Assembly: GCA_977018835.1 (NCBI GenBank)
Contig: OZ361256.1
Coordinates: forward strand, 3,410,001 to 3,474,000
Length of the DNA: 64,000 nucleotides
DNA from: Minutocellus sp. GHC0000111
Taxonomy: Eukaryota
Direction: 5' to 3'
Position numbers and translations under genes: made by a program. The notes under the pieces were generated by a model, which worked only from the letters and a program-made list of their open reading frames with translations, was not told the DNA's origin and searched no databases. Shown one piece after another: positions 1-64,000 of the stretch (within the stretch, counting starts at the first letter, position 1; every line of letters starts with the position of its first letter).

Positions 1-39
1 CCGCTGGTGCCGTTCGTTCTCCCTTTCGATACTGCGTTG

Positions 40-786
40 ATGATGATTCGATCAAGGCGACATGCAGTTGGTCGCCAGCTGGCATCTTTAGTTGTGGCTA
101 GATCAGCCGGACATCTGCCAGCTGCTGCGGCCAGGGCAGTGTCTTGCCGGCACGAGTTGCTCTGCCCTCATTCTTCGTCGGCCTCGGCATCTGCACCATC
201 GGTCTCTTATTCAACGTTTGAACATTATCGGCAGTGCAATCCCAGTCAAGTTCGTTCTTATTCAGCATCTGCCTCAGTTCTATCGTCGCCATTCAGTGGG
301 GGTATTGGAGACAACCCATCAAGCAGCCCAAGCAGCCCACGAAAAGGCAATCGCAAGAGGAAATTCATACCACGCAAGGCGGCAGTTGCATTGACTCCCA
401 AGGCTCGAACCTTCTTCAAGTCGTTGTTGGAGAATGTTACCTCTGAACACAACAGTGGAGTCGCAAACCAATCGGACGATGCAATCATTGGTATCCAGCT
501 GACCTACAGCCAGTCCACGACGGGTGAGCCTCGGATGGTGTTTGGATTTTCGTTCCTTCGAGCCTCGGCACTGCACCAAAATGATGAGGCTGTATCACTG
601 GAGGTATTGGAGGATGGTGAAACACCGAAGCCACCAGCGAATGCGTTGGAGGACGGTCTGCCGAAGTTGTATGTGCATCATGATGCTGTGCTGAAGGTGC
701 TGGGAGCAACGTTGGATGTGGATCAGGAACGATTACTGCCCATACTGTACGACAAGGAGGGCAACGTTATGGATCCGAATGCATAG
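40..786 (+). CDS. IscA/HesB-like (A-type carrier fold) protein, probably mitochondrial, lacking the canonical cysteines
   Basis: Arg/Ser-rich presequence; core 'AAVALTPKARTFFKSLL..IIGIQL..DEAV..KLYVHHDAVLKVLGATLDVD..DPNA*' follows the IscA pattern. First ATG at 40. Confidence 0.55.
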   Translation: MMIRSRRHAVGRQLASLVVARSAGHLPAAAARAVSCRHELLCPHSSSASASAPSVSYSTFEHYRQCNPSQVRSYSASASVLSSPFSGGIGDNPSSSPSSPRKGNRKRKFIPRKAAVALTPKARTFFKSLLENVTSEHNSGVANQSDDAIIGIQLTYSQSTTGEPRMVFGFSFLRASALHQNDEAVSLEVLEDGETPKPPANALEDGLPKLYVHHDAVLKVLGATLDVDQERLLPILYDKEGNVMDPNA

Positions 787-938
787 TTATGGGGAGACTT
801 CACCATATGATCTCAGAATTTGGTCTTCTGTTATGCTTATGGATCTGTGTAAGTAATCCAGCAGATTTGTTTCGTTGAAAGATCGCTATATTATGAACTC
901 TTCGCCGTGTCTTGTGTCTTGTGCCTTGCTCCTCTTAG

Positions 939-3690
939 CTAGGTCCTCTTGAAACATATGGAATTGTTCCTATTTGTGTTGGAAGAATAGCGGCTGAAGA
1001 TCCTGCATCTTCCAGCGCCAGATAACCCACCATCTACATAACCAAAGTCATACGCCTTACAATTGTTTCCTTCTTCAATACACTTTTCCTGGCACCAAGT
1101 GCGCCTTTTATTCGTCCAGGTAGAGCGAATTGATCCAACGCAGGCTTTGCCGCTGTTTTTGTTGAAAAGGCAGTCCCCACCATCCCAACCGCACCCAGCA
1201 TTGTTATAGGAGCTACCATCGCACATACCATCGTTGAGCCAGTCCATGTTCTGAATTTTGCAGTCCGGGTTCTTTTTCTTCCAACAAATTGAATTGTTTC
1301 TGGCTGTCGGTGATGAAAAGCTTCTGAAGATTCGGCATCTACCATTGGCCGTTGAGAAATCATAAGCCTTGCAATTGCTACCTTCATCTACACACTTGGC
1401 TTGGCACCAGGGTCGATTCATTCCTGTCCATGTGGAGCTCGTTGAGCCATTACAAGCTTCACCGCAGTACCTACTAAAAAGGCAGTCTCCGCCATCCCAT
1501 TCACACGCTTGTGTATTTTCGGGAGAGTACCAATCGCAAAAGTCGTCGTTCATTTGATGCATACTCTTGCATACTCTTGGTATCACAATTTGGGTACCTC
1601 TCCTCTCTATTGAACTGCACAAAGTCTCCGCCGTCGTAGCCACATTCTGCAGTATTGCAGTCCCCTCCGTCACAACTGCCGTCCCCAATCCAGTGCGCAT
1701 AATCAACATGGCAGTCAGGATATCGGCTATTAAAGTCAAGGCAGTCTCCTCCGTCCCAGCCACACTCGGCGTTGTTGAGATCTCCGCAATTTCGGCAACA
1801 GGTGCCATCTTTGATCCACGAAAAGTATTCAGCATCAACTTGACAATTTGGATACTTTCCAAGAAATTCCTCTATCTCGGCGAGGCTTATATCACCACAG
1901 TCTCCATCATCAAAGCCACATTGCGCCGTGTTATATCCACCGTGATGATTACAGCGGCCGTTACCAAGGTTTTCGGGGCTATCGACATGGCAGTTTGGCC
2001 AGTCAGGAATAATACAGTCGCCTCCATCCCAGCCACACTCTTCGGTGTTGTATTCACCTCCGTCGCAGTTTCCATTGCCGACTTTGATTGGGTTTGCAAC
2101 TCGACAATCGGGGTAGCCCTCGACGCAGTCGCCTCCATCCCAGCCACACTCTTCGGTGTTGTATTCTCCCCCGTCACAGTTTCCATTGCCGACTTTGATT
2201 GGGTTTGCAACTCGACAGTCGGGGTAGCCCTCGACGCAGTCGCCTCCATCCCAGCCACACTCTTCGGTGTAGTATTCTCCTCCGTCACAGTTTCCATTGC
2301 CGACTTTGATTGGGTTTGCAACTCGACAGTCGGGGTAGCCCTCGACGCAGTCGCCTCCATCCCAGCCACACTCTTCGGTGTAGTATTCTCCTCCGTCACA
2401 GTTTCCATTGCCGACTTTGATTGGGTTTGCAACTCGACAGTCGGGGTAGCCCTCGACGCAGTCGCCTCCATCCCAGCCACATTCCTCGGTATTGTACTGG
2501 CTACCGTCGCAATTGCCATCGCCGAGCTTGATTGAATCGTCGATGTGGCAGTCAGGCCAATCAACTACGAAACAGTCTCCACCATCCCAGCCACACTCTT
2601 CGGTGTTGTGTTGGCCGCCATTGCAGAACCCATTGCCGATCCATTCCGGATTTCCTACCTGGCACCTGGGCCAATTTCTCCCGAAGCAGTCTTCACCATC
2701 CCAACCACATTCGGCGGTATTGTATTGGCCACCATTGCAGAAGCCATCACCTATCCACTCTGGATGAGACACGTGGCAGCCGGGCCAATTTTGCTCGAAG
2801 CAGTCCCCACCATCCCAACTGCACTGCTTGGTGTTGTATTGCCCGCCGTTACAAAAGTCATCGCCGATCCATTCTGGATGAGAGACATGGCAATTGGGAT
2901 AGTTGTGCTCGTTGGGCTTTGAACTCGTAGTGAGGCCAACCGCGACGCCAGAAATGATTACGGCTGCCAAAATAATAGCCATAATTTTCTTGCATGGTGT
3001 GCACCTGCTTCCTTGGCCTTCGTCCTTGTCGCGTCTGGCTCGAGGAGGCTGGGGATCCGCTAGAGTCGCCTCAGCCGAGTGGTTTGCGGGCAACTTGTCC
3101 AAAGGAGCGGGATGAGTCGACGACTGACGGAAGAATGATGGGACACGACGGGCAGGATCCCTCGTACCTTGGTTCGTGGGAATATTCTCATTTGTCGTCC
3201 ATGGAGAAATCTCTGTAGTAGGGGCGACCTCAGCCCCCGTGGCGTCGGTAATGATTGGAACCACCGAGGCCACTGGTAGTGCTCTGTCGGCATTGTCTAA
3301 ACCTATAGGAAGCGCCACGCTATCGGGAATGCAGTTGCCCGTCTCATTGACGTCTTCCTTAAAGCCAGGTGGCTCGGGAGGGTGGTTGCTTTCGGGAGTG
3401 GGAGGGGCAGTTGTATCGTCCTCCGGCAATGGATGGAGAGATGACTCGAATGGCGGGGCCGAGGGTAGGCATCCCAGATCGACTGCCGGTGGTGCCGACG
3501 GCTTCAAGTCGATACTGCCAGCCTTCTCTTCCGATAACACTGTTGTAGAATAATTGGTTTTGAGGCCCATCTCCTCGTCCTTGCCCTTCCCGTCGAACTC
3601 GTTTGTATCATCCTGCTTGGCTTCTTTCAGAAGGGCACCCCCAATAGATCGCGAACTATGAAGGCTTTCGTAGTCACCGTCGGGATCCAT
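939..3690 (-). CDS. Type II membrane protein with ~13 LNR (Lin12/Notch-like) repeats and 2 PAN/apple-like domains; frameshifted by a 10-bp duplication at 1559-1578
   Basis: One TM helix (IMAIILAAVIISGVAVGL), repeats Cx8GDGxCxGGxYNTxECGWDGGDC, and C-terminal 'WCQAKC..CKAYDF..CRIF' twice. ORFs 1501-3705 and 939-1862 join into 913 aa if one GCATACTCTT copy is removed. Confidence 0.8.
2015..2490. repeat. Near-identical 111-bp coding tandem repeat (~4.3 copies, 37 aa LNR unit)
   Basis: 'cagtcgcctccatcccagccaca' recurs at 2015, 2126, 2237, 2348 and 2459. Confidence 0.95.
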
Positions 3691-4462
3691 ACTTTTGCTA
3701 ATCAAATTCTGAAATCAATAGAAATGAATGAAAAGAAGAGCTTTCCTATTTGATAGATTCTTGCGCACGTGTACTCAGCCTACGTGTATAACTCGCGATC
3801 AAGCGCTCATACGTGTACATGGCATGATGTAAAGCCAGAACACGGGCCGTCCTCCATCTCTCAGTGCATCTCGAAAAGTGCAGTCGTCTCACCAGGGGCT
3901 CAAGGTCTCACCTAAATGAAAATTTCCTCTTCGATTACAATGTTTTCGTTCGTGCTGGTGCTTTGGTTCTCTCGTCGATTCGTACTACGTCGTCTTGGAA
4001 TTGGTATTGTCGTTGGCTACAATCAGCGCAGACGGGTGGAGAAATGAACGAGATGAACGAGAAAAGGTTGATGAGACAATGCTCAGTCCATCAGACATCC
4101 ATCACAACATCGAATGGCCGTCCATTCAACCAACTCACCTTGCTGATTGCGTTGTTCTTTGGTTTATGAGCACGTCGTCGATTCGGCCTTTTATGCTTCG
4201 CAATTGTATCTTGTTGGGCGGGCGTTCGCCGGTTGACGGCGACGAGCTGGTTGAGATGACATCACCCCGAGAGTTCGAAAGAGTACTCAACCTCCAGCCC
4301 ATGAGGTTTGACTTTTCATTTCGCGCCTCGCTTGCGAGAGGACCGAGCCACCGACCGCCCTTGGTCCTTTGTGGGCTCGCTGGCAGACTGTACGAGATAC
4401 CTTTTTGCTCCATTTATTATCTTCTTATTGCGCTTGATTTAATTTGGGATCACCGGCTGCGC

Positions 4463-5785
4463 ATGGACTCCCCAGGCAGCCGCAGCCGGAAGCGGCCGGC
4501 ACCTTCTTCGCCTGGACGTTCAAATGCAACCGCACCACCAGCAACCCTCAGCCCAAGTTTTAGCAACATATTATTGATACTGGCTTGCTCGGCACTTGTT
4601 GGGGCGGCACAGTACTACAATCGGATGTTCCACGTGTTGCTGGTACCCGGTGCTGGAGGACCAGCTGCGGTGGTTGCTTCGCTTCTTGGCTCGTCGGGCG
4701 GCGATAGGTCGGCAGACAAAAATGCAATACCCTGCGAGAACCAAACGTCAGGAGCAATAAAGTGCGAAGAATCAGACACCAAGCGGCCATCGTCGTCAGG
4801 ATCAATCGCAGAGCCGATAATACAATCATCCTACGACGCCACATATGCAAAGTTGGCAGCCATGCCCTGTCCCAAGTCACAGCCAGCGGGCAACTGTTAT
4901 CGCAATTTGCTTCGGCGCGATTCCACAGCCACAAACGAACCACCCCTCCCATGGTGGTTCCGGACCCTGCTGCAGGAATCGGCCGTCATCACCTCGCAGT
5001 GGTGGATGCTGCTCAAATCCAACGACCCGCCGTTGCGGCAATGCCAACTGCCCAAGGTCGGAAGTAAGCAGTGGAGCGTGTTTATTCACAAAATGAACGG
5101 CGATCCAAGCCCCCACAAGCCAGATGGGAAAAACAGAACCAACTCCTGGAACGAACGGGGTCGGAACGATGCCGGACCAAAGTTTGTCGTGCTGCGCGAT
5201 CCACTCGAGAGATATCTATCGGCCTTTTTGGACAAGTGCGTGAATCCCAAGAATGCCTGGCAGAAACACTGTGAACCTTGGGAGAATGGGTTCAGTTCCG
5301 ATCCTGGGAACAAGGTCATGGCAGAGCTAAAGGGCGATCATCGGGTTTTGTTTGACGCATTTGTGCACGCGTCACCGCTCAAGTGGAACATGCACTTTCT
5401 GCCCCAAGCGTTGCTGTGCGATGGGCTGTATCGGACGATACATGAGTACGACTATGTGGCGAGGATGGGACCAAGCTTTTATGCGGATTTGCAGGCAATG
5501 GGGCAAATGTTTGGCAAGAAGGCCGATCATGCCATTCAGGATATATTTGACTACAAGGCCAAGCTGAGAGAAGAGAAGGAGGAGAATCGAGGCGCGGGCG
5601 ACGTGAATCAAGGATCACCCCAGGGTATCGAGGTGAAGGCGAGCGAGATGGTCCTAGAGTATTACACTCCAGAGCTGGTGCGTACAGTGCTAGAGTACAC
5701 CGCAATCGATTATGTTCTGCTAAACATGACTGTGCCAGAGTGGGCTGAAGAGATGCTACGCCGGGCAAACGATGGAGGTGGTTGA
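4463..5785 (+). CDS. Golgi-type carbohydrate sulfotransferase (Sulfotransfer_2 family)
   Basis: N-terminal TM segment; 5'-PSB motif CQLPKVGSKQW; 3'-PB motif KFVVLRDPLERYLSAFLDKC; 'HFLPQ..C'; C-terminal 'YTAIDY'. Confidence 0.85.
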   Translation: MDSPGSRSRKRPAPSSPGRSNATAPPATLSPSFSNILLILACSALVGAAQYYNRMFHVLLVPGAGGPAAVVASLLGSSGGDRSADKNAIPCENQTSGAIKCEESDTKRPSSSGSIAEPIIQSSYDATYAKLAAMPCPKSQPAGNCYRNLLRRDSTATNEPPLPWWFRTLLQESAVITSQWWMLLKSNDPPLRQCQLPKVGSKQWSVFIHKMNGDPSPHKPDGKNRTNSWNERGRNDAGPKFVVLRDPLERYLSAFLDKCVNPKNAWQKHCEPWENGFSSDPGNKVMAELKGDHRVLFDAFVHASPLKWNMHFLPQALLCDGLYRTIHEYDYVARMGPSFYADLQAMGQMFGKKADHAIQDIFDYKAKLREEKEENRGAGDVNQGSPQGIEVKASEMVLEYYTPELVRTVLEYTAIDYVLLNMTVPEWAEEMLRRANDGGG

Positions 5786-6186
5786 ATTGAATGAATCAGA
5801 TGAACGAAAGATGAACGAACGAACACACAGCAGCAGCTCTATCTCCCTCCCAACCAACCGGCGGCAGGAAAGATTGGATCTTCCAATGCCGCAGAGATTA
5901 GATGAGATGATATCAAAGTAACTTGTAATGAATCCATTTTTCTACAGTACCGGCCAATGCATCTTTTATCTTTCGATCCGTGGTGGTCGTCTCCTCTCTC
6001 CTTTCTCTCGGCGGCTGCTGTTGCTTCTCGCTCGACGCTCACGCCTCTCGGCTCTCTCAGTGAGTATCGACTAAAAGTATGCAGTCATCCCAGCTCTTCG
6101 CTCGCCTCATTTTCATCAAACAAGCGAGGAACCAAACCCAAAGCAACCCTTGCCTTGAGACCAAGCATACTCCTTCAAGCCAAACC

Positions 6187-9100
6187 ATGGCCCGGTCCCA
6201 GTCCCAGTCTTCTCAGAGGGAGGGCGGAGAGGCCACCGGCGGCGTGGTCCGGCGCCAGTCGCCCCGCAAGTCCGTCACGGGCGGGTCGGCCCCGGTCCTG
6301 TCCGGTGGGTATCTTCAGCGGCACACGTCCAAGGTGAGAATTTGCTTTGTTGCTTGAATTGAAGGATGAACTCCGATGCGATTTGATTGAATGGCGAAAC
6401 GATATGTAAGAATGGTGGAAGTGGTGCCGTGGGGGGACGGGATGCCGTGGTCGGATGATCCGATCTGGCGGCACTTGATGGGGAGAAATGCCGGGATTTG
6501 TGTTTTGAGGCACGTTATGTGCTGCTTTTTTTTTTTTTTGCGATGGTGGGATTTGAAGTGGAGAGCAGCCAGATACGGCCAACGCAACAAGATACCGACT
6601 CGCATTCATGTCTGGCAGCAGCGAATGATGTTTATCCGGCATATTCCCCTCTGCTCTTGGATCGGCCGCTCGTGCCTGTCCACGGATCATCATGGTTGAC
6701 TGCTCGGCCTCCCGCGAACGCACCTGCCCGCCTGGTTTCGAGTGCTCCCGGCCGGGTTTCTACGTAGGAATCAGTACAAACCTACGGAGCGAAACTTTTT
6801 GCCTCCCTGGCCAAATTTGAATTCTCGGGAGAGGTCCGACGAGGATAGCGGTGGTTCGTATATAACATAGCGCAGTAACCCATCATACGTTTGTGTTGGA
6901 GCGGCCCCGGTATCTTTTTTGTGCGGAATGACACATCATGTGTTCGATTTTTGCTTCGGAGGGAGAATACCGACGAATGGAGATAATATTTGCGTTGTTC
7001 CGGCCGCTTCGATCGCCATTGCCGATGATTCGCCAATTGCTGTGCACCGCGCATACTCTACTTGCTCTTATCTTTGATTCTGATCAACAACCTTGCTTTG
7101 CTTCGCCAAACCTACAACGATAGAACGACCTGGTCAAACGCCTGCGGAATGTCGTCGAGCAGCTGCAGGATCCGGCCGTCGAACCCAATTCGCCCGACTT
7201 TCCCGGTCTGGGCAGTCTGTCCAACACCCTCGTTGCCGATCAGTACATCAACCATCGCGACAAGGACGTTCGGCTGCACACCGTCCTGGCCTGCATGGAG
7301 ATCTTTGCGGTGGTAAGTCAGTTGATTGGCTTTGCGTATGCGATGTGTGATTTGGTCGAGGGTGAATGCCCAATATATATATGTTTTATTATGTTGGTCA
7401 GATGGATTGGATCATATGAATGCATGCTTATTCTGACATTATTTATTCCTCATCGTGCGCGATGCCTATGCGCACAACTCCCTCATCTATGTATAATCGA
7501 CACTGCACCGCCAACCAACGTCATCTTCTCGCCCGCCTTAGTACGCACCCGAGCCTCCATTCGATTCCGAGGAGATTCTCAAAATCTTTTCCCAAATGAT
7601 TCGGCAGTTGGCCAACCTGTCGCACTGCACGTCGCCGGCGAGCGCCAACTTTGACCTCTATACCAAGATCCTCGAGGATCTGGCCGAAGTCAAGATCGGC
7701 ATCGTTCTCGTGGAGTTGATGCGTTCGCTCGATCCCAGCGGCACGCTGTCCCAGCGGGAAATGATGGACAGTGACGATGAGATGGACGAGAACGACGAGA
7801 GCGCCCTCCGGGAGGAGGCTACCGAGATGCTTTGCGAGCTAATCAAGACGATCATTCACAGCGTCACGTGGGAGCATCCCGCCGAGGTGTACACGAATGC
7901 GGTCGATGCCGTCGCGGCGTGCGTGGATGAGTTTTATCAGAACACCCCGATCCCCATCCTCGATGAGGTTTTGGCGCCGATCGGTGCCGGGCCGACGGTG
8001 TGGGTAACGAACCCAGCAGCCGTCGAGGCTGCCGCTGCCATTGCCGAGCAGAAGAAGAAAAACAAGAAAAGCGGGAAGAAGAATGCAGCTCCCATCAATA
8101 TCAAGATGCCCCCCTCGCAGATCCAGCAGCAGAATCGATCGTACCACGTGGCGGCCAAGGTCTTGCAAAAGTGTGAGGACAGGGTGGCCCAGCCCGTTGC
8201 CAATCTGCTCAACGGCCTTCTCAATGGCGATCCCAAAGTGGTGGACATGAGCAATATCTCCTCAGCTGATGCGCCGCCGGTTCCCAGGGGTCAGGACGGT
8301 CGGTCGTCCACCGCCGACGTCTGGGACATCATCTTCGAGCTTCACAAGGTCTCCTCCCAGGCGCTCACGACCGTCATTGGCAACCTGGCCCCTCTATTGG
8401 AGAACGAAGATCTTGACAAGCGCATTCGCGTTACTAAGCTCCTCGGCAAGCTCTTCTGCTCGTCTTATTCCGACATGGCCAACAACTACCGCATCGTCTT
8501 CAGCAAGTGGCTCCGCCGTACCAACGATCGCGAGGCCAAGCTCCGCAGTATGATTGTCAAACAGATTGCGACCTTTATGCAGTTCAAGGCCCACGAGCGA
8601 GAGCTGTGCGAGGAGGCGACCAAGCATCTGATCCATGTTATGAAAAACGACCCGGAACATAGCGTTCGCATCGATGCCATCCATGCCGTCTGTGATCTGG
8701 CCCATTTGGAGAAATCATCTGGACCTCTCGTCGTTCCCGACCCCCAGGATCGTACTGGCGACAATGCCGGCCGTGGGTACGGCCCAGTCGTTTCGGCCAA
8801 ACTCTTGAGAGCCGTTGCCGACCGCGTTCAGTCCAAGAACAAGGACGAGCGGAAGGATGCCCTCACGGGCCTGGCGCAGATCTACTATCGCCACTATGTT
8901 TGCGAGAAGCTCAAGGATGTTCAGCGCGGTGGAGACGACTGCGACATCGCCGTCATTATGGACACCCTTCACGATACTTGTTTCTTTGGCCAGTCCTCAA
9001 CTGCAACAGCTTCCAAGAAAAGGGGCAAGACAGCTGGAAGACGCCGGGGTTCCCAGCGTGAGTTCGATGAAGACGAGGATGAAGACATGTCCGATGGCTT

Positions 9101-12100
9101 CTCATACGATATCGACGACAAGTACAAGTGGATTCCGTCTCTCATCTTCAAGAGCGGATTCTTCACTGACGGGAAGGACTCGGGTATGCGTGATCGCGTG
9201 AACCAGATCATCGATGATGTTATCCTCGGACCGTACAAGGCGGTCGATGAAAACGACTCAAGTGGCAGCAGGAAGAAGATTCTCACTCCAACCAGCCGTG
9301 CAGTTGGCTTCTCCATGATCCTCGATTCCTGCCGCCATGACGATGGATCACTGAACGCAGATGTACTGCTACAGCTTGAGGGTCTCCTTGTGCAGAAATC
9401 GAATCTACAATCCGCCTTGAAGGGGTATATCGAGGCGCGTTCCAGAGTGAAAGAGTGTGAAGCAGGTGAGAATTATTGCTTCTTTGTCCTATTTTGTATT
9501 TTTTTTGTTGCGACTCAAAAAGTTCGTCGTCTCCTTCAGAGATCTTCCCTCTCACCAAGGTTTTCCCCTCTTATATTTCTCCCCCACTTTTGTTTCAACA
9601 GGTTCTGAGGAGGCATTGACTGCAGACGCAGAGGCCATGGAGAAGCTTCGTGAGGTGTCCAATCTGTCGTCGCCAATTACCGGGTCCTCCGACCACGACG
9701 ATGTCCTCCAGAGTCTTCATTCCGCTCGCGACAAGCACATCTTTCGTATATTGGCAACGATTTCTTCTCCCAACCATACCCCTTCCTCCCGCCAGCGTGC
9801 CTTTGATGATCTTCCCAAGCGTGCCAAGTCTCTCGGCAACGCCACGGCTGCCTGGGTCAAGAAGCTCGCCAGGCGTTGCGCCATGGGAGGATTCATCAAC
9901 GAGGAATCCGTTGCAACCTGCATCCAACTTGCTCAGGAGTGTTTCCAGGAGGGCGATCTCGATTGCACCAGGGTTCTCCTCACGTCTGCTAGGGCGGCTC
10001 TTCAAATTTTCAATCCCCTCGGAGCCAACAGGGAGTCATTCGGTATCCTCGTTGAGCTTTACGGCGAGTGCCAATCATCTCACGTCAAGAACAAGAAGCA
10101 GATCGATCAAGCAGGAATCCCGTCCTTGCTCAACCAAATGCTAGCGATTGCATCGCCCCAACTCACGCTCGCCCCTTCCGGGAAGAAGGGCAAGGGTAAG
10201 AGCAACGAGGACGACGACAAATATGAAGATGAGCTTCAAGATATGCTTCTGCGTATGTGTACCCGGGATAGCTCCGTCGAGCAAGCACAGTATGCCGTCT
10301 ACACCCTCTCTCAGCTCGCCAAGAAAGACGAAGATCCTTTGGCTAGGGAGAAGGAAGTATTCGAGCCCCTCCTTCGGTCCCTCACATCTCCCTCTCGTCT
10401 AACTATCGATAGCAAGGGCGGGAACTCCAGGAGAATTCTCCAGATTCTGGCAGCTCTCAACACGATCGCACAATGTGCCCCTTCCACCTTCTCCTCTCCC
10501 AACGGCCGCGGCGAGAAGGCTATCAAATTTGCTCTCGAGAGTATTTTGCTTGGGCGAACAGCGAATGGAGACGAAAGTGGCGGGTCCGACAACAGCGACG
10601 AGGAGAATGAATCTAGCGATGAAGAGGGTGATGAAGAGAGTGTGTCGACCTCCAAGTCGAAGAGGCGTTCATCTCAGAGTAGGCGCAAGAGTACCGCCAA
10701 GCCATCTACCAATGTCGCCGCCAATAGAGCCAAACTTGCAATCAGTCTGCTCACGACGCACATTCGATCTGCAATCCTCGCATCTCCTCAGGCGAACTGG
10801 AAGGTCCAGAACAAGGATCACATCAAGTCTGTGTGTTCTGTCCTCGAGCAAATCCTTCGTGATTCCGGCCTCCCCCCGTCGAGCCGCGACCGCCGCGAAT
10901 GCAAATCTTCCTCGGATCGTGCCGCACTCCGACAGAGCGCTGCTCTCAACATTTTCCGTCTTTGCGATCCAATCCTACAGCTGGAAGATGAATTCCTGTC
11001 GAACAGCTGCTGGCATCTTCTTGGTGATGTCCTCACTGATGAAGAACAGAGCGTTCGAGAGAAGGTTATCCGTGAGTATTCGGATCTGATCGCTGGATAT
11101 GGCAAGTACTTCCACGGCAACACCTACGCCCCCAGCCTCCGTCTTTTGTCGCTGACTGTCCTTTGCGCCGACCCCGAAAACAATCGCAATGGTGCCGTAG
11201 CCAGTGGGAATACCGCAGTCGTAGGAAAAGCCTCCGATCTAGTCAAGGCGAGGGCGTCTGTTGCCATCGTCAATCTTCGAAAGACTTCCGACCAACTCCG
11301 CGCACATTGCGTCGCGAACGGACGTGCAAGTGAAGAGCTCTTCGACAACCGGTATAAGTTCCAGCTCATGCCAGAGTGCTCTTTGTCTTTCGCCTTGCAT
11401 CTTTTGTCTTTCCGCTCCGAGACTCCCAGCAAGAGCAGTGGTTTGACCAATGATACCACAATCGAAGAGGAAGAGAGCGACGCGGAAGATGATCTGAACA
11501 CAGTCGCTCGGGACAGCGCCAAGACCAAGATGCTCCGCAAGCGCCTCAAGTGGCTCCTCGAACCTCTTGTCCAGAGTCTTGGTGAGGGTGCCAACAACAT
11601 CTCCTTCCTTCTCAGGATTGTTGACCTCCTCGGCAACAAGTGGCAGCCCATCGATGTCACGCGCAGCACCGCTGGCAAAGGAGAGGGCGATGACGATGAA
11701 GATACCGCTGACAAGACATTCGACACCATATCTTCCCTTGGGATCAGCCTCGACGAAACAACGTCGGGGTACCGTTCTGCCGCCGACGCAAAGCGTGCCC
11801 AAGACGCTCAGGCCAAACTGAAGGCTGCTTGCTTCGAGGCAAGGGAAGTTTTGCTCAAATTTGTGAAGAAGGATATCAATCTCCAGACGTATCCTGGTGG
11901 AATTGGCTTCCCCAGGAATCTGTTTGAGCTGTCCAAGAAGAAGCTTCCGGCTGCGACAGCCTCCGAGAAGGAGATCGAGGCAGTGGCATCTCCGTTCTCT
12001 GCCAAGGATAGTCTTGCTTCTCCCATGTCGAGCATCAAGAAGTCGTCTGCCATCAAGTCAAGTGTCCAGCGTCATGCGCACTTCTCTCCCGAGCTCGAGA

Positions 12101-12984
12101 GTCGCCGTGAATTCAGGGAGGATTTTGAAGACGACGATGACGACGGTATGGGAGGTCCCTTTGATATGGACGACGATGACGACGAGGTCATGTCGACCAG
12201 TGTCAGGGCTTCCAAGGCATCGGCTAAAACAAGCAAGACCGCTGCATCTTCGCGCAGGAAGCGCTCGTCGTATGGATCCAAGGCTGTTTCGGCAGGGGAT
12301 GACCTGCCCCTTTCCAACTCTCCAAGCGAGCCTCGCGGCGCCAAAAGCAGCTTCGGCGGCATGTCGCCCATCGCCCAATCCGCCTCACCGGCCAGCTCCA
12401 CACCGTCCCTCGCTTCGACCCGGTCTGGTGCAAAGAGAAAGCAGCCACAGGCTACCTCACCGGCGCAGACCGAGGCCAGCGATCTACCCTCACAGTCTCA
12501 GTCAACGCTCGGCAGCCCCGAGTCGAAGGCAGCATCAGAAGCGTCCCCGTCCTCTGCCAAGAAGAGGAAGGTCAAGGCCACCCCCGTCAAGATCAAGGTC
12601 AGCCGTTCCAGCACCGGCACTGCAACCTCGAGCGCCGAAAAGTCCACCTCGGCCTATAAGAGGCCCGCCCGTCGGGCCAAATCCAGGGGCCAGCAGAAGC
12701 AGCAAAAGGCTGCCGCGTCTGCCTCCAAGGCCCTCGTCGACGATGAGCTCGACTTTGATGACGGCGAAGATGATGGTTTCGACGATGCCGTCCCCACCGC
12801 TTCGACGAAGGCCAAGGGCAAGGGCAAGAAGCGTACTGCCACCGGTGGCGGTCGCAAGATCACGGTCTCTGCCAAGGGCACGTCCAAGGGCAAGGGGGGC
12901 AAGAACATGTCGCCATCCAACAAGTCTAAGGGTCTGGCCAAGTCGACCCTCCAGAACAAGACCCGTCGCAGGGCCAAAGCCTAG
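6187..12984 (+). CDS. PDS5: Sister chromatid cohesion protein Pds5 (4 exons: 6187-6333, 7124-7312, 7542-9465, 9602-12984; ~1880 aa)
   Basis: Spliced N-terminus gives 'YINHRDKDVRLHTVLACMEIFAV|YAPEPPF', the Pds5 signature. HEAT-like body and Lys/Ser-rich tail. All introns are GT-AG and frame-consistent. Confidence 0.88.
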
Positions 12985-13695
12985 ATAGGAACGAAGGCGG
13001 GTGTGCGATATTGGTGAAATAGACTGGAGTCTACCTGGCCTATCATCACGAGAGTGTAGATCTATCGCACCATCGCACCATACTGTTACCGTTGCTGTGT
13101 CACGCATTCATGCTTTTGTCGCCTCGATTTCATTCGGTGGATCCTCTTTCGACGTATGTCGTCGAGGAACTCACCGTCTTTTTTAACACATATCAAATCT
13201 GGTAGAGGCAATGACTGCATGATGCTGCGACGAACGGCGAATAAATGAAAAGAACTGAACGATACTGCGAAGAAATGAAAGAAGGAAAATAGTAGAGAGC
13301 TCAAATGGTCCATGGCGATTGGGGGCCGTGGATCATCAATCATCAATCAAGCTCTCTTCTCTGTCTCTGATTCTCGAGAAGATTTTATTTGTGCAAAAGA
13401 CTAGGGTCTACTAGTAGCTAGCATAGATAAATGGAACTAAAGTATCGCCTGCATGTCGAATTACCGGCAATTCGATTTCATTTGCTCTCTCTGCATCACG
13501 CCCATGCCAACCAAAAAAAGCTCTGGGCAGCATTGGGTTTCTCTCTTATGTCTCAACCTTCTGATAGCTGCAAAATAGACACTTTTTGTGGGAGGGCGAA
13601 GAAGTGAGAGGAAAACCGTCACAACTCCTCAACTCGTGTCGTATCCGCTAACCCCCAGCGAGATACCTGCACGCCACTCACGCCACACGCTCACA

Positions 13696-14388
13696 ATGGC
13701 CTCTTCTAACAGCTTGCTCCCACACCGGCCGCGAAGACGATCGGCATCTGGCGCGCTCTGCATGGCCGCCGCCATCTGCGCGCAACGAGGGTCATTCTGC
13801 TCGGCGGCCGCTGCCTCCGGGCCTGCATGTGCCGGTGCGGCATTCGTCGTACCAACCCCACGACGACAAGCGGTGCCTGTGTCCTCAAGTACAAGCCTCG
13901 GCGCATGGTTCGGCGGCGGCAATGCCAAGCAGCAGGACGAAAAGGATGTCAAATCGTCCGACGCCGACGCCTCGTCAACCGGCCGCCCGTACCCATCGAG
14001 TATTCTCGGCGGTGGGAATGATGCCGAAGATGGCGGAGAGATGGGCCGAACGGCATCGACGCTGGAGGCCTTCAAGGCGGCCCAGGAGGTCGGCAAGCGG
14101 ACCGCCCAGGTAATGAACGAGCTGTCCGGTATGACCATTGAAGGCAACGGTCCGCTGGGGATCAGGGCGTACGTGGATGGACGAGGCCGACCGACGGGGA
14201 TGAAGATGGATGACTCGCTGCTGCGCAATAATGGGGAGGGTGACGTGACGGCAGCAGCAGCTGTATCGGCGGAAGATGTGCAAGATGCCATCACCAAGGC
14301 ATTTCAGGATGCCTACGACAAGAGCTTGGAGCAGCAGGAGGAGAAGATGGCGCCACTGTACAGTCACCTGGGCCTTTCGACTTCGTAG
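13696..14388 (+). CDS. YbaB/EbfC-family nucleoid-associated-like protein, probably plastid-targeted
   Basis: 'AQEVGKRTAQVMNELSGMTIEGNG..IRAYVDGRGRPTGMKMDD..EDVQDAITKAFQDAYDKS..EEKM'; hydrophobic leader followed by AAF. Confidence 0.75.
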   Translation: MASSNSLLPHRPRRRSASGALCMAAAICAQRGSFCSAAAASGPACAGAAFVVPTPRRQAVPVSSSTSLGAWFGGGNAKQQDEKDVKSSDADASSTGRPYPSSILGGGNDAEDGGEMGRTASTLEAFKAAQEVGKRTAQVMNELSGMTIEGNGPLGIRAYVDGRGRPTGMKMDDSLLRNNGEGDVTAAAAVSAEDVQDAITKAFQDAYDKSLEQQEEKMAPLYSHLGLSTS

Positions 14389-14600
14389 TTAGTTAGCTAG
14401 ATAGTTAGCGAGTTAGCTAGCTCAGGCTGGTTGTTTATGGTTATAGCTCAGGCTGGTTGTTTATGGTGAGTTTGTCCAATGATTGTTATGGCATCGCTCA
14501 GCACATCAGTCTGATGCAGTTGCGATACAACTGCGATACAACAAGCTTGCCGTCGAGGAACACAAGGAAAGATTCAATCGCCATCAAAGAATATAAATCA

Positions 14601-17600
14601 TCACGGGTTGAACACCTCGGCCTCCGTGAAGAGAACCGAACTGTTAAAGTTGCTGCGCATGGGAAGGACGGTGTCCATGTCGCCCTCCGGCACGCCCATC
14701 CAGGGGGCGGCGGCGTTCCAGAGAGCATCCCAGGGAGTTGTTGGGAGCATCCGGCCTCTGCTCAGGGCCAAGGGGCCGTCTTCGGAGAATTCGCTGGGGA
14801 ACTGGCCGAAGACTTTGCCTCCATTGAGACCACCGCCGAGGATGAACTGCTGGCCTCCCCAGGCATGGTCGGATCCTGCACCGGTACCGTCGCCACGCGG
14901 GCCGGTGTTGGGATCGAGGGTACGGGCAAACTCGGAATTCTGGACGAGGATGGTGCTGTCCCACAGGCCAAGATTGTCACGGACCTCTTCGACAAAGGCG
15001 GCGATGGCATCGTCGACTGTATTGAAGTTGCTAGCCACATTGTCAAGGACCCAGGAATGAGTATCCCAGCCTCCGGTGGAGACATGGAAGAAATCGCGCT
15101 CAACTCCACGCTGCTGACGGGTCTGCATCATCTGGGTCACCATTCGCAGCTGACGGCCCAGGCCGGTGCTGGGGAATGTCGCCGTAGTGGAAGTAGAAGA
15201 GAGGGCATCGTAAAGCAGCTCGTGCTGGTCGAGGGCCTCCGAGAGCTTGATGCTCCAAGTCTCGGCCATCATACTGCTGTCAATGGACGTGGCGTTGTTC
15301 AGACTACGGACGAACTCAGCCATATTGCGCGGGGTCATGTCACCGTTGCGATCAGGATCGCTGTCGGTGGGACCCCACCAGCTGGCAACATCATCGAAAC
15401 GAGGATCAAATTTCTTCATACCGGCGGAGCTCAGGACAATTGGTGCGGGATTTCCTGGTTTGCCGATGAGCGACATTTGGTTGCCAGTGATGGAATAGGC
15501 ATCAGCAGGGATACCGTTGGCCATGAGCGAATCTCGCATCCGGCCGAGCACGCCGGTACCCATGCTCTCCTGGCCAAGATCAAGCCTCTTGCTCTCGAGT
15601 TGCATCGCATTGTGAGCAAAGAGCTGGACATTCTGGTTACGGTAGTCCTCCTTGGAGACAGGGGCAGACATGAGGCCGGTGTTGGTGACGAAGATGGCGT
15701 CGCCGGCATGATAGAGGTCTTTGATGGTATGCAAATTCTGGTGAAGTCCAACGCTCTCGCATACGTGGTTGGCATTGTTTGTAGGCAGCTCCCACAGCGA
15801 AGCCTTGTCCAACGCAATGCTACCCGGCGTGCCAGCAGGGCCACCGCGGATGGCCTCGTACTTCTCCCAAACCTGATCGTTGCATGTATGGGGTGGAAGC
15901 ATGTTCCATGTGTCAGCTCCTCCGTCAAAGAAGAGATAGACGATCGCCTTGTTGTCGGTGCCACTGGACGTTCCTGTTGACGTAGCCTCCGCCCGTGGCT
16001 TGTCGCTTTGCTTGACTGTAGTGGAAGTATGGAATTCTGGCGAGCTGACGATGAGCTGCATAGCAAAACGACGCTTTGCAGCCACGACGTCACCGGAGTT
16101 GGGATTGGGAGTGTAGCCATCGAGGGCGGTGATGATCTTATCTCGGTTCTCTGGACTGAGCCGACCCTGAGTAAGGAGGGTAGAAAGCTCATCAACTAAG
16201 TCTGCCGAAACGCTGGATTGTTCGACAAAGGACAAGAATGCCGAACCTCGCTCAAAGCTACCATTGTCCAAGCAATTTCCGTGGCCAGGATAACGGCCAA
16301 AACCCAACGCGTCAGTATCGCCGTCGTCGTAGCAGTCCGAAACACCGTAACGAATCAATCCCCACAAACCATTCATAATATCGATGGTTGTAGGCATGTT
16401 GACAAGCATGCTCTTGGGCGATACCATGCCGGCGGCGATGGCCGGGCCGGCATCAGGAACATACTCGGGAAGGAAGAAGCTAAAGACGCTCGGAAATCGG
16501 CTCGGTTCTTCACCGATTCGCTCAGAGAGCTCCCAGAGCTCTACAATCTTTTCTCTCGGGGCCATCTCGATCTCGAGACTCTTGAGGAGCTGAATAACAC
16601 GCATCCACGGCTCCTTGATCGAACCAAAGGTAGGATCGCGGTCGAGGACGGGTGATGTAGCCTCAGGATCCAACGAGATGGCAGCTGCAGTTGCCTCGAG
16701 GCAGCCATACTTTTCCGATCCAAAGGAGACTCCCTCCGATTGATATGTGCCGGTGCGGAAGGCTGTTGCACACTCCTTGACGTAGCGAGGCGATGGGTTG
16801 GAGATACCGTGGCGCTGGATGAGGCGCGTACAGATGAACGGCGCCGTGTTGGTATGCTGGAAGTAATGATCAATAACGGCGTCAGTCTCGTAGTAGGCAT
16901 CTCTTGGGTTGGTCTCACCCTCACCATCTGAGCTGTAATCCTGGCTCAAACCCATAAAGTGCGGGGCATTGCGGAAGGAGTAGGCGTTGCCGTCGACAGA
17001 AGTCGATAGGCCTTCGACAAGCATGTGGTCAATATTAGGACCACTCCATTCGCCAGACATGTCGCGAAGCTGGATGGTGTTCGCTCCGGGCTGCAAAGTG
17101 ATGGTGTAGCTTGTTGTTGCCGCCCAGAAGTCCCAATGGCCCGTCGAAGCCAAGAGCATGTTGTTATCGATAATAATGTTGTTGAGCGCTAGACCAAACT
17201 GGCGAGTTGGGCCCCAGCTGTTTTCATACTTGAAAGAAATCTTGACGGTCTGTTCCGAGGGAACGTTGACGGTGAAGTTCAAATGAGCGTAGTATGAACC
17301 CTCGAAATCCATGAATCCAAGACCAGTGTAGTCAGTTCTGGAGTCATTCTGGAAGGAACGGTAGATGGGAGGATTGTTCGTACCGACACCGGGGTCGGCA
17401 TCCTCGGCCTCGAAGATTTGAATTGGCTGAGTCCTACCTTTCAGCTGGACGGTGGACTTCATGTTCTTGAGGAAGAGGCGAGTTCCGTGGTAGGGGTGGT
17501 CAAGCTCGAAGATAGTGTCGGCGTCATATGTAGTACTGCCAGCGCCCTTGAAATGGACGGTAAAGCCGGTCCTGGCCACAGTGTTGTACGAGCCAGCATC

Positions 17601-20600
17601 GGTGGTAGCGGGGTCAACGGCGCCAATGTTAAGAATCGAGACAATGTCCTCGGCCGATGAAGGGTCGGCGCTGTACACTGCCTCATCAATGACGCTGGCA
17701 TCGCAGACGCAGGCCTCGACACCAGAAACATGGGTCGTCTGGCGGCAGTTTCCACATCCGGTGGCAGGGCTGGGGTAGCTGTCACCATCCCAGTACGCCT
17801 TAAACCAATTGAGAGTCTCCTCGGCGTTGATGTGGGCTGGCGTGAAGCGATTCTGCATGGTGAAGGTATCATGGACGATGGCGACGTAGCCCTCGTTGTT
17901 GATCTTGACTTGGACGGAACAGTCGGCGGTAGTCCAGTGGTAGCCAAGCTCATTGTCTTCACCGTCGACCTTGCCGAAGAGACAAAGCCCTTCATCTTGA
18001 ATCGGATCGACGCACTGGATTCAGATGAGAAAGAGGAGGAAGGGTGGAATTGAACGATAAGCGAACTGCTTTGAAGACAAGAGAGCACCAAAAGGCATCC
18101 AGACACGGCCAGAAATGTATACTCACGTAATCCCAACCATCTGCAGCATCGGGATTGTCCGCGCAGCCTGGCACGGGCTCGTCCCACGTGCGTTGGTAAC
18201 AAACCAAACCGCCGGCACAATCGTTGTCACTGAGGTTTTGCGAATGAGTTGAATAAACGGATGGTAATGGTGAGAGTCAAGTAGAGGTGATAGATATACA
18301 AACAAGAAAAGCTTTCCTTTAAACGGCACTCACTTATCGCAATCGCCCTGGCAATGCCCATATACTCCCTCTGGATTGTCGTTGCCCCTGCTGTCATCTA
18401 GAGGAATAACGGGAAGGTTCATGCTCTTTGCCAAACATCTCTGCTCGGCAGAAGCGTAAGTCATCCTCTCGCCGTGGTACTCGTAGGCACGAAGAGCCTC
18501 CTCGACAGAGCGCTCAATGCTCTGGTCACAGCAGGCCTCACTCGCTGCAGCCAATTTGGGGTCAGCGCACATGACACCCTCCCAGTCACGGTAACGCCGA
18601 GCAATCTGCTTGCCACCCTCGTAGAAGGCTTGGTGGACGCATGGCGGTGGGACATACTCGTAGAACACGTCGGGATTCGACTTGACTTGAACCACTCTCA
18701 CGGTGTCGACGACGCACTCGGCAGTACCTGATGTACAGGATAGATGAGAAGTGAGCTCAACAAGTGGGCTGAAGGTACCACTTCCATCGTTGAGAGTGGC
18801 AAAGAGATCGCCGGTGGGATCCAGAACCATCCGTTTAATGTTGTAGAGTTCCCCGTAGCGAAGATTAGGGTGATCCACCATCAGCTCTGGAAGAGGATCG
18901 GCGCCAAGGAGACGATACTTGGCGCCGGGGCGAAGGAACATCTTGTCGGGCACGTCGACGCAGAGAGGGTAGTTATCACCGATGTATCCTCCAGTGAGAT
19001 CGGACTTGGGGAACCGATCACGCCAGCGCTCATCGATGTAGAGCGGATCGAGTCGGTTGCGGCTGCCACCGGTAGTGTCGTCCTCGTAGTTGCCACGAGG
19101 GTCGTGGCGTTGAAAGCCCGTCCAAGCTCGCGCAAAGGACATGATATCCTCATTCGTGTAGGTCTCGATGAGCGTGCCACTCTCGCCTCGCTTCGGGGTA
19201 CCGTCCTCATCGAGGGCAAGAAGGCCGATGGTAAACAGCTGCATGATCTCACGTGCAAAGTTTTCGTCAGGACTAATGATGCGACCGTTGTCGTCTTCGT
19301 AGACATAGCCATGCGACTTTGAGGCCAGGTAGGTCAGATGCTCTGCCATGAAGGGCGAGAAGGAAGATTCCTTGAGGACATCGCGGTAATTGCCGAAGGC
19401 ATTGCGTACCATGATGTCGTAGTAATTCACTGAAATGTCGAGGGAGGAAAGCAGGAAATGGAAAAAAGAAGAGACAATAGGTGAGCGTGGTTGTCGGCAT
19501 GTTGGCGAAGCAAGAACTTTATGAGGCACACAGGATAAATATAGACTCACGGTACACTTCGGTGAGATCGTAGGCATCGATATTGCCCTCAACCACCGTG
19601 ACGATCTGCGACAAGGCCCAAGCCATACGTTGACGCAGCTGATCTGCTGAGTTCAGGGCAATCATCGTCCAGACCTTGGTTTTCTGTTGATGCATGTAGT
19701 CATCGTACGTGGTATCTTCATTTGGATTCTCCGAGTCGTAGAGGGCACCGTTGACTGGATCATTGGCGACCTCTCCGGGCGAACCACATACCAAGGTAGC
19801 ACCGGCTGTAGAGAAGTCGGGCGAAGCATCGTAATTCTGAGCGACGGCAGGTAGCTTGATGTTATTATCCAAATCGCGGAAGGAGACATAGTCAAGGAAC
19901 CGAACAAAGGATCCCTGCTTGAGAGAGGTCGACTTGGGAGCTACACCGTGATTGTTCCATCGTGACATTCCATGCTCCTGAACGAGGACACCGGGATGAT
20001 TTTTGGGGAAAATTAGATGCCATCCAGCATGATTGGTGAGATCTTCGGCCCACTTGGTAATCTTCTGTGCTCCGCCAGGATGGGGTTCAACCCAACCGGT
20101 TGCATCGTACACGTTGTAAAGGTGTGGATGGACCTGGGTCATGCACGTGTCACCAACTTGGATCTGGATCGGCTCCGGATCCTGCTTGTTGATAGGCCAG
20201 CCATAATCACAAACCATAGACGACGGCTTCCTCACGTCCACAAGGAGTGGGTTGTCCGTGTCCGATGCCCCTGAGAGCATAGCGGTGATGGCATCGGCAG
20301 TGCCCTGACTGAACGGCGTTGGGGCAGTACAATTTGTGGCGTTCTTCATCCAACGGGTATAATCATCGGAAGTGACAGACGACGAGCAGATGGCCTGATT
20401 ATCTTCCAAGACCAAGCCCAAAATAGCGTAGACATATCTACCCGTGAGCTCAAAGAAGGACTTGATGTTGGTCTCATCAAGGAGGATGGGAATGTCAGGA
20501 GCTGTCTCGCCGGCCTGGCAGGCGTCAAGCTCGGTGGAAAGGACACAATGTTCCTCATTGAGGAAGTTTCGAGGAACATTAGAGCAGCGAGTATTGTCAG

Positions 20601-23600
20601 TGTAACGCTGGACCTCGCCACCGCCATCAATAATGGGATTCTCAACAGTATTTTCTTCCAGAATCAACTGAGGCGTCCACTGCAAATACGTGCCATCACT
20701 GAGCTTGGCAAAGACCGGCTTGTTCCCCTCCTCGGCCGAGGTAGGCACATTCATGCACATGGTTGGATCGTCGATGGCAGTAGTAAGCTGAAAGTCGAAG
20801 CCGTTCAGTGCTTTGTAGATATCCTGTTCATCATTGACGCCTGAGGTCCAAGCTTGATCATCTAAATCGGGAAGACCAGTAAATTGAACATCGGGCACAT
20901 GGTCCTCATGTCCCGACCAATCGACCATTGGGTTGAGGACGGAAATAATCGCTTAATTACCGCAGTATGTCTCTCCAACCTTGCGCACACGGACTCGGCC
21001 TTCCACCAGCGCCTCGATCGGAGTGATGGGATAGTCACAGAACTCGTAGGCCGTCTTGTTGTTGAAGTCGGAGTAGATGATGCCATCACCGTTGCTGTTG
21101 GTCTCAAATCCCTCGGTGTAGTAGACACGATCATGGACGACGGTCCTATTGTGCCCGTCTACGTTGATGATGGTAGCCTTTGCCTTGCCCACACGAAGAT
21201 GATCAATTTTCGCACCATAATAGAGCGTGTTGCGAACATGGACCTTGTTCTCACCGGCATCCAAATCGTAGTAATAGTACGGAGTGTATCGCCAATCATT
21301 GCTGCCGTAAGAGTAGCCAGTGTTGAAGATCTGGGCCTGAGCTCCGCCAGCAGTCGAATTAACGGTGACCTCGAGGTCAATGTCTTGAAGCCAGCTGATA
21401 TCCTGAGAGTAGCGAATGGACAGGGGATAGTTGCCAGCCGACGGTACAGTAATGGTAAATTCCACCCAGGAATGTTCTTCTCCATACTTCCAGTCACGGT
21501 AATGAGTCAAATAATTCCACCCAGTGTGACCAGACGAAGGAGTCTCATCGATGTAGTAACCGGGGTTGGCATTGGTAGGGTCTGCCACCGTCGTAGCGTT
21601 GGGATCGTAGCAAAAATCGGTGGAGCGTCGCCCCCATCCATAGCAACCTGGAACGGATTGCACATCGTTTCGCTGGAAGCACTCCAGCGATCCGGCACAG
21701 TCAGTGTCGGCGTCACAATCTCTGTTTGATTGGAAACATTCGAGGTAAGAAGAGGAAGTGAGATGCATGAAGTTCGATTATGGACGGAAATTAAAAAATA
21801 TAGATAATACAATGTCTCTCAGTCGCCACTCACCCTTCACAGAGACCATAGTAGCCGGGGCCATAGGTGTCCACCAAATTATTTCCGATATCCCTCAGAC
21901 GAGGAACGTCTACGCCGGAAGGAGGCATTAGGAGATCCTCGGCCTCGTAAATATCAGGATCGGGACGATCCTTCTCCGACTCGGGTGTGTAGAAATAAAT
22001 GGTACGGTAGACACCGTTCATCATGTTGCGACGATCGTGACGGTTGAAGGAATACTTCCTCCAGCGGCTGTCGGGATCGCACGGATGGTCCGTCCGGCCG
22101 ACTTGGGAGCTGTGAGTCACTTTGGGGTTGGTACGGGCTCGCCAGTACTCCCGGTGGCTCGTCATGGCCGTCTTGGTCGTGTCCATCTGATCCTTGACGT
22201 AGTTGGCACTGTGAAGGGCAGGATTGGAGGTCCAGTCGGCGACATCAAGGACGTTGAGGTCGTCGGTGGTGACGCCAAAGGTATTTTGGTCCATGAATCT
22301 TGCCACCTCATTTCTCTGGCTGACGCTACGGGCATACGAAGTCAAGACGAAGCGAGAATTGGCACCGGGAGCTGGAAGAGAAATCGTACACTTGGACGTG
22401 ACGTCGGAGCAGACGAGAGATCCCGGAGAAGCAAAGATGGAAGCGGCCTTTCCTCCAGCGGCCGACTCCCACTTCCTACCATTGTAGGACCGAGCGACGG
22501 GGATGATCTGAGCGTCTTCTCCAGAAGAGACATCTGTCTGAACCTCAGTGAGAGCACAGAGAGTATCAGCGGAGGACAGAGTCACTTCGAGAGTACCCCC
22601 CTGGGCCGCCTGGGCCAGGTTGACGTCGGTGGGAGTATTGGGGTCGATGTTGCCGCAGTCCATCGAGAGAACCTACTACGTGGGAGGGTGGGACAGCGAG
22701 GGACTCGGCGAAGGCGCATCAGTAGGAGCCTTGGTAGGACTGGACGTTGGGCTCGACGAGGGAACCTCGGTAATCTCGACGCACGTCACTCCGTCTCCTG
22801 TAAATCCAGTATTGCAGGAACACGTGTAGTGACCAGGGGTGTCGAAACAGGTAGCGTTGCCATGGCAGTTGTGATTGCCAGTAGCACATTCGTCTTGATT
22901 CTGTTCGCAGGTCGGCCCGAAGTATCCAGTTCCGTTGCAGTTGCAACTGAACTCGTCGACTCCATCTGTACAGACGCCATTATTCTTGCATCTTGGCTCA
23001 TTATTCTCGTCAACACAGTCATCGATATCGATCTCGCACCACGTTCCAGCATACCCGGCCGGGCAGCTGCAGGTGTAGTTGTTGATGCCATCGACACAGA
23101 TGGACCCATTCGCACAGAGGTTGCCGGGACAGTCATCGATGTTGGTACAAACGGTGCCGTCGCCGGAAAAGCCAGTATTGCACACACAGTCATGAGAGCC
23201 TTCGGTGTTGGTACACAACGCGTTGGGATCACAGTCGTTAGTGCCCTGGCACTCGTCAATGTCGGTACATCCAGTTCCACCGGCGGTAATATTCCTGCCG
23301 TCACCGCTGTATCCCTCAGGACACTGGCAGGAATGTCCGGGGATGGTGTTGGTGCAGATGGCGTTGGCGTCGCAGTCATGAGCGGCGGTGGCGCACTCAT
23401 CGATATCGGAACACACCTTGCCATCTCCCTCGTACCCAGCCTTGCATGTGCACGTGTACGACCCGACGGGCTCGTTGGCGCACACGGCGTCCATGTGGCA
23501 GAGGGTGGGATTCTCCGTGCACTCGTTCACATCCTCGGCACAGGTGGGTCCGGTCCAGTGCAGCTGTCCGTCGGTGGAGGGGCAGACACAGGTGTAGTTG

Positions 23601-23996
23601 CCAGGTCCAGGCTCCCCCTGGCATTCGCCACCGTTGTCGCAGGGGTTGGGGTTGCAGTCATCGGCCGCCACGGGAGAGGCCGTGGGCGAAGCCGACGGTG
23701 AGGACTCGGGCGAGGCGGTGGGAAGGGGCGTGGATGGACTGGCCGACGGGGATGCCTCGGGACTCGTGGTGGGGAAGTTGGTAGGTCCTGGCGTTGGGCT
23801 GGCCGAGGGCGAGGACTCGGGACTTGCAGTGGGAGAATCGGTCGGTCCTGGCGTCGGAGTGCCTGTTGGCCCAGGGGTTGGTCCTGGAGTTGGCGAGCCT
23901 GATGTTATCGTGATATATCATATAATCAATTAAGAAGGAGAAGAAGAATAGGGCAGAACGCACACAAAGAGTTAGAGTCATGCAGATGTGATATCA

Positions 23997-24029
<33 letters not shown>

Positions 24030-24889
24030 CGCATAAGACCAGATATATACACCTAAGAATTCCAAATGAAGACATATGCATACATGGCATGCAGAAACAG
24101 CATTTCAAGCAACTCACCGGTCGGGCCCTTGCTGGGCCGGGCACTGGGAGCATCCGTGGTCGGTGCACCTGTTGGTCCCTTGGTGGGAGATCCCGTGGGC
24201 ATCCCCGTCGGGGCCTCCGTGCACGGTACCTCGGAGCACTGCCCGTGGGTGGGCGTCTGCGTCACGACGTTGCACTTGGACCCTCTGCCGCCGCAGTCGG
24301 CGTCGGTGGTGCAGACATCAAAGGGAGACTTGGAGCACGTGACCGTGGTGGTCGTGCCGACGGTGCCGCAGTCGGACGTTGCGCCGGGTGGTCCTGCGCA
24401 GGACTGGCCGGCGTTGGTGCCGGATGTGCAGGCGTAGCACTGGGCCGTGGGGGGTTCGACCGGCGCGGGAGTGGTCGGAGCCGCGACTGGAGCGGGAGTC
24501 GTTGGGCTGGCCACCGGCGCGGGCGTCGTCGGCGGAGGTCCCGAGACCGGCGCCGGCGTGGAAGGCGGGGCCTTCTTGTTGTTGCCTCCGCCGCCTCCGC
24601 CGCGGGCCAGATGACGATGCTCCTCCTCCTCTTCATGCAAAAGATCCAGATCATCAGCGGCGGTGTCGTCATGGGTCATTTCCACGGTAGCAGCGGCGGC
24701 AGCCGCGTGGACGAGGCCCAGGCCGGCAAGTCCGAAATGACCGCCGCTGCTGGGGGAGGGAGACGACGACGAAGTCAGGGCCAAAAAGGCCAAGAGGCCG
24801 ACGTTGACCGTGCCGGAGAGGCGGTGGAACCGACGGGAGCGGCCCGGGAAGGACGGTGCCGACGTCGACGTCGACGGGGTGGTGGTCAT
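14601..24889 (-). CDS. Giant secreted multidomain protein: Pro/Thr linkers, EGF/EGF-Ca repeats, frustulin-type ACR domains, CBM6/35-like domains, DUF1800 and C-terminal DUF1501; contains in-frame stops (possible pseudogene)
   Basis: Exons 24889-24118, 23898-21834, 21721-19551, 19429-18334, 18229-18127 and 18014-14601 (9621 nt, GT-AG, frame-consistent). DUF1800 motifs '[14 protein letters not shown]' and '[17 protein letters not shown]'; DUF1501 motifs 'GGWDTH', 'SEFARTL', 'SDHAWGG'. Stops TAG-TAG at 22678-22673 and TAA at 20955-20953. Confidence 0.8.
23996..24024. repeat. (TA)n microsatellite in intron 1 of the giant gene
   Basis: 'atatatatacatatatatatatatatata'. Confidence 0.9.
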
Positions 24890-25400
24890 GGCTGGTCGGG
24901 TTTTGGTATGATTGGAGAAAAAGACCGGTGTCAAGTCAATGAGTCTGACCGGATCGGCGGATGCGGAACGAATGAAGGAGTCTGTCGACCGACGATAGGA
25001 CGTCGAAAGTCGAAAGTAGCAGCGAAAGGGAGATATTCGAAAGACAGTCAGGCAGCCAGTAGCGCAGATCCAACCAAACGGATGCGAGTCTAGCTACGTA
25101 GAGTATGCCAACGAACGAACGATAGTCTCTCGCTCAGGTTGAAACTGAAAGGAAATGAGCTGCCTGGTGTTGTGTGGCGTGGGGCCCAAATGATTTTGCC
25201 CGCATCGCAACTTGGCCTGATGTCAAGATCGGTCATTTATGGGGCCGACATTCTGGTCTGGAGGACGTTTTGAGGAGTTTTTCCTCCCCAATACAGGCTT
25301 GAGTCGGACGAGTCAACAGAATCATATGGGCCATTCTCGAATCGTGTCTGTTCGTCGCACGCGCCGGCTCCGTTTTGAAGATTGCCAAACGCCATTACCA

Positions 25401-26407
25401 ATGACCCACAAGCAAAAAGCTGAAATCATGCTCATTTTTCATCTGCGACCATGAGGCCACCGCCGCCGCCGCTCTCCCCATACGGGACGCTCCAGGGCAC
25501 GCTATTCCAGTACTCGACGTTCCCCTCCCTCGTCGCCTTTGAATCCTGCCCACCCACGGTCGCTGCTACTGCCGCTGTCGATGAAGCTGCCACCCTCCCT
25601 TCCAAGAAGTGCATCCTCATCGGTACAATATCGCCGGTACAATATCTCACTTCCATCTATCTCTACTTTTGCGACCACTTCTACCTGGCTCACATGTCAC
25701 AGGCCACAAACTTCCAAAGCCGAACTGCCCTCGCTATTATGCCGCCGCTTTTCGTCTTTGGCTTGACCTCCGAGAAGAAGCTGGAGCACCAAATGAAGCA
25801 GATGGCCCACGAGGGGTCTATCGCTTGGAACGAGGAGCAGGAGGCAAAACAACGCGAGGAACTCAAGAACTCCATCAAGAGCGCCGACCAAACCAAGGCT
25901 ATGATGGACCTCTACAGAAGCGAGGTCGAGGCTTCTCGCGTCCGGATTGTTCCTGGCGATAGCCTTGGCCTTCACCACCGAGCGCTGAATTATTGGCAGG
26001 CCAATCCATTCAAGATGCTTGCCGCGGCTGGGGTTCCGACAGTGCTCTACATCTTCAAGGGAAAGAGTAATCAAGCTCACCTTCAACTTCAGAGCAAGAT
26101 TATACATACCCGTGTCTACGGCCAATTCGCAGTCATCGGCATGCTTTTGGGCTTTATGGGCGTCAAGACTTACATGGACAATGAGGGCACATTCATCACC
26201 GAAGCCCAAGCCGAAGCCAAGGCAGCAGAACTGGCTAAAAAGCGCGAAATGCTCTAGTCTAGAATTGAGTTTAATAAGAACCTCGCAAGTGATCGGAAGG
26301 AAATGATTCGAAAGGCCCACGACATCGACGTCCAGCATTCCCTCCAAGAGAAGGTTGCAACACTGAAGACTGCTCTTGATGCTGGCGACCACTCTCACGC
26401 TCATTAG
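25401..26407 (+). CDS. HIG1-domain (Rcf1/Rcf2-like) mitochondrial membrane protein; 5' structure uncertain, probable premature TAG at 26255
   Basis: 'ATNFQSRTALAIMPPLFVFG', 'WQANPFK..GVPTV', 'LQSKIIHTRVYGQFAVI'. The frame stays open for 49 codons after the TAG, to a TAG ending at 26407. Confidence 0.6.
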
Positions 26408-26698
26408 AATGGCCAAGAATAGGAATTCCTACAAAAATATTTAAAGGACAATGCACGTATCCTCCCCTCTAGTTAGTTAGCCATGCACGCAGCTCGAATG
26501 AAACTTCTTAGATCACCATTATAAATTAGTATACATTTGAAGCAGACAATCCAGAATACTATTATCAATAGATGAGCCCATTTTGCACATTGACCATATA
26601 CATGCGCCATCTACTTCTGGGTGAACCTCTACGAGGTATGCTTCTTTTCTCTGCACAGAAATACTTGTCGTGCGAAAGCAACACAAAAGACATATGCA

Positions 26699-27916
26699 TC
26701 ACTCCTCTTCAGAATTGGAGCCGAAGATCCACGAGGTGAAACTCTCGTCGGCACCACAGCCATCACCAACACTAGTACAAGCTGTCCTATCTGGCGACGC
26801 TGATTTGCTGTACACTATTCCCAAATCACGATTGATCTCGTAGTCCTCGGGTACGTCGTCGGCCTTCCAATCTGAAACGTCGAACGGATGAAGCGCATCC
26901 TGTTCAGCCTTCCGTCGTTTCGCCTCCTTCTTTCGTCGAATCAGAAAAACGAGCGAGAGAAGAAGACCGAGCAGGGCGATGGCACCGCCAATAATGCCCC
27001 CAATGATTGGCGAACTCGGCCATGTAATGCCTCCACCGTCGCTTTTGATGGCGATCTCGTTTCGATCCACAATTACTACATCAACAACGGCGTCAGCCAC
27101 AAAGGCATCTTCGTCAGCTCCAACCGAAATGCGATCGAATATGTCGTTCTCAACAGATTCACTTCCTGCTATTCTCGCAGCATATTCCGTAATTGCCACG
27201 TAGTAGGTCATTTCGCCCGTCATCGGAACGCATTTGAGTGAATCCGAATTGCCACCACTATCCTCTTCCCCCAAAGTAGCAAGAGGAGGATCTGATATAC
27301 ATGTGCCAAACGCAGCATCGATATCATCGATGGGATTGGAAGATAGACCAATGATTCCACCGCCAGCTGGATCGTCACAGGCAAAGCCCAATTGGCCTCC
27401 CAGATATCGAAGCATGTTGGCTTCAACAGTGGCGACGGATTCTTCCTCAGTGTAACCCACCAGCTGCCGCCACCACAAATCGTAGGAGAAGGTAACCAAA
27501 CCTCTTACGATCGTTCCATTTGTTTCCTGGAGGCTCGTCTCAATGTCATTTGTGTTGGTGCAGCCGACAAAGGTCGACTGGAAGTAGGCGGAACAAACGT
27601 TGGGATCCCTGCTGATTTCTCGTGTTTCCTCGCTGTCGCCGTCGCCACCGTCAACTTCCCCGATCAGATGAGTATCAGTGGACACAAACTCCAGACATTC
27701 CTGGGCAACCGATGCATAGTCCTGAAAAGATATGGATTCGAAGTTGTTCTGTTCCTCTCTGATCGTGATGTTGGCTTCACCCGTCGTACTAGTAGTAGTA
27801 GCGTTGGTCGTGTTAAAGAACAAGAGTCGGTGGTGATCGGAAGTTGAGGATGATGCGGATCCCGGCACATTACGCGCCAGCCGGCTTGGGGCCTCGAATC
27901 GCAGCGAGCGAGACAT
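26699..27916 (-). CDS. Hypothetical single-pass membrane protein with an acidic, Cys-containing ectodomain
   Basis: 405-aa ORF; TM 'IIGGIIGGAIALLGLLLSLVFLI' followed by RRKK. The start is uncertain. Confidence 0.65.
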   Translation of the reverse strand: MSRSLRFEAPSRLARNVPGSASSSTSDHHRLLFFNTTNATTTSTTGEANITIREEQNNFESISFQDYASVAQECLEFVSTDTHLIGEVDGGDGDSEETREISRDPNVCSAYFQSTFVGCTNTNDIETSLQETNGTIVRGLVTFSYDLWWRQLVGYTEEESVATVEANMLRYLGGQLGFACDDPAGGGIIGLSSNPIDDIDAAFGTCISDPPLATLGEEDSGGNSDSLKCVPMTGEMTYYVAITEYAARIAGSESVENDIFDRISVGADEDAFVADAVVDVVIVDRNEIAIKSDGGGITWPSSPIIGGIIGGAIALLGLLLSLVFLIRRKKEAKRRKAEQDALHPFDVSDWKADDVPEDYEINRDLGIVYSKSASPDRTACTSVGDGCGADESFTSWIFGSNSEEE

Positions 27917-28272
27917 GGGTGTATTGTATAGGTTTCCCTGTCTCCCGTCGTCCTTTCGCTGGCCCGCACCCTGCTTCCTGATCTGTGTAGGCCTACTATG
28001 TTCGAATGAGATAGTTCAAAAGCTCATGCGTGTCGTGCGTGGCCGTTGAAAAATTTCGAAAGCGAGAGGCGCTTGCTTGCGGCGACCTGGCAGGCTCGCA
28101 CTCCATCTACGACGGACAGACAGTCACGCCAATTTGCAATCAAGCTGCAAAGCCGATACCTACGAGTAGGTACAGGCCACCTGCGGGTACCATCAGTACC
28201 GTATTGTCACCAGCAAGCCAACTCTCATCACAATCAAGTCAAGGACAGGCAATAATAGTACAGGGGTAGTGT

Positions 28273-30347
28273 ATGACGATGGTGATGAACCGCCGAGACC
28301 AGGGCCCTGGCGGCCTCCCTTCTGCTTACAGCACTTGGCGGCGTTTCATCATAATCTCGCTTGGTCTTCTAATCCTCCTGACCAGTCCTCATGTGTGCAA
28401 GGCAGACGTCGCCGATGCCGATGATGCCTCGCTCGAGGAAGAGGAACGCAAGGGAACCATCACTGGCATCGACCTTGGCACCACTTATTCCTGCGTCGGC
28501 GTCTTTCAGCACGGCAAGGTGGAGATCATTGCCAATGATCAGGGCAATCGGATCACTCCCTCGTTATGTTGCCTTTGCACCCTCTGATGATGATGGCGGC
28601 GACTACACTCGTCTCATCGGTGATGCCGCCAAGAACCAGGCCGCCATCAACCCCGCCAACACCGTCTTCGACGTCAAGCGTCTCATCGGTCGCAACTTCT
28701 CCGACAAGTCGGTCCAGTCCGACAAGAAGCTCATGCCGTATGAAATTGCCAACGTGGATGATCGGCCGTACGTGGTGATTCAACCCACCAGCAGCGGCGG
28801 GAAGAGGATGCAGTTTGCGCCGGGGGAGATCTCAGCCATGGTCCTGTCCAAGCTCAAGGCTGACGCTGAGCGGTATTTGGGCAAGTCGATCGATCGGGCC
28901 GTGGTTACGGTGCCCGCCTACTTCAACGATGCTCAGCGTCATTCGACGAGAGATGCCGGCGTCATTGCTGGATTGCATGTCGAGCGGATAATCAATGAGC
29001 CGACCGCCGCTGCGATTGCCTACGGCATGGACGAAGCCAACGATACCGGTGGCGAGCAGAATGTGCTTGTTTTCGACTTGGGAGGTGGTACCTTCGATGT
29101 TACCCTCCTTACCATCGATCAGGGTGTGTTCGAGGTATTGGCCACGAACGGCGACACCCACTTGGGCGGATCAGACTTTGATCAATCGGTCATGAACTAC
29201 TTCCTCGGCACGATCAAGCAAAAATCCAAGAAGGACATTGGCAATGATAAGCGGGCGCTGCAGAAATTGCGCAAGGAAGTGGAACGCGTCAAAAGAGCCC
29301 TGTCTTCACAATTATCAGCGCGCTTGGATATTGAAGATTTGGTCCCAGGATACGACTTCAGTGAGTCTCTTACTCGGGCCAAATTCGAGGAGCTAAACGC
29401 CGACCTGTTCCGCAAGACGCTCAAGCCAGTCCAACGGGTAATGGAAGATGCAGAGGTTGAGATTGACGAGATCGATGAGATTATTCTGGTCGGTGGTTCT
29501 ACGCGTATTCCCAAGGTTCAGGAAATTCTTTGATGGTAAGGAGCCCAACAAAGGTGTAAATCCAGATGAGGCTGTGGCCCACGGCGCTGCCATTCAGGGC
29601 AGTATCCTTTCTGGCGAGGGCGGAGAGCACGTCAAAGACGTGATGTTGCTCGACGTTACGCCGCTAAGCCTCGGCACAGAGACGACGGGCGGAGTCATGA
29701 CAGTGCTCGTCAAGCGTGGAACGACGATCCCCACACAAAGTTCCATGGAATTTCATACCATGGAAGACAACCAAACGAAAATGACCATTGACGTTTACGA
29801 AGGTGAGAGATCACTGACCAAGGACAATCATCTACTCGGCTTGTTCGACATGACAGATCTCCCCCCAGCGCCTCGAGGTCAGATAAATGTTCGCGTGACC
29901 TTCAAGATCGACGTAAACGGTCTATTTGAAGTTACTGCGGTAAATCTGGCCACAAAGAGCACAAAGAAAATCACAATAACTCCGGAAGATGGCAGGCTGA
30001 GTGAAGCCGAAATCGACGCAATGGTGAAGGATGCTGAGCGATTTGCCGAGGAGGATAAGCGCGAAGCAGGCAGGATAGATGCTCGAAACAACCTTGAATC
30101 TCATCTTTATCGGATCTCCAACACTCTATCTGACAATGAGGACCGCATAGAGGATAAGTCTGATTTGAAGACCCTGATGGACAGCATCGATGAAACCTTG
30201 GAGTGGCTCGATCGAAACCAAGACGCGGAGGAGACCGAGTTTGCTGACAAATATGCCGAGATCGATTCCCTATCGAAACCATTGCTCCAAAGCTTGTATT
30301 CTGCGCGAGGGGCCGAGGAAGATGTTGGGTTTGATGATGAATTGTAA
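28273..30347 (+). pseudogene. BiP: ER luminal Hsp70 (BiP) with two frameshifts (~28564 and ~29525)
   Basis: Signal peptide, [67 protein letters not shown]-terminal DDEL; spread over three frames with no room for introns. Confidence 0.85.
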
Positions 30348-30767
30348 GAATATTTAGATCTGGCTTATTTAGCTGGCACAATGTACCTCTAGGTAGGGAT
30401 CCCTACAAGTCTACGTCAACTCCACTGTCTACAGACACGTGTCGAACTATCATGCCAATTTGAACCGCGGCATTGCGAGAACGGTGAGGACATAATCATA
30501 GGTCAGAAAGACAGATTTATAAAACTTGCAATGCACATACAATGGAACCGAAATTTACATAAGGAGTTTTATAGGGGCACAGGCATGAATTAGCCATGCC
30601 TACTGTATCTAGCTAAAGACAGGCAAAAATTTAAATCCATTCTTGGGAACAAAATTTCATTCGTCCATGCTTCGTACTTACCTCAAGCTATCAGAGCATA
30701 GGGCCCTAGGGATCCCTATATCAAATCACAGCATAAGCATTGGGCCACAAATACACCGAAAAGTAAG

Positions 30768-32009
30768 ATGCGCTTTCCCACCCTCTCCAGCATCCGCTCT
30801 AATGACTCAACTGTGCGGCAGTATGATAGTTTCGGTGACGAAGATGATGAGAGCCTCCCTCCCCCACCACCTCCACTATCAACGCCACCATCGCCCCAAG
30901 CCGATCCGTCAAGCCAAGCTCAGTGGTCACCGGACGATGTGTCAGCAATGACAGTCCCATCAGGACTTGGAACAATGTCAAATGTCGAGGCTCTTGAGAC
31001 CAATAACCGCACTCCATCGAAAGAAAGCCAAGGCGAACAATATGTCGATGGGTTCCCGCCAAGTACATCGGCAGCCGTCGAATTGGAACTTGCCATATAT
31101 GAACGGCTCGAAAAGGCGCGAAAGGTGGAGAACGACCTAGCCAGAGACGAACAGAATCGTAAAGAATCGCGCAAACGAGGACTTTGTATTATTGCTGTTC
31201 TACTTCTTGCTGTTTTGGCTCTCTCGGTCGGACTTGCTCAAGGTTTAAATCAACGTACAGTTGACGAGGAAAACAATAATAGTATTGAGAGCACACCGAG
31301 CGAACAATCTCCCACCAATGACACGAAAGGCACTCCCATTGACTCTTTTGTGGTAGAGACTGATGGGCCTTTCATCCGTGACGACCTCAGTATTATGCTG
31401 GTTGGCTTGACCTCTCCGAGCCTGTCATCAAATGCCACGCATGTCCTCGAGCAAGATTATTGTGCATTCTTTTCGGACTACTACAATAATCCGCGTGAAA
31501 GAGACTGGCTCAGGTCGAATGTGGATATCGCCGAGTGTTCAGTCGAAGCCCTTGAGACCAACCATAGAAGACTGAATGAGGACTCGAGTGCGAGCGGTCT
31601 CATCGTCGAGTTGAATCAGACCTTGACACTCGAATATCCAAACGCAGCCAATTTCACTTACATCAAAGCGTCCATGGACTATGTTGTCTCAGCGCCCTTT
31701 AAGGATGAGATGGCCGTTGCCTCATTGGCCGAGAAGCTCAAAAATAAGAAAGAGACAGATGAATTCTCTGATCTGAAAGACATTCGTTTCGCACCAGAAC
31801 CGGTTCCAGCAGACAGCCAAGCTCCCGTGTCGATGCCGCCCGAAGATATTGTGCCAGTACCTACCACAGAACCTTCAAAGGCGCCGTTTAAAGTTCCGAC
31901 CACGCTCAGCCCTACTGAAAACCCAACGGCGCAACCAACCAACCTGCCACGGAAGGAAGAAAAGGGCAAGGATAAAGATAAGAAGAAGAATACCAAGGGC
32001 AAGGTTTGA
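30768..32009 (+). CDS. Hypothetical type II membrane protein with a Pro/Thr-rich, Lys-rich C-terminus
   Basis: 413-aa ORF, one TM segment 'GLCIIAVLLLAVLALSVGLA'. Confidence 0.65.
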   Translation: MRFPTLSSIRSNDSTVRQYDSFGDEDDESLPPPPPPLSTPPSPQADPSSQAQWSPDDVSAMTVPSGLGTMSNVEALETNNRTPSKESQGEQYVDGFPPSTSAAVELELAIYERLEKARKVENDLARDEQNRKESRKRGLCIIAVLLLAVLALSVGLAQGLNQRTVDEENNNSIESTPSEQSPTNDTKGTPIDSFVVETDGPFIRDDLSIMLVGLTSPSLSSNATHVLEQDYCAFFSDYYNNPRERDWLRSNVDIAECSVEALETNHRRLNEDSSASGLIVELNQTLTLEYPNAANFTYIKASMDYVVSAPFKDEMAVASLAEKLKNKKETDEFSDLKDIRFAPEPVPADSQAPVSMPPEDIVPVPTTEPSKAPFKVPTTLSPTENPTAQPTNLPRKEEKGKDKDKKKNTKGKV

Positions 32010-32138
32010 CCTCATTTGAAGTGGAACGGCGTGCAAAGCAACATGCCCTACTAAAAGAGTATGAATAACTTGCCAATAAATTATATTTAAAACGCATTTT
32101 CTTACCACGTTGACCATTCAAAGCTCGTACGTCCTGGG

Positions 32139-33488
32139 CTACCTCTCTAAGAAGTCAATAACCTCATGGAAGACTGCCTCGAAGCTATCATTATCTGCAT
32201 GAAAATGATGCGACCCTGGAAGAGTCTTGAAATGCGCCGGTTTCAACAAATTGGATACACTTTCACGCTCTCTCGATCCAAAGGGCCAGCCATCTTCTGC
32301 CATAATCAAACAAACGGGACACTCGACGCTGCTATATATGGCATCAACTTGCTCTCGAGTAAAGTATTGCAAGGACGGCCACTGCAATCTAGGATCGTGG
32401 CGGAAACAGACCGATTCGTCGGTGAAGCCTTGAACATTCTCTCCGGTTGCTCTTGCCGCCGATAGGGCCATTTGGGCCGCAGGAGTTGAAATATACGGCA
32501 CTACCGCCCTCTTCACCATGGCCGTGGCGGCCTCCTCGGATAGATACTGCTTTCCCGGCGCCAATCGGGCTGTCGCCATTCTCACTTTGACAGCATCGTC
32601 AATTCCTGGGTAAACTCTGATGCCTTTGGCCTTTGAACCTGCCTTGCTACTAGAGCCATCATCATCGCCACCACCGAGGTCAGACACTGAATCGCCAACT
32701 CCTCCCTTCCCATGATCGCCATAGATTGCTCGATTGCCCCTCCTCCGACGATCAATAGCATTGCGAATGTGCTTGCTGGTATCCTCGCACCGTCGAGCTA
32801 TGGGACCAGCTCTCTCCAGTAAGATGATGGAATCGACCAGATCCGAGAATGAGGCTGCAAATGTTGTGGATATACCAGCGCCCATGGAATGTCCAATGAG
32901 AATGATTTGATCATCATTACTGGGACTTGTTGCTGCCGAAGATGACGATGAGGACGTCCACCCGATCTCATCGAGAAACTCGGATACATAGTAGCAATAC
33001 TCTGACAACAATTGCGGCGGGCCGTCCTTGCCCTTGTGAGAGCTCAGACCATGCCCAGGTAGGTCGAGGGCAACAATCTCCGTCTCGATTGAGTCAGCCG
33101 TGGATTGGTCCTGAAGACGAGACGCCAATCTCGGAGCAAGGAGGTGAAAGGAGGCACTGTTATCGAGCCAGCCGTGCAAGCACAATACTTTCCTCCTGGG
33201 ACGGCCACTACCGTTTGCATTGGAATCGCCCGTGCACGTAGAACCTGGCGATGATTCCCAGCACTGGGCAGATAGCGTGATGCCGTCGGAGCAGGTGACG
33301 GTCCGTTCGACACATGTTGGAGTGGCGGGAGCAGCGGCAGCACTTGCAGTATTGGAAGACGACATCCTCAGGGGTAAGCACGAGGAGGACAAGCGAAAGC
33401 AAAGCGATGAGCTTCGATTGATAGGCCTACTTCTCGCTGATGTAAAGGCAAGTACGGCGTTGGAGGCGAGGCGGTGGTACCTCATCAT
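32139..33488 (-). CDS. Alpha/beta hydrolase, serine hydrolase-like (SERHL-type)
   Basis: LCLHGWLDNSASF, ALDLPGHGLSSH, nucleophile GHSMG, FRHDPRL, GSHHFH. Confidence 0.9.
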   Translation of the reverse strand: MMRYHRLASNAVLAFTSARSRPINRSSSLCFRLSSSCLPLRMSSSNTASAAAAPATPTCVERTVTCSDGITLSAQCWESSPGSTCTGDSNANGSGRPRRKVLCLHGWLDNSASFHLLAPRLASRLQDQSTADSIETEIVALDLPGHGLSSHKGKDGPPQLLSEYCYYVSEFLDEIGWTSSSSSSAATSPSNDDQIILIGHSMGAGISTTFAASFSDLVDSIILLERAGPIARRCEDTSKHIRNAIDRRRRGNRAIYGDHGKGGVGDSVSDLGGGDDDGSSSKAGSKAKGIRVYPGIDDAVKVRMATARLAPGKQYLSEEAATAMVKRAVVPYISTPAAQMALSAARATGENVQGFTDESVCFRHDPRLQWPSLQYFTREQVDAIYSSVECPVCLIMAEDGWPFGSRERESVSNLLKPAHFKTLPGSHHFHADNDSFEAVFHEVIDFLER

Positions 33489-33762
33489 CTCACATAGGAA
33501 TTCCTACTGATGAAGTAAAAGTGGGCCGCAGTAGCAGTGCAGCCAGATCGAAGTGAGAGAAAATGGGAAATGAGGAGACAAGCCTGCCGAGCTCTTTTTG
33601 ATTTGATTTGAGATTTTTAGAATGGCAAATTCACCGGTTTTGACTAACCGCTGCTGCGAAGATGGCCCGGCGCAACCAGATGCCGAAGGCATTTTTCCCT
33701 GGGCGGGTTGAAGGCGAACTCGGCATTCCGATTGGGGATGCCATAATAACAAATATATTGGT

Positions 33763-35823
33763 ATGATGTCGATGGGACCTGCCGCCCCATCGCGCTTGGC
33801 CATAATGGCCACCATCGTGATATCTTGCTCCTCTTTGTTGTGGTCTGGCACATCATCTTGCAGCAACTTTGCCGCCCAAGCCTTCATTCCTCCGGTTGGA
33901 CCAATCTCTGGGAGGATCGTGTTCTCGTCCGATGCTTTCCTGGTAATGCGATCATCCAATGACGAAACTGGCGAGCGCACTACTGCGAAGCATCCACCGC
34001 CGCTTGCCTTTTTGGACGATCGGTACGCTGATCTGTTCCGAGTAAAGAAGGAACCCACCAGCGTCTGGAGCGCATTCCTTGGGCGGTTGCACAACAGGCA
34101 CAAACCTGCGGCGAAGTCGGCCGACATCAAGCACAAGCACGACCAGGTCAATCCTTCGCACTTATCTTCGCGATCACGATCACCTCCCATCCTCAAGCTC
34201 GATCCTGAAACAGGACGGTACGTGGTACAGAAACCAACGACAGTGTCATCAGCATCGGCGTCAGCATCTTCAACACATGATGTGTCGTCGAACTCCACGC
34301 TCGCACAAGTTGGCACCGAGCTAGAGGATGAGGCGAGTATATCCTCCGAATCGCTGGCAACAGCAGCAGCGTCCACCGAGCTGAAGAATAATACTCAAGA
34401 GATTGTGATAGCTCACTCTTTCAACCCAAAAGAGGATGATGCGGCAGATGACGCCATCACCTCTGTCGCTGATTACTGTAGCACCACATCATCCTCCGCC
34501 CCGCCCTCGACCAGCCATCAAGAGGGTGCCAGCCCCGAAAGCTCATCGTCCCAACCTTCATCATCCATTGCACTGCGCAACAACGCTACTGATGGCCACC
34601 TTAGCAAAAAGCAAGAAAGTAAAGGAGAATCACAAGAGCACCAGATCACCACCGACCACCTGGATGATGTGGCTGGCAAGGCCTTTGCCGGCGAAAATTC
34701 GACCGACGATGATGGTCACATTGGCACAGCTACTGTGGATATGGCTAGCTTGGCCAGAAGTGATGACAAGAACAGCAACAATGCATGTCCCAGCGATGAC
34801 ACAACCAAGGTAGAGAGTGATACTGGCCACCAGAAATTGGGCATTGCGGCTCAAGATCTGGTACACCCCGATAACGAGGATGATACCAGCAACCTTCCTA
34901 ATGCTCCATCAGTTGTCGATAACGACGACAAATCACCGGAAGATACCAAGATACCTATCGCAACCCTCGCTCCTACCGCAGACACCGATGACAGCAGGGG
35001 AAATCTATCCACCGATTGTGCCGTTACCAAGGATTCCGCTGCATCACCAACTCAAGAGGAAGATATTCCTCAGCTGGCTGTAACTTTTTCGCTGGAAGAG
35101 CAGCACCCTACCACACTCTCCGAACAGGGTGTTCGGGTAGTCAAGTCCGCAGCCGAGGCTGCTACCAAAATTGCCTTCTTCGTTGGCAAAGCAGCCCTAA
35201 CTCTAGCTGTCGCAGTTGCCAAGGCTGCTCTTGCCCTGGACGAGGAGAGGAACATCGCTGATCCTGCCCCCAGAATTGACGTCGACGAGCTCGACCGAGA
35301 CGCCACAGAGGCCCTCAAGATGGCAGAAAATGCCCTGTCTCGCTCTTCTAATAAAGTGAGCAACAATGCTTTGTTCGGATCTCAGCAAAGCAGCGGAAGA
35401 GAAGCAAAGAGGGCGAGGGATTTCTTCTTTGGTCTATTTGGCTGGTTGAATATTGCCAAATTGGGCGAAATGGCATCTCCGTCGGGTCAGGCTTCTGCGC
35501 CTACCTCTACCACATTCATTACGCCACATCCACCTTCACCTCCTTCTACGCTCGAAGCACTGCAATCACTGGAAGCCAGTCTCTCGAAGGAAATTTCAGC
35601 TTCCGTCGATGATGCTCCCTCAAGGGATCAATTACATCGAGACGAGCAGAAAGAGGAGGAAACCAAACCCATAATGGAGATCGAGATATCTGAAAAGGCC
35701 CGCAAACGGCAAATTACGTCCATCGAGATCAGCTCCGCAATCAAGAAGGCGCGAGATGCTGCCGCCAAAGCATCTCGCGAGGCAGAAGAGCTCGAGACTA
35801 TGCTTTTGGGCCTGGGAAAGTGA
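33763..35823 (+). CDS. Hypothetical low-complexity protein with a possible bipartite plastid-targeting sequence
   Basis: 686-aa ORF; hydrophobic signal then 'AQAFIPP'; helical C-terminus. Confidence 0.6.
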   Translation: MMSMGPAAPSRLAIMATIVISCSSLLWSGTSSCSNFAAQAFIPPVGPISGRIVFSSDAFLVMRSSNDETGERTTAKHPPPLAFLDDRYADLFRVKKEPTSVWSAFLGRLHNRHKPAAKSADIKHKHDQVNPSHLSSRSRSPPILKLDPETGRYVVQKPTTVSSASASASSTHDVSSNSTLAQVGTELEDEASISSESLATAAASTELKNNTQEIVIAHSFNPKEDDAADDAITSVADYCSTTSSSAPPSTSHQEGASPESSSSQPSSSIALRNNATDGHLSKKQESKGESQEHQITTDHLDDVAGKAFAGENSTDDDGHIGTATVDMASLARSDDKNSNNACPSDDTTKVESDTGHQKLGIAAQDLVHPDNEDDTSNLPNAPSVVDNDDKSPEDTKIPIATLAPTADTDDSRGNLSTDCAVTKDSAASPTQEEDIPQLAVTFSLEEQHPTTLSEQGVRVVKSAAEAATKIAFFVGKAALTLAVAVAKAALALDEERNIADPAPRIDVDELDRDATEALKMAENALSRSSNKVSNNALFGSQQSSGREAKRARDFFFGLFGWLNIAKLGEMASPSGQASAPTSTTFITPHPPSPPSTLEALQSLEASLSKEISASVDDAPSRDQLHRDEQKEEETKPIMEIEISEKARKRQITSIEISSAIKKARDAAAKASREAEELETMLLGLGK

Positions 35824-36124
35824 GGCCTGTCATCCAAGTCGTTCGACACATATTAATAACGAAAACGAAGAAGCAACGATCCATCAACGTCATCTCCAAT
35901 GGGTTTTCTGGGCAGAGGCAAAGGCATCGAGAGCTGCTTACAAAGAATTCACAAGACACTTCAAAACAACCATATTTCAGCTACCTGTTACGAGATAGAA
36001 TACAAGGAAATATTCCACACATTATGCATACATTCGGCACACCATCATTTCAATTATTATTTATAAATGTATAAAAATTATAATGTTAGGACTCTAACGA
36101 TTATCATTATCTTATTTTCCCTTG

Positions 36125-37072
36125 TTATACACGAGGCCTGAAGGAATGGTGCTGGAGGATCGTTACATCGCGGAAACCCTTATCAGGACGAGTAGTATCG
36201 ACGACAGAGACGTTGGTGTCGTCCACTGGAGCCCACGCTCTCCTCGCTACATCCATTCTACTAACAGCGATGGCACCATGGACACCAAAGTGATCAATTC
36301 CATGGTTCGCTCGGTACGCAATGGCTGCGTCACTGAATATCGTCGCGAAGCATTCGAGAACGGCAGTGGTGACGTCTTCAATACCCCTGACATCAACAAC
36401 CGATGCCTGACGCCCCGCAAAGGCAGAGTCAGGCCATACATCAGATGGCGCAGCACGGATCTGAACTGAAGGGTACTGGCTCTCGGCTGAGCACGCATCC
36501 TTGCATAGCTCCAAGTATGCCTTGTGAATATCGCCCTCTACTTCCGTAGGCAGCCCTGCATTGAGAATGAGCTCTCGAGCATGGGAGCCAATCTCGGCCA
36601 GCTCCTCTGCATCAGTGGCTGCTCGAGGGATTTGTGGTTGGAATGAGAAAACAGCAAGGTTTAGAATAAAGATCCTGCAATGTATCCTAATCATATGCAG
36701 CGCGGATATATGATCTGTTGGTATGTGGGAATGCCTGAAATAAAGAGCCTTTGCCAAACATCCAGCGAAAGATCTGTAGCACTCACTGTCCAAATCATGA
36801 TTAAAAAGAATTCCGATGCGCTTTCGAAGTTCGAATCGGTCAAGAAGAGCATTGAAAGCACTCGGACTGACGAGAAATCCTGTATCGACGCTGCAGCTGA
36901 TGTAGTTGGAATCAGAACCTGTGGCCGATGAAAGGGGCGATGATACCATATGCCGATGAAGATTCGCCGCAGAAGTAGATCTTTTTGGGGAAGGGACGGG
37001 AAGAAGAACAAAAGATTCCGAAACGCCGAGGATAAACGGCAGAAAAGGGGAAAAATGCCTAAAATTTCTCAT
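36125..37072 (-). CDS. Stand-alone, divergent PEP synthase/PPDK N-terminal (nucleotide-binding) domain protein, probably plastid-targeted; intron 36786-36622
   Basis: 'GFLVSPSAF', 'ARELILNAGLPTEVEGDI..AY', 'DSAFAGRQ..VRGIEDVTTAVLECFATIFSDAAIAYR..GIDH..AIAVSRM'; signal peptide plus ESF; 165-nt GT-AG intron. Confidence 0.7.
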   Translation of the reverse strand: MRNFRHFSPFLPFILGVSESFVLLPVPSPKRSTSAANLHRHMVSSPLSSATGSDSNYISCSVDTGFLVSPSAFNALLDRFELRKRIGILFNHDLDSECYRSFAGCLAKALYFRHSHIPTDHISALHMIRIHCRIFILNLAVFSFQPQIPRAATDAEELAEIGSHARELILNAGLPTEVEGDIHKAYLELCKDACSAESQYPSVQIRAAPSDVWPDSAFAGRQASVVDVRGIEDVTTAVLECFATIFSDAAIAYRANHGIDHFGVHGAIAVSRMDVARRAWAPVDDTNVSVVDTTRPDKGFRDVTILQHHSFRPRV

Positions 37073-37629
37073 TTTGTGCAAAGATTGTTTATTTAGTTTG
37101 TGCGTGGATGACTTTCAATTGAATGAACAGGGCAATGAGCTCTGAGCGCTGAGCGAGAGACGGCCAATGATTTTGTTGATTGGGTTCCGATCTTGTGCGG
37201 CATTTTAGCGGTGGCAAAGTGGCAAATCGGTGAAATTTCAATTATCGCGTCTGACCGTCACCATGTCTTTGTGGTGGTCAGTCAAAGGGTTGAAGCGGCA
37301 CAAGAGTTTTGATCCCGGAAGCAGCCGCTGATGACTTGAAGTCGAAGTTTGCTTTTGGAGGTCTTGGTTGTTATTGGCGGGAAAGAAGACCGCGCCAAAT
37401 CATCTCGACCAGTGGTCATCTAAGCCCTCGATCTCACTACAGATCTATTCCCTGTCATACCAGGATAGCAACGTCTATTCATGGCCAAACCAGGTCGTTT
37501 TCTCGCAGACTTGGCTTGTCGCGCCTACAAGTGAATTCTGTTGTCAGCGAAGCTCCGAGTCAAGTCAGTGCGTCAATCTTATTCTTGCGTTCGAGGGACA
37601 CGATCGTATCACCAATTTCCTTTCTCAAC

Positions 37630-38988
37630 ATGGCCGATGAAGACAGCTCCGATGGACCAAATAACGCCGCGCAGGAATTTGATGAAAGCACTTTGAGCGA
37701 CATCGACGATGATCAGCTTAGTTTTGATGGCGACGACATCACCACCGAGGCCGATGATTCCAGTAACGGGATACATTCCGCAGACCTCAATCGAGATGAC
37801 CGCTTTCAATTGTCGTGGGGAAACGCCTCGTGGACTTTGACCGAGACGATGGATACGGATCACTTCTTCCTCGTTCCACCAACTCGTGACTTGCACATGT
37901 CGAGATCGTCGTCTCCCCGGCGGCAGTTTGTTTTACCTTCGTCGGCTGTCCGAAGAAGTGGGGAAAATACATTTCCCATCAGTCCACCAACAAGAAGAAC
38001 GCTCGAAGCTGACGCACTAGGATCTGCTGGTGCAGATGAAAAAATCCAGAGCGATGCCCGTGAACTTCGTACCTTTGAGGCCTCCCTGCGTCCAACAACA
38101 CCTGTCGCCAATCAATTAGCAACAAGCTCACCGACAGGAGTGGCAACGTACAGTTTGAATCGCAACAATACAGGCCGAGGTCAGACAACCAACACAACTA
38201 CGCCCAATAAAAGTTCCACCCCAACACAGGCAAAGATCCATCCACCGCTGTCTCCAGCATCCAAAAAGCGAGTAGTAAGTCGCCAGGACTCTCTTACATA
38301 TTCGATCGGCCAATCAGTTGGACATTCAACTGGCGCCTCCTCTTCTATGGCTGAGAGGTCGAACAAGACTATTCCTATTGACAGTGGCGATAACGACGAA
38401 GGCGACAATTCCCTTTTCCGCAATCTGTACGAAGACGACCAATCTCTATTTCTAGACGAAGACTGTTTTACAGAGTGTGCAGACCCTCACTACAAATCAA
38501 ACAGAGCCTTCATAACCAGCGCAGAGGCACAGAATGCCTCGATGCAATCAAGTTCTCACGAAATGTCGCCGATCCTCAAGCTCCTCAAGACTCTCGCAAA
38601 TTTCTGTCATCCCCACCGAAAACCTCGTCAGAAGATATCATCAAAACCACTGAAAAATAGTTCAAAACATAGGAAGATCAGGAGCGACCCTGAACTTCTC
38701 ACCGACATGCTCGAGGATCGTCTTATTATGACCAGAAAGACTGTAGAGGCCGCACCGTGGGAACATCTTCGCCACGAAGACGATACTCGAGAGGAAAGGA
38801 CTGTATCTCCTGCTGTCTCCAATACAAATGGAAATGGCCCTCCCGTTATCATTAAATTTCGGCCTTCTCAACTAACATCTTCTTGTATTCAAGAGCTCGC
38901 ATTCCAGATCGACTCGAGAGCAGAATTCGTCCTAGATGACTCCCGAAGCCTACCGGATAGCCTGCATCAGCCGACTCTCGATGATTGA
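37630..38988 (+). CDS. Hypothetical Ser/Asp-rich protein
   Basis: Long open frame from the ATG at 37630; no recognisable domain. Confidence 0.6.
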   Translation: MADEDSSDGPNNAAQEFDESTLSDIDDDQLSFDGDDITTEADDSSNGIHSADLNRDDRFQLSWGNASWTLTETMDTDHFFLVPPTRDLHMSRSSSPRRQFVLPSSAVRRSGENTFPISPPTRRTLEADALGSAGADEKIQSDARELRTFEASLRPTTPVANQLATSSPTGVATYSLNRNNTGRGQTTNTTTPNKSSTPTQAKIHPPLSPASKKRVVSRQDSLTYSIGQSVGHSTGASSSMAERSNKTIPIDSGDNDEGDNSLFRNLYEDDQSLFLDEDCFTECADPHYKSNRAFITSAEAQNASMQSSSHEMSPILKLLKTLANFCHPHRKPRQKISSKPLKNSSKHRKIRSDPELLTDMLEDRLIMTRKTVEAAPWEHLRHEDDTREERTVSPAVSNTNGNGPPVIIKFRPSQLTSSCIQELAFQIDSRAEFVLDDSRSLPDSLHQPTLDD

Positions 38989-39178
38989 ATAATACATTTG
39001 GCAAAAAAAACCTACGAACATGACATACTAGTACATATTTAGACACTTTAACTTATCTGTAATTTCTTTTTTTTTTCGTACCAATACTTTAAAATTGTGG
39101 TCCTGATTTATTTTTTAGTCTTCTACTGTATACATTGATTGAACACCAAACATTCATGCATCAGCATAGACACGTTCT

Positions 39179-40851
39179 TTACAGCAGCAATGTTGTAGGG
39201 TTCTCAACGTGAGACTTGAAGGCCGAAAGCCACTGAGCACCGACCGCACCATCAACGACACGGTGATCACAGCTGAGCGTTGCCGTAAGCATTACCGATT
39301 CCTTGTAAATCTCCTCGCTATCGGCGTCGTCATTGGGAACAATTCGGTTCTCAATGGCACCCAATGCCAAAGCGACCGCCTGTGGCTCTCGGATGATGGG
39401 AGCACACGCCTTGACTCCATACATGCCCATATTCATGACCGTCACAGTACCAACAGCGCCGAATTCCTCACCAGAGGGCATGGCAGCCTCTCCCTCCTCA
39501 GCAGGCTCGAGCTGGGCCACGGCCGCCTTGATGTCATCCGAGATGGATTTCACACCTCTCCAGCCGGCATCACGAATTACGGGACTGTACAGCGCATCGC
39601 CACTGCCAACGACAAAATTCACATCGACGGAATCGTAAACTCGCACGGCGGTGTCCATCCAACTGGCGTTGGCCGAGGGGACGGCCTTCATGGCGGCAGC
39701 GGCCGCCTTGACGAGCAGGTCGTTCACAGCAATGCCGGCATCATCCTCACCCAGATTGAGCGTAGCATTGAGCTGCTTGCGAGTTTCCAAGAGCGAATCC
39801 AACGCCACATCGACCGTGAGGTAGTAATGCGGCACATTTTGCTTGGAATGCGAAAGCTGGGCGGCAATCTCCATGGCGGCAGGCGAGAGCGGGTAGTCTG
39901 TGTAGCCGATGCCAGGCACCGGTGGGGCGGCAGGCGTTGCCACGGCGGCAGCTCCGGGCGCCGTTGCCGAGGCAGCAGCGGCATCGACGGCCCCAGCGGC
40001 GCTGGGGACGTATTCTCGCACGTCATCGGCAATGATCCGTCCACCGGGTCCAGTACCAATAATGTTGAGAGCCGAGACGGGTCCGAAGCCCATCTCCTTG
40101 GCCAGAGTATGCGCCAAGGGCGATGCCACGACTCGATCACCAGTGGCACCCGCAGCTGGGGGTGCCACGGCAGCGGGAGGAGGAGTCACTGGAGCAGGAG
40201 GCGCCGCCGCGGCAGGGGCTGGCGGGGGCGTTGAGGCAGCAGGTGCGGCCGGCTCCGCGGGGGCGGCAGGCGCGGCGGAAGCCTCGACGACATAATCCTT
40301 GAAGGCGCCGATATCGTCCCCATCCTCGACGGTAATCATAATGGGCTCACCGCAGGTAATTTCATTCGGACCGGCATCGGCGAGAATTCTGGCGATGAAG
40401 CCATCGTCCTGTGCCTCAAAGTCGACGGTGGCCTTGTCGGTCTCGACCTCGCAGAGAACATCGCCGGCGGCAAATTCTTCTCCCTCAGCCTTGTTCCACT
40501 TGGCGATTGTTCCGGCCTCCATGGTCTGTTTGATTGGTCGTCCATTGCGATTCGGGAGTAAAAGGTGTAAAAGTGAAATGTGAGATGAGCGGATATCTTC
40601 CTGGGAGATGTGCAAAGCTTCAAGCACTTCCTCTCCAACGTCGGCAGTTCCATCGGCACTTTTTTTTGACAGAGGAAACACATGTAACTCCGCATGGAAC
40701 GAAAACTTACCGGCGAGAGAGACGGCATACCGACGACCTCGTGGGGTGGGTAGCTGGACATCCATCTTCCTCGGGCGAAGCCCGCCGATCGGGCGACGGT
40801 GGCGCTGCCGATGCGGCGAGACGCGAGCCGGAACGCAGCGAGGGTGGCCAT
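39179..40851 (-). CDS. DLAT: Pyruvate dehydrogenase E2, dihydrolipoamide acetyltransferase, mitochondrial (exons 40851-40711, 40525-39179)
   Basis: Presequence; 'MPSLSP|TMEAG'; lipoyl motif VETDKAT; E3-binding 'ASPLA..GTGPGGRI'; catalytic DHRVVDGA. Confidence 0.95.
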
Positions 40852-41002
40852 CGTTGCGACGGAAGGCGGAAAAAATGGAGCGAGCGAGATCGAACGCAGG
40901 ATGCCGGAGAAGGACAGACCAATTTATGAAATTTATTTATTTGCTCAACGCAGAAGATACCGATCGGTGCCCCAACCTCCAAGACCCTCCAAGCAAAGCA
41001 AG

Positions 41003-41683
41003 ATGAAGATCACCACTGCCATCCTGGCGATTGCATCGACAGCGCCCTTGGTCGAGGGGTTCGTTGGAAATGCAGGACATAACATCAGGTGGCAGCACGC
41101 AAGATTTTCCACCACCGCCGATGCTGCCCCAACGGCTTCTTCTTCAACCAGTGTTTCCGCCACCCTCCCTTCGCCGGAGGAGTCTGCTCAGGCCCTGCAG
41201 GACTACATGGTCAAAGCCCACGAGGACAAGGCTCGCGCCGTTCGAGAGATTGAAGAGAAGAGCCGGGCTAGGATTAAGGTACGTCGTTGCGAAGATTATT
41301 GAGCCACTTGTGGTGATTTTTCGCCGACACCAAAGTAAGCATATGTGCGCATGACACTAACTTATTCCATGTCTCGACTGAAACTGCAAACACAGGAACT
41401 CGAGGAGGAAGTCGCTACTCTAAAGGCCAAGCTGGAATTACCAACGGTTGGGGGTGAACAGAATGATGAGGACAAATCCTATGCTCTTCCAGCAACGAAC
41501 AAAAGTCAAACGGCAAAGATTGCCGCCTATCAAAGCTTCGTGGCGAAGTACGTGGTAGAATCGAATCAGGCTCGGGTCAAGGCCGTGAAGGATGCCGAGG
41601 ACAAGCTAAGGGCTACATATGAGGCCAAAATTGCGGAGCTGACTGCGCCCAAGAAGGAGGAGGCTGTGAATGGAAGCGATTAG
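41003..41683 (+). CDS. Small coiled-coil protein, probably plastid-targeted (exons 41003-41278, 41396-41683)
   Basis: Signal 'MKITTAILAIASTAPLVEG|FV'; internally duplicated motif 'YMVKAHEDKARAV' / 'YVVESNQARVKAV'; phase-0 GT-AG intron. Confidence 0.75.
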
Positions 41684-42186
41684 AAAGAGAACGAGAGAGA
41701 AGTGTGATTGATAGGGATATTGTTGTTGCGTGCTCAGTCATGTGTTCGTTGGGCACTTTGTCTGCAAAAGCGGAAACCGACACTGTTGTCTCCAACAGAA
41801 GTTTAGCCAGTGGGCCGGTATATGTTTTAACAATTAATTGGGAACCTATTATTATGCATGAAATCGGCGGCGTGGATTTTCCTGCATGGACTGCCTATTG
41901 TTTGTCGTCTTTTGTGATGTGATGTTTGCACGCACCCTCCAATGGACTAAGGAGCTGGTGCAAATCAAACACCAATACCTTAGGTACATGTCAATACTCG
42001 TACCTAGGTACGTGCATGGTCCTCCCTCGACCTCGCCATCGTGCAGGACGGCATCATCATTTCTTATCGCGGCACATGTATTTTGGCATAAATAAATGAA
42101 AACAGCAAAGAAACGAGGAAAAGAAGAATAGGCGGACGGTTCCTGACCGCTCATTCCGTCAGGCCCTCAAGCAGCCAACCACCACC

Positions 42187-43428
42187 ATGACGACAATAAG
42201 TAGAGCGGCCAGCAAAAGGATATTAGCTGCGGCTTCGACACAGACGCGGTCAGTTCCAACAATAAGTGGGAGCACTTCTTACCGACAATTCTTTGGCGGC
42301 GCAGCGGCTACCTCCTCCTCGTCTTCATCGACTATCGATGCTATCTCAGAGTCTGCGACACAAAATGCGGCAGCATTCGATAGCCATTACGGCTACATAC
42401 GCACATCTGCCAATCGCATTCACCGGAAGTCCCGCAACCCCGTCGTGGCTCATGCCGTTTCGAATCAGAGGACAGTGTCTTCCGATATCAACATAACACC
42501 TCCCCCGTATGCCGATACTGGTGTGGTCGTCCCTGGTCTATTCCCCAATCAAGTGCTATTGCACGACGAAACCTCAATTGAACGGATGCGAACAGCAGCC
42601 AGACTGGCGCGAAAGGTTTTGGACAAGGCCTGCACATTGGCTGAAGAGGGAGTCACAACCGATGCAATTGACGGCGCAGTCCACTCGGCAATATTGAGAG
42701 CTGGAGCATATCCCTCGCCATTGAATTATGCGGGATTTCCGAAGAGTGTGTGCAGTAGTATCAACGAAGTGATTTGCCATGGAATACCCGATGCACGGTC
42801 GCTGCAGAACGGGGATATTGTTAGCTTTGATGTTAGTTGTTTCATTGGTGGAGTGCACGGTGATAATTGTGCCACTGTAATTGTTGGAGATGTTGAAAAG
42901 GATGATGGAGCCGGCACTGCTACCGATGAAAATGATGCCCCAAAAGATTGGAGAGGCGTGTCTCAAAAGACTACATTTGCAAATGATGAAGAACAAGAGT
43001 TATTTGTCACAGGCCGCCGACTCGTTCAAGCTGCGCTTGAAAGTCTGAACGAGGGCGTGGCTGTTTGCAAACCAGGCGCCTGTCTATCAGATATTGGCAA
43101 GGCGATCCATGCTGTGGCTGATGCATACCAATACGATACAGTTCGCAAATACCGTGGCCATGGCATCTCTGAAGAATTTCATTGCGCTCCCTTTGTCAAG
43201 CATTATCGTAAATCAGACGCACTTATTTTGGAGCCTGGGATGATATTTACAATTGAGCCAATGCTCACCGAGGGTAACGCTGATTGTTATGAGTGGAACG
43301 ATGCTTGGACGGTGGCAACCGTCGACGGCGGAAGATCAGCGCAATTTGAGCACACGGTTCTGATAACAGAAGATGGGGTCGAGATTCTTACCCTCCCAGA
43401 AATTGACAATAATACTAACAATAAGTAG
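42187..43428 (+). CDS. map: Methionine aminopeptidase type I, organellar (MAP1D-like)
   Basis: YPSPLNYAGFPKSVCSSINEVICHGIPD, DVS..GVHGD, GHGI..FH, FTIEPM, SAQFEHT. Confidence 0.95.
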   Translation: MTTISRAASKRILAAASTQTRSVPTISGSTSYRQFFGGAAATSSSSSSTIDAISESATQNAAAFDSHYGYIRTSANRIHRKSRNPVVAHAVSNQRTVSSDINITPPPYADTGVVVPGLFPNQVLLHDETSIERMRTAARLARKVLDKACTLAEEGVTTDAIDGAVHSAILRAGAYPSPLNYAGFPKSVCSSINEVICHGIPDARSLQNGDIVSFDVSCFIGGVHGDNCATVIVGDVEKDDGAGTATDENDAPKDWRGVSQKTTFANDEEQELFVTGRRLVQAALESLNEGVAVCKPGACLSDIGKAIHAVADAYQYDTVRKYRGHGISEEFHCAPFVKHYRKSDALILEPGMIFTIEPMLTEGNADCYEWNDAWTVATVDGGRSAQFEHTVLITEDGVEILTLPEIDNNTNNK

Positions 43429-43475
43429 ATCTGTCGATTATATTACAAATCAGCGAAGAATGCCGCTACAGTCGA

Positions 43476-44449
43476 TTATTCCCTTACGTACAACTGTATC
43501 TGTCGCTTCCACGCTGTCCTTTTGTGCTCATCACCAGAGCCGCTACTTCTCTCGTTGTCCTCCTCTGCAGCAGTGACCCGCCTAAAACCGCATGTCAAAA
43601 TGATCTTTTCCACTTCCTCTTCAATATTTCCTCGCATAGACAATTCCTGCGAAGTTACCGAGTCCAGTTCCGGCCGATCCATTTTCCGTAACCTTGTGTT
43701 TGCTCTACCATAACACTTTGATATCTGCGGCTCGACAACCAGCATGTCAGTTTTGTCACAAGTACGTATCAAGACCTCCCTCAAACCAACGTCCCCCGCG
43801 TGGACATGTATCCACATGGTTGTGCTGAACAGAGTGGTTAGATCAAAACGTTCTACATCACCCAGAAAGGCCTTGTATTTGGACAATTGCTGTTCCTCAT
43901 CACAAAGATTGCAAATCTCGAATCTTGCATCAATGCCAGAATGACCGTCTTTCTTCTTTGGATCATTCGAGGAGCCATACTTTGTGTTGGCTCTCTCAAT
44001 AAGGGTCGGATCGATGTCCAAACCAAGGCATTCGATGTTAATATTTTTGTGTGTGTTTGATCCTTTGTTGTCGTCATTACCACTACTAAGCTCATGGCAT
44101 CTCTTGAGGACAGCATCGGCGAGGGCTATTGTCAGGTCTCCCTCGTTACATCCCAGGTCACAATATTTCAATAGATCTTTATAGTATTACCTGCTTGGTC
44201 GCACGTTGTTTGGTCGTTTGTTCTCTGCTTCTTCCTTGGACTGATCTCACTGAATTTGCATTTCTCCAACAACCGGCGGGCAATGCAATGAATCAAGCCC
44301 TGCTCTTCTAGCACATCGATACGATTGCTCGGTGGATGGTGAAAGTAGTAGTTATGATAGTTTCCTAATCGATGACCTCTCTCAATAGAGCTGCTTTGCA
44401 TAGCCGCCTCGACGGCGGCGGCTGCACCTTGCGTTTTCTTCTTCGACAT
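43476..44449 (-). CDS. BCDIN3D/Bin3-like RNA methyltransferase with a frameshift near 44180
   Basis: 'GNYHNYYFHHPPSNRI' in one frame; 'YCDLGCNEGDLT', 'GLDIDPTLIERA', 'FSTTMWIHVHAGD' and 'VVEPQ..KCY' in another. Confidence 0.8.
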
Positions 44450-44703
44450 CTTGAAAGAAAATGAGGCGAGATCGAGGCGCGCAGAGACGCTGCGATGTGA
44501 CTCATAACCCTTTACAATGAGGACATTGGTATCTACGTCACAATACAATACAACGCTTTTGCGCAAGAATCGCACAACGATGGCGAGCGCGGATCGATGC
44601 ACCAAATTCGAAAATCTTGGCGTCGAACCGCGTCGAATTCAGCAGTTCTTTTTCACTTCCTCCGTTGCACACGCAATACTACGTAGTAGATACAACAGCA
44701 AGC

Positions 44704-46500
44704 ATGGCAGATTCTCAAACGCACCTGGCCTCGTACAATATCGCAGCGCCAGTCACCTACCATCGCGGCGGTGCATTGGCTCTCACAGGTCTTTCCCTCG
44801 TTCACGATGGCGGAAGAGTCCTGTTCCAGCCGGCTGACATTTCTCTTCGGCACGGAAACATCACTGGATTGGTCGGTACCAACGGATGCGGCAAAACGTC
44901 GCTTGCCAGGATCCTATCGGCCAAGGATCTCCCTGGATTTCCACAAGGTTTGGTCATTGAATACTTGGCCGCATCGGACGACGAAGAATATTTTGCGGGT
45001 CACTTTACGGAAGAAGATTCGCTTTCGCTCAAACCAATCGAGTACATTGATCTACGAATCCAGCAACGATCGGAACAGCTCCTGGAGCAGATAAATGAAC
45101 TGGAGACCAAACTCGAAAGCATTGACGAGGTCGATGAAGACGAAGTAGACCTGGAGCAGATTTCTGATCAGTTGGCCCAACTCTATGATTTGCAGGATGA
45201 TCTATCGGAAAAGATCCAACGAGAGATGCACCACGCGCTGGACGAGCTGGGCCTTCGCAAATACGAAGACAAGCAACTCTCTGAATTGAGCAGTGGGTGG
45301 AGATACAAGTGTCGTCTTATCGCTGCCTTCTTGACGCACCCGGATCTTTTGATCATTGATGAGCCTTCCTTCCTGGACGAGAGCTCAACGCAGTGGCTCG
45401 TGTCTCGGTCGAAAGAGGCATCAAACAAAGACAACGCCATTGTTTTGCTAATATCTCACAAGGAGATATTATTGGATACTCTTTGCGACAGCATATTGTA
45501 TATCAATTCAGGAAATCAGACACTGACGACATATCACTGTGGATATAGTGTCTTCCGCTCGACACATGAAGATCAGGTGGGTGCGGCATCGAAGGTTGTT
45601 GCTGGGACCGAAAAAAAGCAGCAGAACGCCGAAAAATCACTCAAGAAAATACAAGCAGAGCTGAAAGGGCGAGAACGCAATCTCAAGTCTACAACATCCC
45701 AAAATGCTGATCAGCGATTCATAAAGGGCAAGAACAAGGAAGCCAAACAGAAGGCAGATCGGTCGGCCGCCGCCAAAGCCAAGATGATGAAGAAGAAGGT
45801 GGCAGATCTGGAAGAAACAAGGCGACAGGCGCGCACGGAACGTGTCAAGCCCCTACATATCGATGGTGTCCCCGTCGAAGGAAAAGTAGTTTCATTGCAA
45901 GATGTCGCCGCTTCGTACGGAGGCAATGAGGAATTGATCTTTGAGAATGTAGATTGCTGCATGGAGGCCACCGATTGCGTTCTACTAACCGGTTCCAACG
46001 GCGTTGGCAAATCCTCACTAGTGAAAGTTATACTAGGTGAGATGGAACCTGCCCAGGGACAAGTCTCTCAAAAGGGAAGCGTCATCTATTTTCCACAGAC
46101 AGCTTTGAGTAATTTACTACGACAGCATGGAGATGAAAGCGCTCGAAACTTTCTCGGCGATGCGCTGACAGAAACCGAGGCTTGCATCCACCTAGGCAAT
46201 TTTTGCTTGGCACGAGACCTGGCCTTGCGACCTATCAATACTCTATCCGCCGGGCAGAGAGTACGGCTGTGGTTGGCCAAGAATCAGCTTTTACACCCCA
46301 AACCGGCATTGTTGGCGGTGGATGAGATTAGCGAGAATGTCGACAAGGAGACTCGGGATTCTTTGGTTGATTTGATTTCGAGCTTTGAGGCTGCGGTGTT
46401 GGTAATTAGTCATGATCCCGACTTCTGCCATCGGCTCAAACCGACAAAGAAGTGGGAATTGAGGCGATACGGTTTGCGTGAGACGTATTTTGACAATTAG
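44704..46500 (+). CDS. ABC-F family soluble tandem ATPase
   Basis: Two nucleotide-binding domains (GTNGCGKT/LSSGW/IIDEP and GSNGVGKS/LSAGQ/AVDE/ISHD), a coiled linker and no TM segments. Confidence 0.9.
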   Translation: MADSQTHLASYNIAAPVTYHRGGALALTGLSLVHDGGRVLFQPADISLRHGNITGLVGTNGCGKTSLARILSAKDLPGFPQGLVIEYLAASDDEEYFAGHFTEEDSLSLKPIEYIDLRIQQRSEQLLEQINELETKLESIDEVDEDEVDLEQISDQLAQLYDLQDDLSEKIQREMHHALDELGLRKYEDKQLSELSSGWRYKCRLIAAFLTHPDLLIIDEPSFLDESSTQWLVSRSKEASNKDNAIVLLISHKEILLDTLCDSILYINSGNQTLTTYHCGYSVFRSTHEDQVGAASKVVAGTEKKQQNAEKSLKKIQAELKGRERNLKSTTSQNADQRFIKGKNKEAKQKADRSAAAKAKMMKKKVADLEETRRQARTERVKPLHIDGVPVEGKVVSLQDVAASYGGNEELIFENVDCCMEATDCVLLTGSNGVGKSSLVKVILGEMEPAQGQVSQKGSVIYFPQTALSNLLRQHGDESARNFLGDALTETEACIHLGNFCLARDLALRPINTLSAGQRVRLWLAKNQLLHPKPALLAVDEISENVDKETRDSLVDLISSFEAAVLVISHDPDFCHRLKPTKKWELRRYGLRETYFDN

Positions 46501-46565
46501 ATGCGCTAAGTCGCACAACATAGAATGAATTGGACTCCAAAATAAAACAAGATTGAAGTAGATCT

Positions 46566-47529
46566 CTACCTAACTTTTATCTTTGCCCGAAGCTTGCCAA
46601 TCCGATGCCCTTTCTTTGCCGCTTCTGCAACCCTTTTTTCGTATTCCTTCTTTTCCGCAGCCTTTTTATTTGCAGCATCGCGCGCGTCTGTCCACGAAGG
46701 GTAAGTTTTATCGACACTTTTCCAGTTTATCGAACCGTATACGTGCTGAATGTTGCCCACCAGTAGGTCCCTTCTAGTGAAGACAGGCCGACCGCCGCAT
46801 CGCCGAAGTCCTTCAGTGAATGCGGCGGGTCCGGTAGTCTGATGGACAAAATGTTCATACGACTCGTCCATTTGTTGTCCTCTTTCGATGATGACGTCAA
46901 TAATCGAGGCTATGCATGGATGAAAGGAGGTTGCTCCGAAGAACCAGTTGCAGAAATGATCTGGAGTCTCATGGCCAAATTGTATTCGACTTGAGGCATT
47001 GAATGCAAACCATTGGTCAATTGGGCGAACGTAATTCACGTCAAGATCCATGTAAATGCCACCATAGAAATAAATCACAAGCAGTCGACATGTGTCGGCT
47101 CGCATTACATTCGAAGGGAAGGAATCATACAGTTGCAGCAGGTTGGTTTTGTTTGGATGGTACATTGCAGCAAGGTCTCTGCATTCATCGTCAAGAACTA
47201 TCCGCCGAGCGAGAGTTGGTTCCATTCGTTGCCATTTTTCATGATTTTTCATGATAAGCTTTTGCGTAAAGGCCGAGTTCGTTCGACTTCCAAATGATGA
47301 AGGATTGTCGCGGAATTTCATATTGAACTTCTGAGGGAATTGTTATTCGCCTGACAGCATCCACACCAGCAGCGCGAGCTGCAGTGCTGTTCTTTGGCTG
47401 ACCTTCAGGGATCGACGATAAATAGTAATTGTCAACCGAGCCCAACGAGCAGAGGGACATTCGCCACTGTTCAAACGCCAAGAGAAAAGTAGGAAGCAGC
47501 CCTGCCACAAAGGCGAGGAATATTCGCAT
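46566..47529 (-). pseudogene. Glycosyltransferase family 32 (DXD motif), frameshifted by a 10-bp duplication at 47235-47254
   Basis: Signal anchor, 'IPRQSFIIWK', 'RADTCRLLVIYFYGGIYMDLD', 'TGPAAFT'. Removing one TTTTTCATGA copy gives a single 317-aa frame. Confidence 0.85.
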
Positions 47530-47910
47530 GTTGCCGCCAGCCATCTGCGGCTGGCATCGACTGAGCTGCGGCCCGCAGCACAAAATAAAGACGAGCGCCG
47601 AGGTTGAGGTCCTGAGCCAAAGTGTTCCTGGCTAGTTGCATCTACTAGTCTACTAACTTCCCTGATACATGACATGCATCGGAGCCCAAATTGCGTTATT
47701 GCGTTGTTTTCTCGCCATCTTTGCTTTGCTCACAAGGCCGCGGGGAGCTTTTTGTGCCACAGTCATCATGCAGAAAGTGGGAACAGACTGGAATTCGAGA
47801 GTGGGCCGCGATGGTAGTTGAAATCCGCCGGCAGATTTAGTCTGACCGTCGCCACTAGGGCGAAGACCTCAAGAACGAGGTGTAGTTGTCATAGTTGCAT
47901 GAGTTGAAAG

Positions 47911-48744
47911 TGCAACATGCTGGACTATTGCCTGCGATAGACAATAAAGTTACTCAGCAATTGATGCCAAATTTGCTTACCTAAAAACTATCTTGGAATT
48001 TGCATTCATTCGCAAAAATCCAACTCTGAGAAAATCATGAGCTAAAGCACCTCCTCCTCTCTCTCTTCTTCATGCAGGAGAAGCAAGGGGGAACACTTGC
48101 TTCGCCTGCTTGTTTTTCTCCGAATGAAATGCGAGTCAGAAGCGACTCAAAATGATCAAGAAAGATAAAAAATGAAGCGGCATTCAATCAATGCCGTCCG
48201 TCTCTTGCTGCTGCTTTCGTTCCGCGGTGTTCCACACGTCTCAGCCAAGATTCGGGGCTCCCGCGGAACTTCAATGAAGAAGCACCCTGCGGAGAGAGGG
48301 ACCAGACTGTGCTTTGTGGCCTGTTCAATTTTATCTCTGGGCAGATGGCCGGCACAAAGCTGTCGTCGATCAGCGCGTCAAGCGCTGCGCTAACAATTCG
48401 TCCCCTTTTGTGTGAGGCCACTTACAGCCTCAATCTCCACTTTCTGTCCTTCCTTCCTGCATCGTGTCGCGCGCACAGAGTCATCGCGCTTAGAAACATC
48501 GGGGTGTCCCGGAACGTGATGGTCCCGTCCCGGTCCATCAAGTCATCTCCTTGTGACTGGATCGACTAACAGCACCTGCGTGTGAGAGATCGAGTGAGAA
48601 GAAGGAGAGAGAGAAATGCTAGCTCGAGCCAAGCAAGCAGGCGGGCTGGGCTGCTGGCTCGGTGTGAGCTTAATGAGCTGGATCTCTTGATCCAGAGCAG
48701 AGCTGTGCAGACCTAACTCAGTCCACCATTGCCGATCCATTGCA
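47911..48744 (-). repeat. 3' LTR (834 bp)
   Basis: Aligns end to end with 51082-51876; TGCA...TGCA ends. Confidence 0.95.
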
Positions 48745-49460
48745 CTCGCCTCCTCGATCCATGTCAGAGGAGTGGTGTTCAAGTGTCGGTCAAGTTGTGC
48801 TTGCCTTTTGTTGTGCGCGGCCGCTTCGCGCTTTTTTGCCTGCTGCTGGCCTTCTTCGGTCGGTGTGGACTGGAGGCTCTCAGCTTTTGTGTTTGGCTCA
48901 CTCACCTTTTGTTCGCGAGGGGTACATCATGTGTAGCTTTGCGCGTGGCCATGGGAGTTGTGCCGGCGCTGCTCACCATGTGGTGTCGGTGATCAGTCGA
49001 CTAGGCTCGTCAGTCATCGGCTGCTCCTCGCGCGCTTGAGTCTTGTTTGCTTCTTCCCTCTCGCAGCGGCCTCGCCGAATTCGGACGGCGGACAGACGTG
49101 AAAAAATCTTTCTTGGGTTATGAGCCCATCTTGGTTCGCACATCCTGCGTTTTCCGGGTTTCGTTTGTGCGCCCAGATCGAGACACTTCTATTTGTTTGC
49201 GTTTTTGACCTTTCTTTTCTATGCTTAGGCCTTTACATGCTTCTTTTCATGTTGTTTGGTTCACGTCTTTGTTTCTTTCATGGCGGTATCTTCTTCGCCA
49301 TGCTGTCCTGTGCTTTAATCTAGCTCACGGCGGCATCTTCTTCGCTTCGTGGCTGCTGTTTGCTCATCGCGACGGAGTGCTTTTTTCTTCGCTCGCGGTG
49401 CTAGTTCTCTGTTGTTTGCCTCTGCGGCAGCTCGTGGCGGCATATTTCTTCGCTCACGGC

Positions 49461-49935
49461 TCATGCTTGTTGTTGTGTCTCATTGTAAGGACGTATACGT
49501 CTGATGTTGAGCGTTTCGTATCTCGCTCCGCCGCGTGCCTGTCGGCGGATAGTGACCGTTCCGTTGTCCTTCACCCTTGCAATGAGGTGCGGTCCTTCTA
49601 CCGCCTTCTCTAGCGTGGCTGTTAAGCCTCCGCCGGTGTGGCTGGCTTTAATCTTCCACACCTTGTCGCCTACTTCGTATCGATGAGGCACTCTGCGGCT
49701 ATTTTCTCTTTGGTTGTTGGTGGTCGCGATTCTTTGTTTGCGTTTTTGGACGCAATTCCTCCAATCTGCGACGTGTTTTGTGTTCAAAGCCATGTCTCTT
49801 CCGAACACTAATTGTCCCGGGGTTGCTTGGTTGGTGGTGTGCCAAGTTGATCTTATCGCATATCCGATCGCCGATATGACACCGGCGAATGGGTCATAGG
49901 GCGGAGGAAGCAAACACATGTCTTCTAGGCTCATC
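49461..49935 (-). pseudogene. Gypsy integrase C-terminal remnant (GPY/F region)
   Basis: 'AIGYAIRSTWHTTNQATPGQLVFGRDM..ADW..RENSRRVPHRYEVGDKV..EGPH..NGTVTI..NIRRIRPY'. Confidence 0.85.
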
Positions 49936-49949
49936 GTGCGAAGCATGTT

Positions 49950-50340
49950 GCCTGCCTGTGTTATCACCAGAGCCAAACCTGCGGTTGAAATTAGGATTGA
50001 AACGACGATTAGGATGGAAACCATTGTGAGAATTCTGATGAGGAGAATTTCTTCTAGAAAATCGATTGTTGGGAAAAGAAGGACGTGAGATAAAATTTGG
50101 TTGGCGACGGAATGGTCGTCGTCGCCCTTGACGGTGATTGTTTCTTCGATTGGGATTCGGCGGTTGTCGGCGGCGATTTCCGGCGGTGTTGGAAATCCTG
50201 GTCGGCCTTCTAATCAGGTTGTCGGCGGTTTCAAATCTCTCGAACATATTTATCGTTTCGAGGAGATTGTGATCATCCGGGTCGAAGCCATGATCGAACA
50301 TGCGCCGAACATGGTGGTAAAGAATTCAGCGGCACCACCA
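49950..50340 (-). pseudogene. Gag-like remnant
   Basis: 'MFDHGFDPDDHNLLETINMFERFE' followed by an Arg/Asn-rich nucleocapsid-like stretch, abutting the integrase remnant. Confidence 0.55.
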
Positions 50341-51081
50341 ATGAGGCTTACTGAAGGTCTCTTTTCGAACTCTCTAGGTGAAGAAGGCCTTGGGTGATGA
50401 GCTGGGTTAAATCACCGGTTCCCCGCCATCCGGGCTTCTCGAGGGAGAAACGTGCCAGCTTCTCCCGTGAAACGGGCGAGCTCCTGGATCGAAATTTTCA
50501 TCTCTGCCGGGATGTCGTTACAATACAGGCTCTCAAACAACGGATGGCTCGGTAGCACCCTCATGCAACCGTCCTCACCGTCGCGGGTGTTACGGTCGAG
50601 GTTCTTCACGTGTCTCTCGTGATACTCGGCGGTGTGCTCCTGGACCCGCTCGGCCAGAGCGGCCCGGAAGCGCACATCCATCTGCGACACCGGCAGTTCA
50701 GAGAGTCTGCAAACCTCTTCTCTCCGCCGATACATGTCTTCCAGACTCCCGTGGAGGGACAGAAGTAGCGCGGGATTATGTTGCTCGCTCTTCTGATCCT
50801 TGGCCCTCAACTGACCAAGAATAACATCCACGACAGCCTTGGTGGCGGCATTGTCAAGAAGCTCACCGCATACGCATGCTGCTTGCCTCGCCTTCTCGAC
50901 GGCTTTCTCGGACATGCCGGCCACCTCCATTGCCCTCTGGGCCTTGTTTTCATTAATCTCGATGGGATTCATCACCGGACGAAATATTTTCGACTCAATT
51001 TCCATGTCGACAGTGGAAAAGATACGGTCGAAAGATAAATGCAAAACGATATCAATGAACAATTGATTTATATCGATATAG

Positions 51082-51876
51082 TGCAATATGCTGGACTATT
51101 GCCTGCGATAGACAATAAAGTTACTCAGCAATTGATGCCAAATTTGCTTACCTAAAAATTATCTTGGAATTTGCCTTCGCAAAAATCCAATTCTGAAAAT
51201 TACAAGCTAAAGCACCTCCTCTCTCTCTTCATGCAGGAGAAGCAAGGGAACACTTGCTTCGCCTGCTTGTTTTTCTCCGAATGAAATGCGAGTCAGAAGC
51301 GACTCAAAATGATCAAGAAAGATAAAAAATGAAGCGGCATTCAATGCCGTCTTTTGCTGCTGCTTTCGTTCCGCGGTGTTCCACACGTCTCAGCCAAGAT
51401 TCGGGGCTCCCGCGGAACTTCAATGAAGCACCCTGCGGAGAGAGGGACCAGACTGTGCTTTGTGGCCTGTTCAATTTTATCTCTGGGCAGATGGCCGGCA
51501 CAAAGCTGTCGATCAGCGCGTCAAGCGCTGCGCTAATTCGTCCCCTTTTGTGCGAGGCCACTTACAGCCTCAATCTCCACTTTCTGTCCTTCTTCCTTCC
51601 TGCATCGTGTCGCGCGCACAGAGTCATCGCGCTTAGAAACATCGGGGTGTCCCGGAACATGATGGTCCCGTCCCGGTCCATCAAGTCATCTCCTTGTGAC
51701 TGGATCGACTAACAGCACCTGCGTGTGAGAGATCGAGTGAGAAGAAGGAGAGAGAGAGAAATGCTAGCTCGAGCCAAGCAGGCGGGCTGCTGGCTCGGTG
51801 TGAGTTTAATGAGCTGGATCTCTTGATCCAGTAGAACTGTAGACCTAACTCAGTCTACCATTACCGATCTATTGCA
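51082..51876 (-). repeat. 5' LTR (795 bp) with a perfect 7-bp terminal inverted repeat TGCAATA/TATTGCA
   Basis: Read directly from the sequence. Confidence 0.95.
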
Positions 51877-52202
51877 GAAAGAGAAGATGCGATCTTTTTT
51901 TTGTTTGTGTCGACATCGAGAGAGGTGTGTGTTTGTGTGCGCGGCATGTTCTCTCACTCACATGCTTTCGCTGGATTGATTGCTATAGAAGTGCACGCAA
52001 GCTGATTAGTCCCGGCGGAATTGAACAAGTCCATCCGACCCAATCGTTCTGTTTGAGCACATGAATGCGTGTCTTTCTCTTTGTTTTCCGTGCATTGTTC
52101 ATTGGCACTTAGCAAGCACACAAGCAACCCAGCCGCCGCCACCGTGCATTGGACTCCTGCACCGCACACAGCCAGCCCACACAACACATTCATTCAAGCA
52201 CC

Positions 52203-54475
52203 ATGTCCTTCCCAACCTCGTCGTCCGCCGACGAGGAAGAGGGACTTGCCAACCCTTCCGTGCCGGCGGCACCCATTCTTACTCGAAGGGAGTCGGCCAT
52301 GAAGAGTCTTCGTCGAGCGTCGGCGAGGGCATCCATGCTCTTCGCACGGAATGGCCCCGAGCATGACTGGTTCATTCGGAAGCGTACCAAGCGGGGACGG
52401 TCCCAGGATCCCGACGCCCTCGAGGGGTATCAGCAGCTGCTGACCGATCGGAGGGTCTTTTCCATGTCGATACACGCCATACGCCTTGCGGTGTTCGCGG
52501 ATACGCTCAACAGCATGATCACATGGCCCAACTATGCCCTAATGGCACTGCCGGGCTCACACCCAGATTCCTTTCCCAGTACCGCACCATTTGACTTTTC
52601 TGCGGCGACGTACTTCATTCCACTGACTGGATTGTTGGGTATGGCAATAGCAGGTGTCTTTGCGGGGAAAATATCTGACAAGATTGGCAGAAAGCCCGTT
52701 GTGCTCTTTTGCTTAGCAGGTTCAATGTTTGGCGGCGCTCTCAAATGGTTCCTCCGCCATGGCTTTTGGCCTTTTTGTATCGCGAATCTTGTGAATGGAC
52801 TGCTTTCTGGTACTTTGCCCGTTGCGCTGGCATATTCATCCGACTTGTTCTCGTCCGAACGAGAAAAATCCAAGAACTTTACCGCCATTGTTGGGCTGTA
52901 CGTTGTGGGACAGAGCACTGGAGGCATATTTGCAATCTTGATGCAAAATCATGGGCTGTTTGCACCACTTTGGGCAGGTGTGGCAATTCTCGCTGTTGCG
53001 CTTCTATTCAACATACGTTATCTGATTGAGCCTGGCCGAATCAAGATCCCCGGGACAATTGGCGATGAAGAAAATTACAACGACGATTTGATAGCAGAGC
53101 GACCGGATAAGATCGACAGGAAGATAATGGCAAATATACTTATTGGTGCTTTCACAGACATTGCTGGATCCAAGGCTCTCTTCCCTTTGTGTATGACGCC
53201 ATTGGGCTTTCAGACCTACTACAATGATTTCGTCCAGGTCGACGAGGCGCCAATCATGTCATTGAGTTTGTACAAATGGCTAACGGTCTTGATCGGCTTG
53301 ATTGTAGTCCCATCATCCATCTTTGCCCCCAAGGTCTTCGCTAGATTTGGTTTGGCGGCTGGTAATGTCTTTGGTAATTTTTCAACCGGAGTCATCACTG
53401 TTGCGTTGCTTTTCATTAGCAACGTCGAACCGCCAACAAGAGGGACGTTTGCTGCGTTCGTTTGTACGTTGTACATTGGTTTCCCTTTCACTGTCCTTTC
53501 GCAGCTTGCGACATCCCCCATGTTAGATCGACTTTCTCCGGAAGATAAACGAGGGGTGGTCATGGGGAGCTTCACGACCGTCTTGAATTGTGCCAATGCG
53601 GTCGTACCTTGGCTCTTGGGCTTGGCAACTGATGCTCTTGGGACAACGAATGGTATATGGATTGGGGTCGGTCTTAGTGGGGCGGCGACCTTAATCAACC
53701 TTCCTCTCATATTCAGAAAGGAGTTCAAGCCAACGCCAAGGAAGAAGGAAAAGGTAGGATTCGATGACTTGGCATTGACGCCTGAGGAAGAAGAGAAATA
53801 TATCCAAAAGGCTTTGATGGGCGAATATATTCCTGCTCGTGTGATTCAAGTTATCAATATGAAACGCCTCGAAAGAGGAGAGAAGTACATTATTAATCAT
53901 GTCGGCACTTATGAAAAAGACAAAGATAGACTGAATGAGATTGTCCGAGACGGAAAGAAGGATATAAAAGTCATGGATCACAATGTTCGAAACATATTGA
54001 AAAGGGTCAACGACGGATCATTCGACAAGAAGCTCATTTACGCATTGAATAATCCATTCCCTGAAGAAATGCAAAACCTCCACCATGATATTGGCGAATG
54101 GTTTGGAGACTACATGAAAGACAATGGGTACATTGGCGCAAACCCCGTTCGAAATCTGAAGCTCATGATTATTCGATCGGTGCGTCATTATGCCGTGTGG
54201 TGATATATAAATACTCAACAGTGTCATTTTCATAAACATCCTTCCGGCCTTCTGCCTCACCTTTCCCCCACTTATTTTCTCTTTTTCCCATAACACCACA
54301 GTTTCCACCAATCAACACCTCCGGTGAAATCAACCCCGGAAACATTGAAGAATCACTGTTGAATCTTGATCGGGTGTACAATCGGTACCTTTATGAGGAA
54401 AGCCTTCACGAAGAGCGATCAGGGCTGCGCAATTTGTTCAGGCGACCGCCACGGCGTATGGCCCCAGTTGGATAA
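52203..54475 (+). CDS. Major facilitator superfamily transporter (exons 52203-54179, 54302-54475)
   Basis: About 12 hydrophobic segments; motif A 'GKISDKIGRKP'; 'PVALAYSSD'; 'SPEDKRGVVMG'; phase-0 intron. Confidence 0.9.
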
Positions 54476-54670
54476 TGAAGACACGTAGCTATGAAGCTTG
54501 CAGGTCACCATTGCCGGCAGCAACAAACACCCCATGGTAGCTAAGAATAGAACGAGTTTTTATGCTATTAACACCAATTTTACATACTAGTACAATAAAT
54601 TACATCAAAGGACTCCTGGGCACCAACCCTCCACAGTGCCCTTTTCTACCTAATACACATACCGTACTCA

Positions 54671-57600
54671 TTATGACGGGCTCGTTGCGCCCATGGCTCG
54701 TTTCATCGAAAAGAAAAGGTTGTCATTGGAGCTAACTCGCTTCGCTCGATTCTTACTCTCGATGCGCCGGCTGAACTCTCTCATCAACGTCGCGTGGACA
54801 TTCTTGTCGATAATTTGCCTCTCTTCCGCCCATTCTAGTAGACTGCCAACTTCCGTCTCAACTCCCCCGCCTTCGGGAGCAGCCCTGTGCAGCATGAGTG
54901 CAGGTTCCTTCTTTCGGTGAATACGGATTGTTCCACTGTTTTGCTTCCATGGCTCTCCATCGATCTGAACAGGAACCCGTTTCTTTAAACGTATCTCCAC
55001 CTCGCTGCACTGGCAGATGAGCTGAGCTCTGCTCAACCCCACTCTTACCTGACCCATGTGAAATATGGATTTTATCGAAACGACATCTAGCAAACCATCT
55101 TGACAGCTACTCGGTAGGTCACACGCAGTGACTTTCGCGAGTTTTTCTTCGTAGTCCAATTCTCCGGCGAAATCCTCTGAATCAAAATCATCAGATGGCG
55201 AAGATCGCTGCCTATCGAGCAGATCACCATCGCTATGCCTTCGACCGCGAATTCTTTGCGGACGCTCTCCATGAGACCACAGTGGAACACCACCGGCGTA
55301 AGAATCAATGTTCAGTAGGATGATGCCCTGTGAACCGGGAGGCACCGGCACTTCTACCCCGTCTGCGATGAGTATAATCTCATCCGGAAGTCCAGCACAG
55401 CTGGCTTTGATAGCGTCCTCGGCACCTGAGACCACGTACCAAGCTTTGTTTACGGCACGAGAGAAAAAGAGACCAGGGCGATTTTCTCGTAGCTGATGGA
55501 ATCCAAGTGCTGTTTGTGCGTCTACACCGACCCCCAAATAATTCATAAAGCTCTTTGTGTCCCGAGTTTTCCCCTTTTTACTTTCGATGGTAAGTTCCCA
55601 TCGATCTAGCAGGCTCACATAAGCCTCAGTTATTTGCTCGAGGATTGCAAGGATGGACTCGTTATTGTAGCCAGCCCCCCAGCCATGTATTCTTGCCAAG
55701 TCATTTCCCGTGCCCAAAGGAAGGATCGCAATCGGCGGCCATCGACGTTCGAGCTTCATATTTTCTAGTGCGGATATGATCCAACTGACAGTCCCATCAC
55801 CGCCACAAACAAGAATCCGAAGTCTTGACAGGACCATGAACGAGCGGAGTACCGTTGTGGGATCGCCGTCGGCGAGATCCCAAATCTGGATTGGATTTAG
55901 CAGACGACGAAGCTGCATTAGAATGAGCTGCCCTTGCTGAGGACCGGAACGGCTGTTGACAAATACTAGAAGCGGGGTCCACTGTGAGTCTGGCAAAAGG
56001 TCATCCCCAAGGATGTATCCATTTTTGTCTGGTACTGTGAGCGGGACATCTCGATTGAGTCGCTTAAGAGATGCATTGGATACAGGTGCGTCGAAGAAGG
56101 CCAGGTCGTGCTGTGAAGACGACGATTCCGCCAAAGCTGCTGGATGAGAATCCGAATCATCGCGACTTTTCAGAGGTATCTCCGATGACACAGAAGCATC
56201 GGAAGCGACGTTGGATAGTACCGGCGTTGATCTTGACTGGAGCAGGGGACGGGGAGAAAGGTCGGGCATGACCCGACTGGAATGTAGATGCAACGTCGCA
56301 TGATTGCTCAAATGGCTACCGCCTTCACTACCTGGCGCGGCTAGGACTAATTTGCTTTTACTTGTGGACTTTGAAGTTTGTCGCGTTGCTGGCTGATTCG
56401 TCTGTGCGCCAAAATTGCCATTTTGGGCTGCCAGGTCAGCACCTTGTACGGTCTCCAACCGTTCTACGGGCGTACGCGATGCCAAGTCATTAGGAGTGGA
56501 CCATGTCTCCGAGACACCATGGTGAGATATAATAGGTGTCAGCGTTGGTTCTCCCCCATCTCCTTGATCACGATTATCGGGCTCCAATCGCTCGGCATTC
56601 GTATTGTAAACCAGCCGATCGGCTGTCGATTCTTTCTTTTCTTCGTCGAGAATGTGGGCGTTTGGGTCGACAGAGTAAATTCGATCACGAATAGCAGGCA
56701 CCAATCCCGCTGCCATTTGCCGAAGCGAAGACGATGAATTCACAAGCTTCAGGATGCCGAGAGTGTCATTTTCTTCGCCACCCGTATGTCCTTCGTCTTC
56801 CTCATCCTCATCATCATCTTCTTCCTCCTCGTCATCAGACGTCGGTCGGCCAAGCACCTTATCTCTCTTGTAGCGAATGAAGTCCATCAGCCGCAAGTAG
56901 GCAGCAGTAAGGACTGCAGCGTAGTCGCATGTTGCAAGAAAGATCGCCTTATCTTTGGATTTGCGAAGGAGGACCACCAACAAGTGAAGGAACCAAAGCC
57001 ACCACGACATCGCCGCTGTTTCTTCGCCTTCCATGCCCTCCTCGTCAGCCAGAGTGGTGTGTCCAACGAATCGGCATTCTGGAGGCAAGACTAGTCGGCC
57101 ATATGCCGAGCTCTGGATCCGGGGCCAGGCACGCGTAAAGCGATCGTGATCGGTCTCTTCCTCTTGTTCGGGCTGCGTCGATTCCGGCAAGAACAAACCC
57201 GTGCACAAGGATGCGGCCATAGTGGTTGCATTCGTGGGAGATCGTCGAGGCGGAGATGCCATGGAATACGCATGCCGCAATCTTGGACTACCGGGCCTGC
57301 TGGTATTGTGACGACATGGCGAAGGAGACTCCATCTCGTTACGCTCATAAATGGGTGAGGGCATAGCGGCTGCAGCGGCAGCATGTCGATTTCTTCGTCG
57401 GGTAGAAATATCTGGCGTCGCTGGAAGCTGTATGTTCCTCGATGCTGCGCCGGTGGCTGATGGTGTTCGAGTGTCATTAGATGTACGAGTGTGAGCAGCA
57501 TCCGTGCTGGAAGTGGTGGCGACCGTCGTTCGTGTCAAGTGCACTGTCCCCCCTGCACCGACACTGCTATTAGATCCGTCACCACTTGCTTCTCCCACTA

Positions 57601-58189
57601 CTCCGTTCTGTGTGCCCCCAGAAGTTTCGCCAGAGGAATCTTTCCCGGCTTCGGCTTCTAACCGCTTCTCTTCGGATAGGTAGGACCAGGTTGGCCGTCG
57701 AAGCTTCCCACCCAAGAAGCTCGATTTGCCAGCACCGCGCGCATCAGCAGAGTCCACCTTGCCACTGCTACAACCACCTACAAGGCCACCGATGCTCCCC
57801 TTACGCCTGCCGCCCTTCTTTGTTCGCTTCTTCGGAGCCGCTTCGATGTAGAATCCATCCTCGCTCTCATCGATGGCCCGTCCCGACACCTTGGCGTACA
57901 GTTTCCGCAGTCGTTTTCGTATCCGCTTGAAAACCCACCGCGGTGGTCCCAGTATTTTCAACACCTTCCGCCGTGCCTCCGGCGTGGTTAGGATGGCATA
58001 CGATACCACCAGTACGAGCAGGGTGATGACGGACCGTTGCAGATTGGACCGCGTCAAGTGAGGCGACAGTCTGCCGTGCAGTCGAGAAAGAAACGTGATC
58101 GGTGCCTTGGGCGGTTCCGGCAGGAGAAGCTGGTGCATCTTTTGGTACATGGCGGATGCGATTCCATCATGCTCACCGCTGCCGCTCAT
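54671..58189 (-). CDS. DGK: Diacylglycerol kinase with a long membrane-associated N-terminal extension
   Basis: PLLVFVNSRSG, CGGDGTV, LPLGTGNDLAR, NYLGVGVDA, LNIDSYAGG, VQIDGEPW. Confidence 0.95.
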   Translation of the reverse strand: MSGSGEHDGIASAMYQKMHQLLLPEPPKAPITFLSRLHGRLSPHLTRSNLQRSVITLLVLVVSYAILTTPEARRKVLKILGPPRWVFKRIRKRLRKLYAKVSGRAIDESEDGFYIEAAPKKRTKKGGRRKGSIGGLVGGCSSGKVDSADARGAGKSSFLGGKLRRPTWSYLSEEKRLEAEAGKDSSGETSGGTQNGVVGEASGDGSNSSVGAGGTVHLTRTTVATTSSTDAAHTRTSNDTRTPSATGAASRNIQLPATPDISTRRRNRHAAAAAAMPSPIYERNEMESPSPCRHNTSRPGSPRLRHAYSMASPPRRSPTNATTMAASLCTGLFLPESTQPEQEEETDHDRFTRAWPRIQSSAYGRLVLPPECRFVGHTTLADEEGMEGEETAAMSWWLWFLHLLVVLLRKSKDKAIFLATCDYAAVLTAAYLRLMDFIRYKRDKVLGRPTSDDEEEEDDDEDEEDEGHTGGEENDTLGILKLVNSSSSLRQMAAGLVPAIRDRIYSVDPNAHILDEEKKESTADRLVYNTNAERLEPDNRDQGDGGEPTLTPIISHHGVSETWSTPNDLASRTPVERLETVQGADLAAQNGNFGAQTNQPATRQTSKSTSKSKLVLAAPGSEGGSHLSNHATLHLHSSRVMPDLSPRPLLQSRSTPVLSNVASDASVSSEIPLKSRDDSDSHPAALAESSSSQHDLAFFDAPVSNASLKRLNRDVPLTVPDKNGYILGDDLLPDSQWTPLLVFVNSRSGPQQGQLILMQLRRLLNPIQIWDLADGDPTTVLRSFMVLSRLRILVCGGDGTVSWIISALENMKLERRWPPIAILPLGTGNDLARIHGWGAGYNNESILAILEQITEAYVSLLDRWELTIESKKGKTRDTKSFMNYLGVGVDAQTALGFHQLRENRPGLFFSRAVNKAWYVVSGAEDAIKASCAGLPDEIILIADGVEVPVPPGSQGIILLNIDSYAGGVPLWSHGERPQRIRGRRHSDGDLLDRQRSSPSDDFDSEDFAGELDYEEKLAKVTACDLPSSCQDGLLDVVSIKSIFHMGQVRVGLSRAQLICQCSEVEIRLKKRVPVQIDGEPWKQNSGTIRIHRKKEPALMLHRAAPEGGGVETEVGSLLEWAEERQIIDKNVHATLMREFSRRIESKNRAKRVSSNDNLFFSMKRAMGATSPS

Positions 58190-58529
58190 GGCTGAGCTTG
58201 GTTGAGTTGGGTTTCTTTCCTTGGTATCCTTCCTCGGTCCTGAAAATAAGGAATACTTTCTCGCTTCAACGTGTCACGTAACGTGTCACGTAACGCCCAG
58301 CCCAAGCCCAGCGCTCCGTTGTAGGCCTATGTGGTATCTCTCAGCGCGCCACCCAGCGCCGAGTTCCAACTCGCCCGCTAGCTCAGGTTAGCACAGGAGG
58401 ATTATAAAACCTTGGGGAATAATTGCAGTGCGCCAATCAACGAGACAAGCAGCGCCGGGAAGCAAAGAGGATGCCCGGCATGGTTGACCGTTGAGGTTGT
58501 GTTCTTTTGATCAGCAGCTCGGAGGCGCC

Positions 58530-58710
58530 GCGCGTACCTAGGCCTAGGTACCTAGGCCTAGGTACATGTACACGTACCTAGGTAGGCCTACGTATGACGA
58601 GTGGTGCTCCCGCGTCGGGGTGGTTTTGGTGAGGAAATGTGCGCGGCACCAGGGGGGACCATCTGGTGCTTGTCGTGCGTACCTAGGTACATGTACCTAG
58701 GTACATGTAT
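58530..58710. repeat. Cluster of palindromic TACCTAGGTA / GTAC / CCTAGG motifs with 14-bp tandem duplications
   Basis: 'tacctaggcctagg' x2 at ~58536 and 'gtacctaggtacat' x2 at ~58679. Confidence 0.8.
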
Positions 58711-59819
58711 TCTGCGAGTTGTTATCGCTCTTGGGTTGGGTTCTTGCGTTTATCATGTTGTTGGTGCAGATGTCCCGGGCGGCCTCTAATGTGATGATCG
58801 CAGTGATTTATCTTTGTTGTTAGTTAGTTGCTATTAGCTTTGGTGTGTTTGTGTGCCATCCTTTATGCGTAGGTCGAGCATCTCCAGTCAGGGCTCATCC
58901 TCTTCAACGGGGGCGAGCATCGTGTTGATGTCCACTATACTTGGTCCTGGTAGTGACGGCGCTGCTGAGAATGACGCTTGGTCTGGCGTGGTTATGTCCC
59001 TTCTCGGTCATTCTTGTACAGTCCGATTTTTTCGTTGGGTGGAGAGCACTTATGTTCCTCAGTATTTATCATCAGCGTATTCCGGTCTCAGGAGCAGTCA
59101 ATTGGAAGCCGATGGCACGATGAGGAGTATGATGTCCATGTCTTCTTTGTCGGCTGCTTGTAGGGATTTATTCTACATTCGCCAGCTTCTTTGTGAAATA
59201 TTTGTTCTTTTCTTTCGCGTTTCCGAGCGTGGCAGGGTCGTCGAGCGGTATGCTGATGACATCCAGTGGGGCATGGTGTCAGCTCTTGTGTCCTCGTCGA
59301 GATATCATCGGTACTTGTTTGATCCACCGCCTCATGGAGTACGTTGGTAGTCTTCACTTTCGTAGTGATCCATTCGGATCTCGAGTTTTACTGCGAGGAA
59401 GCACATTCTTGCATTTTATCTGTCGCCAGAATCATGAGTATCTTCCTCGTGTAATATCAGAATATCACCGTTTTAATGTTCAATTTGGTGGTGATATTCA
59501 CGCTCGGCAGAGGCATCACAAGTATGGTTCTCCTGCTCATCATTTTCGTAGATTCCATGATATTCACACTCATGGGAATCACAGCGACATGTTTGCATCT
59601 GGATCATCGACCTTCGAACTGTTGCGGGAATTATTCAGGGGCGGTGAGGCTTTTAATAGGTCTATATATGACGGGGATGATTATGGTCAGGTTTAGCATG
59701 CTGCATAAGTGAGTGTGGTCTTCATCTCTCCGTTTTATGTGCACGTGCTATGTTCATCTTAGGGTGGTATTTTATTGGGCACGTGCTCATATATATATAA
59801 TTATTTCTCTAATATGTAA

Positions 59820-62800
59820 TCATATACCTGAAGGACTATCTTCATCACCATTGGATTTTGCCTCTTCATTGTTCAGATCATTTCCAAGATTTCGATTTTG
59901 TACAGGGGAAGCATGCTCTCCATTTTGATCTTGGACAGCAATATCACTAGTCCCAGCTGAAGTTGGTGTTTGGGACGAGTCCTGCGTTTCATACATTCCT
60001 AGCTCCGAGAAGGAGTGGGGAGTCACCATTTTGACTCTGGGCGACTTGATCCTTTTTGCTGTGGCGTTGAGGTCCTTTGCCAACGCTCTTCTCCATTTGT
60101 TTAGGTGGGTGAGGATTGTCACCACGTCGTTGGGATTTTCTTGGACTAACTTTTTCAGGTCGCTCTTACTAAGTTTCCTGAACGGATCATGTCTCAGTTC
60201 CTCGGCAGCAGCGGTCATCACCCCGACGGTCACGTCTTTGATCGTATCCTTTTCTTCCATTTTCCTACGGTTGCTGTGGGGATTTGCATCACCATCACGG
60301 AGTGCTTTGGCGTACCTTATAACTTGTTGCATTTTGGGACTATGGCTAGTATCACGGGCCGGTGGCGACTCTTGAGCGGCATCACCTGCGACTACTTCCT
60401 CATTTTGTCGCGGTGATGACTTCATTCTTTTTGCTCGTCTTGACTGGTCTTGGCCCCCGACTTGTTCCTCGGAATTATCTTGATTCTCATTCGCGTCGTC
60501 AGCATTTTGCCTTGCACTGTTATCTGCATTGGTTGGTTTTGTTGTTAATTTTGACGTTGGTGTAGGCGATCGTCGTCGTTTGGCTGCTGTCGATTGGAAA
60601 ATAGAAATATTAAATTTGAGTAAGGGATACCAGGAAAGAGCAATTATCGAAGAATACCACGGGGTATTCAAAAGGAAGAGGCGAGCTTCAATTATTCATA
60701 TCGTACCTTTTGACCCTGGATCTTTGGCTTTCCATAATCGTTGAGCAAGATTGGGATCATTCTTGTCCTCCTCAGCGGGCTCGTCAATTAGCAGTCTCAC
60801 CATGGCTGCGAATCGGAATTCTTTCCTGAGGTACAATATCTCGTCACTTGTTGACTTGAATCCAACAATGCAAGTTTTATCGTCGAGGTCGGTGTCCGTT
60901 GGAATCTGATCTCGTCTCATCGTTGACGACGAGAAGAGGAACCAATCGTCTTCGTTCTTGAGATCCTTGATTCTCTTCTTCATTGCGTCGCTCTGCAGAT
61001 ATCCTGCGTCTAGTGCTTCCCTCAGCACGGAGACGTATGTAGCCATTGCTAATGATAGCACCTCCGTTGGGGGAGAATTCGATCTGGACGTCCACTCTGT
61101 CCTGTTCTTGTAGGCTGTGGCAAGGATCGTATCTGTCATGTGATCTCTTTTCTCGGCCGATGCTTCGTTGTGACGATCATTCTGATAAGCTCGATATCCC
61201 TGCACTAGCATCGATTTCTCTGCCGACCAGTTTGAGACCTCAACCGTCGTGAATCCTTTGGTCGCCAGGGCAACTTCGGTGAATTCCTTGGTTATTTCTG
61301 ACAGAGCATTGTAGAAGATGTGATTCCTGATGGCCTCCAATATATATGTCGGCAGATTATCGAGGGTGCTGTCGATCACTCCCTTGAGCTTCTTTGTTCC
61401 TCTTGCGCCTTTGCTCTGTTTCCCGGCGATAGTTGATGCCACGTTCCGCAGAAACGCCCATATAAGGTCAAGCTTGTTGTACGAAGCCATCTTTGGATCC
61501 TGAGAAAGTGCCATTTGGAAGGTGATGAGGGCGGAGGGGTTGAGGGCCATCATCGATGCAAGATCAAGTGTTCCTCTGATTTCTTTGGTCAGCGTGAAGG
61601 TGCTCTTTTGCTTCGGGGCCTCGAATTTGTGAACTCCATACGATATTCTGTGACCAATTGCGTTATGGAATTTGGCGTCGTCATCACAGTCGGGATCCTT
61701 TTGATATCCTCGAGCCAGAAGCTTGATCTGCGCTACCACCATTTCGAGTTTCTTTTCTGGCGTTACTTCATCGCCATTTGTCTTTACCTTCGAGATTTCT
61801 TCTCTTCCCCAGAGCGAGGTCGCAGTTAGATTCTTTGCGAGGGCGAAAGCCGCTGCCCCCTAACGGACATGAGTGTTCCTTCGAGAGTACCACCACTCTC
61901 CATGAGACATGATTCTACGGAGTGATGCTTAATTTCCTTGGCCTGGCTGGCAGCATTGAGATCTTTGAGCATGTTGCTGAGTTGCGAGAAATTGGTTTGT
62001 CCCGATGATTGCTGAGCAGCACGAGCATTAAGGTCACTGACTGCTCTGAGGTGGTCTACATCTCGTGTGAAATGAAGAACCGTGACATTGACCTTGTCGA
62101 GGATCTGTGAATCAGCGTGCAACACGTTGGATCCTTGATTATGGTAGCATTCCATTTGCTTCCGCAGCGTCGGGTTGGTCACGTCAAAGGAGCGATTGCT
62201 ATCATCACCATATGGCAAACCGAATGTTTTCATCCACGATGCGAGACCACGGTGCTGGCCATCAATGTTGCAACCAATTAAATTGTAACTCATTGACGTT
62301 GGAAAGGTTGATCCGAGACGACGGCGAGACAAGTAAATCACCATGTCATACCGCGCCCGCAAGACATAGTGAGTTCTTTTCATCCCTGTATATCGGTCCA
62401 AGTCTCGAAGAAGAGGTTCCCTATGCGCAAAGAGAGGAAATATTCGTGAGTGTTCAAATTCTGTTTGAATACCTCTTGGTATTTAACCAGAAAATAAAAA
62501 TCAGCACTTACCCTTCGATCTCACTATTCTTGTCCTTCTCTATGAATGATTCGATGCTCGCAATGTCTTTTGCCAAGCCTTCGGCAATTTTTGAGCACTC
62601 GTCATGATAATCCTGGTTCCAATTCTCCTCTATTCTTCCCTTTTCAATAGTTTCCTGGATGTATTTATCGGCTTCTTCATAGCTTCCTGCTGACAGCATG
62701 ACATAATACAGTACCTTGGGTCCTGAACACTCGACCACGTGCCGCTTTACTGTTGACTCGCCACTCGCGACGCCGTATTCTGCATCGAACACAAGATCCT

Positions 62801-64000
62801 CCTCATCATTATCTGCTTCATTGCCAACGGCTCCGATCATCAGCGTTGCAGGTTGGAATGTAAGCTGCTCCTTCGCCTCATTTCTGCTCCGGAACATGTC
62901 CACTGCGATGTCTTCGGCCTTGGCCCGCTGCACTAGTTGCTGATTACAGCCTCTGAGTTTCAATCGCTGCGAGGAAGTCTTCGGGAAAGGTAACGACACA
63001 TAGGCCAACAGGACAATTGGCCAATCCCCTCTCGAAGCAATGCTTGTTTTTAAATCAACTTTCGTCGTGCTTGCGGTTATGTTTGCGAGATGATCGACAT
63101 CTTTAAATTCATCTTCATCGTCACTATCATTGTCACTCTTGCCGCTGCCCTCACTACTCTGCTCGTCTCTATCGCTGCCACTCGAGTCGTCGTTATTGGA
63201 TGCCTCGCTGTTGGCTTCTTCGGCTTCATCGTCAGCGTTATCGATATTATCAATAGAGTCGTCGTTAACTGGAGGTGCATTGAAGTCCTCTTCTTCCATC
63301 GGTAGGGCTTCCTGATCATTGGTGTTTCCTTCGGAACTAACCTCGGCGTTATCGACGGCACCATGAGGCCTGTCAGTTTCCAGAAGTAGCGTTTCTCGGC
63401 TGGCCATTTTTCGACTCTCCCGCCTTGGTGTAGCAGCGTCGACAAATAGCCTCGAGCGTTCAGTCTCGCTCATTTCTTTATCTGAGGCGTCATCGCTGAG
63501 TTCGTCAAGATTTAGAAAGGTATCCTTTTCGAGCGTATCAAGATGGGCTTTTGTTTCCTCACCCACCCTCGCGAAATGGGCTTGTAGATAGTCATTAAGG
63601 ATCGCCGCCCCATTAGGAGCCACACGGTCAATTTCATCCATTACTTTGGCCACTTTCATCAACTCTGTCTTTGCGACAAATCCTTTATTTTCCCAGAGGG
63701 GCGTAATATTCTGCCATCTGCCCAATCCAACTTCATACCATATGTCATACTTCAAGAGACATTTGACAGCAGGTCTCGAGCGCTTGGCAAAGAGTAGTTT
63801 CATTACTCCGATAATATAGCTCTGGGTGTTCATGTTCACCTCTTTATTCCTAATCAGTTGGACATTGTCTTTCAAGAACTGGCCCAGGTAATAGGGAGTC
63901 ATGGCATTATATCCGACCCAACTACCAGTTGATTTTGTGTTCGGACCGATCGTTGGAAGAAATTCATGAGATCGAAAGAGGTCGTGGATGGATTGCCGCT
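59820..64000 (-). CDS. Large multi-exon protein with an acidic tract and an IDGQHR (ParB/DGQHR-like) motif; 5' end lies outside the window; one frameshift at ~61858
   Basis: Frame open to 64000. GT-AG introns 62511-62421 and 60706-60587 join the ORFs in frame. Adding one base to the C5 run at 61856-61860 joins ORFs 61826-62401 and 60696-61742. Possible further donor at 59827. Confidence 0.65.

What the first reader, a model, noticed from the sequence alone, without database searches (positions are those of the whole stretch)
47911..51876. LTR pair records a directional A:T->G:C (TpA-biased) hypermutation plus micro-duplication process: candidate repeat-defence system
Established: LTRs are identical at insertion, and the intact TSD shows these two come from one event. 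Seen (manual alignment): ~17 substitutions, 16 of them transitions. In 14 the left LTR has C/G where the right has T/A, and 7 of those destroy a TpA (e.g. 'gtctaccattaccgatctattgca' -> 'gtccaccattgccgatccattgca'; 'cagtagaactgtagacc' -> 'cagagcagagctgtgcagacc'). At 'tcatgagc' vs 'ttacaagc' each copy resolves an inferred ancestral TTATAAGC differently. All 16 indels are 2-5 bp tandem duplications or run expansions (14 left, +44 bp; 2 right, +5 bp), matching the 39-bp length difference. TpA is rare (about 12 in 48241-49140), many survivors are YTAR, and the integrase GPY motif reads GPH (CAC). Established: 5mC decay and fungal RIP give C->T, the opposite direction. Inference: TpA->TpG on either strand, as adenine deamination or modification would give, plus staggered-nick fill-in repair, points to a repeat-targeted mutator.
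Basis: partly seen in the sequence, partly recalled or inferred. Interest (0 to 1): 0.88.

Follow-up and report, generated by a model that had tools for sequence, protein, structure and literature searches.

The report
Diatom retrotransposon mutated A-to-G, plus duplications
The two end-repeats of a dead jumping gene in a diatom differ mostly by A-to-G changes next to T or A and by 2-5-letter duplications, likely the scar of a host process that mutates repeated DNA, resembling one so far published only for an unrelated alga.

Summary
The LTRs (834 and 795 bp, TSD GAAAG) of an internally deleted Ty3/gypsy element in a diatom differ by 18 substitutions and 16 tandem gains of 2-5 bp.

Direction is as claimed. 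A high-depth family contig matches the right LTR and lacks all 11 testable gains. Intact relatives show 9 of 10 element-derived amino-acid changes are A:T>G:C, 8 at TpA, none C>T. In the LTRs 15 of 15 A:T>G:C changes follow T or A (10 TpA, 5 ApA). Single-copy DNA shows the ordinary bias: 10 GC>AT versus 5 AT>GC, none at TpA. An independent sample carries the left-LTR form, so assembly error is unlikely.

It is not wholly new: TpA hypermutation of foreign DNA is described in Bigelowiella natans (preprint), and this scan noted it before in two other diatom genomes. New here are the relaxed context and an equal load of micro-duplications. That the duplications are repeat-specific is not shown. 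The enzyme is unidentified; adenine deamination is likeliest, polymerase eta the main rival.

The parts
47906..47910 (.). target-site duplication GAAAG, left copy
   Evidence: an empty-site-like allele is seen as a loose end at 47907 in runs X1 and X4
47911..48744 (-). 3' LTR (left), heavily mutated: 14 A:T>G:C (9 TpA, 5 ApA), 1 CpG C>T, 14 tandem gains (+44 bp)
   Evidence: polarity
48745..48760 (-). purine-rich tract just before the 3' LTR (PPT-like); suggests the element's orientation
   Evidence: sequence; reading it as a PPT is from established knowledge
48761..49460 (-). 3' non-coding region, TpA o/e 0.34, 2.4-fold excess of 4-5 bp tandem units; 18-19 gap letters against family contigs in 48751-48954
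   Evidence: X5 records 18, 19
49464..49913 (-). C-terminal remnant of a Ty3/gypsy integrase; derived I>T, Y>C, I>V, Y>H (GPH), T>A, V>A, one transversion Q>K and a 3-bp duplication at 49757
49953..49961 (-). approximate junction of the internal deletion that removed most of pol
   Evidence: family contigs go on with other sequence at 49953; relatives have 1000-1200 aa RT-RNaseH-IN proteins
49961..51005 (-). gag-like remnant (no Pfam hit; named by position): derived Y>C, Y>H, Y>H, a 6-bp near-tandem gain, a 1-bp run gain near 50465 and a replaced segment at about 50313-50373
51069..51080 (-). 12-bp palindrome where a primer-binding site is expected; TpA-rich and unmutated
   Evidence: no self-priming match of 8 nt or more in the LTR
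51082..51876 (-). 5' LTR (right), near the family majority: 1 T>C at TpA, 1 CpG G>A, 1 transversion, 2 gains (+5 bp); perfect 7-bp terminal inverted repeat
51877..51881 (.). target-site duplication GAAAG, right copy
   Evidence: the junction is covered without differences by a haplotype-depth contig (X1 record 7)
47795..47910 (.). left piece of a small repeat into which the element inserted
   Evidence: joint 47794 to 52112 in three runs
51877..52111 (.). right piece of the host repeat; also carries a TpA T>C (51998) and 2-4 bp gains (51979, 51984) against 3-5 contigs

Best explanation
After this gypsy element inserted, its adenines next to T or A were changed to G on both strands, likely by a host adenine deaminase aimed at repeated DNA, and the same DNA gained many 2-5 bp duplications, likely from fill-in repair of staggered breaks or nicks. 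Shown: direction, context (per site TpA 10 of 48, ApA 5 of 120, CpA and GpA 0 of 235; mostly a pyrimidine after the A), both strands, gains over losses, contrast with single-copy substitutions, and a patchy load (29 events left, 5 right). Inferred: A>I deamination by an ADAT/TadA-family enzyme, fixed as G at replication; targeting by a silenced or foreign-DNA state; episodic, local action; duplications made by end-joining or primer realignment with 1-2 nt microhomology in the same chromatin state rather than at the same lesion; and a defensive role (tyrosine codons eroded, frames broken).
For: Family polarity: X1 record 5 (depth 479 versus 60-72 for one haplotype) is the right LTR minus 10 letters with 3 substitutions over 51107-51684. 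My assignment predicts exactly 3 there, and none of the 10 left gains in that span is present. Both LTRs share five gains absent from high-depth contigs (51219, 51403, part of 51587, 51740, 51798), so they descend from one template. Protein outgroups: 9 of 10 element-derived changes are A:T>G:C, 8 at TpA, 0 C>T; gains of 3, 6 and 1 bp. Other copies carry their own A>G changes (N>S, K>E in the family contig; Y>C in P0182). Control: of 17 isolated single-copy SNPs polarised with run X18, 10 are GC>AT, 5 AT>GC (0 TpA, 1 W-A) and 2 transversions; versus LTRs p=0.003. Ts:Tv is 17:1 versus about 1.8:1, p=0.008. TpA o/e is 0.34-0.47 in element non-coding DNA versus 0.72 in single-copy non-coding DNA. 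RTAY:YTAR is 4:16 versus 140:85, p=0.0005. 15 of 16 changes at A are transitions, as deamination predicts. The same direction and main motif were measured directly in B. natans (10.64898/2026.01.13.699255). Duplications of 2-4 bp from NHEJ fill-in are documented in yeast (10.1101/2020.05.03.075358).
Against: One locus, no genome, no enzyme seen. A third of hits are ApA, whereas B. natans hits are TpA only; W-A is the context I recall for polymerase eta, and 15 of 16 transitions does not exclude a polymerase with 75% transitions (p=0.06). The control is small (17 sites picked from the 40 rows shown of 804, after dropping clustered rows), mostly coding, and polarised with one outgroup run. Duplications may be genome-wide: single-copy non-coding DNA has a 1.7-fold excess of 4-5 bp tandem units, and the indel contrast vanishes in the worst case (0.79 versus 0.89, p=0.85). 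Co-location of duplications and substitutions is weak (p=0.017 and 0.094 under two nulls). A related LTR family appears to share the left state at two sites (47916, 48024). X1 and X4 contigs do not cover 47996-48343, so the best DNA holders do not confirm the left LTR's private letters. One element-derived A>G in integrase is at CpA.
Confidence: 0.45

Rival explanations
1. Low-fidelity synthesis by a polymerase-eta-like enzyme in silenced or late-replicating repeat DNA misinserts G opposite T (A>G at W-A) and slips back 2-5 nt, so one enzyme makes both marks as a by-product, not as a dedicated defence.
For: Context order TpA > ApA >> CpA, GpA. 10 of 13 de novo duplications have 1-2 nt flanking microhomology, p=0.016. 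Weak co-location of the two marks. Pol eta inserts dGTP opposite T and is used more in late-replicating heterochromatin (PMC13716900, passages). The W-A motif itself is recalled.
Against: Near absence of A>T and A>C (1 of 16; p=0.0003 if half were transversions). No 1-bp indels between the LTRs. The closest published case is TpA-exclusive and read as deamination.
Confidence: 0.25
2. The substitution signature is repeat-targeted, but the duplications are simply this species' ordinary insertion class. Both scale together only because the left part of the element has had more effective exposure (right LTR partly reset, or a recombinant between a hit and an unhit allele).
For: Excess of 4-5 bp tandem units in single-copy non-coding DNA (64 versus 37). 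Tandem gains among control indels (41800, 33753). Worst-case ratio equal to the LTRs'. Duplications not near TpA.
Against: Indel:substitution is 0.89 here versus 0.03 in Phaeodactylum (PMC6604790, abstract) and 0.23 in B. natans. The contrast is significant if non-coding substitutions are three times denser than coding (p=0.008). Shared derived gains argue against wholesale replacement of either LTR by the majority type.
Confidence: 0.2
3. Both marks are this diatom's neutral genome-wide mutation spectrum, visible only in unconstrained DNA.
For: The control is mostly coding and under selection; only 17 polarised sites.
Against: Control transitions run the other way and avoid TpA. Single-copy non-coding DNA keeps TpA (0.72) and RTAY.
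Confidence: 0.06
4. The left LTR is ancestral; the right suffered RIP-like CpA/CpT>T changes and slippage deletions. Or the differences are assembly errors.
For: Read backwards, the sites are CpA and CpT, the recalled RIP contexts. A related family appears to share C at two sites, and X1 and X4 lack contigs over part of the left LTR.
Against: The family majority equals the right LTR. Protein outgroups give the same direction. RNA run X6 from another study has contigs with the left form (47917-48256: 1 substitution, 8 gap letters; 48279-48642: 3 substitutions, 0 gaps).
Confidence: 0.04

Closest known systems
TpA hypermutation of integrated viral DNA in Bigelowiella natans (Mettrop et al., bioRxiv 10.64898/2026.01.13.699255; abstract, results and discussion read, parts 1-3 of 5; supplements closed)
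   Same: A:T>G:C on both strands, TpA as main target, opposite to the AT bias elsewhere in the genome, foreign or repeated DNA, patchy action, deaminase proposed but unproven.
   Different: Rhizarian versus diatom; single-copy viral inserts versus an LTR element and its host repeat; TpA only versus 5 of 15 at ApA. No micro-duplications, LTRs or diatoms in its main text; where its 21 indels fall is in supplements I could not see.
Fungal repeat-induced point mutation (RIP)
   Same: Transition-only, dinucleotide-biased erosion of repeats on both strands.
   Different: RIP is C>T and creates TpA (abstract starts); this removes TpA. No duplications are recalled for RIP.
Polymerase eta mutagenesis (somatic hypermutation at A:T; late-replicating A>G)
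   Same: A>G; W-A context (recalled); heterochromatin link (PMC13716900, passages).
   Different: Normally carries many transversions at A (recalled); here 1 of 16.
Top2/NHEJ de novo duplications (Stantial et al., 10.1101/2020.05.03.075358, passages; PMC8795545, listing only)
   Same: 2-4 bp duplications of unique sequence, including 3-bp ones explained by terminal annealing.
   Different: No A>G component; caused by trapped Top2 in yeast and tumours; mode 4 bp there, 2-4 bp about even here.
Ty3/gypsy LTR retrotransposons of diatoms
   Same: RT-RNaseH-integrase order in intact relatives, GPY motif region, TG..CA ends, 5-bp TSD, PPT-like tract.
   Different: This copy is internally deleted and has a palindrome in place of a recognisable primer-binding site.

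Membership tests
B. natans-type TpA hypermutation | A:T>G:C transitions dominate | tested here: met
   15 of 18 LTR substitutions; 9 of 10 protein-polarised changes
B. natans-type TpA hypermutation | exclusively at TpA | tested here: not met
   10 of 15 at TpA, 5 at ApA; one CpA in integrase
B. natans-type TpA hypermutation | both strands hit | tested here: met
   12:3 in LTRs (p=0.035); TpA-only across the element 11:5 (p=0.21)
B. natans-type TpA hypermutation | confined to foreign or repeated DNA; rest of genome AT-biased | tested here: met
   small control, 10 GC>AT versus 5 AT>GC, 0 at TpA; TpA o/e contrast
B. natans-type TpA hypermutation | about 1000-fold raised rate, active in a subset of lines | not testable with these tools
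   needs mutation-accumulation lines; only a 29:5 left-right asymmetry is seen
Fungal RIP | C>T transitions that create TpA | tested here: not met
   polarity is the reverse
Polymerase eta signature | A>G in W-A context | tested here: met
   15 of 15; the motif is recalled
Polymerase eta signature | sizeable share of transversions at A:T | tested here: inconclusive
   1 of 16; excludes 50% but not 25%; the shares are recalled
Inosine/EndoV staggered nicks at TpA | duplicated units centred on or next to TpA | tested here: not met
   mean distance 18.1 versus 19.2 bp at random, p=0.43
Top2/NHEJ de novo duplications | 2-4 bp duplications of unique sequence | tested here: met
   15 of 16 are 2-4 bp; most have no prior repeat
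Top2/NHEJ de novo duplications | dependence on Top2, Ku and ligase IV | not testable with these tools
   needs genetics
Ty3/gypsy | RT-RNaseH-integrase order | tested here: met
   in relatives P0003 and P0004, 79-81% identical to the remnant; this copy lacks the region
Ty3/gypsy | LTRs with TG..CA ends and a 4-6 bp TSD | tested here: met
Ty3/gypsy | tRNA primer-binding site | tested here: inconclusive
   12-bp palindrome at that place; no tRNA set available to compare

The most novel reading that the evidence does not exclude
Diatoms have a repeat-directed mutator, a mirror image of fungal RIP, in which one pathway both converts W-A-Y adenines to G and cuts or re-primes the DNA to leave 2-5 bp duplications, so that transposon copies are inactivated by frameshifts as well as missense changes.
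Probability: 0.3. Interest if true: 0.88.

Novelty: new variant of a known kind. Interest (0 to 1): 0.64.

Why it matters
If general, diatoms share with an unrelated alga a GC-driving mutator of repeated or foreign DNA. That would point to a widespread, unidentified DNA adenine-editing activity in eukaryotes and would make it testable in genetically tractable diatoms. LTR-divergence dating would be inflated: here one LTR carries six times the load of its twin. The coupled micro-duplications, if repeat-specific, would be a second, frameshifting arm that my searches did not find described.

Tried and rejected
- No whole genome is held, so family-wide alignment, genome-wide TpA maps and a search for deaminase or EndoV genes were not possible.
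- A 19-nt LTR pattern in JGI metagenomes gave one hit; the contig has no similarity to the window by blastn, so it is a chance match.
- The protein atlas did not answer. Host kinship rests on one gene: best named hit Thalassiosira exigua, 71%; all other hits naming a species are diatoms.
- The terminal inverted repeat first looked like independent polarity, but a related family has another perfect variant of it, so I give it no weight.
- EndoV nicks at TpA were rejected as the source of the duplications.
- RNA editing of the transcript was rejected: both strands are hit and the LTRs differ.
- Clustering of substitutions was not significant (7 in 75 bp, p=0.08). That test used an event list that still counted 51659 as A>G.
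- Absence of X1/X4 contigs over 47996-48343 is not taken as evidence either way.
- The H/Y difference at 50313 lies at a rearrangement junction and was dropped.
- Literature searches found no diatom report and no report coupling A>G with micro-duplications; only an open-access library was searched.
Full report
Setting. The window is gene-dense, 52% GC DNA. The gene next to the element has its best named match in Thalassiosira exigua (71%), and all hits naming a species are diatoms, so the host is taken to be a diatom on one gene's evidence. No genome was held. The element at 47911-51876 has two LTRs and a GAAAG target duplication. It reads on the minus strand: a PPT-like tract lies next to the left LTR, and it holds a gag-like remnant and the end of an integrase whose intact relatives have RT-RNaseH-integrase order. 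Family contigs continue with other sequence at 49953, marking an internal deletion. Loose ends at 47907 and a joint from 47794 to 52112 indicate alleles without the insertion, and the flanks are themselves a small multi-copy repeat.

Observation. The aligner gave 15 mismatches and 17 gap pieces. By hand these resolve into 16 indels, every one a tandem duplication or run expansion of 2-5 bp (14 left, +44; 2 right, +5), and 18 substitutions, 17 of them transitions.

Polarity was the key question, because read backwards the sites are CpA and CpT, a RIP-like pattern. Three lines settle it. First, a contig at depth 479 in run X1 (one haplotype 60-72) covers 51107-51684 of the right LTR with 3 substitutions and 10 missing letters, all explained by rows 51219, 51403 and 51587. 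None of the 10 left gains in that span is in it, nor the right 3-bp gain: 11 of 11 testable indels are gains, and 5 of 16 lie outside the span. My assignment predicts exactly three right-derived substitutions there. The output does not name them, so this is a consistency check. X5 record 24 (0 substitutions to 51652) and X4 record 14 (1 to 51684) fit 48413 and 51659 being CpG decay. Second, proteins. Against P0187 (106 of 112 identical), P0188 and nine further homologues, the integrase remnant has I>T, Y>C, I>V, Y>H, T>A, V>A, Q>K and one extra codon. Against an intact 398-aa relative and a fragment, the gag-like remnant has Y>C, Y>H, Y>H, a 6-bp gain and a 1-bp gain. That is 9 of 10 A:T>G:C, 8 at TpA, 0 C>T. 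Third, the states TCATGAG, TTACAAG and a related family's TTGTGAG need five W-A>G changes from TTATAAG, but a double hit in one CpG from a CpG ancestor (inference). Against: that related family appears to share the left state at 47916 and 48024, which I read as recurrent hits.

Same origin and reality. Five gains are shared by both LTRs and absent from high-depth contigs, so the pair descends from one template that was already gaining duplications. RNA run X6 from a different study has contigs close to the left form (1 substitution and 8 gap letters over 47917-48256; 3 substitutions and no gaps over 48279-48642). X1 and X4 have no contig over 47996-48343, which contig building can cause; raw reads were not available.

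Context. All 15 A:T>G:C changes have T or A before the A (p=2e-6). Per site: TpA 10 of 48, ApA 5 of 120, CpA and GpA 0 of 235. Ten of 15 have a pyrimidine after the A (p=0.02), and surviving TpAs in element non-coding DNA are RTAY:YTAR 4:16 versus 140:85 in single-copy non-coding DNA. TpA o/e is 0.34 in the left LTR, 0.47 in the right and 0.72 in single-copy non-coding DNA. Both strands are hit, with a weak lean to the sense strand (12:3). The load is 29 events left and 5 right (p=4e-5).

Control. Four runs were laid on 30500-47300. Ts:Tv is about 1.8 in X4, X5 and X18, against 17:1 in the LTRs. Of 804 substitution rows 40 were shown; I dropped 23 (21 in clusters, 2 without outgroup cover) and polarised 17 with X18: 10 GC>AT, 5 AT>GC (none at TpA), 2 transversions. 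So the substitution signature is not seen in single-copy DNA, on a small and mostly coding sample. Indel rows were 86 against 804, but only 2279 of 16801 bases are non-coding. If all indels lie there the ratio is 0.33-0.79 against 0.89 (p from 0.008 to 0.85). Single-copy non-coding DNA also has 1.7 times the expected 4-5 bp tandem units. Repeat-specificity of the duplications therefore stays open. For scale, measured indel:substitution rates are 0.03 in Phaeodactylum (PMC6604790, abstract and passages) and 0.23 in B. natans.

Mechanism. Near-pure transitions, the TpA preference and the B. natans precedent favour adenine deamination (0.45). The ApA share, microhomology at 10 of 13 duplications and weak co-location keep a polymerase-eta-like origin alive (0.25; PMC13716900 passages). 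Duplications are not centred on TpA, so nicks at paired inosines are unlikely. Their sizes fit fill-in of staggered breaks as shown for Top2 and NHEJ in yeast (10.1101/2020.05.03.075358, passages). Enzyme, targeting and any defensive benefit are inferred.

Prior knowledge. Two earlier scan notes on other diatom genomes reported TpA erasure in LTR pairs and named the B. natans work; a search for notes on micro-duplications found none. I read parts 1-3 of 5 of that preprint and searched its text: 230 of 231 mutations in two viral regions are A>G or T>C, all at TpA; ADAT2 is proposed; diatoms, LTRs and polymerases are not mentioned; its supplements were closed. Searches found no diatom description. 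The Pleurosigma genome paper (PMC12803021, passages) reports GC-poor LTR elements and no such process, so it may not be universal in diatoms.

Verdict. A real, polarised, element-enriched A>G process that works like the B. natans one but fails its TpA-only feature, with an equal load of micro-duplications whose specificity is unproven. New variant of a known kind; interest 0.64.

Noticed in passing
window 58274-58837: Cluster of TpA-rich palindromic units (GTACCTAGGTAC-like) upstream of the diacylglycerol kinase gene; TpA o/e 1.3, the highest non-coding value in the window.
   Followed up: no
window 5786-7123: 1.3 kb non-coding stretch with 15 tandem units of 4-5 bp and TpA o/e 0.53; may be another decayed repeat.
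   Followed up: no
window 43339-43472: Short multi-copy stretch between two genes: depth rises about fourfold, loose ends in three runs, replaced in X18; not a tRNA by ARAGORN.
   Followed up: partly
window 50313-50373: About 60 bp of the gag-like frame are replaced by other sequence that seems to include an inverted piece of the lost part; no template found within 47000-53000.
   Followed up: partly
window 51069-51080: Perfect 12-bp TpA-rich palindrome at the expected primer-binding site, untouched by the mutator.
   Followed up: partly
window 47795-47910 and 51877-52111: A roughly 350-bp unnamed repeat hosts the element and carries the same marks, so the process is not LTR-specific.
   Followed up: partly
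window 41800: Exact 11-bp tandem duplication present in X4 and X5 but not in the window, in single-copy non-coding DNA.
   Followed up: no
window 58838-63469: Several ORFs of 130-390 aa without Pfam match.
   Followed up: no
window 1170-2900: Array of 111-114 bp LNR (Notch) domain repeats in a coding frame.
   Followed up: no
window 47996-48865: In RNA run X6 contig depth over the left LTR (27-84) exceeds that over the middle of the right LTR (5-12); could mean the mutated form is expressed or forms a subfamily, but contig depth is a poor measure.
   Followed up: no
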